Assembly: GCA_030704615.1 (NCBI GenBank)
Contig: CM060732.1
Location: forward strand, 57,722,001 to 57,786,000
DNA length: 64,000 bases
Source: Takakia lepidozioides
Taxonomy: Eukaryota > Plantae > Bryophyta
Reading direction: 5' to 3'
Part shown: piece by piece, positions 1 through 64,000 of the stretch
Numbering within the stretch: position 1 is the first letter of the stretch
How the letters are laid out: each line of letters opens with the position of its first letter
Notes under the pieces: model-generated
The model's database searches: none
Seen by the model: only the letters and a program-made list of their open reading frames with translations
Told to the model about the DNA's origin: nothing
Translations under genes and position numbers: made by a program

Positions 1-3000
1 CCGACGAGCCGTTGATATCTAGTCCATAAAATCCGTGGGCATTTAGGGTCTCTCTCTAACCACTATATTTGGATGGTGGTTCTACAAAGACTCTCAAGAG
101 TAGCAAACCTCTGAAGCATCTCCACCCAACAAATTTCATCTAAACTAAAACTTACTCAATACATGATATTAATAATATTTGACGCCTCCCAAAGGAAGCG
201 TAAATTATTTGACAATGACAATCTATTGGCACCGTTGCAATTTCCATGGATTGAGTTTGCAGCATAATTGCAACACTGAAATTTTAGGATTTTGACTAGC
301 GTTCCTAGTGGGCCCTTGAATATGATGACACTACAAAAGAATTGTGCTCCTTAAAATACAAAAAAAAAACCTTGTATTTTAGGAATTTCAATAATAATAC
401 CAAAGTTTTATTCGAACTTCGAGGAAGGGCAAATCAAAAGCCCATCTGTCCTTCGAATCCTCCAGACGCAGAATCGATTCCTGTTTGTAGTCTTTTCCCT
501 GCTGCCACAGAATCTACTCATCCATAGCTTCATGCAGCCCCTTTAGTTATTGGTCACGGGCAGTGTCTCTTTTTTCATCCTCCATGGTTGTTTCATGAGG
601 TTATTTTTTCCTCAATTTTATTAATAAAATTCTCCAGGGCCTCTGTCCCTGTTACTGGAAAAAAAAAAAACTGAAGTTTTTCCCCATATCCATATTTTTG
701 CCCTCCACGCCAACTTATATGGCTGAAACTTAATGTTTTGAGGTAGCTTGCCAAGTAGTTCATGGTCTGTACATTTTCAATAGTATCATGGTTGTCAAGT
801 TTATGGGCCTTTCATTTCTGCAGCTCAGCTTAGTGTTGGGCGTTAGAACCAGTGAATGTATATGTGCATATCCGGATGGAGAACCAATCACAACTGAGAA
901 CCACTGGGACCACTGGGTATGAAGATGTGAAAAAAGATTCCATCCCCGGACACCCACGCCAAAATGCATAACGAGATGCATACCCGGACTTGTTGTTGAC
1001 TAAAAGTCCACCACGCAGATTAAGCTGAGGGTATACAAACTCCAAATATTCGGGTATAACCAGAACCTGCATGTATGCTAAAACTCTTATACCTACCCAA
1101 CAGTGGTTCAGCTGTCTAGGGTCACGCCCTAGGAGGGGGACCTCACCCGACGTAAAGAAACAACAAGGATTTTAGATTTTCATGGCTGTTATTTCCTCGA
1201 TCGGGCGACTTACAAGAGCGGGAACCCTAAGCAACTTGCATATGTCGTAATTACACATACGGTTCAAAAACGGAATGAAAAAAAAAATCATGTGCACGCG
1301 AAACGCAGTCCAACAGGTCCCACAGGTGCATCCTCTCCTCCTCCCCTCAAGAGGAAGAACCTTACGCGGCATAAGGTGCCATTCACCTGGCGGAAAATCC
1401 CGCCCCATAAGGTGCCATCCTCTCAAACTAAGAAATCCTGGCCAGGTCTTCATTGTGTCTCTATGTACTCGTACATCTACATACTGTTATAAGTCTAGTA
1501 TTACACCACCTTGAACTGGAGGAAAACATCAGCACTTATTAGAGCCGAAGCTAATCTGAAACTGAAACGAATAACTTAAACATCAGATAACTGTTTCGAG
1601 AGCTTGAAACTACCTTCAAAGAGGTAATTGTGAGTTTCTCCGTGTGATTCAGGACTGTATCATCGGAATCGTGTCAAGTCAGTGAATATATCGTACCGAC
1701 CAACTAACCCTACGGTCCTCTTGACGGATGAAAGCGACGGAGAAAAGAAATGCGAGAGATGGATGAAATTCACGCTTCTTAAACAAAGAAGATGGAAGAC
1801 TAATTGGAGTCGTGATCGCGATCTGCAGAGCGAGAGAGAAAGAGAGAGAGAGAGCGATCTGAAGATCGAGAGTAGTCATCTTGTTGCTGATACGCGGATT
1901 TGAGCTTGCAGATCATGCCATGGTTTTGAGCACCGGACACAGGTATCGGGAAATTAGGCAGGATTACGGGAACAAATTGTATACAGCAAGTTGAGAGTGA
2001 GCGGGGTTTCGAGTTTCGAAAAGGTGTAGGATCTGTGAGGAGGAGGCAGCTGGGAAGGAGCAGAAGGATCGAGATATTATTCTGGATATTGGACACAGCG
2101 AGAGGAAGGTGGTCAGGGGGAGGGGAGATTGTAGGACTGCCAGAGCTCGTTAGGGTTGGGCTTGTGCATGCCAAGGTGAGATCTATCGACATGTATGAGT
2201 TAGTATCTTGCGATCAGAGGACGGTAGTGAGGGAGAGGACCTTTGGGCAGAGCACCGTGATGTGCTTCATGTTTCCGTCAATCGCAGATAGCTGAATTCT
2301 CTCTGAATTTAGCTTCACATAGATGGCGTCGCCTTCTAAGTTTCCTAGCTTTCATTTCTTCCCTCTCTCTAGTCCATGAATCTGTATCTCTCTTTCCCTT
2401 TCTTGGAACTCCTTGGTCCCTACAGCGAAACCAGCAGTGCAATCTCAGCCACTTTGCCATGGTAATGACGGAGTAGATGTCGATAGTGGTAGTGCCGGGA
2501 TCGAGGTCGTTTTCTACTATAATGCAATCCCATTTCACGCTCACTCAAACCCGTAACCCGTTGTAGTCAGTATTCTCTTAGGAAAAGGCAAGTGTGCAGA
2601 TCCATAAGAAACATCAAATGTGCAATTTTTCCAGTTTTGAGGTCTACAGGTACCATTGTTACCACTCTTGTTTGTCAGAATGTACTAAGAAACCTGCATG
2701 CTACCTTGTACGATTGAAGAAGCCAACTAACTGCTGATGTTTATCTTGAAAAACTCCTTCATTTCAGAGAATGCTATCTTTTTGTGGACTCCTCGATATA
2801 CTACTGCTTTGATCACCGGCTGCAACTTACCCTTACACCTCGAACTCTCTTCTTGTCAACTGATGAATTGTTTGATCTCCAGTTTTGATTAGTTGGATGT
2901 GGTCAATCAATCAAGGCTCCATGATACTGGTCATTTGGCCGACACCCTGTCTAACACTTTCTGCTAGTTTGTGTTGCTGCTCAGCCTGTTTTTCAGGGAC

Positions 3001-3070
3001 TCCAAAGGTTGATGCCGATCATCAATAGACTCAGTACTCTTTCCTTAAGAGCCAGCAAGCGAAGCTAGAC

Positions 3071-6000
3071 ATGGAAACTGCCAGCCCTCAGGAACTGGGG
3101 GAGGAAGCTGCTGGGGTCAGTGGTGGCAGATCTGGATCTGCCATTGAAGAGCCTGGAGTGGAAGGAGAGAAGCCCGAAGGTGATGATGCAGCAGGTGCTC
3201 TAGCAGAGGAAGAAATGTTGGGAAGGAAAGGAAAAGGCGATTGTGGGGAGGAAGCTGCTGGGGTTAGTGGTGGCAGATCTGGATCTGTCATTGAAGAGCC
3301 TGGAGTGGAAGGAGAGAAGCCCGAATGTGATGATGCAGCAGGTGCTCTAGCAGAGGAAGAAATGTTGGGAAGAAAAGGAAAAGGCGATTGTAACCAGGGT
3401 GGGACTACTCTATCGGAGGACTCTGCTTTGTCTCGGGACATTTCAGGGTGCATTTCTGTGGGAGTAGAAGACGAGATGGAAAACCATCAAGCTGGTCTTA
3501 AGAATGAGGGAGAGACATCGTCTGGAAATGGTGACAGAAGTTGTGGTGATGGGTCCAGTGGAGAAAGGCATTCTGAGGTCAGCAATGGCCAGGGGACTAC
3601 TAGGAGCGAAGGGAAGGTACAAGAGTGGGGAATTGGTGCAAGGAGTCAGTGTGCAGATGTGAGAGAGGAAGTCACTCTTTTGTGTGAACCGGATAGTAAT
3701 AGAACCCTCGCTGAGGACATGACGACAGCATTGCCTGGAAACAACACTAACATTAAGACCCAGAAAGACTTAGATGCATGCTCAGGAGATGGTGACATTA
3801 TGGACAAATCTGAGCGGAAAAGTGTTTTGACAGAGGAGGAGGCTTCTGCTCCGCAAGAAAACGATGTGACCAAAGGATGGCAAACAATTCACCAACATAG
3901 TACAAGCCCTTGTGAGATAGAAAAAGTCATTCAATCAGAGCCTGCAATTGAAAGCCATGAGAGGACAGACCCGATGAAGCAGATATCAGAGATTTTGCCA
4001 CTTGATGTATATGCAACCAATGGTACCACAGGAACCTCTACCAGAGTTGCTGAGAATGCAGAAGCCAAGGTGACCAAACAGTCTGAGCCAATATCAGGAG
4101 CTGTGAAAGCTCAGGTTTCTGAGCTCATTCAGGAGGATCCAAATTCTGGTTTGTTGGATGAGTCCAGTGTGAGTCTTGGAGAGGCGAAGTCATGCGGGGA
4201 TGAGTGCGATGGGGACATCGACAGGGTCTTTTCTCATTTGAAGTTAAAAGTAAGTAGCATATTATCATCTTAATGCTTTGGTGACATTTATTCTTTGTGG
4301 TGTGCATTGTATGCTTTTGCAGATTTATCTGGCGGCCACATGCATTTCCATTGTTGGGTTTCGGCCTAAATGGTGTCCCTATCTAACCCCCTACAAATTA
4401 GTGATTTCTTGGGGAGACGTGCTTGAGTTCTGTGTATTTCAGGAGTAATGAAATTCGTGACAAATGGAATTGCTGGCAACCTCTTGAAATCAAGTACTTA
4501 TGCCAAAGCGTATTTGTTGCACTGCAGACGGACTCTACTGCTAGCAGTGATGAGGAGAGCTTTCAAGACGTCAGTGGGATTGAGAGGGATGCTTCTAGCA
4601 GTCTAGATAGTACAGCTAATACCAACACCCCCCGGCCACCTGCTAGTTGTGATATTTCCAGTACTGTGGATCATCAAGCATTTGGTGAAGAAGCGCACAG
4701 TAGTAGTGGTGAGGACTGTGTGAGCAGTAAGGCCCGGCCCATCCCTCACCCTAAAGAGCGACCGAAAAACCGTATAGACCTCCACCATCAGTTTGTGCGA
4801 GAAATTGTAAGCATTTGTGCTTTAGTCTTCTGGTTTGGGGTAAATTTGTATTTGGTTTGTGGTCTTGACATTCCTGACAGCAACCAAGGGTCTCTTCCTC
4901 ACTTTTCTTTCTCTGCTGTTCCCCTCATCCATCATTGGTGAACCTGCTTTGGGCCTGTTTGAAGAGAATGGGGTTGCTGCTCAGAATCTAGCTCTTCATA
5001 AGGTGTTGGTGTGATTACTTATTAACCTGTATAGTCATTTCAATTGGAAAATTTGGTGAAAAAGTCTCTCTATTTCATGGTGGCAGGTCAAGATTCAGCA
5101 AGACAGAGATCAATATGAGAAGCAATGGCAGGCTGCCCAGCAGGGGGCTTCTACTGGTAGTGGGGGTGTAACCCTCCAGAGTGCAAGTCCGGTTCAAATC
5201 CAGGTACAGACAGTTCTATACTGCGGAGTGTGGAGGGATTTGGGTTATGTGGAGTGTTGTTACCTTGGGCAGGGCTGTTAGAAGAATGCACACATTAGAT
5301 GTTGTTTGCCGTAGCCTCGTGGCCGTAGACCCCGTGGACAGTTTGGGTGGAACTGTGGGGAAAGAGAGCTTGTGGCCACCGTGCCCAGTTTGGGCGGAAC
5401 AGCCAGAGAGAGAGATGAGTACTGTCTTCAGATTGCCCACACAACGGGCAATTGCACTCTCCCTTTCCTCTCTGCTTCTGTTTGCTGTTCAAAGGTAGGC
5501 TTCCTGCCCTGAGTTTAAATTTCAGTCTAGTGCCGAGAGTGGGTAGACCCTTGAGGTCATCCAAGATGTCCTCCCCCATGTCACTGACTGGAAACAAGTT
5601 CAGGGAAGTTTTCTGCCTAACTTCATTTTCATCAGACAATCTCATGGCAACAGACATGGCTGAGGACACTACAGCCTCTAAGTCAGATTTATCCAGCAGG
5701 GTCAAGACTTGCGGTTCCAGGTCCAGGTCCTTGAGAATCTCTTCTACTCTCTTCTGCCAGGACTTAGCCTGTTTGACAGGGCGGTCCTGTTTCCAAGATA
5801 GTCGATTAACTTAGGATATCTGGTGTTGGACATAAGTTGCAGCTGACCCCACCATCTGACCTTGAATTCATCTCGTCGGGAGCTTAAGGACGGAATGCCA
5901 AACTCACCCCGAACAGCCACATTGGTAGTTTTGGAGCATGCCGACATACACTCCTTAAGCACCCCCACTTGAATGGATTCTAGAGACCAGCTTGGTTGGA

Positions 6001-9000
6001 GTTATCAACCCATATTGCAGATCCGTACTCCAAGGCAGGTCTAATAACGCGACAAAGCATGGTTTTCTTAACCTCAGAGTTGACCCCTCTGCAGTGGAAA
6101 AATTTCGTGAGCCCCAGAGCTTTGCCCTTGCCAGTTTGAACAACTTTCCGGATATGTGCATCCCAATTACAATTGGAGGAGAACTCAACGCCCAGGTAAG
6201 TGTAGGAAGGGAGGACCGGGATCTCTTGGCTACTCCACGGCCACTTAAGATCACTTCCTCCCTCTCCTCTGTCGTTGAATGCTACCACTGCACATTTGCT
6301 GACATTAGCCTCTAGCCCCCAAAGATCAAAGTATCTCTTCGCGCAATCAATCAACTCCTGGAGATTGGTTGGAGTCTCCCCTATGCCTGCGAAGTCATCC
6401 GCAAACATAAGGGCTGGTATGGTGGTATCACCCACCCTTAACCCAAATCCCTCACTTTCCACATCCTCGAGGAGTTGATTGATGAAAACATTGAAGAGCA
6501 GAGGGGAGAGATTGTACTCATAAGACTTTGTTTGCCGTAGCCTTGTGGCCATTGACCCCGCGCCCAGTTTGAGCGGGAACAAAAGGGACAGAACCTACCT
6601 CTGTTAGGGGCTGACATTGGTAGTAAGACTTACCTCCATATATAGAATTAATCCGGGTTTTCCAGATATCCTCTATAAATCCCTTCACACAAGCATCAAT
6701 CTGTTGTGTGTGATTTGCCCAAAAACTAGGCCTCAGGAGGGCCTGGGCTTTTGGCTCAGCCTCGAGACTTTCAAAGTTGGTAAACAGGGGTACAGGCACA
6801 ATTCCCTTGATAGATTTGAAGAGAGCGTCTCTTCGCTGAGAGAACCCCGGACAGTGTATCAGAAAATGAATACTGTCTTCAGATTGCCCACACAACGGGC
6901 AATTGCACTCTCCCGTTCCTCTCTGCTTCTGTTTGCTGTTCAAAGGTAGGCTTCCTGCCCTGAGTTTAAATTTCAGTCTAGTGCCGAGAGTGGGTAGACC
7001 CTTGAGGTCATCCAAGATGTCCTCCCCCATGTCACAGACTGGAAACAAGTTCAGGGAAGTTTTCTGCCTAACTTCATTTTCATCAGACAATCTCATGGCA
7101 ACAGACATGGCTGAGGACACTACAGCCTCTAAGTCAGATTTATCCAGCAGGATCAAGACTTGCGGATCCAGGTCCAGGTCCTTGAGGATCTCTTCTACTC
7201 TCTTCTGCCAGGACTTAGCCTGTTTGACAGGGCGGTCCTGTTTCCAAGATATACAGTCGATTAACTTAGGATATCTGGTGTTGGACATATGTTGCAGCTG
7301 ACCCCACCATCTGACCTTGAATTCATCTCGTCGGGAGCTTAAGGACGGAATGCCAAACTCACCCCGAACAGCCACATTGGCTGTTTTGGAGCATGCCGAC
7401 ATACACTCCTTAAGCACCCCCACTTGAATGGATTCTAGAGACTTAGCCTGGTTGAAGTTATCAACCCATATTGCAGATCCGTACTCCAAGGCAGGTCTAA
7501 TAACGCGACAAAGCATGGTTTTCTTAACCTCAGAGTTGACCCCTCTGCAGTGGAAAAATTTCGTGAGCCCCAGAGCTTTGCCCTTGCCAGTTTGAACAAC
7601 TTTCCGGATATGTGCATCCCAATTACAATTGGAGGAGAACTCAACGCCCAGGTAAGTGTAGGAAGGGAGGACCGGGATCTCTTGGCTACTCCACGGCCAC
7701 TTAAGATCACTTCCTCCCTCTCCTCTGTCGTTGAATGCTACCACTGCACATTTGCTGACATTAGCCTCTAGCCCCCAAAGATCAAAGTATCTCTTCGCGC
7801 AATCAATCAACTCCTGGAGATTGGTTGGAGTCTCCCCTATGCCTGCGAAGTCATCCGCAAACATAAGGGCTGGTATGGTGGTATCACCCACCCTTAACCC
7901 AAATCCCTCACTTTCCACATCCTCGAGGAGTTGATTGATGAAAACATTGAAGAGCAGAGGGGAGAGAGTACATCCTTGAGCTACACCTTGGTCTATGTCA
8001 AAGAAGTTGGACTTCTGTCCGTTAACAGTGACACAGCTTTTGGTGTGAGCATACAAGTTGTGGACAACTCTCCACATCTTTCCCTTGATCCCACAAGACC
8101 AGAGGCGGAACCATAGGCCATCTCTCCACACTGTGTCATAAGCCTTTTTGACATCCAGGAAAAAGACATAAGTGGGTTTCCCTTCTTTTTTCCTTCCTGG
8201 ATAATCTGGCTTAGAGTGAAGATATGATCCACACAGCCCCTGTTTCGCCGAAAGCCAGCTTGGCCTTCGTGGAAACAACCTCTAGACTCCAGATCAACCT
8301 CGAGACGAGTACTTATAACTCTGCAGAATGTCTTGCCAACAGCATTGAGGAGCGTGATGCCACGGTAGTTCCCCGGTTCTTCTCTGTCACCCTTCTTGTA
8401 TAGATTGACAATGACCCCCTGTCGCCAGCGAAAGGGGATCATTTCAGTCTTCCAGATAAGGTTAAAGAGGAGAACTAGGGCCTCTATCATGGGATCGCCA
8501 CCGTGCTTGATAAGCTCGTTGACAATACCATCAGGTCCACCAGCTTTATATCCATTTAAATGTTCAATTGCTTCCACAATCTCAGAAGAACTAATGGGAG
8601 CATTATAAGCCATTGAAATATACTCCAGTTCATCAGGGCTGTTTTGAATCATAGGAACAGTTTTTCCAACTGTGTCCCTCCATTCAGCAGAAGACCCCTC
8701 ACTGTTAGACCTAGAAGTTCTGCCAAGGATACTGTAGTGAGTTTCAAAGGTTTTGACAATGTCAACCGATGAAGTCACCACTGCACCTTTAGTAGTCTTC
8801 AACGCTTGTACTTGCTGACCGTTTTTCGGATTGTACAAACGCTGAAGGGCCAACCAGAATTTCTTGTCATTACCACCATGGCAGTTTGAGTTTATTTCAC
8901 TGTATAACTTGTCCCAGTATAATTTCTTCTGAGACCTAACAAGCTGATTGATATCTTTACGGAGCTGGTAGTACCTCGTCCACAATTCTCTGTTGGTTTC

Positions 9001-10957
9001 CAAATTGCAGCACTCTTTATAGAGGGCTCGTCTCTCAGCTATCTTGAGTTTAATCTCATTAGTCCACCAAATAACTGCTCTACCGCAGACAATTAGTTTC
9101 CTCCCAATGATCTTGTCAGCCACGGAGGAAACGAAACTCTCCCAAGAGTCCACTGCTCTTTCGTCTTCATTTCTTGCGTTAACAGAGCGTGACTGAAGTT
9201 CTTGGAGCGATTGGACAAAATGAGGGAGAGCCTCTTGCAAGGCCTGGACGTACTCAGCCTTGACCTCCTCATTGTGGAATTTTTCTATGCGCCACTTCCG
9301 AATCGAACGTTTCACAGATCTCTTGGTGGTGGGAAAACACTTTTTGATCTCAGTCCAAACCAGGAAGTGGTCAGAGGTACCAATATCAGTTCTGTCGATC
9401 AACACATTGGCACACTGGGGGAACAAAATTTTGTCCATTATGATATAGTCCACAATGGAATGTTCCCCAGTTTGGGATTTCTCACGAGTCCACTGCACTT
9501 GGTCACCTCTTGTCCTGTTATTCAAGGTCAAAAGCTGAAGCTCTTCTAGACAGTTAATTAACCGTCTGCCATTAGAATTCAGCTCGTCCTCACCAAAAGG
9601 TCCAATGATATCGTCCTGATGGATCCCTTTGCCCACCCGGGCATTGAAGTCCCCAATAGTACCACCTGACCTTTGGCAAGGAACGAAGCACAGTCCAGCT
9701 TTACATCTTCGAAGGCCTTGTCTGCGTCAGCACTAAGGGTCCCCTCTGTGGGCATGTAAACACAACCAACAAAGAGGTCCTTTGTACTCATGCCGCCCTT
9801 CAAATTCAGTTTTAGCCAGATACTATGCTCGTACCTCAAACCCTTGTTGATAATTTCACAATTGTCAAACAAGAAATCACGGACAAAGAATCCGACCCCT
9901 TTTTGACCGCGTTTGGCAGAGGCTACCTTGAGAGTACACATCTTACCTGCCCATTTATAACCAATGACATCTCCAACCAGTTTATCCGACGTTTCCCATG
10001 TTTCTTGCCCAGCACAGATATGAATATCATTAGTCCGAAGAACTTGTCCCACTTCAAGTTGTTTCCTTTGGTTGGTCAACCCTGAGAAGTTGAAAGTGGC
10101 CAGCCGCAAGCCAGCCCTTTGCGTGTGAATTGTTTGTCGTCTAGGTAGCTTGTGATTGCTCCTGGACGGCCAACCGTTCTGCAAAGGGGGGACAGTTACC
10201 CCATGTGTAGATTTTGCTCGTCTTGTGTAAACTTTGAGAATTGGTAAACCATTCAGGGTACCAAATCTTTCAGTTACACGACGCACAGGCTCCGCACACA
10301 TAGGGGCAGATTGTCCGTCAGACTGCTTGGGGACAATTACCCCGTGTATAGATTTTGCTCGTCTTGTGTAGACTTTGAGGATTGGTAAACCATTTAGAGT
10401 ACCAAATCCTTCAGGCTCTGCACACTTAGAGACAGATTGTCCATCTGACGGCTTGGGGACAATTACCCCGTGTATAGAATTTGTTCGTCTTGTGTAAACC
10501 TTGAGGATTGGTAAACCATTCAGAGTACCAAATCCTTCAGATTCAGGACGTTCAGGTTCCGTACAGTTAGGGGCATCTTGTCCTTCTGGCTGTTTGGATT
10601 CAACCTCATCCAGAGCGTCAAACCGATTAGAAACTCTCAAGTTGAAGTTGTTGCCCTTGGTTGTCTTCCTAGAGCGCCCCATTGAATCACCAATGTCTAA
10701 GACCGCTCTCCAGCCAGTCAAGGGACGAACTTCTTTGAGATTGAATTGATGCGGGACTCTATTAGAAGCACTTTTGGTCATTGCAACCTTCAACGTACCC
10801 CTGTTATCAAGTCTCGAGATGGTACCATTAGCCATGAAATCCAAGCCTGAGCTAGAGCATGTAGTTTTAAAGGACACATCGTCCATCCTGGGATTCACCC
10901 CAAAAACTACACATGAAGCCCTAGATTTGGCATAAGTAACCAATTCCCAGGGATCAC

Positions 10958-10998
<41 letters not shown>

Positions 10999-11895
10999 AT
11001 ACTCACAAGACGTTGTTTGCCATAGCCTTGTGGCCATTGACCCTGTGCCCAGTTTGAATGGAACCCATAGCAACAGAAACTACCTTGTCAGGGGACGCTG
11101 GTAGTATGACTTACCTTGAAACATACAATTGATCTGACTTTTCCAGATATCCTCTAGAAATCCCTTCACACAAACATCAATCTGCCGTGTGTGAATAACT
11201 AGACCCCAAAAGGGTCTGGGTTTTTGGCTCCGCCTCGAGATTTTCAAAGCTGGTAAACAGAGGTACAGGAACAAATCCCTTGATGGATTTGAAGAGGGCG
11301 TCTCTCTGGTGAGAGTACCCAGGACAATGAATCAGAAAGAGAGAGGGAGAGGGAGAGAGAGTGTGTGTGTGTTTGTGTGACTTTAAATATAATAGTGAAC
11401 ACATGCAAGGAAGACGATGTACTCATAAGACGACGTTTGACATAACCTTGTGGCCATTGACCCCGCGCTCAGTTCGAGCGGAACACAAAGGGACAGAAAC
11501 TACCTTTGTCAGGGGCTAACGCTTGACACATTCACACATTCAAGGAAGAGAGAGAATGTACTCATAAGACGTTGTTTGCTGTAGCCTTGTGGCATTGACC
11601 CCGTGGCCAGTTTGAGCGGAACACAAGGGACAGAAACTACCTTGTCAGGGGCTGACGCTGGTAGTATGACTTACCTTGGAACAGACAATTGATCCCAGTT
11701 TTCCAGATATCCTCTAGAAATCCCTTTACAAGCATCAATCTGCTGTGTGTGATTGCACAATGACTACGCCCCAAAAGGGCCTGGGCTTTTGGCTCAGCCG
11801 CGAAGAGGAAGAGAGAGAGAGAGAGAATGTACTCATAAGACGTTGTTTGCCGTAGCCTTGTGGCCATTGACCCCGCGCCCAGTTTGAGTGGGAGG

Positions 11896-11985
<90 letters not shown>

Positions 11986-13795
11986 CTCATAAGACGTTGT
12001 TTGAGAACCGGGGCGCACAGGGATAAAAACAGGTTCAGGTTTTTGAACCCTTGGTGGGCCTTGGCAACATGGCATAACACTAGAGAGCTGGTGGGCCCAG
12101 GGCAAAACTTCTTTAATGCTCTCAAGCTCCTTAGATCCTATCCTGGGTTCAATGCTTGAAGGCCATGAGATTCTATGTTCAATGCTTCAGCGCCATGACC
12201 TTGTGTTCAATCTCCAGCTCCATGATTGATATCCTGGCTAAGTTCATTAATAAAATGTTTGAAGATGCCAATACTTGCCAGGTAGCTGAATAGTACTTTC
12301 AACCCATAAAATTTTACCCATTTTCTTCTACCAGTTTATTTAGAGTATTTTTGTTTGTTTTTTTGTGTTAGTGAAAACTAACAAAATCGTTGGATTTTAG
12401 TTCAAATATGTGAATACACTGCTATTTAATCTACCGGACTGATAAAATACTTTAAATCTAATTAAATTAAACAAATATATTTTTAAAATAGGTTGGAACC
12501 TAACCGGAACCGATGGTTTTTATCAGCAACTAACCGGTAACCAGAACCGCCCCCATGTTTAAAAGTTGGCTCCGGAACCGGACCGGAACCGTCTCTTGAA
12601 ATAATTGTGGAACCGGAACCGAAGGTTCCTTCACAAATGCAAGAACCACCCAACATTGGATAGAACCTACCTCTGTCAGGGGCTGACGTTGGTAGTAAGA
12701 CTTACCTTCATATATAGAATTAATCCTGGTTTTCCAGATATCCTCTAGAAATCCCTTCACACAAGCATCAATCTGTTGTGTGTGATTTGCCCAAAAACTA
12801 GGCCTCAGGAGGGCCTGGGCTTTTGCTCAGCCTCGAGACTTTCAAAGTTGGTAAACAGGGGTACATGCACAATTCCCTTGATAGATTTGAAGAGAGCGTC
12901 TCTTCGCTGAGAGAACCCCGGACAGTGTATCAGAAAATGAATACTGTCTTCAGATTGCCCACACAACGGGCAATTGCACTCTCCCTTTCCTCTCTGCTTC
13001 TGTTTGCTGTTCAAAGGTAGGCTTCCTGCCCTGAGTTTAAATTTCAGTCTAGTGCCGAGAGTGGGTAGACCCTTGAGGTCATCCAAGATGTCCTCCCCCA
13101 TGTCACTGACTGGAAACAAGTTCAGGGAAGTTTTCTGCCTAACTTCATTTTCATCAGACAATCTCATGGCAACAGACATGGCTGAGGACACGACAGCCTC
13201 TAAGTCAGATTTATCCAGCAGGGTCAAGACTTGCGGATCCAGGTTCAGGTCCTTGAGGATCTCTTCTACTCTCTTCTGCCAGGACTTAGCCTGTTTGACA
13301 GGGCGGTCCTGTTTCCAAGATATATAGTCGATTAACTTAGGATATCTGGTGTTGGACATAAGTTGCAGCTGACCCCACCATCTGACCTTGAATTCATCTC
13401 GTCGGGAGCTTAAGGACGGAATGCCAAACTCACCCCGAACAGCCACATTGGTAGTTTTGGAGCATGCCGACATACACTCCTTAAGCACCCCCACTTGAAT
13501 GGATTCTAGAGACCAGCTTGGTTGGAGTTATCAACCCATATTGCAGATCCGTACTCCAAGGCAGGTCTAATAACGCGACAAAGCATGGTTTTCTTAACCT
13601 CAGAGTTGACCCCTCTGCAGTGGAAAAATTTCGTGAGCCCCAGAGCTTTGCCCTTGCCAGTTTGAACAAATTTCCGGATATGTGCATCCCAATTACAATT
13701 GGAGGAGAACTCAATGCCCAGGTAAGTGTAGGAAGGGAGGACCGGGATCTCTTGGCTACTCCACGGCCACTTAAGATCACTTCCTCCCTTTCCTC

Positions 13796-13826
<31 letters not shown>

Positions 13827-15973
13827 TGTGTGTGTGTGTGTGACTTCAAATATAAGAGTGAACATATGACTGTGCATTGCAGGAAAGGAAGAGGGGCAGT
13901 GAGGTGCCATCAAGGAAGCACAACAAAAGAGAATCAAACAGAATTGGCATACAAGAGTTGGTCATGATGAGCCAAGGTGTGGCACTGGATACTGTGTCAA
14001 TGGCACCTGAGAGGCACGTGAGAGGAGGATTCCAAGTGCATGGAGATGGAACTCAGGAACCCATAACAGGTGCTGAAAGCAGAATAAGTCTGCTGGCTTC
14101 ACCACGGAGAGAAGCTGGCGAGAGAGAAGCCAGCCAATCAAGTAAAGGTTTGAAGAAAGAGAACTCTCATCATGAAGTACTGCAACAAAGAGGAAAGGAA
14201 ACTGCTGGGAAGCAGCAGCGATTTGGTCCGATTTACCGACCGCCAAGCGCTCGTGACTCAGTTGATGATAATGACTCCAACAAAGATTCTGAAGAGTTAA
14301 ACTCAAGTTTACAATATCTGACATTATCCACCAGGCAAGCCGATCCGCTACCTCCACCTGGTAGCCCCACTCCATTGTCACCTGCTCCAGCAGGTTTTTC
14401 ACAGTTCCGTGGGGGCCTGGCTGGTGGTCCTCGAGCAACAAAAGGTAGAGGTGGTGTCTCCCCAGTGATAAATACTATGCACAATGAGCGCCATGTTCAA
14501 TGGGTTGAGACACATGTGAAGGTGCCAACCCTCCCTTCTGAGAGCCTGGGTATAAAAGTCACTTTTGACACAGCAAATCAGGTCCGCCACATTGAGTACT
14601 CAGATCCAGCCACAATTGTAGTCACAGTCTCAGAGCGTGGACGAACATCCAGGGTTGTTAGTCATGGCGCTCCCGTGTTCGGTATAGGTACAGGTAGAAA
14701 CAACCAGCAGATGGATACCAATTTTGCGGAGAATCCAAGCACTCCAGTAGCAGGACTGTTTCACAAAGTTTTACCTTCAGGAGTTGCTGGAGATGTGCCT
14801 TCCGGGTTCCAGTTCAAGGCAACTCCAACTGCCTCACATATTGGCAATGGTGCAGGGATGGGGGGAAGAGGGATGAAGCCTGCAGGCACCGTGGATAGAA
14901 GCAAGGAGATAAGACCTACTGGAATTAAGAACCAGGATAGAGAACCTGGTATGGTGCCTTCAAGAGAAGGGAAAACACGCCCCTACGTGAAGTTAGGCCC
15001 TTCTGCTAAGGTGGAAAGGGGGACACTTGCAGAGGGGATGTCGAGTGTGAGAAGAGAGGCAGAGTTAATCAAAGGTGTGGAGAGGCTGCATGTGAATCCT
15101 AATGGTCAACGGAACGAACTCCCTTGGGTAGATCCCCCTGAGCTAGATGGAGTAAGAGGAGGGGTGGCCCTGAGACTGGTAGAAAATCGTCCCCCCCGGG
15201 TAGTGGTTGGGGAAAGAGGAGCTAATCCCATCACTGCTCATATAAAGTGGGGGGATGTGGAGGACTCTCCTGAGGTTCAGGAAAGCCTGCCTCACTGGAG
15301 AACTCCCCATAATGAGGGGAGGGGTTTAGTTTCTCATATTGCTGATGTTCTGGAGGCTACAAGTGGGTCGATTAGCCATGGCAGAAGCAAACCAAACATT
15401 GGGCAAGAGGTACAGGAGGACTCAGGTAGTCTCAAGGGCTCCTTTCACCCTGGCCCTATTAGAGGGCACCATAGCCCAGGGTCCTCAGGGCCTAGAAAGA
15501 GGGAGAGTCGGGACAGTAATCCCTGCCAGCCAGGCAAGGTACACTCAGAAGAGATCAACAACATTCCACAAGTGCCAATCCCCCTAGCTGCTGAGACACA
15601 TGTACGGAAGAGTGTCTGGGAAAGGCTTGGTCCCCAGATAGGGATAGGGAACTCTGTTCCCCGCGCTTCATCAGCTGTGGCTTGTCCCCCACTACGAACT
15701 TTTGATGCTGAGGTAGATCTGCCGAGAGATGGCAGCACTGGCTCCAGTGCCAAGGTTAGGGACGATACGAGGGGTTTCGACACAATGGTGCACAATGGCC
15801 TGGCACTTAAGGGCAGACGGCATGTGGCGGACTATGTGGAAGGGACTACTGCAGAAACAGATCTCTCTTTTAGTAATGGAGAAGACGGGGAAGGTTTAAC
15901 TAGCAAAGACATGAAACAGAAGCGTAGTAAAATGATGCTTTATGTGCCACGTCGTGGCTCTCATGGTCCTTGA
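3071..15973 (+). CDS. Uncharacterised, largely intrinsically disordered protein, ~1,221 aa, 4 coding exons
   Basis: Exons 3071-4249 (AAA|GTAAGT), 4528-4806 (CTGCAG|; ATT|GTAAGC), 5087-5203 (TGGCAG|; CAG|GTACAG) and 13883-15973 (TTGCAG|GAA..TGA). All three introns are phase 0 and the frame stays open. Intron 3 (5204-13882) holds the LINE array. A short helical/coiled-coil segment RIDLHHQFVREIVKIQQDRDQYEKQW spans exons 2-3. No recognisable domain. Confidence 0.7.
3098..3391 (+). repeat. In-frame tandem duplication, 2 x 147 bp (49 aa)
   Basis: GEEAAGVSGGRSGS[A/V]IEEPGVEGEKPE[G/C]DDAAGALAEEEMLGRKGKGDC occurs twice; units start near 3098 and 3245. Confidence 0.95.
5285..6510 (-). mobile_element. 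5'-truncated LINE copy (C-terminal half of RT) with degenerate 3'-end fragments
   Basis: 5415-6510 is nearly identical to 6865-7968 (LMFADD motif, C-terminal CPLC). Two degenerate 3'-end motifs lie at ~5285-5410. Confidence 0.9.
6511..10960 (-). mobile_element. Near full-length non-LTR retrotransposon (APE endonuclease + RT + C-terminal Cys/His motif), RTE-X-like
   Basis: APE motifs LATFN, QETW, GDFN and SDH. RT motifs FLDVKKAYDTVWRDGLW, QGCTLSPLLF and LMFADD. C-terminal CPLC..EDSIHFLIHC. A single ORF is broken by two 1-bp frameshifts (~9652, ~8197). The 5' end abuts (TC)n at 10960-10990. The clade assignment is from motif resemblance only. Confidence 0.9.
10190..10540 (-). repeat. Three ~120-129 bp repeats in the LINE N-terminal region
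   Basis: FGTLNGLPILKVYTRR(T/A)xSxHGVxVP is repeated three times in ORF 9579..11006. Confidence 0.9.
10995..12003 (-). mobile_element. Cluster of short LINE 3'-end copies separated by (GA)n/(GT)n tracts
   Basis: The terminal motif (plus strand TGTACTCATAAGAC..GCC.TAGCCTTGTGGCCATTGACCCC) recurs at ~11000, 11418, 11557 and 11827; the copy at 11981 keeps only the last ~20 bp. Confidence 0.9.
11898..11980. repeat. (GA)n microsatellite, ~41 units
   Basis: Seen directly. Other GA/GT tracts lie at 10960-10990, 11340-11380, 11810-11826 and 13798-13842. Confidence 0.97.
12004..12657. mobile_element. ~650-bp non-coding insertion with GGAACC/CCGG subterminal-type repeats (MITE or DNA-transposon remnant)
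   Basis: It interrupts the 3' end of the LINE copy at 12660-13796. Clustered ACCGGAACCG motifs occur at 12495-12630 around an AT-rich core. No clear TIRs were found. Confidence 0.45.
12660..13796 (-). mobile_element. 5'-truncated LINE copy
   Basis: Nearly identical to the 3' ~1.1 kb of the long copy. The 5' junction is at the (TC)n tract starting at 13798. Confidence 0.92.
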
Positions 15974-17105
15974 AGCTATGGTTCATGTAAAATTCCAAGC
16001 TCATTCTCGAGACTTCTTGCAGTCGCCAACTGTTAGGATTTATTAAAGGTACCGCGTCTTATTTCCTGTTAACATATTTGTTAAGATATTTAGGTATTAG
16101 CTATGGCTTTTATATAGGGAGGAAGGGCATTCAGGATGGAAGATGGTAGCGGGAGAAGAGGGGCCAGTGTATGAATCAGCAATGAATGGAGGGGGTGGAT
16201 GTTCAAGCTGCATCATATATTTTTAGGTGAGATTGTTTCTGCAACTCACTCAGATCCTGGTTGACTTTGTTTGCAGTTGCAGGTTTCTCTCGTAAAGGAG
16301 ACTCCTTACGGGCTCCTGCCTGTGGGGCACAAAGCTCTATGCCTTAGGGAAGGTATGCATCAACAAAGGATTGCGTCATACAGGCTAGATTTGTACGCAA
16401 CTTGAGTTTGCTTTGTTGAAAAACAGGGTACAAGAAGATTTGTGTTGAGCTACCTTAATCAAAGCTCACTTGTAGCCCTAACAGTGTGGCTTTATAAGCT
16501 TTTACTTGCAGCACATGTAAGAGGATTTGGACCATCCCCCTACATGGTCCTTGTACAGAGACAATGAGAAATTGTGATAGACCCTAGACAACGGCTTCTC
16601 ACTCATGAGTTGATGTTGGGTATCCACCTGAGCTTGACATAGATGTGACAATGTAGGATGCATGGTCACTTGTCTAGTGAATTTTGAAGTTGAATTTCAT
16701 CACTGGTTGGTGAGATAACTCGTCTCTGGTTTTAGAGTGAGGAAAACCTTGTACAAACACTTCAGCGAATGCAGCCACCCTCTTTGCAAGAGATGTTAAT
16801 ACCAGTCTGTAGAGAAATGATCCGTTCATGTAAAAGAATTGACGTCCATAATCTCGATGGTTCATCCTCACATGAACCACCATTCCTGTGATTGAAACTC
16901 ACTTGTGCCAGAAGCTTGGCCTGAATTTCGACATACATGTCAACCCAGGCACAAGTATTCCAGCTGCTCAATCATTCATCATGGTAGTTGTGGTTGTTAT
17001 CATCGTTATGTCAGGTCAGTCAGGCCCACTGCTTCAATGGTGAAAGACACACCTTTAGACCTGTATTCTACACAAACAGGCTTCTTGGCAGAGAGTTGTT
17101 GGGAG

Positions 17106-18065
17106 TTAGGCATACGATCCATGTGGTCTGGCTGCTTCTCGCAGGCTTCGCAGCTGCAAAGCTTCACTATGGGCAAGCACCAGGTCTTCCACGCTTTTCC
17201 GAATGCCTGCGCAAATATATGGGATCGCCAGAACAGAAAATGGCTCCTCAATCAGCATTCCAACCTCATCAATACAAAACACCACTCCCCACCCACACTG
17301 ATCCCATAGAGCTAATGGCAGTGCCATATGCCAGACGACCAAGAAGTGTGACGTCAAGTGCGTGTATGCCAAGGGCAGGGGAGTGTGGAACAAGCGCTCA
17401 CATGCCCCCAGATTGTCATGGAACTGGGTCATGTTGCCGTCCATGAGAGCCCTCTCCATGTCGGTCAGACGCGAGGTATGTATCACCTCTGACATGACCT
17501 GCAACACATAGTTGGGGCGATGTGCTGCCCCCAGCATAGCTATTAACTCCATCTGCTAAAGCAACCCTGCCAGCTCCACCTTCAAGTCAGGCTCCCCACG
17601 TATTAGGTGATCTTTCATGCAATATGAGAATGCTACGGCATGCCTCAAAAAACACTGAAGCCTGTGGGCATCTCCCTGGCTTTGAATCCATGCCAAGGCT
17701 TGCCGGCAAATATCTCTTGTTCTGTTAACATTTGATCCCCATAGCTTTCTTGCCTCGTCAAACCTACCATAGCAAGCATTTGTGCGAAAAGCTAGCAACA
17801 AGATCAGTGCTGAAGCTGTGAAGGGCAAAGGAGCTTGTGAGATATGAACCATAACAACCCATGGGGGAAGCCTTTTTGCCAATACAGTGTCGTTGAAAGT
17901 TGCAACTGCTACAGCAAATGCTGTGAAGAAGAAAACTGGCGGCCCGAGTAATGAGAATGAAAGAGAGATCAAGTAACGATAGTGCCGTGTATAGCTACGG
18001 TGCAAAATCCAGTCATTGTTATTGTACACTGTGCGCCGGATTAGCATAGTTTCATCCTCAATCAT
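17106..18065 (-). pseudogene. Voltage-dependent chloride channel VCCN / bestrophin-like (UPF0187) pseudogene, intronless over this region
   Basis: RRTVY..W..HRS..RH, LLLAFRTNACYGRFDEARKLWG, HRPNY, GACERL..TPLPLAYT and CIDEVG..IEEPF match thylakoid bestrophin-like channels. An in-frame TAG at 17556-17558 joins ORFs 17556..18065 and 17106..17552 (same frame). There are apparent deletions in transmembrane segments. Confidence 0.8.
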
Positions 18066-19367
18066 TTGTGTTGCAATGTGTGTCAGATGCCTCCCAACCT
18101 GCCTGTGTATGATTTTTCCTTGCTGCTCCTTTTTCCTGGCATAACTCTACTGTCCATGTTTCCACATTCTGCTCCTCGGTTTCGGTATCACTGACGTTTC
18201 TCAGAATAAAATTTTCAGTTTTCTAAAAGCCCCTTGTAGGGAGCTTTGGCTTTTCATATAACCATTGCAAGGTGAAAGGGATGACCACCATGAGGTGCGA
18301 ACCCCAACAGGTGCAGCCTTTCAGATCACAACCTTTCATCTTGTTTATTACCTGTGCCAGTGGCCCATAGATATTTAATCAAGCACCAGCCTCATAGTTA
18401 CAATCTGATTTCACAGGTCGCCATTGTTTGATGATGTCATGGTTGCCGGTTGAAGCTGGTCATTGAATGCAGTTGTAGTGAGTGTGTTCCATACCTTTCC
18501 ATAAGATCATGGAGAGAACAAATGTGGACTGTGTTTGTCCACTTGCAATTGCCTACATCTTGCAGCTGACACTCTCCCCCTGCTGCCGCTCGCCTGTAGA
18601 CATGATGGCAAATTTATCACCCACATTACATGTTCATCCACTGAGGTGGGGCCCGAATTAGGTGGGAATTGGGAGGACCCAAGGATGAACCACTGGGTCC
18701 TTTACACTGGCCTTACACACATCTTAGAAACTGAGATCTTACAATCCAGAATGATTCATTGTCTGTTAGCTGAGGCCAACCTGAAGTCCTCAAGTGTATG
18801 ATGCTGACACTGCCACTGTTCTGACTGAGTGAGAAGTCCTTAGGATGGAATGGGTCCCACTCAATCATGAAGCAAATAACTCTGACTACCCAATGGCTGG
18901 AAGGTATCCCCTCAAAGTAATAAACGATAACCATCAATCAATAATCAAACTGTGAATGCAGAATGAGTATCTTGTGAACATCTAGTGCTTAATGCTACTT
19001 CAGCGTGTCTACATAGAAGTGCCAGACTACACAACTGTGGATTGCTTGGTTGAATGGAGCTGTCAATAACAGATATCTACATCTGGTGTGTGTGTGTGTG
19101 ATCCATGTACCCCCCTCCCAATATTTTATCTTGAAGTTTTGTTCTCAAATTAGTACTAGGCATCTGAACGTACATTTTGGCTACATTTTCCATTTGTCCT
19201 TTCATTGGATGGTTCAGGTTCCATAGAAACTAAGCCAGAGGTGCATGATAATAAAATCACAGTGGGTTCTCATAATAGTTCACACAACAGTATTTCCAAT
19301 GCTCTGAGCATATAATCATACAGTGGCACTGGTCAAAATAATGAGAATACTTTCTCAAATGGCTTTT

Positions 19368-19618
19368 TATATACACCTGTAAGTCAGTGGTTGTAAATTT
19401 CCACTCTCAATGCAGTCTTTTGCCTGATAATGCACCAACCACAGCAGGTGAAAGTAGGAGTTCCTCCTTCAGTACAAACCCTCCCCTATTTAACTATATA
19501 CACCTGTAAGTCAGTGGTTGTGTATTTCCACTCTCAATGCAGTCTTTCGCCTGATAACGCACCAACCACAGCAGGTGAAAGTAGGAGTTCCTCCTTCAGT
19601 ATAAACCCTCCCCTATTT
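19368..19618. repeat. Tandem duplication, 2 x ~127 bp, downstream of the glyoxalase-like gene
   Basis: TATACACCTGTAAGTCAGTGGTTGT...AAACCCTCCCCTATTT occurs twice with a few substitutions. Confidence 0.92.
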
Positions 19619-19724
19619 TTCAAGAGACATCTTACATTATATACCAAGATACCTTGCCTTCCATGGTGGAGAGAATCCTGTCATCGAAGTATAGTAGGCA
19701 AGGATCAAAGGACGGTCCTCCTAA

Positions 19725-21940
19725 TCAGCCTTGGGCAAACTCCAAGGCATTGCTATCAGGGTCCCTTGCAAACACAGCCGGCCTTCCCGACATGCTTGAT
19801 GTGTAGGGGATACCTGCCAGCAAGCACACCCAGCCACAGTTTTTGTTTTCATGAAAGCTGTACCCAAGTCTCTGTTCTACACAGTACTCAGTGAATTCCA
19901 GAGTTGTCAAAACCAGGTTGTGACAACAACCACAAACATTGCAGTCCAGAGACCATCCATTAAAACCAAAGGAATGGAGTCACCTTTATCATCCAGCAGT
20001 CAGTCTTTGGAAGAAGAGCAAAAAAACATGCACTGACATTTCCTGCACAGTACTGGCTTTGCTAGTCGTACAGGATATGCCCCATAAAGCAATAAACCTG
20101 CCTCAAAGTGGGGCTGTAGGCAAGGAGTGCGAGGGAGGGGAGACAAATGGCCAATGAACTGCTGGTTCCTTCATCCTACTTCTCCTAACAGAAGTAAACC
20201 ACCAGTTAACAATTCAATCTCAGGAAACATACCAGCTTTGTCTAAAACAGCTTTCAGCTTGCTCACGTCCTTAATGGCCACACACGCATGGCGGTCACGG
20301 CCACCATGGTTAGGGCGCCCTGTCTTAGGGTCTGGGTTGGGTAGCTCCATCAAGTGAATCATCTGAGGCCCCACATTCAACCAGGCCCCCCGGTACGGCA
20401 GCTTGTCGTTTGGTCGGTTGGGATTGATTTCAAGGCCTATTAACCACAATGTTTTTCAGTCAGTGGATTCATATCTGGATCCAGGTTCAGGAGCTCTACC
20501 TGCAACTGTGGTTGTGACAAATTTCAAGGCCTAGTATTGAATTAATCGCTACCATCTCCATCATCAGTCAGTCATCAACAGGGCGAACATAAGTGCAAAC
20601 CAATGAGCCACAGTTGCATGGCAATGATCCACAGGTACAATTTACTTATTTATTGCGAGAAAATCTCTACAAATCAAGACAGCCCAGCTAAAATGAGAAA
20701 GACAATCACGACCACATATGACCACAAAACAGGCTAGATTAATGAGTGACAACACATACCCAATATACCACAGTAAAATTCAAGTGCCCTCTCCACATCC
20801 TCGCAGAGTAGACCAACATGATGCACGCCACTGAATTCAAGAGCTGATCCCATCACGAAACCATTTGAGTTAATCTTCTTTCCAATACATGGCACAGACC
20901 CAGTACACGAGTACACTCCACAATCTGGCAGGTAAAACTACATGATCATAGCCAGCCAACTACAGGTTACTTTTCTCTGCAATCCAGAGAGGGCCATTGC
21001 TTTAGGTTTGGTTTTCATCACCAGGGCCAAAATATCATAGCAATACTCTGAGAAAGGCTTTCCATTCTCCTATGAACTACCAATCTTCTTTCTCTGCCAG
21101 TGGGGCCACAATCACATCATGTTAAGATAATTGCTCTCTGTCATGTCATTTTCCTTCCTCACCCCGTTGCTCTCTCACAAAAAGAAGTGAAAGCAGCCAA
21201 TCGACGGAATACCTGTGGAATCTGATACTACATCCTCATCACTTCTCTCCTCCTGCACTGCCGAAGATGCTTGAACTGAAGCTAACTTCCAACTCTCTGA
21301 GCCAAGTCGGGCAGCAGAATACACATCTAACCGCTGCGGTCCACTTCTCCAAGCCAGCTTCGAAGATGCACCCAACGTTGTTTTATTTGGTTTCTGTTAT
21401 CAGCACATCCAACCCAGATACACGTTCACATAAATCCTCATTGCCACGCTTCTTTTGAACTGGCAAACGCGTAATAACCTATTTTGTTTTCAAACGTGAA
21501 AAAATCGACACAACATCAGTGTCTTTCGAAACTTCAACTCAAGTTTGACCGTATCATTCTGCGAGGAATTTCTACAATACGGCACCAAACTGCAGGAGAG
21601 CTTCCAGAGCCTTCAATCCCACATTCTTCATCATATGTAGCGGATTCATAGGGCTTAGATGCAGTATTTCCCAATTGGCGACAATTGCCACTTTCGCAAA
21701 CCTAAAGAGAAAATCCATTCGCTTAAAGCTACGGTCGTATGTATTGGCTGCTTTACAAATTCCCATGTGACATCATTGCAACAAAAAAATTCAACACAAA
21801 AATCTTCAACACGAGCTGTTCAATCACAAACACCACACGCTAGAACCTAGAATGCCGGAGAGCAATACCAAGCACACCACCGCGTCAGGAAGATAAACTG
21901 GCGCACAGTTCGTCCACATGGCCCCAGCCATGCTCCCCAT
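19725..21940 (-). CDS. Glyoxalase I-like / VOC family protein, probably chloroplast-targeted
   Basis: Exons ~21940-21881 (start exon, donor uncertain), 21393-21213, 20843-20760, 20436-20233 and 19813-19725. Motifs HHVGLLCEDVERALEFY, LPYRGAWL..G.QMIHLMELPNPDP..GRP.HGGRDRHAC and SGRPAVFARDPD.NALEF. Confidence 0.88.
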
Positions 21941-22260
21941 TTCTTCCCCTTTTCAGATGTCGACACACTACAATTCTTCCACAACAATTCCTTGCAGACC
22001 CCGACCAATAAAGATGCCTGCTGAGAATCGAAGAAGAGCACCTCCAAGGTGCCCCCACTTCGTCTTTACTCTGGCAACGGACGAATATCGTTTCTGCTCG
22101 CGACGAACGACTGGGTCCCGGAAACGGACAGAAATAGGTTTCGTTCGCCAGCCCCCGACGACGAAACAGTTGCGACTAAGCCGTCAACGGTAACTAACTT
22201 CTGTACCATAGCTTACTCGTAAACAACGAGATGTAAAGTTTGGCGTTTGTAAAAGAAATC

Positions 22261-22269
22261 CACGTGGCG
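22261..22269. promoter_or_regulatory. G-box/ABRE (CACGTGGC) in the short divergent intergenic region
   Basis: CCACGTGGC lies between the glyoxalase-like start (21940, minus strand) and the start at 22687 (plus strand). Confidence 0.35.
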
Positions 22270-22686
22270 TCCCCGTTGGCCTGGCCCTTACTAAATCATC
22301 CAGTCTCAACTACTAGTTCGAACGGATCATCCATAATTGTTTCATTCATCTGTGTAGTTCGTCCAACGGTCATCCCCGTCTCGAGCCACTCTGTCTCGCT
22401 CGCACGGCATCATTCTCCAAACAGTGACCTCACAGATTCAATTCTTTTGGTTTCTTTGTTATTTTGTGTTCTTGCTCACATATTTCCGAGGAAATCTTGC
22501 CTCATGCTGGTTTGGATCTTGGTTCATTCTTTGGCAACTTTCTGCACTCAAACTGCGTGCCCATTGCTGGATCTTGGTTCTCATTCTCTGAAAAGTTTTT
22601 CCAAGTTTTACAAGCTTACGTTTCCATCCAGTTGTTTGTCCACCTCCTTGCGATTAATAAGGCGAGATCTATTAGCCAAGAACTGA

Positions 22687-25600
22687 ATGGGAACAAAGAA
22701 GGTGGGACGGTCCGCCAACAATCTCTGCATGGCAGGTCGACAGCCTTTACAGGAACTGTCAAAGGAGTCGCGAAACAGACCTGGGTTGGCAGGAAGTCAG
22801 CTGCAGGAAAAAGCAGGTGAACATCTGTGCACGAGCCGGGTTGATATACACGAGGATCAGCCTGGGGTTGAGGGGACCAGCTCACTGTCCTCTGCAGAAA
22901 CCATTTCATCATCGGATGCAAGTGGAAGAGTGTATATCATCGAGAATGCCAGCCACAATTTTGTCACGAACAAGAAATCTGCAGGTATGCAGCAGTCCTA
23001 ATAGGGAATCTAGTGAATTGGTTGCACCATATTGCTGGAGGAGTGATGCAAGCATTCAAAGATTCAAGGCCAATTTCCACCTGGCATTAGACTTTGTTCG
23101 ACCAAATCGAAGTGATCTATGGTCTTATGATCATATATTGTAACAACGAGTTAAGACTATGGCAGTCCGAGACCAACTACCTTGTCGCAGATCCGAGCGT
23201 CCAAATCTTGGATCACTGAGGATTGCTCCCCCCCTCCCTATTTGGCCTTCTGATGCAAATGCTTAAATTCTATGTATGTTGTGAACCTGTGCTGTACAAA
23301 GCTTGCAGAGCCTAACCACCAGACTCTATCCACAGTAGATTGATCAATAGCACAGAGTTCTTAGAATTGGCCCATGGTTAGCTGAATATATTCAGACATT
23401 GGCTATGCAGACATCATGTTGGCCACAATGCCTGCTTGCTAGTGACAAGTGCCACAGAAAGTTTGCTGCAAAAACCATGTAATCATATCCCTTGCTTGGA
23501 CTGGCCCTGTCAAAGTCAGGGATTAGCTTGTCCCAGGTTATGGATGAACTGTGAATAGTAGCTGTGTGAAAGTTGTTCCCAGTGGTAGAGGGTATGAGAA
23601 CTTTAGGTGTCCTAATATGGTTTCAGCCCTTACTGTTGAAGAGAACCATAGTGCCAGATTGGTAATGTTGATTCAGGCTATCGCATATTATTGTTGTCAT
23701 GTTCAATGCCCAGCAGCAGTGTAACTAACAGCAGTGTAACTAAGTGGTTTGCAAGGGGATCCAAAAAGGATGTGGGCATCATGCTGGTGGACCAGTGTAG
23801 TTACAGCAATTTTAGCTATCAGACTTGATAGCAAGAAACTAATTGTACCACCAGCACTAACTCATTCATGAATTTCCTGCAGATAGTAATGCTGTCATGG
23901 CTGGTGAGAGCTGGAAAGGAGAACTCAATCTAGATACATGTTCCTCAAGATTTATTGATGTCAAAGAAGATTCCCAGGGGAAGTGTGGGGAAGTGATCAA
24001 GGAGCCCAGTACCCAACTATCCGTGGAAACTCGGAGACATATAGAGGTTCTCGCCCAGTATTCAGTTGAAGAGCAAAACACTGCCATGTCTTTGCGAAAC
24101 TCTCACCAGAACAAAGCACTAAGTCCAGATGTGGAAGCCTCTCTCCTATCACTCCCCAGCTCTTACATAATGTCTGTATCTTCACACCAGCAACTGTCTC
24201 TCTGCCCCAATTTCTGCAAGAAATCAACAGGCGTCACCCAAGGAGGGCTTGAAATACCAGGCCCATCCTTGATATCCTCTCTACCTACAGTTTCTACTTG
24301 TGATCAAAGCCAACAAACACCTTCCAACCAAGACTTTCCTGTTGATTGGGCAGGCTCCTTCTCTGCAATTTCGTCCAAAAACTTGGAGGCTGATATTCCA
24401 GACTTCATGGCGGCCATCTCACAGAAAATTGTCACTCTCTCAGAAGTTGCACAACAGAAAACAAAAGAAGGTGCCAGTGGGTTAAACAAAGTTCTTAGGG
24501 AAGGGTATGGAGAATACAGGCCTCATTCACAGAACGAGAGGGAGGGCTCCCTAGAGGGTGTCTCCAGGCAAAGAGAAAACAGCTCACCCAATCGGGAACC
24601 ATTCACTCCATTGAGGGAAGGATCAGATGAGTGGGCACACTGGTGGAGGAGTGTTGGCAGGGTCAAGGAAGAGCTGTCTTTAGTCATGGAACACTTACAG
24701 GTAACATGTTTCCAGTAAGCTACTTTTTCAATTTATAACTTTAAGCGTGGGGACAGATCGGCACCATTGTCAGGTACTGTCCCCTTTTGGCCTCCATACC
24801 TCAGGGGGCTACTGATGGGCAGGGCTCCCCTGTTCCTCAGAATATAAATGTCATGACTTATAGGTGTGGTTCTGAACAGTATATAATATCAACTATTTTA
24901 TGCTAGTGATCCACAGTTCAGTAGCTGACAGTTCAATCAAATAATGTCAATCGACACTCAATTTCCTGACATGTGATATAGTTGTCTGTGCATCAGTGCC
25001 ATGACAATCTTGAGCTGAGTTTTCTAGTAGGTGGATCCTACAGAAGATGTTTGTAGGAAAGAGTCAATTGGTGCACTTGCTCTCTCCCTCCTCTTCCCAG
25101 CCCAACTACACATGGCGGGGGGCTATAGCACTTGCAGGGCTTGAAAACTACCAGACTTGGAATGGAGTGGTAAACCAGTCAAGGTACTCCACTACGCATA
25201 CATTCTTAAGCAACCAAGGTCAAGGAGAAAGTGCTAATGCAAAAGGACTATCATATTTTGGAAAGGAGCCATGTGGTCACACAGAGAATGTAATCATGAA
25301 ACGCTGTTTCCTCTAGAAAGCCCTTCGCACAAGCATCAATCTGCTGTGTGTAATCTGCCCAACAGTTAGACCACAACAGTGCCAGGGCTTTGAGCTTAGC
25401 TCTGAAGAATTTTGAAAGTTGGTGAACAGAGGTGCAGGGACTATGTTCTTGATGTACCTGAAGAGGGTTGCTCTCTGATGTGAATACACCTGACATTGTA
25501 TCCAAAAATATTTTCTCTAGACTGCCCGTTCATTGGGCAAGAAGGCCGGTCTTGGAGCGTTTGGATAAAGGGTAGGAGAGCCTATTTCAAGGCCTGGACA

Positions 25601-27183
25601 TTCTATCTTGACCTCTTCCCTCCGGAATTTTTCTATGCACCACATTCAAATTGAACGTCTCACAGATCTCTTAATGTTAAGAATACCGGACATGGTGCCT
25701 AGAACTGCATCGAACTTGGGCAGTTTTTGGCCACATAACTGGAAATGCAGCACCGAATTTATCGACACGAAAGTGGTCAGAAGTACCAATATCAAGCACT
25801 TTGGCACACTGAGGAAACAACTCCTTATCCACTATGATATAATCCACAATGAGCCATTCCCCAGTTTGGGCTTTTTCACGAGTCCACTGCAAAGGGTCTT
25901 TTTTCGCTCTCCAACCAGTCAAGGGTCGAATGTCTCTGAGTTTAATTTGCTCTGGGACTCTAACTATGTAGCATTCTTAGACATAGTCACCTTTAATGCA
26001 CCTCTATTACCAAGTCTCAAGGGAGAGGGAGAAGGAGAGAGAGTCTTTGCAACAAGATTGAGAAAGAGAGTTCAAGTCTTATGGATCTCTTTGTGTTGCT
26101 TGCAGGCAAAGGAAGCAGCTCTGCTGGGGTCAGAATCCTCCCCATCACCATCATCCTTCTGTGCATGCTGTTTCTCTACCATAGACATGGAGTGTTCCTG
26201 TGACTCCATCTCTTCGTCCATCTCTGAGCTCTCTCCGGTGGCAGATGCAGACACTTTGTTACAGTCATCACAAGAAGTGCAACCATCAAATCAGAAGGAG
26301 TTGTTGGCCATTTCTGGTGAGAGTGCCCCTGCCCCGATTTCTTGGAGATTGAAGGGCTCAATGCGTGTCCGCTGGTGGGATGAGGTGAGAAGTTTTGACT
26401 AGCACAGCTGGTTAATTTCTCAAGTTTGCTGCTTTCTGGCACAACATCTGCTAATCACCTTTACTAAAATTGGGGTGACGTTCTGAAGTCTCCTTGGTGT
26501 ATGATGACAGGTGGATAATCAGGGAGACAAAGAAAATCAGGCAGGTGCTGGGCAGGAGACTGATTTGCTTCCAGAGAACCCTTGTTTTAGTCCTCACCAT
26601 CTGACTTCTGCCCCAAGAAAATCCTGCCTTCGTGTGGTATGTTATCATGCACTATTAGTGGCAAGTGCTGTCCACTTCTTCCCGTCATTCTTCCATGGGT
26701 CTTGTTGACTTGCAATGGCATAGGTGGAATAATGCCATGACACAGGAAGAGAAGTTACTTGTTGTAGCCTTGTGGGAATAAATCCCCTACCCACTGTGGA
26801 CAAAGCAAGAGGAGGGAAAGGGGAGTGAGAAGTGAAGTAGCACAGAGGCCAGTGACTTTATGGAAGGTACATGGATTTTCTGGTTTTTGATCTATACTCC
26901 TTGAGGGGTGTGTACTTGTCTGTCAAAATCCCCATTCAGGTTGGCTGCTGCTGTGGAGTGATTTTGTTAAATATCGTCTTAATGGGTAAAACTTAAGAGG
27001 GAAGAAGGGGGCTACTAACCAAACCTGAATCACTCACAGAAGCTCGTAATTCTTCTGTTGCTTGGCAAGGTGCAGAAGCGATGCAGTGTGCGATTACAAA
27101 CTCAACAGCAACGAAGACCACTTGGGCGTGCTCAACGGGTCAACTTAGGTAAAGCTGTCCGTGTACCCCAAGGTCTGCGATGA
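22687..27183 (+). CDS. Uncharacterised Ser-rich protein, ~409 aa, 3 exons
   Basis: Exons 22687-22984 (CAG|GTATGC, phase 1), 23883-24700 (CTGCAG|; CAG|GTAACA, phase 0) and 27070-27183 (GCAAG|GTG..TGA). The C-terminus is helical/basic: WAHWWRSVGRVKEELSLVMEHLQVQKR...GRAQRV. No recognisable domain. Confidence 0.6.
25310..25910 (-). mobile_element. Older degenerate fragments of the same LINE family
   Basis: QQIDACAKGFLE and QWTREKAQTGE..IVDYIIVDK.LFPQCA..DIGTSDHF align to the long copy, with large internal deletions. Confidence 0.8.
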
Positions 27184-27812
27184 AGAAGCCAAACTTCCAG
27201 TGACTCAGATAAGCCAAGCTGAGGTGCAGGCCATGATTTTTTGGAATAAAGATAATTAGGATGTTTTGCACAGATCGACCTTCAAACTGCCCCCGGGATC
27301 AGGTGTGCACTCTTTACAAACACTGGGATAAGTTAACGCGCAGAGCACAGGATTCTGAAGATGGGGAGAAGTTTCAAATAAAAGTTGGTTGAAGTACACT
27401 GAATTTTAGAATAAAAATGTGTGGAATGTGCTGTGGATGAAAGGGCCAGGTGTCAAAGCCATGTTCAAGGCAGGAGTAGTAGTTTTAGCTACCTGGATTC
27501 AAGGATGCTGTGCTGAGATTGTCCTTTCAGACTAGAACAAAGACCACAATGGAAGTTTGCAGCCATTGACAACTACTTATGTCCATACAGTTTTTATTAT
27601 TTACAAGGTAATAACAAACCACCATGGAGTTCACGAAAATGTACATATACTTATCGAATGTCCTACAATGCTTGTAATATGTGAGCTGTGTGAACCAAGG
27701 TGGTCAAGTTTCCATTAAGTTTGCACAGCCATGATGGCACATGGCCAGTGACAATCACCCTCTCCATTAGGAGCTCTTAATCAGTGCGGCTCTTAATGGG
27801 GTGAACACTATC

Positions 27813-29493
27813 TTATTCCCAAATGCGCTTACCAAACTGAGAGACTTGTTGAATCTCCGAAGAGCTGGAGTCGACATGAGAGTTGAAGAATACAATCATT
27901 TTATCATACAAATCCTCCTTTGCTCGTGTACTGAGGATGAAGTCTATATGTCCGTAGTTCTCAACATACACCATCTCAGGTAAGCTTTGCAATTCATCAA
28001 CTGTGCGGGCCACATCGACCGGATCTGACAACGCATCGTTACCTCCCGCTGCCATCCACAAGGGTAACGATCCGGGAATGGTGGAGAGGTCATATGTGGG
28101 TGGTGAGAGCCTCGTGTAATGCCTCAAGTTCCCAAGATACCCATAGTCATATTTTCTGAAGGTTCCTTGCCGTATCATTTGGGCAAGGTGAGCTAAGTTC
28201 TTTAGAGATGTAGAGTGTGGTTCAAACTGCAAATAATATGGTATTCGTGTACAGTTGAAGCAGCAGTTAGGCCCTGTGATAGCTGTGAGAAAGTCCCCAC
28301 AATCCACGTCCCCCCTCATGCAAATCCAGTCCACAAGCTGCACTCCCAATTCGTTCCGAAGGTTGAATTCCCTCACACCCATCGTCTTGACCATCTTGTC
28401 AATGTAATGGTGTGCCGCAGCATTGATGAATGATGAAGTGATATGGTCAAGGTACGAAATAGGGCTCAGCATCGCCGCAGCAGCCACCATAACTGTCACA
28501 CCTGGTTGGGTGAAGGCTGCCAGCCCCATGATGGTGCCCTATGGGACAGACATCCACATATAGATAATTAAAGGCAAGTACAAGAGAAATGATGGAAAGG
28601 TGGAGTTATCACTGCATACACTTCAACAGGTCTTGAAGAGCTTGTGAAGAGCCTATTACAGAGGTCACACGACAAATTGTCCATCAATCAGGAAAAAAGA
28701 CAAGGAGGAGATGAAAGTGTGTAGAAGTGGGAAGCCTTGGCAAGATTCGCAAGTGAATTCAGAGGAGATATCAGAAGACCACCTCACCTGGCCTCATATT
28801 TAGGTACTCTGAGATCTCGAATTCAGTAGGCCTCATATTCAGTGGGGATTTGTAGTGTACTCTTCTATGTGCTCAAGATTCCTAGAACTCGTAGAACCAA
28901 TGATGAGGGCATTGTGAAGGTGTGGCTTGCAAGCTTACCTGAGAATGGCCCACATAGAAAACCCGGGAGCCAGTAGTGTGGAAGATGAATTCGATCATAG
29001 CAGGCAGATCATATGTTGCAAGCTCATCCCATGTCCAGTCCCAGAAACTTTTGTCACCTTCTAAGTAAGAGATGTGACCGTGGCTCCATCGAGTGCAGCG
29101 CACATTGCCAATCCAAACATCAAACCCCTCGTCAGCAAGAATGAACCCTAGAGACTGCGTGGGAGGATTCAACACCCAATTGTCGCCTCCCTGAAGTAAA
29201 CCATGCTGTAGAAGCACAGGGGGCCTTTCATTTTTCCTCCCTTGGATCCCGCCCCGGTCACTGCCGCCATAGCCATAAGAAATCCGTTGCAAACCTAGGA
29301 GAAATCCGTCCCCGGTTGCCACCGTGTATTCAATGCAAGGATAGCCAGTGCCTAAAATCACGGTGCTGCACATATCAGCGCCTTCATCCTTTCGGGATTT
29401 GCTTACTGACTCGTATTGTGCTGCTATTCGACAAGTCGACATATGCACTGCTAGGGCAGCAAGGAAGACACACACCAGGAGTTTATTATCCAT
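27813..29493 (-). CDS. LIP1: Triacylglycerol lipase 1-like (acid/lysosomal lipase family), ~426 aa, 2 exons
   Basis: Exons 29493-28939 and 28538-27813 with a phase-0 intron. Signal peptide, PPVLLQHGL, LADEGFDVWIGN, GHSQ|GT nucleophile, DALSD and YGHIDF complete the catalytic triad. Confidence 0.9.
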
Positions 29494-32413
29494 GGCCGCA
29501 GATACACAGTGGATTCAAATTACAAATCGACCTCTGTAATTCAAATGAAACCAGTGTTGAAAACATATATCTGAGCGATTCGGAGCTTTGTAATTTCAGT
29601 GCACCACTTTGACCGATCTGATCCGATCAAAAGGAAGAAGATTCAACTTAGATCACAGAGAAGAGAATGCTAACTCTTGGATTTCGGTGCTCTGCAGAAA
29701 CGGAACAAGACTCGACAAGTCCCATGGAATTGCCAACAAGGTGAATTCAGTGCCTCCATTGTTCCACAGCAAGTGGAACAAGACCCACCATAAATTTTAC
29801 ACTTGGATGAGGATGGAACATACCAACGTCCGGGGAGAACCGGCAGCCAGTTACATGCTAGCCGACTGAATTCCAGAATTTCCGAATGAAATATGAAACC
29901 TCAGGAAATGGATCCGATGGGAAAAAATGGCCGAAGTGGAAATCAACCGGGTGCCCTACTTTTAGGAAGGATATTTGCCTTTCCATTTCATTACAGACAG
30001 GAAATCTGCCTTAGTTGGCAAGGCCTGGACGGATTCCGGCCCTTCTTATATTACAAAAAATGGAAATGGCCGTCGAAGTCCACCACATGGCAGAAATCCA
30101 ACGTGCCAGGCCGGGTTACATCCAAGGAAGGGCGTTTAGGTCAAAAAATATTGAACTCAAAGAGGGCGGGCCCGCGGGCAAACCCTACTAAGTCTGGACG
30201 TTGCTCTCGCAGCCCCAGCCCCACGCCTGCTTGCACTCGCTGCCTGCTATCACAGCTCACCCGTCCACGCGGGTTCAATTCTTCTCCATGTGGTTTGAAG
30301 GCATTGACAGGTCCAGCTTCTATAAGGATACAATGTTCTTCACTTGTTTGAATTGCTTAAAACTGGTTGTGATTATTTATTATTATTATTATGTACTTAT
30401 TGTTGTGCATTTGACACCTGTGTTGTCAACCGGTTGATATTTATAAGGGCCGGATTTATAGCTGAACACAAAATAAATCATTAGGAATATTACCGGTTGT
30501 AAAGAAATTATCTCGGAAATTGACCGGGTATAGTTACCACTAAGGGGCAGCAACCGAGTGCCCAACCCACTTAGCCGATTGCTGCTGGGACTGAGCGGCT
30601 ACCGGCTGGTTCAACTGAAATTATTTCCCGGACGCTGGAACATACGACTTGTAATTTCACGCACAAACATCGACATGATCATTAGGGCTCCTGCACCCTG
30701 CAAGATGGTGAGTTCAAATCTGGTAGGCCAAGCGCTGTCTCGTTATGTTTCATCCGTGGCTAAGTGCGGAGACCTAAAAAGTAGGCAAAAAGCGGGTCTT
30801 TTATAGTTTTGTGCTCGGAAACGCAAAGGAGCCCTACCCTCGTCTCTCCGTGGACTAGGCTTGCGTTACATTTCTTCTAGCTCGAGGAGGTTGTGGGCAG
30901 TGTTGCAATCTGTGAAGAGGTTTAGTTCTTACAAGTGAATTGGAAGCTATCTGCTTGCAGTTCCTAGTTTAGTCACTGCGGAGATTCCTGGTGGGGGTAG
31001 GCCGCATCTCCTTCGCGTCAATCTGTCTCGTCGAATTGCAGTTCAACTTCATTTCCAGGGGTTTTAAGCTTTATATTGAGGGCTTCCGTGCTCTGGTGAG
31101 ACCCTCATTTCCTGTCTGCTCTGTATGCCGAATCACGTTGTGCCAAGCCTGATTCCAGTGATTCTCCAAGTAGCTTGTTTGTTTCAGCGCGCGTAGCTTT
31201 ATAGCTCTGCTTTCTGCAATAAAAATTTACGTGGAAGTGGGCTGTGTTATGTTTCTTGGACTCGTACTGAGATGATGGTGATATAGGGTTAATATGGTCA
31301 GTTCATCTGGTGAGTCTGACCGGGATAGATGTTGTTGTGACTATCTTATTGCCTTGGACTTAACGGTGATCGAATCTTGTAGCTCGGTGGAAAGAAAGTG
31401 TAACTGGCTGGTTTTTTGCATTAGTCATGATCTGTCTGTTTTCCCGAAACTCCTCTTGAGCCTTCTTTCGGCAAGTCAATTAAACGCAAAGAACTAAGAA
31501 AGCAGAGGGTGCTTCTGTAAAGCCTTTTGATTTCACAAGGCTGGTTCACCAGTGGATGCTATCTGGCTAGGGTTTGATAAGGGTCCGGATGCAGGGGGTT
31601 TTCATCATTGCCATGGGCTTGCTAGGTTGATATGTCGGTATTGTCATGTTGCTATCTGAGCTTTGCCTGCTAAATGGTAGCCGACATGTGGGCTGACTTT
31701 TCCCAGTACGTCGTGAGGGTGGCAGAAAGTCAGTACTTATGTGGTATGGATTTATGAATTATACAGTATGAAGTGAGAGTGTTATGTGTGATCTACGCCC
31801 ACTAGCAGATGAAGTGGCAGCTTGTCACTCCACACATGATGAAGTTGCGGGTCCAAGCCTTTGTGATTGACAGCATAATCTTATGACTGCACTCTCTATG
31901 TTGTGCAAGTTTAGGTCTAACATGGACTGGTGTAACGTCTGTTGGGTACCACTAAACATCTTTGTGGAGTTGTTACTCTGCTACACAGATGATCTTGATG
32001 TTGTTATGTTGCTACATGTTGCCTGCCTCAGGTTCATAGAGTTTGTTGGATATGTACAAGCAATTGTCTGACGATTGGACATACATTGGGTTTTCTGTTT
32101 CAACTGTTCATCCCATGTGGGTGTCGGACCTGCTCTGTGTGGTCTAACTGCTTTTGTTGAGACTGGTCTTGCTAAACCACGGATTGCATGTATGCCTCTA
32201 CACCGTCATTTCCAATGGGTCAATTGCTTGCATCTAAGGACTCATCCCAAGACATTTTTGTGTTGGAAACTGTGTTTTACGCTCCTGGATGGGATAAACT
32301 GGGGTTTTATCCCTGGTCATGAGATGTTGCTCTGCCGCTTCTCAGGCACAGGTTTTCGTAGTTTCTGACAGTGTGTGGTCGGTATGGTAGGTCAATCTGC
32401 AAAGCAGTTGACT

Positions 32414-34940
32414 ATGTCAAACAGAAACCGGATGGCCGGCCCTCATGTGCTTAACGCACGGTCAGGTCCTCAGCCGGGTGGCATGCGTCCTGGCCCTGGA
32501 CCATATGGGCAACCAGTTCGGCCACAGATGGTTGGACAGCCACAAGTAATGCCCGGTGGTCCTCCTCCAGGAATGCTGGAGCAGAAGATCACCACCCAGC
32601 ACAATGAGATACAGAGGCTTTTGACCGAGAATCAGCGACTTGCTGCCACTCATGTCGCTCTTAGGCAGGAGCTGGCTGCTGCACAGCAAGAAATACAGAG
32701 GATGCAGGGATTGATTGCAGGTATCCAGTCGGAAAAGGATGGCCAAATCAGAGCTCTCTTGGACAAGTCGGCCAAATTGGAAGCTGATTTGCGGACAACT
32801 GAGCCTCTCAAATCAGAGCTTCACCAAGCACGCAATGATTGCCAAAAGCTGCATGTACATTCTCAAGAGCTTGCTCAGCAGGTCCGGACAATGACGCAGG
32901 AGCTGCAACGTTCGCGTGGGGAGATCCAGCAGGTTCCTTCTATGCGTTCAGAGATTGAAACCCTTCGACAGGAGCTTCAGCGCGCCAGGTTGTGTATCTG
33001 TCATGCGTCGATGATGCCAAGAGATAGAGAGATGATGCCAACTGAAGTTAGTGTGAATAAGAACCTCTTTACCATATGGGTACTGTCCCCTTTAGGGGGG
33101 ATGATAACAACAGCAAGTGCACTTGGAAATGTTCATTACATCTGCTTTGCAATAGACCTATGGAGAATATCTGACCTCTTCAATGTGCTTTCTGATGTGT
33201 TACTTGTGAAAGTTGTGTGAGCAGAAATGCCTTTGATTACGAGAAGAAGGCAAATGCTGAGCAGCTGGAGCAGAGACAGGCGATGGAAAAAAATCTTGTC
33301 ATTATGGCCAGAGATGTGGAGAAGCTTCGGGCAGAGCTTACAAATGCAGAGAAAAGAGCACAGCTAAATGCAGGTAAGCTGCTGCTATCAGTCAATTTGT
33401 CAGCTAAATGCAAGCTTAGACCAGTCCCAGGCTTTTAAGTCTCATCTCATACTTGTCTTGCGTGGAGATTGTCCACTATCAACGCACAGTGGACCACTGT
33501 ACTAAATCCAAGTACGGATTCTGTAGTCCCCATGCTTGAAATTAATTCAATAGAATCAATGCACCAAGTCCCCCCTGCATAGCACTTCCTGTGGCCACCT
33601 TAAACCAATTTGTAACCTGTGTATTATTAGAGTGTATCGCTATTCAATGCTGGTGCTTGGTCGAAGTGCCAAGTCCCTGCTGCATAGGGCTTCCTGTGGC
33701 TATGTAGAGCCAATTCATAACCTGCGTATTATTAGAACGCTCGCTGTTTGAGGCTTGCGCTTAGTCCCAATTCAGTGTAAGTATGTCTCTTTGTAAATTG
33801 TGACGAGGTTCTGAAGTCAGGATGAAATTGGGCTTCCTGCATAGGGCTTTTTGTGGCTATCTAGAACCAATTCATATCCTATGTATCAGTAGAATGCATC
33901 GCTGTTTGAGGCTTGTGCTTAGTCCCAATCCAGTGTAAGTATGTCTCTTTGTAAATTGCGATGAGGTTCTGAAGTCAAGATGGAATTGGCTGATATTGAT
34001 ACAATCCAATCTAGCTTCTTGTTAGTCTCTGCTTACAAATTGCATTTTACAAGTTCTTTTCTTGATGCAACTGATGCAACCTTTTAAGATGTATGTTTTG
34101 CAAAGGGCTTGCTGCGGCCCTCAAATGTGCAAGAGTAAAGATTTGAATGCTATGCATGTCACTTGACTATGGTGACTGTGCCTGTGGCTAATACCAGGAG
34201 TTTCAACATACAATGGGGGATATCCTGTCCCAGATGTCTCTTACAGCTCCATGCCTCAGCAGGTTTATGGGGATGGTTATGGCATGCATTCCCATGTAAG
34301 CTCTTCTCTGACATGAGAATTCTCCTCTGATCTCACAAAAATATATCGTCTGACATGGATGTGAGTTCTCTTATGTTGAAACGGTTTCTTTGTACAGAGA
34401 TCATTAGACTCCACTAAGGACATGTTAGCAGCTCGACCTGTGGACTTTGCTTTGAGCCCTGCTACAGGGAGACATCAGGGTTTGAGCTTTTTACCCGGGC
34501 ATGTGTATAAGTTTACATCTGCTCGGCTGACTCTATATCTTTCACCTGGCCTTCCTGTAGTACCAAGAATTAAAGTGTACGATTACTAAGTTTTGAAGTC
34601 CATGTGACCATGCTGGTTGCTGATAAAGGTAGGGTAGAGGCTGGGAGCTCACCAGTTGGGACCCATGTGAATCTGGGGTGGCTCTCCCATTTGTCAACGA
34701 ATATTTCTATGTTTCTTAGATACTGTAGCGGTCTTAGGTTTACAAATTACAGTACATTCCCCAATCGTAATTTTCAAGGTCAATGCTACATGTGTAAGGT
34801 CGCTCATAGGTGCCACGCTTGTTACCATTCAGATGCCGCTTGCTGTGGAGAATGGTGTGCCGTATTCAAATGGATCAACCCCGACCTGGGGAACTTATGA
34901 TATGCAACGTCATGTGGGAATACCTCACGGACGTAGATGA
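32414..34940 (+). CDS. FLX-like (FLC EXPRESSOR-like) coiled-coil protein, 309 aa (short isoform)
   Basis: Exons 32414-32988, 33225-33373, 34198-34295 and 34833-34940. Family motifs [70 protein letters not shown] and C-terminal [12 protein letters not shown] probable 5' UTR exon ends near 31095. Confidence 0.9.
33560..33990. repeat. Three diverged tandem repeats (~105-157 bp) in FLX intron 2
   Basis: CTGCATAG..CTT..TGTGGC...CCAATT..TA.CCT..GTAT recurs at ~33574, ~33679 and ~33836. Confidence 0.85.
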
Positions 34941-37900
34941 GCGGAGGACAGTCTTTGGGAGGAAATGCAGTCTGTTGTCATTTAGGTCATCTTGCAGCCT
35001 TACAATGCCAACATAGTGACTAGGTATTCCATCCTAGTTCTAGTTCTTTCTCCTACTGTCTGAGTGGTTACAAAGGTCTGTTCAGTTCCTCAGGAATTCA
35101 TAGGAAATCATGGTGGCAATGGTTGCAGCAGGTATGTAGTCCTACAAAGCATAGAGCTGACGTGCCATTTTAGGGGTTCCATATCTTCTGGTCCTAGGCG
35201 CTGTTTGTAGATGTCTTAGATGCCACAGTAGGCTGGTAGCTGTCTGCTCCAGCTGTAGCAACTCTGTTACAGAGCTGGTCGTGCAAATGGAGACATGCAG
35301 ATTCCTACTTCTCAAAGAGATGTGATCCTTGTATCGGTAGAGTACAGTGGGCTTAGCCAAAGCTGGCATGTAGGCTTATAAGTTTCTCATATCGTATGAA
35401 GTTCCGTGTTTGCCGTATTTGATTTGTACCATGAAGTCTCTGTCAAGACTTTATGAATGAGCTTGCGGGACCATATGTCTTCATGTCAAACATGACGATT
35501 CCCCGCCCGAGTGGTCGATGGCTGTTGGTCGTACCCACTTTTACTGAAGCTCAATAATGCTGGTGCACTCTGAGGGACCTACTTGTATCGTCCCAGTAGG
35601 TTTTGTGTCCATCCAGGCATGCAGTCTAACTACTGGGCCGGTTGAATATTTTGTTTCAAAAATATATGCGTAACTCTTTTCAGTTCTGTCTTTGTGCAAA
35701 AAGGAATCCTCAGATTTAGGGAGTGGAAGGAATTGGACTTTGTATGTCCCTTATTCTGTGAGCCTCTGATAGACTCTTTATTGTCCAGCTTCTAGAGAAG
35801 TCTTGAACTTTGTCCAAGGGTCAGACAAGTAGTTGGTTCACTGTGATTTGAATTTTGACTATGATGTAGTAGTATTACTACAGCTCCTTAAATCAAGTGC
35901 TCCGCTGAGTATTATTACTCTGAGCAATGGCACTTGTCTCACTTGGTCAGTCTGTTTGTTTGGCTGATCTAGGCTCTTGCAGTGTTAACATCTTTGAAGT
36001 TGTCATTCAACTTGGGGTAAAATCAGATTTTCTCCAAATTTTCATAGGTCACTTTTGTCAACGGGGATACATGCAAGTGGACGTACTGTGTTTATCTTCT
36101 GGCAAGGATGTAGTAAACTACTGCAGGATATTTATTCAAAACTTTCTTTTGTACAATTCACTTTTGATTAATGAGGTAACCTTGTATTAAACGAGTCCTC
36201 CACCTCTCATTGCTGGGAGGTAATGCAGAAGCCTAGATGTTAGCATCTGTTGTTGAGATACCATAAAGATTAGATGAAGTTTCTTCAAGTTCATCCTTGG
36301 CATGGGCTGTACTATGTAGACATTCTGAAGGCGGTGCTAGTGCAGTCAAGATGCACTCATTTTAGGAAATTTGAGGAGCATTGTGTACAACCTTTTTGAG
36401 TATGAGGACCAGTCTGAATTTAGTTTAAAAGCTGGAGAATTGTGTAGACGGTGTAGTTAGGTAGACGGTGCTTGCTAATCCTCGTCTCTTGTGGCTTCAT
36501 CAGTGACACATGTATAAGTCGTGACTGGAGTGCTGTGAAACAGTCCAAAAGCATATATGTAGTTAGCCAGGAAAGCTGTGAATGTCCAGGAAAGAACCAA
36601 AGCAATTGTCATTGTCTAATAGTGCATTGGAAGGAAGGAAGAATATTTGGATTTGTGGAGGAGAATGGAAGATGTATATGTATATATACATATATATGTC
36701 GAAATCTTTTCATGCAAGCTCTATTTTTCATTCTCCCGAGATAGTGGGCTGTCATCCTACTTAAGACTCCAGGAGTGCTCAGCTTGAGGCTTCTGAAGTA
36801 CCTCTTTCAGTACTATGGACAGATTTTCTACAAGGATGGCAGCTCTTTTGGACAAAGTTTTGCTGTATGGGAGAATAGACACTGAGATATACTTGAGATG
36901 CCTGGGGCTGAGGATCTCATTACCCAGCCCCCGCTCAATTTTGATGATGAGCATGGCTGCGCTGACCATGGATTGGGAGACTACAGCCAATCTATCTTGT
37001 GGTGTGGTGGTCAATTCCAGGAAGCTGGGGACTGGTTGGATGTGCTCCATATTCCCTGTTTTTCCATCTCTGCCTTCATCAAGGATTCTGCATAGAAAGA
37101 GTTGTTAAGGTTATTGTGCGTCAGAGGTTAACACATTCCCTCTACGGTACAATTAACTGCTGTCCTGCAGTCCCTTTAGGTTTTGATTTATTCCTAACTA
37201 CGCATCAACATTTGTTTTACACGGTTCACCAATGTTTCTTGTCTCGAGTTTGTTACATCCCGTGGTAAGTTAAAGACGATTTTAGATGTTTGTGCTGTAC
37301 TGATAGTCAGCGTAGTAAAACATGACAATCAATGTAGTGTCTTTGGAACCAATGATAAAAGGTTTACAGACTTGTCCATATCTGCGCAAGTAATGAGCTG
37401 TGAGAACCTTGTGACCAATGGACCTGAAAGACTTCAACTTCGATGGAGAGGTAAAGAAACGTATAATAAATTGTGCTTTAATTGAACTCCAATTTTTTCA
37501 AATTGAACTTCCATTGGAACGAATTTCCGTACCCTTTGGACATAGCCACTGCCATCTCGGACGCAGGCATAGTTTCAAGATTGTCCATCTCTGTTTTGGC
37601 AACGATTGCTCTAGCATATGGTGCTCATATCTGTGGTAGAGAAAGGAGAAAGGTTTTGTGGGCTTTTCACATTCTCTAACAATCCAAGGTATATCACAGC
37701 AAGTAAAGAGTATGTGAGAGCTGAGACACATACTCCTGAAGTGTTTATAAAGTCCCCAGGATCCTCAGGTTCTGTCTGCAGTTACTAGTCTGCAAGTTTT
37801 CTCCGCTCAGCAGCAATTGCAATCTTGCAGGTCAATATGTGTCTTAGCTGTGAGCATTGTGGCGTGTGTTACCACCGCCCGTCATGAGACAATAAGCCTT

Positions 37901-39542
37901 TCAATTCAGCTACCATTCTTATGATATAAGTATACTTCCAATTTCAGTTACTTCAGTCACATTTTTTTAGTATGCTACCTCTGGAGGGGTGTCAATTATT
38001 ATTGTTGGTCAATCATAAAGGACTTTTACAGAGCAAAGATCTGTGATCCCCACTACTTTTGGTGTAAATCTTCCGCATAGAATGATTACATTTGAGCAGA
38101 AAGACTCTGGTAGGTCAAATACCATCCTGGCATTATAAGGATGCATATTTTCTGGCGCAAAGTTGTGGTGCCATGCGATACTGAAGAAGCACGGGTGAAT
38201 GACGCTCCCAGTTGGCAAGTAAGTTCCTGCAACCTGCAGATGTGTTTGAGAAGAACCGAAAGATTGTAATTCCAGTGGCTCTTTGCTTGTGGCTGGAGTG
38301 ATGTTCGGACTCTTTCATCAGAATGCGGATGTGCCTTGAACTTGGCTCAGGCATGAGCACCTGCAAGCAAGTCCAGGAAGCATCCATCCTCTGAGGTAAC
38401 CTGAGAGGATGGCAAGTTGTAATCTTGGATTCTAAGTATCACCACAGGCAAGTTTTTGTTGACAATTCATCCCTTGAGCATAGGTCAGACAAGTAATTTT
38501 GGGGAGGAGATGGGTCTCAGATGGTCAACATGGTTCATTTTCTGGCCTGTTTATCAAGTTGTATAAAAACTGAGAGGGAATTTAGAAATACAGAGAAATA
38601 CAGAGACCCTGGCATCAGGCTCGGTCTTTTTGAGACTTAGAGCTGAGGCTTGTTCAGGCTAGAGGTCATGTGAAATTGCAACACTTTCCTTTTAGTCCAG
38701 ACAAAGGCAAAGTAATAATCAGATCCCAAACAGTTGCGTTTGAAAAGTTGATAATGGGAATGTTTGTATGGTAAACTCTGTTTTGTATGGCTTAGATTCT
38801 AGCCATTGGGAGTCCTTAGAGGAGCTTACCAGTTATATGCTGTGTTGTCTAATCTGTGCCTAGAGGAAACTGTAGCTGTGGTCTATCGTTGATAGTACTG
38901 TATAAGAGTCTGGGGCAGATCTCAACATGTTGTTTAATCTTGTTCGTTGGTCACTTGATACTTTCCTTAAGGTGGTTCACATATTGCTTTGAACATTTTG
39001 GGCAGCGATGATATGCGCAGTAGTTACTTCGTGTAAGTGCTGTACCCTTTTAGCTGGGTCATCACTGTCAAGTGGGGTGTATAGACCATCTTTATCCTGA
39101 ACTACTATGGGTTTAGTACTCGTGTAGATTGCTGTTAGATGAGCATATGAAAGTTAGCTTCTTCTTAGTGAGATGTTTGTCTTGTGATTGCTTGGTTCCA
39201 GCTGTCCCTGTCTGAGTGGTTTCTAACATTCTTTTCACTTTCTTGTCAGCTTAGGTGCACGTTGGGACAGGGCTTCTTGTAGATTGGATGTCACACATTC
39301 TCTGAGAAATTTTAACCTCTTGCCAGTTAGATCATTGGCATTGTAGTTGATGCACAATGAGATGATGGTGATGCCATTATGGTGTAGAAATACGGTACAA
39401 ACAGCTTCGTCTTCTTTCATGTACTTGGGTTGTTTCTTATGCCAGGTTATATCACCATCTATATGGACTCAGCTTTCTCCTTGTAGGTGGGAAACCGACT
39501 CACACATTCATAATGCACCACATCCTGCATGGGTTTGTGCAG

Positions 39543-42500
39543 GAAGCAACTCCAGTAGCCAATGGGCACCAACCTAGCACGAACCCAGCAGAGACTGACT
39601 TGAGTAAGTCAGCAGGAGAGCCTGCAAAATACTCGACTGGCCAAGATGGTAACATTTACCATGCTCCCACTGGGACTCACTTGCAAGATTCAAGCCTGTA
39701 CATGATGCCTGTTGATATCAAACCTTCAGAGGAGTGGACCACACATGAAGCTCCAAATGGCAAGCTATTCTACCACAATGTGTCGACAGGAACAACACAG
39801 TGGGAGAAACCGGCCTCCTTGGTTGTCAGTGAGTCTCAACAATATGCACAGGTGGCTCTTAAGTACCTCTTGATCTGTTCAATGTGATGATTCTCTAGCA
39901 GCTCCTTATTAGGCCATACTACTGTTTTTTCTGATTTCTGCATGTTATATCAAGTGAGAATCTTACATCGTGGATCTGCATTCATGTATGTTGTGACCGA
40001 TGCAAATATCAAGGAAGAGCAACAAGACTGTTGAGAAAATTTTGATGCTCACTGCCTATGTTGACATACCCAGCGTTTCGTATGCCAACCTGATTCTTAT
40101 TATTAGTTACATTTGGGACCTTATTTTGAGACATTCTGGTCAAGACATACATAAAAAATGTATCAAACTCTAGACTGATTGTGTGGCCCCATTCATATAT
40201 CATTGTGTAACACCTACTAGTCAAAGTATGTGTAATCACTCGTGTTTTCTTCTGTTGACAGGCTCAAATGCAACAGCTGTCTGTTCAAGCACAGGCAGTG
40301 CAGGCCAACCCAGGGCAAGTAATGCAGGGGGCGCAAGCTGCTAGTCCACAAGTCAACCAAGCTCAAATGCAGCAACACCCTCACACACCCCAGATGCCAT
40401 TGCAGCAGCAGGCTGGAGGACAAATGCCGCAAGTCTCAGCCCAGATCCAGCAACCGCAGCCAACTATGGCACAAATCCCACAACCTGTAGCTCAGACTCA
40501 GCAACCTGTAACACAAGGACATCTGGCAGGTGGACAGCACCCAGGAGCCTATATGACTCACCCTGGAGCACATATGCAGCATGCTGGTGTATATGTCCAG
40601 CATCCAGGAGTATATATGTCACACCCAGGAGCCTACATGCACCCTGGATCTCACCTGCAGCAACCTGGGGTATACATGCAGCACCCAGGAGGCCATATGC
40701 ATCAGGCAATTGCTCAAACACAGCCCTCTGTTGCACAAGTTCAGCAGCCTCCAACGATAGCACAAATGCAAACACCGGTTATGCAACCTCCTCTCCTCCA
40801 ACTTCAGGGACAAGCTCCCCAACCTGCATCAGCAGCCCAGCTGCCTCCCACCCCAATGACCTACACAATGCCTGGAATGATGCCACATCAAATGCCAGCT
40901 CAGATGCAGCATGTGGCACAGCAGTCGCAGCTACCTCCGTTAATGCCACCCCCTGTGGGGCAGCAACCTATGCAGCCATCTGCCCAATCCCAACCCTCTC
41001 AACCTCCAGTGGCTCCTAGACCTGGGGCTTACCCTGCTCCCACAACACAGCAGAGGAACTCCCAGCAATCTCAGGGCCCATCCCGCGCACCAGCACAGGT
41101 CTCTCCATCGTCACAATCGCAGTCACAGTCGCAATCCCAAGTGCCGTCTTCCCAGCCACCGCATACTCCCCATGGTATAAGTTTTTGACTTACCTCATGA
41201 ATGTTCTTCAACTTATGCAACTTATGCAATTAAAAAACTATTATTCCAGTGTCATTATTTGTTTCCCATCGTTTTGAGTCTTTATTGCCAAGTATTTATT
41301 TCACATCTCATGGGTCCATTAGCTGTATTTCTTCATGTTGTTCTGTTACACTACATCTTTATTGCTTTCTCTCTCTTCTCTCCTCTCTCTCTCCAAACCT
41401 CGGTGGATGCGGGAGTTCCTGTGGGGTCAATGGCCATAAGGCTTTGGCAAGCCTCGCAGGGAACGGCATAAGTACATTCTCTTCTCCCACATACGCACAG
41501 CTTATCTGCATGAGGTAGTTTGTATTTGGTTGACATTTGGTGTATAATGTAGGATTTATCTTGTTCTTCAATGGCCCTGGGAGGCTTGGGTGGACATCCT
41601 TTCTGCCTTCTGTGTCCTATGACCCATAGTAAATCCATTTTTCTCCTTTTCCTTCTCTGTTTTTCTTCAGACCCCTCTGGATGTTATGAAAGTTCTTTTT
41701 ATTAACTTTCTTTTGCTCTTTTATAAAGTACCATTGCATTTCATTTTATTCTTCTTTCTCCTCTGTCCCAATGGCCCTCTGGTGCTCCTGTATTATGTTC
41801 TGTCTTGTTCTTCTCTCTTATAGGTATTTAGGACTTCTTTTTCTAGTTGTACATGGTAGTGCTGAATGCCAGCTGCCTGTTGGTTTGATGCAAAAGGCCC
41901 TTGTTGTAACATGTATCTAGGGTTCTAAATATAAATCTGGCTGGTCGGTTGTTGTAACAGTGTCTGCGCCTCCTGTGATACATCCAAGACCACAAGTTTC
42001 TGAGACAGCCACTCCTGTAAAATCAGCCCCTCCACCTCCTCCCACTGCAACCACTGGACCTCAAGGTGACTAGATGTATCCTATCTTGCAAGTTCACTGA
42101 GTGAGATAGAGGGTAGTAGGGCCAGTAGAATGTTACCTCAAATTGAAGTTAGGTCTTTAGTCCGTACTTATATGGGGTGGTTATGGTACCAGGAACAAAT
42201 GGAGGATTAGATGTTACTGATTCTCCAATGTTGGACGTTGATTTCTTTAATCCGTAGAGGTTACATGGACTGTTGATAACTCTACATTAGTGTGCTGCTG
42301 GTTTCTTTGCTCCCTTGGTGTGATTAAGTTTGTGTCCAAGCAGACTGCGGTTATCTCTCAACTGTGAGTTTTAAGTTAGCAGGCTCTCGCAAGATATAAC
42401 AGACATTGCAAAGCTTGATTATCTTTCGTCATGAGAAAATTGTGTTTATGTGAGCACATTATAAATAATGAGCTTGATTGAAGAGAGATCAGTTTGATGC

Positions 42501-45500
42501 TGTTTGCGACTGTTTGCTGAGTGAATATCTTGTGGTGGCTTATGGGGGTATTTGATAGGTGCCAATCTGTTCGTGTTCGGCATTCCTGAAGATATGGGTG
42601 ACAAGAAACTGGCAGAGTTGTTTGCTCCCTATGGCTCAGTTGTTTATGCCAAGGTTGGGGTGGAGAAAGATACAGGTCGCAATCGAACTTATGGTATGAG
42701 ATCTTTGGTCGAAAGCCTAATTTCTTTGATTAATATTGAACTTAATTCACATCTTCCAGGGTCAGAGATAGTTCCTGGGCCTCCACGTGGATATCATTGA
42801 TACCTACCTGTAGTAAAATCTAAAATTGCTTTGCTATGTGTTGTGTTTCATCCTTTTGAATGAAGAAAGTAGGTGTTCTACCCGGAATGCTTATCATTCT
42901 CCACCAACAGTCTCTCGCTCTGCTTCGTTCACATAGTGATGAAGTTGCCCAGCGTGTAGATTCATTTTGTGCTTCCCTAGTGAGTTCTGTTTCCTTCTAG
43001 ATGAGGGAACATACTTCAGGGACTTGGTGATCATATGCATGACAGGAAAGTAAAGTTCCTGAGTGTCAGAGCAATATTTCGTTGTAAAATGCCCGTATCC
43101 CCAGGTCTTGTAAGAACTAAACCTGGTCTTGAGGACACATGTCTCAAATGTAGGTGTTTGGCCTACAGTAAAGTGGCCCTAGCTTCCAGCAGTCAATGGT
43201 GAAGGCTAGTGGGCCCATATTGTAGATGTCAAAATTCACTGGTGACATATGTTCGAGCAATAGGTTCATACAGAGCTGTGGTTAACGCATCAGCTTGCCA
43301 AAGTGGATATCTAGGGAATTGAGTATGTGGAGGATTATGGTTAAGAAAGTGCCCGGTTGGCTTTTCATTGTGATGTTGGAAAGTGTGCACCTCCTGATAG
43401 AATGCAATAGCCCTGACTGATAGAAGTTGTTCTGACCTGCATCTTTATAGTAGCAAGGATTCTTGATCATCACTCAAAAACCACCAGTTTACTACAGTTG
43501 CTCGAAATTAACAAAATCTTCTTAAGCTATCAACAAGTTTGATTAGTAACGGAAGTTGGCCAGGGTTGATTGAGGGAGGCTTTAATAACTTGCATAGGTG
43601 CACAAGCAATTCTTCACCAATGCTTTTACAAGGTGTTAATGTGTAGTTTGTTAACCTGCCATTCTATCGTGTGATTGTCAAGGATATCACTACTTTGCCC
43701 TGCCTGTGCATGATAAAATCATCCTTGAAGTGGTATAGATTGCCTGCACTAGAGGGTCATTTGTTTATGTTAATGAGGACTTGGACTTAGTTTCCTAAAA
43801 GTTAGTGGTATCCTTGAGGCTGGCAGCACCCACTGTGGCCCATCGTTATAGATGTTTAGTACTGCAGCTTCAGGTAGTGACTTGGAGTTCCTCTTTGGTG
43901 GCTGATATTAAATCCATCAAATCTATTGAAGGAGTATACAGGGGAGAAAGGCACATGGAATAAGATTTGTAACACAACCCATGATTGTCTGGAATGATTA
44001 GTACCACTGATTATGCTTTATGTATGACTATGTGCTGTGGGTCTTGGTTCCATAGTTGATGGTCCTTAATAGAGGATCCGTATGTAATAAAAATATAAAA
44101 GGCGTATAGTCCAGGAATCATGATAGCAAGGATGAGAACATACTCCTAAAGCAGTGGTGGGACATGAAGCTCTGGAACATTGATGGCAGCTGCCATCCAA
44201 GAGTACCTTCCTCTTGTTCAGGGACGTTTTACAAATAATCCTTCTGTGACTATCTGGAAATACGAGGATCTTTTGTTGGACTGGCTAGCAATATCTGCAT
44301 GGCATAGTGCTGGATATACATCCATGAAGTCCTGATGGGATTTTGATGGCAGCTGCCATGCAACATTATTCAGGGATATGTGATTAGAAACCTTTTGGCT
44401 ATCTGCAAAGATCAGGGCTTGAGAAATCATGCTCAGACAAATGAGTGACTGGAGGCGTTGATTGTGTTACCTTGTGAAAACAGGTGATAGCAGTCTACTT
44501 GTAGTAGCCGGTGGGATCAGAATGTGGTTTACATGTAGAGTGTCACTACAGATGTTACTACGTTTGTTGGGTGGAAGCTGGTCAACGTCTGGGATGTAGC
44601 AGTGGTTTCATCTTGACAAACCATGCACAGGTGAAAATGCACAGACAAGAGGGTCTGGAGGCAGTGATTGTGTTACCTTGTGAACAAAGGTGATAGCAGT
44701 CTACTTGTAGTAGCCGGTGGAATTCGAATGTGGTTTACATGGAGAGTGTTACTCCACATTTTACTACATTTGATGAGTGAAATCTGGTCAATGTCTTGGA
44801 TGTAGCTGTGGTTTCATCTTGACAAACCATGCACAGGTGAAAATGCATGGACAAGAGTGTCCGGAGGCAGTGATTGTGTTACCTTGTGAACAAAGGTGAT
44901 AGCAGTCTACTTGTAGTAGCCGGTGGAATTAGAATGTGGGTACATGTAGAGTGTTACTTCACATTTTACTACATTTGATGAGTGAAATCTGGTCAATGTC
45001 TTGGATGTAGCAGTGGTTTCATCTTGACAAGCTATGCACAGGTGAAAATGCACAGACAAGAGTGTCTGGAGGCAGTGATTGTGTTACCTTGTAATCAAAG
45101 GTGATAGCAGTCTACTTTAGTAGCCGGTGGAATTAGAATGTGGTTTACATGTAGAGTGTTACTCCACATTTTACTACATTTGATGAGTGAAATCTGGTCA
45201 ATGTCTGGGATGTAGCAGTGGTTTCATTTTTGTCGCTTCTTTGATGTTCTTGGCATGCATGTTGCTAGTGAACTCTGTCTCAAGTAGAGGAGGCTCTTTA
45301 TGTTGCTTCCTTGGTCCCTACCTCATATTTAGATAGACCTGCATAAACGTGGTCACCAAAACCTGTTTGCACAACTCTTAGAAGTATGTGGCCATAAAGC
45401 TGAAGGCCCCTGGTGAGGATACCGGAACCATCAGTAGTAATTGTCCACATGCTGTGGGGATGCACAGGGCCTTGGACAGGTGGGTAGTGTCCGGTGGTCA

Positions 45501-46879
45501 TCAAACCATTGTCTCTATCTGCATTTAGAAAATAGTTTACAATGTCATTTCTCCAATTATTGCTTCATGTGTAGTGAAGTTGTTCTCCACTTGACAGGAA
45601 ACACTTATTTGTTTTTTAGGGTCAGAATAGCACATGGAACAGTCTTAATCCATTGATTGGGGAGAAAGGAAGTGTTAGTGGGAAAGGGTATATGAGAGAA
45701 CTTGACAAGAAGAGAGCTTAAAGGGTCTCTTCTTGACTTGTACTTCCTTAGTATGATGGATGTGCTCTGGTGCTGGAATCAGTAGCAGGTCCTCAATTTG
45801 TTATTTAGGTTATCTTTTCTGACCTGCTCTTCAGATCAGAGTAATATTAACCTCTGGGGTGCTGGACTAAGGAGTGGCCCCCTAGTGGACTGTTACGTTC
45901 GGTTTGTCCAAGCACTCTGTATGGTCACATTGCTGGCATCTTTGGTAAGATGGGACTGGCTACATCTTAGTGTTGCTTATTTTAGGGGGGAACGTATGAT
46001 TATAGTAGTGGAAGAGAACTAGAATTCCAGGGGTATTTTAAAGTGATGGTGGTGCTGCAGCTCTTGAATATCCCCTTATGAAGTTACATTTTACTTCAGT
46101 GTTAAAGAATGCTCACACGGGCAGGATCCCGACAGCCCTAAACAAGCCTGTAGGGTTAGTCAACATGATGTCTCCTAGCAATAGTAAAACCTGTTCCTTT
46201 GTTGCAAGTATCACATCTTCCTTAAATTGCTGCACAGTACACAATTGTGGAAATCACTGCTAAATGCTCATCTCTTTAAGTAACTAGTCTCTTGGACAAG
46301 AACATGCTATCAGGCTTAGCTTTCAAGGACTTCATCAGAGGTGAAGAAGACAGGTTGTACCCAAAAGTTGCTGTGATTGACTTATTAGTGAACAAATTAT
46401 ATGGGATGGTAGTGTTTCTATACGAACAGTCCAAACTGGTATCAAATATATATTTCTTGGGATAGAGAGGCATGCCATGTTTTATGGCACACTAGTGAAT
46501 CAAATCTTTCCCTTGTATTGTACATTACTGTAAGTGAGATAGCTGCCACCCCCTTCTCTTTCTACCCATCTCATTTAGTCTTGTTCGTGTGCCATCTGGA
46601 ATCACATTTGTATCTGGGTCCGGGGGACACCTTCCTCAAGCAGGTTTTGTGTCCATGGATTCATCACAAGCTGCAGAAGCAGCTATTCACCAAGTGAATG
46701 GTATGTCTCTCTCTGGCAAACGCATCAAAGTGGAGTTGAAGAGGGGAGACACAGAGGGCCAAGGCCAGCATCAGCAGCAACAACAACAATCTCAACAACA
46801 GCAAACACCATCTGGGGGGGTTGGTCCCACTAGATGGCATCACAACCATAATGCAAATTCAGGCTATCGGCCTTACTAG
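39543..46879 (+). CDS. WW domain + Q/P/H-rich prion-like region + CELF/Bruno-type C-terminal RRM (565 aa); probably the distal exons of a long FLX-like isoform
   Basis: Exons 39543-39851, 40262-41174, 41961-42065, 42559-42693 and 46644-46879 have consistent phases (0,1,1,1). WW: WTTHEAPNGKLFYHNVSTGTTQWEKP. RRM: GPQGANLFVFGIPEDMGD..LAELFAPYG.V..AKV..EK.TGRNRTYGFVSMDS..AA..AI..VNG..L.GKRIKVELKR. Confidence 0.82.
41365..41490 (+). mobile_element. Short LINE-tail-related insertion in a TC-rich tract
   Basis: GGGGTCAATGGCCATAAGGCT (41423-41443) and a terminal AGTACATTCTC match the LINE 3' end. It is preceded by a TC-rich tract. Confidence 0.55.
44451..45228. repeat. Intronic tandem repeat, ~206-bp unit x ~3.8
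   Basis: Units start GGAGGC..TGATTGTGTTACCTTGT at 44451, 44657, 44863 and 45068. Confidence 0.95.
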
Positions 46880-49800
46880 GGATACATGTATGTCCATGAG
46901 CTCACAGTATATGTATCACGTTGGCCACAAAACCCGTTCGAAACAGCGGTCACCTTGATGATTTGTCTGGCTTCGAAAATGGCCATAGTTGAGTAATCTT
47001 AGTCTGATCAGCCGTGTTGAAGTTGAGTTGAGTTTAGGAATTTGTTGGTGTTTTGCATCGTCCATCTCTGAAAGAGCCATGGACTGCAGTTTTCCAGGGT
47101 TGAGGATTGATGATCTCACTCTAGCCTGGATTGGCAACTACAGACCTGCCTCTGTTGCGTCATCATATCCAGGCAGGGATACCCATATTTCCAGTGTGAA
47201 ACAGTGATGGTGCAACAATGATGATCTATCCCTTGTGCGTACCAGGTGGTATACAAGGATTCCTTAGGTTGATGTTGTTACCCATTACCATTGAGACACC
47301 TAATTGGTAGAGTGGCATCCCTACTGCGATTTATTTTTTGTTTGTATGTAGTTCTTCCTGTTTCCAATGCCAGGAGTGAAGGCATACCTGGGGTGAGTTT
47401 TTCCCCCGATGGTAAGCACAATCCAAAGGTGGTTTGATATACTGCAGGACTTTGACGGTCTCTTGTGCCCTAAAAGTTGAAAAATGGCAGCTAAACTAAT
47501 CAAATTCATTTTCTTGAATGGAGGATTAGAGGTTGTTCAATGGGGTTCCTTTCTCTATACCCTCCTTGGTGCTACATTCAGCGTTACTGGTGACCCTAAG
47601 TCTTAAGTCGGAGACTGGACAGAGAGCATTATGGCGCGTATCAGAACAGTGCATGTGATGCACATAAAGATCTGGGATTGTGGTCATTTTTATTGAAGTT
47701 AAAACAATTAAGGTGCTTGTCATTTAGTAGTGCTGTTGTGATAGGTCAACCATGGGGGTATGTAATGTTGCTACTAGAGTAGGACACTCCTCCAAATGTC
47801 AACCCCCATGTGGTTATGGCCATGAATTTGATACATTGAAGCACACTCCCAAAAAAAGTATCTATATCCATCAGGGGATGGATAAAGCTGGATAAGTACG
47901 TACTATGCACCTGAGGATAGATAGCAGGGCCAGCTGCTTGTGAAACTGGATCTACTTCCTAGTTGATGTTCTAGTAGTTTCTGTTGCATTTGCAATTATA
48001 ACAATTGACTGTTATTATTAAGCAGCATGCATGAACTTACTGTCTGAGTGGGAAGTGTCAGAAAAGATCCTTCCACGGTGAACTGACATGAATGGTACGG
48101 TATATTTAAAGGTGTTTTGTCTGCTTGTTGGTAAGAGAGGATGATTTATCAGGCTCTGTTCTCTCCTGAAAATTAAGCTTTTAAAGGATGGAAACTCTGC
48201 GCATGATAGAGTATGCTCTGATGTTAATGGTGGTGTCAAAGTAGACTGGAAATTTTGATGATGTATGGGGAAGCATGTCTTTAAACCAGCACGGAGTCAC
48301 TCACGATCAGCCATTTGCTGGTGTCAGAGTCATACTGTCTTTGTGTAGTGTTACCCCACATTTCAAATTTCAAATTTTATCCACAAGTTCTGTAATCTCA
48401 CCCCAGATTTCAGGTTATATCCAAATTGTGGAATACATGGTGGACCTGTGTGCTCTCATCAATGTCAATATCGAGGTCACTTGATCTTGGTTGCACCTTC
48501 TTGAGCATTCCAAGCATGATTTTGAGGTACCCAAAGTTCAGGCGAAATTAATGCAGGTGAAAACTAATCTGATTTTGAAATTTAATTTGGAGGTAACCTC
48601 ATGGTAGTTCAGACGAACAGTCGCAGCAAGTTCAACTGCCACCAGGGTATCATGATACTGAAAGTTTACATTGCAACATTTTGTCTGACTTTGGGTTGTT
48701 TCTAGTGGCCCCTATTTGCGCAGATCATCCAAGGCTTGTTACAAGCAAGATTCAAGACCTATGTCTCTATCTCAACAAAGTAGAGGTGAAATCAAGACCA
48801 GTTGGTCTCACCTGGGGACAGCAGCAGGAGGAAGTCAAAGTGGTACAAAATGATATTTGCAGGATACATGGGGATCAGGTTATACTACATAGCTGGTATA
48901 TGCATAATTTTAACTCAATCATGACCATGACAATGAGGGAAGAAAAAGAGAGTCATATCAACACTGATTTGATCAAAGATCCCATGATATGCATAATTGC
49001 AATCCATTGGGTTTTGTTTTGGTCGGAGAAGGTAAGGTTTGTCACAATTTCCGATGATATTCCAGCTGAATATGTCATTCACTTCCCTTTTGGAGTACTA
49101 CTCCTGTTGGCTTTGGTTGTCACTTGCAAGCTGGCCGCATCTAAAACTAGTACAAATGGTTGTGAGTTGGAAACTGAAAGTTATAGGCATGTCGTTTAGA
49201 CTGGGTTTTACCTATGTTATGTAGAGATTTTGATGGAGTGTCTATGGTGCAGCTATGGATACTCTCTCTTACATTGTCTTATGAGTACAGTCTTACAACA
49301 TGTAACAATTGAGTGGGTTGTGGCTCAATTCTCTCCACAAAAGTGGCAAGATGAGAAGTGCTTACAAAAATCTACATAATGGTGGATTAAGAACCTAAAA
49401 CGATATAAGGCTTTCTTCTAAAGGGTGTTTGGAAACATTGGCAAGCGCATACTAGTACTAACTACTAACACACACAGATGGAAGAAAAAAGGGATTTTCA
49501 GAGAGGAAGACTTAGTGTTTTTCTGAACTTTACATAAATCACTACCACACCAAGTTCTCAATTTTTCCATCAGCACACCAATGTGACACTTTGTGGACAC
49601 AAAAAAGTATATACTTTTTTATCTTGGACTTTTGTGAAGACCGGTATGAATCTATCAAGCATCAAAACGGCTATGTACCATTGGCTAGAATATGGGTTGG
49701 TAAGATAAGGACTAGTATGCCAAAGATCCTATTGGAAGTACCAACTCTACATTCAACAAATCTGCAACTTTACTTGCAAAGGGAGTCAGAGACTCTAAAA

Positions 49801-50859
49801 GTAACTCTATCCTGTTAGGTGCAGGTCTAAAAGCAAGTCTATGTAAAGATTGCTTTTAGTCATAACCAGAGTAAGAGAGAAGAGTGAGAGAGAGACAGAG
49901 GGGCAGTTTTCATCTCTCTAACTTGTGGTGGTTCTATAGTTGGGTGGAGTCTCTATATTCTCATTTTATTACAAATTCCAGTATATCATGGTATCAAAGA
50001 TTTGTGTGGTGTCAAGTAACATTTCTCTACAGCCAAGACATCAATCTATTCTTGCAAGCTACATCATTTGTCCTGTGACGAGTGAGACTTGTAGGAACAT
50101 ACAGTTTTCCTACACCAAAATCTCAGAATCACAATAAACATATCTACAAGAATTATAGCAGAAAATATTGACTTATTTTGTATATGAGATCTTGCAAGAA
50201 CATATAGATTTTTTGCATATGGTCACACACATGATGAACATTGGAATTTTTTTGTGTATTTTGTAAATTGTTGTTGTTGTCGTCTATCATACAACATTAC
50301 ACTTTTTAGGTTTGTTCAGATATACGTCATACTGATAATTATTCTACAAGATTTTGAAGATCAATAATGAATTCCATCAATCTATTAAGAAATTATTGGG
50401 ATTAGAATTTTCAAATTGGAAAATGAGGATGAGTATAGTTCTCGGTGAGAAAGACCCCTTGGACTATGTGTGTGACAATGATAAAAATAACCCTTGATGA
50501 CAAATAGAAGAGGATAAATTGTATATTCAACCAAGCAAGCAAAACGTTTTTGAGATGTTGTGCAATGTGAAATTTTTATCGTACAATTTCACCCAAGATG
50601 TCTGAGATGCTTATGGAAAGATTTATGATTTAGACGATGCGAATAATCCAATTAATAAATATTTGTTGAACATATGATTTATCATCTTTTGTCTGCCATC
50701 GGTAGGATATTGGTTTTTTACTATCATACACAATGTTCAAAAGGTCTTTCTAGTCAAAACTATACTCATTGCCATTTTTTGAAGTCAGAATCTGAAGTCT
50801 TAATATTCATCAATAGATTGGAAACTACTAATCAGATATATCATCAACCACTATGTGCT

Positions 50860-51230
50860 TTGATGTGCTCCCGTGAGCTCATTGGGAGATTGGCACGTTG
50901 GGCCTTGTTGTTGCAAGGATTCTAATGCACCATACAATACAGTTAGCGCACCACATTGGTGATGTGGGTGGATTGGTGTAATCAATTGATGGGTGGAGGT
51001 CTTCCACCTGATATGGATGTCTTGTCTTAGAGCCCTTTGCTTGAGTAGGTCTGGATATGTTGGGGCTTCTGACCACTAGTAGCTTAGGACATCATTACAT
51101 TGTTGTAGCGACTAAAGTCCTACCATCCAAGTAGATCGAGCTCCTCCCTTTCACCAGCAAGGATAGTACCCCTGTGGTATAGTTTTTCTATGAAAACATC
51201 ATCATGCATCATGGTTGCGTGCAGGGATAG
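50860..51230 (+). mobile_element. Degenerate Ty3/Gypsy fragment (end of RNase H, start of integrase)
   Basis: GRLARWALLLQ, then PF..VGLDMLG and YIVVAT-like remnants with frameshifts and stops. Confidence 0.6.
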
Positions 51231-52019
51231 GGTAAAAGCAGTGCTAGGTCCCTTCACCCTAGATGGGTAGTATTCCCATAATCCGATTGAATGTGACTAA
51301 GAGAAGTAAATTACAACCAAGTGTTTTGGAGCTCCACAACTGGAAACCAACATCAAAATTTGTAGAACTCTAAATCTGATCAAGGAAAATCCCAGATATG
51401 TTTGAGCACATAGTACTCCAGTGCATTCTTTGGACTTTTTGGTAGAAATAACCCAATCTCCACACATTTCCTTGAAAACTCTCTAAATAACCGAGTGATC
51501 ACTTCCATCCTCATCTTTTGACGTGCCACTCCATTTGGGACCATAACATATTGAATTCTTCACAATGTCTATCAAACCTGTCGGAAAATATTTCAAATTT
51601 ATTTCTAGGTGCAAATTCAATTTGAGCATAGTACCTATTCGATGTCTCAAAACCATATCTGGAATCCTAAAGAACACAAACAAATACAAAAGTTAGATTA
51701 ATGACATATCACTGTCCAAATTCATATTTATGTTACAGGTTCTGCCACTATCCAAATCAAGTTTCTATCACATGTTGCACACCACTGATGAACATAAGTA
51801 GGAGTTTGAATACAATTAATCCAAGGTTGGTCACCCAAGGTTATTGCTAGTCACACGGTAACATGTCATGGCGTTTGAGACAATATTGTCCCACAAAATA
51901 TAGGGAAAAATCCAACAATTTATCCATCACATATTTTACATCTACATCAAGAACATGAAGAAGGTCGCTATTCTTCACTTTAAAACTTCACAATTGAGCG
52001 CAAAACCCCTCCGACTGAT

Positions 52020-52430
52020 CATCGAAAAACTTAACCTTGCGTTGGAGGAGCCAAATGACAAATTTGTCGAATAATTTTGGCCAGTAATAAAATGGATCGA
52101 GCATCACAGGAAAAACGGTGTTCATACGCAGTCTCAAGGAGCCTTGTCCGAGGAAGAAGATATTTGTGGAACCGTATTGTGGGCCGAAATGTGACCGTCT
52201 GAAGGTACCATTGAATCCATTCAAGGATATTGAGAAGAGATTATTTGTCTTTGTTCGCCCAAATGATACGGAGACTTTACCTGTTTGGATGGGAATGACA
52301 ATATCGGATGTTGTACGAGATAGAGAAGAATATCGTAATTACAAAAACATTTTTGTGGAGTGGTAGAGACCCAAGAAAGAGGACAATTGTACGGATGCGG
52401 AATTGGAAAAGGGTGTCCTGGGGATACCGG
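52020..52430 (+). mobile_element. Possible degenerate transposon-derived coding fragment
   Basis: ORF 52118..52366 (FVFVRPND...PVWMG..ISDV...IFVEW) looks protein-like and lies among TE remnants. The family is not identified. Confidence 0.25.
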
Positions 52431-52838
52431 GTGACCTAGGGTATAAAGGTACCAATGGTACCCTGGGGTACCTAGGGTATCGTCGTAGGGTTGGATTCCA
52501 GTTTACGTTTGTTGGTAATAATGGCCATGAGGGAGCGGAGTGTGATGAGGTGGATGGCTTTAAAACATTTATGGATAGACGAGATGAGGATTTTGAGGTT
52601 ATCATATAGAGCGTTAATACTGGCATTGCGGATGCCGCCTTTAGTTCCGGCAGTGATGACGGTTAGCGGATGCTCCTGCTATGCTGACGGAGAGCAAATA
52701 TGAGTGGGGCATATTTTTGTCATTTTTTCAAGATTGAGTCATTAGGGTATCTGTCATGGCAATATGTGAATTCAATGAAGTGGATGGTGAGTTGTGGGGA
52801 TGGTAAGGTAGGGGACGTTTGTTAATGGGTATAGGAAG

Positions 52839-55500
52839 ATGTATGTGAAGCTTTGTGAGCTTTATGAGGTCAAGGCCACTTCCAGGAAGCTGATGCTACG
52901 AAATCGCCTTGTGAACCTACGAATGGAGGAAGACACGCCTATGGAAGTATTCATTGAAACAGTATCTGACCTTGTGAATCAACTTGCAGGATTCGGAGAT
53001 AAGATGGACGAAGAAATGATGGTCGAAATGGTGCTCAATGCCTTGCCAGAAAGCTACGAGCATTATGTTCGAGCCAGAAGGAAACTGAAGCTCTCTACGT
53101 TAATTTTCGGAAGATGAATGGTCCAAACCGTCGTTCTGGAGGTGACAAAAGAGGCTCCAGAGCTCCAATCGATAAGAAGAATTCCACATGCAATCGTTGT
53201 GGAAAGTCTGGTCACTAGGCTAAAGACTGTGCTGTTCCATATGATCAGGTTCTTAAGCTTCACACACAACAAGTCAACCTTGTTGAAGATGATAGCAATA
53301 GTGATTATAGTGATGTCAGTGAAGTACTCGAAGCAGCTTTAGCAGCCGGAGAAGTTGGAAAAAAAGATGAAGTACTATCAGCAGAGATCACTAATCAAGA
53401 CAAATGGTTTGTTGACTCCGATGCTACAAAACACGTCACAGGAAATTCCGATCTTCTGCATGATGTGGTAGCATGTGGAAGCTCACACAATGTGAAATTA
53501 GCTGGTGGGCATGCACACAATGTTCTTGGCAAAGGCCATGCCAAAATGAGACTGAATGGTTCAATAAAATAGATCACTGAGGTTCTCTACGTACCTGGTA
53601 TAAGACAAAATTTATTTTCAGTAGGGGCCATGACGGACAGTGGACATTTAGCAATCTTTGATTTCTAAAAGTGCTTATTTATAGATAGAAAGGACCCTAC
53701 CAAGATCATAGCTCAAGGAACTAGAGATAGTCGAAATGGCTTATATAGACTATACGAGCAAGTTTCTTGGAAACCGCAACTTAGATACTAGAAAAGACCT
53801 GGAAGTAAATGCTTGTGATGAGGTTATTACACCACACATAGATTATCATAGAATGACTCAACTTTGGCATCGACGCTTTTAGGGGGTCCACCAATTATCA
53901 ACTCAACGACAAGCTGTGGGTATACCACACCTTCCACTTTTCACAGAAATATGCACGGGTTGCTTACTAGGGAAACATCAACGAAAGAAATTTCCAAAGG
54001 AAGCTGAACATAGAGCTACTGATATACTCCAACTGCTACACATGGACCTCTGCAGTCCTCTGCAAACACCATCACTCTCCGGATCAAAATACTTCATGGC
54101 CATAACTGATGATTATAGCCGATACACATGGGTGTATTTTTTGAGAATGAAGGATGAGGCTCTACAAAGCTTCAAGACTTTTAGAAACATGATCGAGAAT
54201 ACGACTGGCAAGACGATCAAATGTTTGAGAACAAATCATGGTGGTGAATTTATGTCTCATGCTTTCACCAAATATCTCCATGAGCATAGGATTACATCGC
54301 AGCTCAGTCAGCCTCGCACACCTCAGCAGAACGGTGTCTCAAAGCGCAAAAATCTCACTCTACTTGAACGTGCAAGGAGTATGGTACTTGAAGCTGATCT
54401 ACTTAAGTTCATGTGATCAGAAGATGTGAATACAACTGCTTATCTGATCAATCGGTGCTATTCACATGCAAATGCTGATATGACTCCACATGAGAAATTT
54501 ACAGGTAGTAAGCCGGTAATTTCTCATCTCTGTATTTTTGGCAGCAAGTCTTTTATTTATATTGATAAGCAATATAGGGGTAAGTTGGATCCAAAATCTA
54601 TAGTTTGCATCCTAGTTGGTTATGATTGTTAACTAAGACGTACAAATTATTCAATCCTACCACACGTAAGGTCTTTGTTAGTCGAGATGCGAAGTTTATC
54701 GAGAAGATTCCTACACCTGCTCGAGGAGATGTACCAGAAGGGGAGCGGTACTCCGATCCAGGTCAAATGCATGAAGGGAATGATGATTCATCTGAATCAG
54801 TGGTAATTTTACCAGATTTATCGACCCCTCCTACTATTGACATTAATGTTGATCTTCAACTTTACCCGGAAGATGATGTGCGCATTCACGATGAGGAAAT
54901 TGTACCTGCTCAAACAGCTCTCGAGCAAGTCGTCACTCTTGTACATACTCATACATACTGTACATAGTCATCACTCCTAAACTATTGAAGGCACTTTACG
55001 GTCTCAAGTAAGCACCACGCGCTTGGCATGCAAAGATTGATTCCTTCCTTCAATCTCAAGGCCTTAACCGCTCTGATGCTGATTACAATCTCTATTATTA
55101 CAAAGAAAATGGCAAAATTGTTTTGCTAATTCTTTATGTGGACGATTTACTGATCACTGGCAGTCACTCAGAGAAGATCCCTTGGCTGCGTGAACAACTC
55201 AAGCTTGCTTACGAAATGACTGATCTTGGCCTTATACAACTGTATCTAGCAGCTGAATTTCTTCATCTCGAAGAAGCATCATGATCACTCAGAGGGGGTA
55301 TGTTAAGAAAATGCTTGCTGAGATCGGGTTCTCTAATTACAATCCACACAAAGTGCCTATGATCGAGAATCTCAAGTTGTCAATTGACATGCCCCCCCCC
55401 CCCCCCTAGAAGATGCAAGGTTATATCGAAGCAAGGTAGGCAAGCTTGTTTACTTGACGAATACCAGGCCCGACTTGGTATACCTGGTTTGTCGTGGAGG
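52839..55500 (+). mobile_element. Decayed Ty1/Copia LTR retrotransposon internal region (gag, protease, integrase, partial RT)
   Basis: Gag (LRMEE...VLNALPESYE), protease WFVDSDATKHVTG, WHRR and CTGCLLGK, integrase HMDLC..DDYSRYTWVYFL..IKCLRTNHGGEF..PRTPQQNGV, and RT LYGLK.APRAW and LYVDDLLITG. Multiple stops and frameshifts. No LTRs found. Confidence 0.9.
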
Positions 55501-55559
55501 CGCTCACTAGGTGGAGCCTCGCACACCGGGTTGCGGTGGGAGTGGTTCCACGAGGGGTG

Positions 55560-56690
55560 GTGGTAGCTTAGTGGGACTTAGTGGGGGTGACATAGGACTC
55601 ACCATGTGGCGATGGAGTGTGCTTTAATTGCGGGGAGCTCGGGCACATGGCCAAGAAGTGCGCAAAACCCCGACAATTGAACATGACTCGGGCGACCACG
55701 GAGCTGTCCGAAAGTTCCATCAGTCGTTTGGTGGAAGCGGTGGTCGCCAAGACTTGCAAGGTAAGCAACTACTCTTATGAGTTGTATCAGGAGACTGACC
55801 CCTTGCGTAAAGGGAGTCAGTTTATGTTCGTGAGTGTGATAATTTCCGGAACTAACGTGTCGTTGTTCGAGGACACATGAGCGTCGTACTCCTTCATAAC
55901 ACCGGCAACGGCACGGAAGCTGGGGCTCCCGACAAGTGATGTGCCTCTATTGAAGTGCGTTATGCCAAAGGAGAACCACAATTGGCGACGAGGTTGGCGT
56001 TCGATGTTCCTCTTTAGCTCGGGAGTTGGGAGGGACGTGAGAACTTCACCATTTGCGAGTCGATGGAGTGGATCTCATTTTGGGGATGACATTTTTAAGC
56101 AAATCCGGAGCGGTCATAGATGGCCGCAAGAGAATAGTCACGCTATCGTGTGGGAATGGTGGCGAAGTGTTGCGGTGTGTCGGAAACGCCCAACCAAGTG
56201 GGAGGGCGAATAAACCTGCTGTCAGCAAAGGAGTGGGCCGTGGAGGAGCCACACGAGCCCCAATTTTTGCTTTACGTAAGACAAATGGAAGGAGAAGGCG
56301 ATAGGGAACCGAGCCCAGATTGGATCAACGGGATCTTGGAGAAATACCAGGATGTGATGCCGGAGGATTTACCAAGCGGCTTGCTACCGCGAAAAGGAGT
56401 TGACCACAAGATTGAGGTGATACCAGGATCGGAGCCGCCTGCCAAGGCGCCCTACCGGTTGAGCCACAAAACGTTGGTCGAGCTGAAGGCTCAGCTCAAG
56501 GATCTAATGTCAAAGGGGTACATCCGGCCAAGTAAATCACCCTACGGAGCCCTGCTGCTATTCGCAGACAAAAAAAATGGGACGCTGCGGATGTGTGTCG
56601 ATTACAGGGCTTTGAATAAGGTGAATATAAAAAACCGGTACCCTTTGCCAAGGATCGACGACCTCTTCGATCGGTTGGCATGAGCAAAGT
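55560..56690 (+). mobile_element. Truncated Ty3/Gypsy internal region (zinc knuckle, protease, RT N-terminus)
   Basis: [46 protein letters not shown] and [27 protein letters not shown]. Confidence 0.9.
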
Positions 56691-57865
56691 ATATCCCTGA
56701 AGCCTCGTGCTCTTGGATTTGTCTGTGAAAACCCACCAGTGCACATCTGAGCAGTCATAGCTTATTGATCAGACTACATGTCCACAAGCATCTCTTCAAA
56801 CAATATTAGGCCCCAAACTTCAAGCAAACCAATTTTAATACTATTAAAAATTTACAATGGACTGAGCAGACAACAAGAGCAACATAAATATCTTAGCTAT
56901 CAGTACTTGAAGAGCTGAAACATGGTGCCATCTAGCAAAACACATCCAACCAGCTTCAGGAAGAAACATGCACGTCTTATTTTCTCCTGTAGAAATAATT
57001 GGGTGAAAATATGAATAAACCTCAACTTATCCCCCCTGTTCTCCCACCCATGCCGAGGATCTACTATGGACTCCTGCCACCATAGTCCTTCTGTGCTAAC
57101 TGCTTCACCTACACTAAAATAGGTATCTTCGGCAGCTTTTACTTACCAGAATCCAGAGTCTTCTGGACTAATGCTATTGGAGGCTTTCCACAAACTCTCT
57201 CTCCCTCTCTCGCTCTCACTCAGACAATTGTGGCTCTACACCTCTCTAGGGACAACAAAAATATGTCTACATCGGTGGTAATTCGAGTGCTACGTTAACG
57301 AGTGAGCTCATATTGCAAGCCGACCTTCAGAAGAATTCCGATAGCTATGTGCAAGCACTGTATAAATTCTACAGCCTGGTGGTTGTTTCCCCGAAAACAG
57401 AGTATCCCGGATGGAGAATGGCCGCTAGCTAGCTCTGTACGAACCTCCTCTGCCTCAGTCAAGCAGTTGAAGAAAGACAGACTAGAAGTGTCATATATGA
57501 TAGGATATACTGAAGGGGCTACGGAAAACCACAATTGCGTCGTTTATACTCACTTTCGACTACTGCCCTTGGAGGATCATGCTGTGAAGTTGCTCGAACA
57601 AATCCGGTACAATTTCTTTTGGTATGCGTCCACGACAATTTAAAGCAGGGGTTGCTCCGTCGCAAGAAACAAGAGATACCCAAAAGCACAAATACACTTT
57701 CATGTCTGCAAGGCTTGGTTCCCCGCAGAAGGCCCCATTTCAGCCATTAAGTTAAGACATTTTGCAAGTAAGGCAGTAAAAAAATATAGTCTTGCCGAAG
57801 CAAGCTGCAAACATGACTTATGGTATCACACGCAGACCCCAACCTTAAGACGGGAGGGTGAACAC

Positions 57866-57940
57866 TTTTAACGACATCCGGAAAGATACTTATGTACTCA
57901 CAACCACAAATGAAGTGTGACATAACCACTAGGATCTCTA
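57866..57940 (-). mobile_element. Solo copy of the 3' UTR of the CRE-like element
   Basis: ACGACATCCGGAAA.ATACTTATGTACTCAC...TGAAGTGTGACATAACCACT.GGATCTCTA matches 62114-62188. Confidence 0.75.
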
Positions 57941-59401
57941 TTGGATATCCGCTAAGCCAATACATCTATAGAGAATTTGCAGCGCATTAAATATGTCGTA
58001 GCTTCATTCACTGGTGAATCTGTAGTCTCTTTATATCCAGAGCAATGGTCACATATTAACCCAATCAATCCCTCACAAAACGCGAAATACCTCCATCTTT
58101 CACTTGCCCATGCCTCTTCCCCTTCTGCTCAGAGACATAAGTGAACCTGCAGCTGCCTGTTCTAAGCCACGGTATTAAGTCACCTGTGTACTTGTTGACA
58201 GGGCTAATTGTTTGATGTTGTGGTGAAGTGCCTCAGCCTTTAGTACTCTTCTCATCACATGATCAATGTAGTGAACATGATGTAATGCAACCCCGTTGAA
58301 GTCACCACTAGTTAATGTAGCGTTCAATGACTGTCAAGCACTCGGTGGAGTACTGCGCCAAATCATACTTCTACGTGATATGTAGCATAATATGCATATA
58401 TATGAACATTCACACTGCTGCACAATAGCAAAGGTCCACATGAATTTGTTCCCGAGCAGTGAATCCACTGTCATATTTCCAGTGGCATTTGCTAATTTGG
58501 AAGCAACGGTCACCAGACAACATCAGCAGATTTTTCTAATAGTTGGAAGAAATTTTCTTTGGTGGTCAGACATGGGGGATTGTCGCGCGGGGCCGGGGGT
58601 AGTCACCATGTGCGATCAATCAATACTTTACCGCAGAGGGGGTTTTGAAAAAAAACAAATTGTATGAAATATATGTGCGGAAAGGGGTATGATTGGTTAA
58701 AATAGGTGTACGTAGGGGATAATGCATTTACATCAATTTTACAAAGATTTATAATGCAAATTATATATATATTTTTACATTTGTTGATGGGATTGACCCT
58801 AAAACCTCAGTTTTTGTCTGTTTTTGGACAGTTTTTTAAAATGAAAATTTGTACAAGCTTTTATACATAAGGAATGGGTAAATTGGTAATTAAAATAGAT
58901 AAAGGGGTCAATATCAGTGTGCAATGCTGAGTACAGAAGTATTAAAAAACATGCTTTGATACAAACCAAAACGCTGATGTGAAAATCCCATAAAAATGTG
59001 AGACATAGCTCTAAGGTTGCTCTTTTACAGCAAGATGGAGGAGACAGGCGCTGGCCATCGATGCTATCGGCCATCTGCCTGCCTGCTCCTGCCTACTTAC
59101 AGAACAATCCGACCGACGTATAGTACACACCATGTGTTAAGTACTGAAATATTTTAAAGATAAAAAATGGACAGGTGCGAGTCAGGTAGATTCAGTGATA
59201 CGTAATTTATTTCAGAGGAATTGTACATAGACAAATGAATGTTATAATCTGACCAGTTTACTTGTGCTGCACAGCATTACACTAGGCAGCCAGCTTCTAC
59301 AAGTCATTAGTTCAATGGTGCGCAAGCCAATGCTAAGTAGCTGCATATCTTCTCGGCATTCTGGAACGCGCACTGCCTTTCAATGCTGCAACTGCAACTG
59401 C

Positions 59402-60395
59402 TTAGGCGTTGTTGTCAGGGGTCAGTGTCTTCTTCACGTTCTCGTAAGCATTGTTCAGTGCACCACCGGCCTACAAGCACAGTTCAGAAACAGGTTTGAC
59501 TCAGTGTCTAGTTGATAGCTACATCGACACCGGCCGCCTGCCATAACTCACAAACAGTTAACTCAACACAGCTTAGTTGTTAGCTTCATCTTAATGCCTG
59601 CCAAGACGTTGCAAAGGAATTCGGTCAACTCCGTTGCACATTTTCCAGCACTCTTGCAAATCTGTCCTTTTTGATGACTTTATAGAGTCCCAGTATGCAG
59701 AAAAAAAAGAAGAGTCAAGAATGAGATAAAGTAATGTGGTGCCAGCTGATCAACTTTGCAACCGTAGCACTCATCATCGCACAGGCTGTGAGGTAAGGAC
59801 CAAACTACCTGCTGCAAGGTGGAGCCAGCGGCATCCTTAGCTTGGGTGAGTTTGCCCTGGGAAGCCTTAGTCACATCAGAAGCGCCTTGCTTGGTCTGGT
59901 CTAACTTTTCACCCGCAACATTTCCAGCCTCTTGAGCTTTGTTCTGGGTTGTTTCAGCTGTGCTCTGCAGACACATACGCACCGCATAAAGGAATGGGCT
60001 GTTACTTACACATCAAGGCAGACCCGCTAAGTTACTATATCTTCTGCCAATCCTGGACGAATCAGCAGCAAGCTATCATCAGCACTCCCATACTTCTTAA
60101 GCGGGCTGATCCTGTCTCCATCCTACTACGCGCCTGCAGAAACATATCCATCTCCTCTTCACTATATGTAACTCTTTTCACCTAGTAAGCTAGCTAGAGG
60201 CAGCGTCAGCAGAAGACTCTAAAGTTTGCACTGCATCAGAGAGATCGTTTCTAGCACGAGACAATTATGAAGGTGGTGACTGGAGATACGAACCTTGGCG
60301 GCATCCTGAGTCTGGGAGCCGGTCTCCTGTCCAAATTGTTTAGTCTCCTCGGCCTTTTGAGCGGCGGTATCCTTGGCGTTGTCGAAGGTCGACAT
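59402..60395 (-). CDS. Late embryogenesis abundant protein, group 3 (LEA_4-like), 108 aa
   Basis: Exons 60395-60294, 59964-59809 and 59470-59402, all phase 0. A/K/Q/T/E-rich 11-mer-like motifs such as AKDTAAQKAEETKQ and TAETTQNKAQE. Confidence 0.85.
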
Positions 60396-60587
60396 TTTCA
60401 CGTGGAAAGAAGAGATTTGAAGAAGGAACAGAGTATGGAGATCGAAATGGGTGGATTTCTGCGAACAGTATTGCCGAAGCTTGAATGATGGAGCACAGCG
60501 ATATGCAGCTTGGAAAGCGAGTGTGAAAGAAGAGATGTGAAGAAGGAACAGTGGAAAGCGAGTACGAAGAGTGTAGCGAGGGCAGGG

Positions 60588-60740
60588 ATATATACGCTTG
60601 TCAGCAGCCCAGCCTGGAGGGACACCTGTGGGGTCGGTGCCGGAATACGCAAGGTGTCACCCCCAAAGAGCTCCACTTGTCGATGTCCAGAACTTTCTGT
60701 ACTCTATCCACTTCCTGCCACACGCACTACACCACGTGTC
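60588..60740 (-). promoter_or_regulatory. LEA promoter: TATA-like box, DRE/CRT and ABRE
   Basis: TATATA at ~60588-60593, ACCGAC (DRE core, minus strand) at 60633-60638 and GACACGTGG (ABRE) at 60732-60740, plus ABRE-like variants between them. All lie upstream of a LEA gene. Confidence 0.6.
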
Positions 60741-62099
60741 GCTTTCTTGTGCCGCTTACTTGTTTGTAGTAATATTCATTACCTGTGTGGCCTCCATGTA
60801 ATGAGGCTGGTGGGGTGGGTGGTGGGGCCAAGCACCAAATTATCATAGGCATGAATTACTTCCCTGCAGGTATTTCAATGATCTCCGCTATGAAGGTGAT
60901 TGCAAAAATAAGCTGAATTACCTCCAGAGGAGTAGTCATAAGCAACCTCCAGGGGGAGAAATTTTTAAATTTTATGTCAACCCTTTTATGATAGGTGTAA
61001 CAAAGAAAGCGCAAATAGTCACAATGGCCAATCCAAGCATTGATTAGAAGTGGAATATATTTGAGTACACAGGGCTATGGAGATCCACGGGGGAAGATTT
61101 TGCGGGATTGCGGTGCAATAAGAATGACATCAGAATCTCTCAACGGCTTGCAGGTTCTAGAATGTTTGGGCCCGAATTCAGTGTGCAGATTACTAATGTC
61201 TGTCCGGTTACAAATTCTCTAATAAGCAACATTCTTTTGCGCTGTGGGATGTTCTCCTCTGCAGTTTTGGTGACCCCAAATGTGTTCCGACGAGTATCCC
61301 CCGGTGTTTGTTTGGTTAACAATGGCCTAGTGATGGCAACTAGTGACACTATAAACTTTGAGTATGTCACTACATTCTTATATCCAATGCATGTAATCTC
61401 TGCCACAATACTATTCGTATAAGGTCTTGTGTAAGATCAGAGTTGATCTCAGATCTATTGAAACTGCATGCTTGGTGTAGAGACCAGTTTAGCGGTTACT
61501 TCTAAATGGACTCCTCATCTCCCAAACCTTAATTGTTACAATGTTTCTCTCGTTTGTGTGCCCACTTTGACATAGGGCCTCGCATGGAGCACTTATCAAT
61601 AAATCCTTCTGGGCAATGACCTTTTATGATGTATCTCTCATTTACTTTTGATATGGCACGCCTTACTAGTTCTATTGAAGCACACATATATCCATGCAGC
61701 TTTTCATTAAGTTCTTTGGGCGAGGACCGAGTTGGATATCATTAAGCATTAATGTTTCTCCACGAACTAGTTTCTGGGGAGGTTGTGGAACATTTATCCG
61801 TCATGTTTTCAAGCCTACGTAGTAAGCTTCGCACTAAGTGGCATCTCTTTGCCAATAAAAACTATTGGATGGAGTGGGCGTGCTCATGATGATACCATCT
61901 CAATTCAAAAACATACAAATGATGCGCTACCCCCCACATAAAGCCACTTAACGTGTGGATCGGTGGACTTGGCATGACTCAATGCTTTCCATCCATCAAA
62001 AAAGCTGGGCACTAGACAAACAACCATTTCGCTCAACAACTATCTAGGTAGCTCGCAGATTGTAATCGAGAAGGAGACAACTTCTATGCAGCGCAAAGA

Positions 62100-64000
62100 C
62101 AGAAAATGGACAGTTTTACGACATCCGGAAACATACTTATGTACTCACTTCACCACTAGTGAAGTGTGACATAACCACTGGATCTCTACAGATGAAATCC
62201 TATAAGACTTTGACCCTCCCAGCCAACAGCCTGGAGGAGATCAGGCAAGGAGATAGGCAAAGTGTCAAGCAGAGGCGGAAGACGGGATGACGCGAAGCTA
62301 GCCACATCAGCCCGATGCAAAATAGAGATGACTTGTGCTCTCTGCAAAGCAACTGAAACATGTTGTCGATAGTAGGCGACAAGGACGGAGGCATGTGGGA
62401 TGCCAGTGGACCCGCTCTTGGCTGCATGATGTGCACATGTCCGCAGGAAATCGTCGAAGTGCCGATGCAATGAGCCAAATATTTCGACCGCCAGTGGAAG
62501 AAATGTGTCGGTGGGGTGACGATCGTTGTAGTCGCGCTCCTTGGCCTGGGCTGCTACAGTGGTTGCCGTGCCTGGTGTGGTAGCTGCACGAGATAGCAGA
62601 TCCGCTCGAGTGAGGTTGGCGAGAACGACATCTGCTAAGATACGCAAACCATCTCTAGATAGGACGATGTCAATACGGCGGCGTGTAGAGTGGGACGTGA
62701 GCGTGGGTCGTAGATGTGGTTGCTCACGCAGTACATGATACCCTGTCTCCCGAGCAATAGATGTCACCGCATCGCGAACCATATTATGAGACACAGTGCG
62801 CTCACCACCACATGGACAGCGGAAGAGATGGATGACAAGGTCATCGATGGGCTGAAGACAGACGCAGCGCTGAAGGCCCAATGCCGAAAGATGAGGCAAA
62901 CCGAGTCGAAGGCGGAGCGCAGTAGTGAAAATAGGGGATGAAAGGCGAAAATGTGCGATAATGGGTCGTGGTGTCAACCATGCCCCTGCTCTGGGTCCTG
63001 CGCATGATAAAAGTCGGGCTCGATGCAACTCAGAAGAAGCACTTGAGAGCATGCCGGAAAAAGAATGACGGTGCACGCGCTCGGAAATGGAAAGATGGTC
63101 GAGGCCTTGAGCAACCAACTGCTCAAATGGTGGTAAACATGCTCGCGCCGGTGCCGGAAGAAGATCTCGTGCAGAGCGGAGATGTTGCTGGAAGGGTAAA
63201 ATGTCACTGTCGACATGTGCAACGGCGTCCATAAGGATAAGACGATGGTCACAGAGAAATCGTGAAGCGAGGGCTGGCGCCACCAATGCCCAACTGCCGA
63301 GGAAAGCTAATGGGGCGGTAGTGACAGTGGACAAAAGACCCACACCACCGGAAGAGACGGGCAAGGTGGCTTGCTGTCGTGGCAAAAGTCCCTGAGCACC
63401 CTCCAGAGCTCCTGGTCCTAACAATCTCCCGAAGATAGTCATCATGGTAGTATCAAACCCAGATAAGAGATGTAGGAAATCTGGGCTGGGTGGAACAGTG
63501 CGCAAAAGATATGAGGGATGCTGAAGGAAACATTTGATCAAGATTCCATATGCTACCTGTACATCTCCGAGCCTAGGAAGGAGATCGGCGTGGGTGGCAT
63601 CCTGGTGGAGTGCATCTTCCAAGAAGGACGTTGTGAACTAGGTGGTGCCAAAAAGGACTCCCAGGATTCTGATGTCATTGGGCGGAGCAATGAAGTGAGC
63701 AGGGAGGACAAAATCTGCATGGAGACTGCACGGAGACCACACCGCACATTTGTGAGGTTGCACTGAAAGGCCCACGGCAGAAAGCTGGGTGATAAAATGA
63801 TAGTAAGCTGAAAGTACATGTGAGGCAGGGCCTACAATGTGCGTGTCGTCTACTACCGACGGAAAAAGACAAGATGAGTGAACTTGTGCAGAAGCCGTGA
63901 GGGCGCGGACATGAGCCATGGCAAACAAAGGTCCTCCTAAAGGGTCGCCTTGGCGGGTCCCAACCTCGGACTGAATGATGGAACACTCACCTAGGCAAGA
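62100..64000 (-). mobile_element. CRE-like non-LTR retrotransposon (RT + CCHC + restriction-like endonuclease), continues beyond the window
   Basis: RT motifs GTRQGDPLGGPLFAMAH, FPSVVDDTHIVG and LPVSSGGVGL. Zn motif CVC....D...HLFRC. RLE motifs SHN.VRD, RRIDIV..ADV, AKERDY and FLPLAVEIFG. One in-frame TAG at 63638-63640; the ORF stop is at 62186-62188. Confidence 0.85.

Follow-up and report, generated by a model that had tools for sequence, protein, structure and literature searches.

The forward strand of a 64,000-nucleotide stretch of the Takakia lepidozioides genome, hereafter the window, carries exons for an FLX-family coiled coil followed by exons for a WW domain, a Q/P-rich region and an RRM. 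Are these two neighbouring genes, or one gene with two products? In Arabidopsis, the coiled-coil protein FLL2, of the FLX family, and the WW/prion-like RNA-binding protein FCA are distinct polypeptides that have to come together for 3'-processing condensates to form; to our knowledge, the reason for this partnership is not understood. The evidence described below makes it highly probable that the locus forms a single transcription unit whose two alternative 3' ends exclude one another, encoding either an FLX-like protein of 309 amino acids or an FLX-WW-Q/P-RRM protein of 839 amino acids.

The exon coordinates, phases and splice signals were re-derived, and all nine exons of the initial annotation were found again as first placed, with the same two product lengths. 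From the proximal to the distal end, the FLX part starts with exon 1 (e1, 32414-32988; 191 codons and 2 nt), whose translation comprises the initiating ATG, a Pro/Gly-rich N-terminus and the main coiled coil. Exon 2 (e2, 33225-33373) continues the coiled coil and is conserved in four sequences from other plants (L002, L005, L006 and L007). Exon 3 (e3, 34198-34295) ends in phase 0 (CAT/GTAAGC) and is the branch point common to both isoforms. The proximal terminal exon e4 (34833-35686) holds 35 codons and a stop (34833-34940), then a 3' UTR, so that e1-e4 encode the short product. The four FLX exons were concatenated solely for this length and phase count. In the long isoform, a single intron of 5247 nt (34296-39542) encloses e4 and its poly(A) region, and leads to the WW exon (39543-39851; 103 codons, phase 0 to 0; acceptor ttgtgcag/GAA; Pfam WW 5.6e-10). 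The Q/P exon follows (40262-41174; 304 codons, a low-complexity sequence rich in Q, P, A, M and H), then a short Pro-rich linker exon with a conserved VSAPPxIHxRP motif (41961-42065), the first half of the RRM (42559-42693; RNP2, the exon end falling within RNP1; Pfam RRM_1 6.5e-7) and its second half with a Q-rich tail (46644-46879; Pfam RRM_1, conserved GPTRW...RPY C-terminus, TAG at 46877-46879). The summed exons of the long form amount to 2520 nt. The donor at 34295 thus serves two downstream exons, each route having its own stop codon (34938-34940 and 46877-46879), which is the layout of alternative last exons.

The initial annotation had seen no N-terminal RRM exons in 35000-39500, and neither stop-to-stop ORFs nor a relaxed tblastn reveal any there. 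Nowhere else in the 64 kb do the same searches detect coding sequence for a WW or an RRM, and the 5.2-kb interval 34296-39542, e4 aside, holds nothing recognisable as coding. Missing N-terminal RRM exons, located at 35-39.5 kb or upstream of FLX, are ruled out by the ORFs, by the relaxed whole-window tblastn and by the full-length orthologues, in which Pfam identifies a single C-terminal RRM_1 and no N-terminal RRM.

The RNA data are de Bruijn contigs (k=31) of two public runs from two studies of the same organism. The runs are only presumed to be RNA, and a contig across two genes is in itself no proof of one transcript; the contigs are considered RNA-like because the adjoining intron stretches have zero depth. 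Contigs of both runs contain the joint 34295^34833 (GT..AG; depth 27.3 and 22.5) as well as the joint 34295^39543, which skips 5247 nt (GT..AG; depth 9.9 and 57.9). The junction on which the fusion proposal hinged is therefore present in two runs of two studies. The e2-e3 joint is also seen: the loose contig end before 34195 reads the end of e2, and an RNA contig extends upstream from e3 toward e1. On the distal side, the loose contig end that follows 39852 matches the beginning of the Q/P exon. These contigs carry genuine junction k-mers, but in Takakia lepidozioides none of them represents one molecule spanning e1 through the final exon. The short-form contigs span 34833-35686 and 34833-35641, their limits being contig ends rather than true 3' ends. 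Both joints required by the choice proposed in the initial annotation, between a proximal terminal exon and a distal five-exon tail that makes the fusion isoform, are thus found in RNA-type contigs, and the layout is conserved and transcribed in other bryophytes, as detailed below.

The 191 residues of e1 give 171 matches, with E-values from 1e-75 to 1e-30 among those listed; many are named FLX-like 1-4, and these range from ferns to angiosperms. The short product terminates, through e3 and e4, with the sequence YGDGYG ... WGAYDMQR ... RR. This e4-type C-terminus is also found in FLX-like proteins of Ginkgo, Cryptomeria, Amborella, ferns and lycophytes, and represents the canonical ending of FLX proteins throughout land plants. 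To note, e4 is the only long block conserved at the DNA level in the 5.2-kb interval, in L001/L002 and L005; apart from it, the interval shows a single DNA-level match, 26-34 nt long, at 38215-38246 in L001/L002. Judged by its sequence, the short product is a canonical FLX-family protein. In a phylogenetic tree, the window FLX lies within a supported bryophyte FLX clade (95/94), while FLL2 and FLL4 fall elsewhere, in a clade of their own among seed plants, the deep nodes being weak (42/6). The label "FLL2-like" initially given to this module is not retained: the tree places the bryophyte clade without a specific tie to FLL2, and the e4 C-terminus resembles an FLL1-type tail. Exons 1-4 encode a typical member of the Arabidopsis FLX/FLX-LIKE (FLL1-4) family, with which they share the coiled-coil core and the YGDGYG...WGAYDMQR...RR C-terminus. 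The gene appears co-orthologous to the family as a whole and not to FLL2 specifically, as far as the weak deep nodes allow, and the assignment is best kept at the family level.

Downstream of the long intron, about 60 unremarkable residues precede the WW domain, which is followed by the 304-residue Q/P-rich region. A manual count of the translation of the Q/P exon gives 24% Q and 17% P, with 3 Arg and zero Asp, Glu or Lys. It harbours seven HPGxYMx heptads at about 40538-40700 and TRF periods of 21 and 81 nt; it matches P0271 and P0272 and is collinear with P0274. With the orthologue P0274 as query, the nearest solved WW domains are those of PRP40A, WBP4 and TCERG1, and the best single-domain solved matches of the RRM are CELF1 RRM3 (2cpz, 8e-26) and CELF2 RRM3 (2my7, 5m8i). 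The proposed CELF/Bruno-type RRM3 is thereby upheld. Conversely, the "FCA-like" WW domain of the initial annotation is instead of the PRP40/WBP4/TCERG1 type, the two N-terminal RRMs of FCA are absent, and the support for FCA amounts to a lead from language-model clusters, where FCA families are nearest with a score of 0.80. FCA was also looked for among the matches of the WW exon, which comprise PRP40/TCERG1-type WW-FF proteins and one protein with an RRM and two WW domains, and no FCA. Devoid of N-terminal RRMs and with a single RRM closest to CELF RRM3, the tail does not appear to be an FCA orthologue.

Homology searches used individual exons, or database proteins as queries, and no joined 839-residue spliced model. 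A representative search with the WW exon was dominated by multi-WW proteins, and four single-exon fragments proved useful, leading to genomic loci. A related moss (L002) and a hornwort (L005, identified as such because of its 78% identity to a Nothoceros protein) display the same exon order, the phase-0 donor, the small e4 and the cag/GAA acceptor. In a Sphagnum-like transcript contig (L007), e1 with its ATG, e2 and e3 are spliced to the WW, Q/P and linker exons and to the first RRM half. The latter is 84-95% identical in L002, L004, L005 and L007, and the GPTRW...RPY C-terminus is conserved in P0281, P0284 and P0277. Complete fused ORFs exist elsewhere: P0281 (771 amino acids), P0274 (734 amino acids), which aligns collinearly with every one of the eight long-form exons in the window, and P0277 (703 amino acids), which has in-frame stops upstream of its ATG. 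The FLX part of P0277 lies marginally nearer to the proteins of ferns and lycophytes, and an AU test is compatible with a bryophyte placement (p = 0.33). At the one liverwort and one lycophyte FLX locus examined, the 10 kb that follow FLX are free of a WW-RRM. The FLX+WW+RRM architecture sought beyond Takakia is thus present in mosses and in a hornwort, as genomic layout, spliced transcripts and fused ORFs, and the arrangement appears to be old, predating the divergence of these two lineages.

The closest annotated counterparts are the Ceratodon purpureus model KC19_4G227100 (KAG0581129.1, 747 amino acids; UniProt A0A8T0IDX9) and M758_4G230200, which exhibit the same FLX-WW-Q/P-RRM-...RPY architecture and are annotated "hypothetical protein" or "WW domain-containing protein" in public databases. 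Unlike in Takakia, the Ceratodon fusion is constitutive, with no e4 between the e3-like sequence and the WW, as judged from the protein model and the related contig L006, in which a single exon holds the e3-like sequence together with that of the WW exon. Whereas both products would arise from one gene in the window, Ceratodon has a separate short FLX gene on another chromosome (KC19_11G015800). One moss lineage thus seems to have hard-wired the fusion through intron loss.

Could a stand-alone WW-Q/P-RRM protein be produced alongside the fusion from an internal promoter, starting at ATG 39513 or at an ATG in the WW exon? The in-frame ATG 39513 exists, a similar ATG precedes the acceptor in the related moss (L002, P0128), low-depth contigs occur at 35.8-37.9 kb, and two transcripts of the hornwort Nothoceros (P0278 and P0280) have ORFs whose first codon falls within the WW exon. 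However, 39369-39542, about 170 bases before the WW exon, has zero contig cover in either run, the bin depths corresponding to exactly the 23 exon bases. ATG 39513 lies under no RNA contig and is rejected as an independent start. In the hornwort locus, moreover, an in-frame stop is located 12 nt upstream of the WW acceptor. The low-depth contigs at 37148-37229 stem from a repeat or another locus, as their loose ends are absent from the window; on the same ground, those at 36.8-37.9 kb were rejected as a hidden 5' exon. An additional internal promoter is accordingly considered improbable.

Still less probable is that two independent neighbouring genes are present, 34295^39543 being an occasional read-through ("conjoined gene") splice without a function of its own. 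Conjoined transcripts are common in eukaryotes, the two parts follow each other on the same strand, the upstream one being a complete FLX gene, and the hornwort transcripts beginning within the WW exon agree with this explanation. A phase match, by itself, has a one-in-three chance of occurring; the exact GT..AG joint in two runs exceeds chance. Against two genes stand the greater depth of the fusion path in run X2 (57.9 versus 22.5, depths being subject to caution), the bases devoid of contig just upstream of 39543, the phase-0/phase-0 junction kept from mosses to hornwort, the complete fused mRNA-like ORFs of other taxa, and the exons fused in the DNA of one lineage. An origin of the joint in a chimeric k-mer path, as an artefact of assembly, is hardly credible: each contig has only 30 letters of e3 on the short side of the joint, but this is the normal outcome of a k=31 graph at any branch, the identical in-frame GT..AG joint occurs in two runs of two studies, the e3 contig of run X2 has a depth of 78.9, near the sum of its branches (57.9 + 22.5), and orthologous spliced transcripts from independent data sets share the junction.

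In the preferred reading, that of one transcription unit with two 3' ends, exons 1-3 encode the FLX-family coiled coil and a splicing choice is made at the phase-0 donor 34295. By the first route, this donor joins e4 at 34833, the transcript would end near 35.65 kb, and the predicted product is the 309-residue FLX-like protein. By the second, e4 and its 3' end are skipped, and splicing to 39543 adds five exons, for a predicted protein of 839 residues. The e4 acceptor and the proximal poly(A) site may compete with splicing to the distal acceptor. The domain content suggests that the long form could act in the nucleus as a multivalent scaffold that binds RNA, with oligomerisation through the coiled coil, proline-rich partners recruited by the WW domain, weak self-association of the low-complexity region, and RNA contacts made by the RRM. 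The short form, possessing the same coiled coil, could join assemblies of the long form and so adjust their valency.

The long form recalls FLL2 and FCA, which in Arabidopsis are two proteins, and by this analogy it may function in condensates and regulate its own expression. The FCA gene also involves a choice between a proximal and a distal 3' end inside the gene, a likeness to the window gene. The WW domain of FCA binds FY, with its PPLP motifs, and proximal polyadenylation is promoted. A broader scenario is that a bryophyte, possibly land-plant, ancestor had one gene with two products made by intronic polyadenylation, the canonical FLX coiled coil and the FLX-WW-prion-like-RRM protein, the latter being a one-polypeptide counterpart of the FLL2 + FCA-type condensate that organises 3'-end processing of RNA in Arabidopsis, and feeding back on its own poly(A) choice as FCA does; we regard it as improbable. 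Were this ancestral two-product reading true, the locus would be a natural Rosetta stone for the cooperation between coiled coils of the FLX family and RNA-binding proteins of the WW/PrLD kind. A literature search found no paper on an FLX-WW-prion-like-RRM architecture and no description of an FLX-family protein with a WW, prion-like or RRM extension. In the window, an FLX-family gene would itself encode a WW, prion-like and RRM extension as a regulated alternative product, pointing to an undescribed branch of the family hidden behind "hypothetical protein" models in mosses. It may represent a case in which nature has covalently joined a coiled coil to a low-complexity RNA-binding module, with a built-in short isoform that could act as a tuner. 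Mosses (Ceratodon, possibly Physcomitrium and Sphagnum) would offer tractable models for the coupling of valency, RNA binding and poly(A)-site choice.

Comparison with known proteins delineates the long form. It may resemble FCA in combining a WW domain, bordered by Q/P-rich prion-like sequence, with RRM-type RNA binding. FCA possesses two N-terminal RRMs and lacks a C-terminal one (PMC11962161), whereas the window tail has no N-terminal RRM and one C-terminal RRM of CELF-RRM3 type, a distinction drawn from domain content. CELF/Bruno-like proteins share the C-terminal position of the RRM closest to CELF RRM3, but have three RRMs (two N-terminal, one C-terminal) instead of one, and carry neither a WW domain nor an FLX coiled coil. 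The likeness to the FET family (FUS/EWS/TAF15) is one of general design only: a tyrosine-repeat low-complexity region, an RRM and a C-terminal ...RPY. The window protein has neither RGG boxes nor a zinc finger, its domain order and origin are different, and homology is limited to the RRM fold. In FUS, the RPY belongs to the PY-type nuclear import signal.

The FLX gene of the window lies on the forward strand and comprises four exons, e1 (32414-32988), e2 (33225-33373), e3 (34198-34295) and e4 (34833-34940), the last carrying the stop of a 309-aa product. The borders of all four are canonical (AG/GT), and e3 ends in phase 0 (CAT|GTAAGC). From this donor, a second path leads, also in phase 0, to the acceptor ttgtgcag|GAA of a 309-nt WW exon starting at 39543 (Pfam WW, 5.6e-10), followed on the same strand by a Q/P exon (40262-41174), a linker exon (41961-42065) and two exons (42559-42693 and 46644-46879, the latter with the stop TAG) that each hold one half of a single Pfam RRM_1 domain. 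Joined to e1-e3, these five tail exons encode 839 amino acids. The exon coordinates, phases and splice sites of the initial annotation proved exact to the base when the exon model was recomputed from the window. Its remark that no N-terminal RRM exons lie in 35-39.5 kb also holds: no further WW or RRM coding piece was found in that interval or elsewhere in the window.

Exon 1 matches FLX-like proteins from mosses to angiosperms. In the tree, the window FLX falls within a bryophyte clade (95/94), its nearest relative being from Sphagnum balticum (85% identity over the coiled coil). The tree gives no specific link to FLL2, and the FLL2-like label first given to this module is not borne out. The C-terminus encoded by e3 and e4, YGDGYG...WGAYDMQR...RR, is common to FLX-like proteins of a lycophyte, a fern, Ginkgo, a conifer and Amborella. 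Judged by its sequence, the short product is a canonical FLX protein. Intron 2 of the gene harbors a 158-bp unit in two copies (33680-33989, 88% matches).

Contigs from two public runs of the same organism (two studies), assembled as a k=31 de Bruijn graph, were aligned to 34050-39950 (5901 letters). That these runs are RNA was a guess; the contigs behave as RNA, since in both runs they cover the 3' region of e4 as well as the exons and pass over the introns. The joint 34295^34833 is present in both runs, as is the predicted fusion joint 34295^39543, which skips 5247 nucleotides between GT and AG. The last 30 letters of e3 open the contig that holds the WW exon, the form that a real branch takes in a k=31 graph. 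In run X2, the e3 contig has a depth of 78.9, near the sum of the long (57.9) and short (22.5) branches, a fit to two branches from e3 that is suggestive only, contig depth being a poor measure. In the other run the relative depths are reversed (9.9 for the long joint, 27.3 for the short), which hints at regulation. The short-form contigs end at 35641 and 35686. The sequence at a loose end after 39852 is that of the start of the 40262 exon, confirming the junction of the WW and Q/P exons.

The tail might instead belong to a separate WW-RRM gene starting at ATG 39513, which is in frame. This start exon is without support, as no contig covers 39369-39542 in either run and the bin depth there corresponds exactly to the 23 exonic bases. 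Low-depth contigs (depth 2-7) do occur in the skipped interval, at 35807-36082, 36778-36940, 37074-37229, 37518-37757 and 37775-37948, and are either intron remnants or sequence from elsewhere. One piece, 37148-37229, has loose ends on both sides that are absent from the window, and so probably represents a dispersed repeat that is transcribed at another site.

Homologues were searched with single exons one by one and then with database proteins; genomic relatives were reached via WW-exon matches. A related moss contig (L002) carries FLX e1-e4, then WW, Q/P, linker and first RRM half, in the order of the window. Contig L005 likewise carries e1-e4, then WW and both RRM halves; its WW exon continues into the Q/P region (P0213). 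The 78% identity of this WW-Q/P exon to a protein of Nothoceros aenigmaticus identifies the source of L005 as a hornwort. In both contigs the e3 donor is in phase 0, e4 and its stop are conserved, and the acceptor reads cag|GAA. Within the 5.2-kb skipped interval, e4 is the only long block kept at the DNA level. The only non-coding match of this interval, 38215-38246 (26-34 nt, 85-92%), is shared with moss contigs L001 and L002 and may reflect either coincidence or a regulatory element.

In the related contig L006 and, to judge from its protein sequence, in the annotated Ceratodon purpureus gene KC19_4G227100, e3-like sequence is continuous with the WW exon as a single exon, with nothing in between. 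The protein of the latter gene, KAG0581129.1 (747 aa), is a complete FLX-WW-Q/P-RRM protein labelled only "hypothetical protein". A 3.6-kb metatranscriptome contig of a Sphagnum-like moss (L007, protein cluster of 82 members) holds e1 including the ATG, an unspliced intron 1, and e2 and e3 spliced to WW, Q/P, linker and first RRM half; the short e1-e4 form (P0001) comes from a very similar Sphagnum-like source. Complete fused ORFs are P0281 (771 aa), P0274 (734 aa) and P0277 (703 aa). P0274 is collinear with every long-form exon of the window, and the ATG of P0277 is preceded by in-frame stops. The FLX part of P0277 is marginally nearer fern and lycophyte proteins, a bryophyte placement not being rejected (AU p = 0.33). 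No WW or RRM lies within 10 kb downstream of the FLX loci of Calypogeia (liverwort) and Diphasiastrum (lycophyte), one paralogue being examined in each. Two alternative 3' paths leave one donor and end at separate stops; both occur as RNA, and their layout is conserved. RNA joints and deep conservation support the fusion isoform predicted from the sequence.

The Calypogeia fissa FLX-like gene (L008, 10001-10915) is a single intronless ORF, against 4-5 exons in moss, hornwort and lycophyte genes, and may be a retrocopy. The Sphagnum balticum model CAM6011492.1 (P0273), with FLX e1-e3, WW and Q/P exon fragments and then a CCT-motif region, appears to be a chimera in which the fusion gene has been mis-spliced to a neighbour.

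The nearest solved structures of the WW domain are PRP40A, WBP4 and TCERG1, and those of the RRM, among single-domain entries, CELF1 and CELF2 RRM3. The 304-aa Q/P exon is 24% Q and 17% P; by our count on the translation it lacks Asp, Glu and Lys and has three Arg. At 40538-40700 it contains seven tandem heptads HPG[AVG][YH][MV]x (HPGxYMx; TRF period of 21 nt). The Sphagnum-like protein, P0281 and the Ceratodon proteins keep related tyrosine repeats, and the conserved elements of the tail are these tyrosine heptads, an LPPLMP-type motif, HTPH|VSAPPxIHxRP and the C-terminal GPTRW...RPY. The latter (46830-46876) is conserved as GPTRW...(Y/F/H)RPY in P0281, P0277 and P0284; we take this end to resemble the C-terminal PY-type nuclear import signal of FUS.

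The nearest language-model clusters are FCA families (score 0.80, a lead only). FCA possesses two RRMs and a WW domain that is flanked on either side by a prion-like domain; it binds FY and needs the coiled-coil FLL2 for condensates (PMC11962161). The long form lacks N-terminal RRMs and has one C-terminal RRM, and is therefore not an FCA orthologue: the FCA-like description stands for the set of parts, not for descent. FLL2 and FCA orthology, condensates and autoregulation are hypotheses. The e4 acceptor and a proximal poly(A) site would compete with splicing to the distal acceptor 39543. The long isoform would be a nuclear multivalent RNA-binding scaffold, with which the short isoform could co-assemble through the same coiled coil, and FCA-style autoregulation would be possible by analogy.

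None of the papers listed in full-text searches on FLX-like proteins or FLL2 in connection with WW or RRM domains, gene fusion, mosses or Marchantia describes a fused FLX-WW-RRM gene. Public databases already contain such genes, as models that are uncharacterised. The window gene is a member of the FLX family whose WW-prion-like-RRM tail is ancient and used alternatively.

The intron 42694-46643 cuts the RRM inside RNP1. Three other taxa have transcripts or gene models that read through this intron: the Sphagnum-like L007, hornwort Nothoceros (P0278/P0280) and the 662-aa Ceratodon isoforms (P0276). Each product has only half of the RRM and lacks the ...RPY end. The X2 contig of the WW path measures 1492 nt, the exact sum of 30+309+913+105+135; in Takakia, too, the graph therefore branches at the 42693 donor. 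This suggests a second regulated 3' choice at 42693. The same intron contains 3.9 copies of a 206-bp unit (44429-45227, 92% matches). Upstream of the FLX gene, a long ORF on the reverse strand (6521-8281) has a reverse-transcriptase domain (RVT_1, 1.4e-24); its neighbouring long ORFs, 7996-11087 (-) and 13862-15970 (+), gave no Pfam match, and the region is probably a retroelement.
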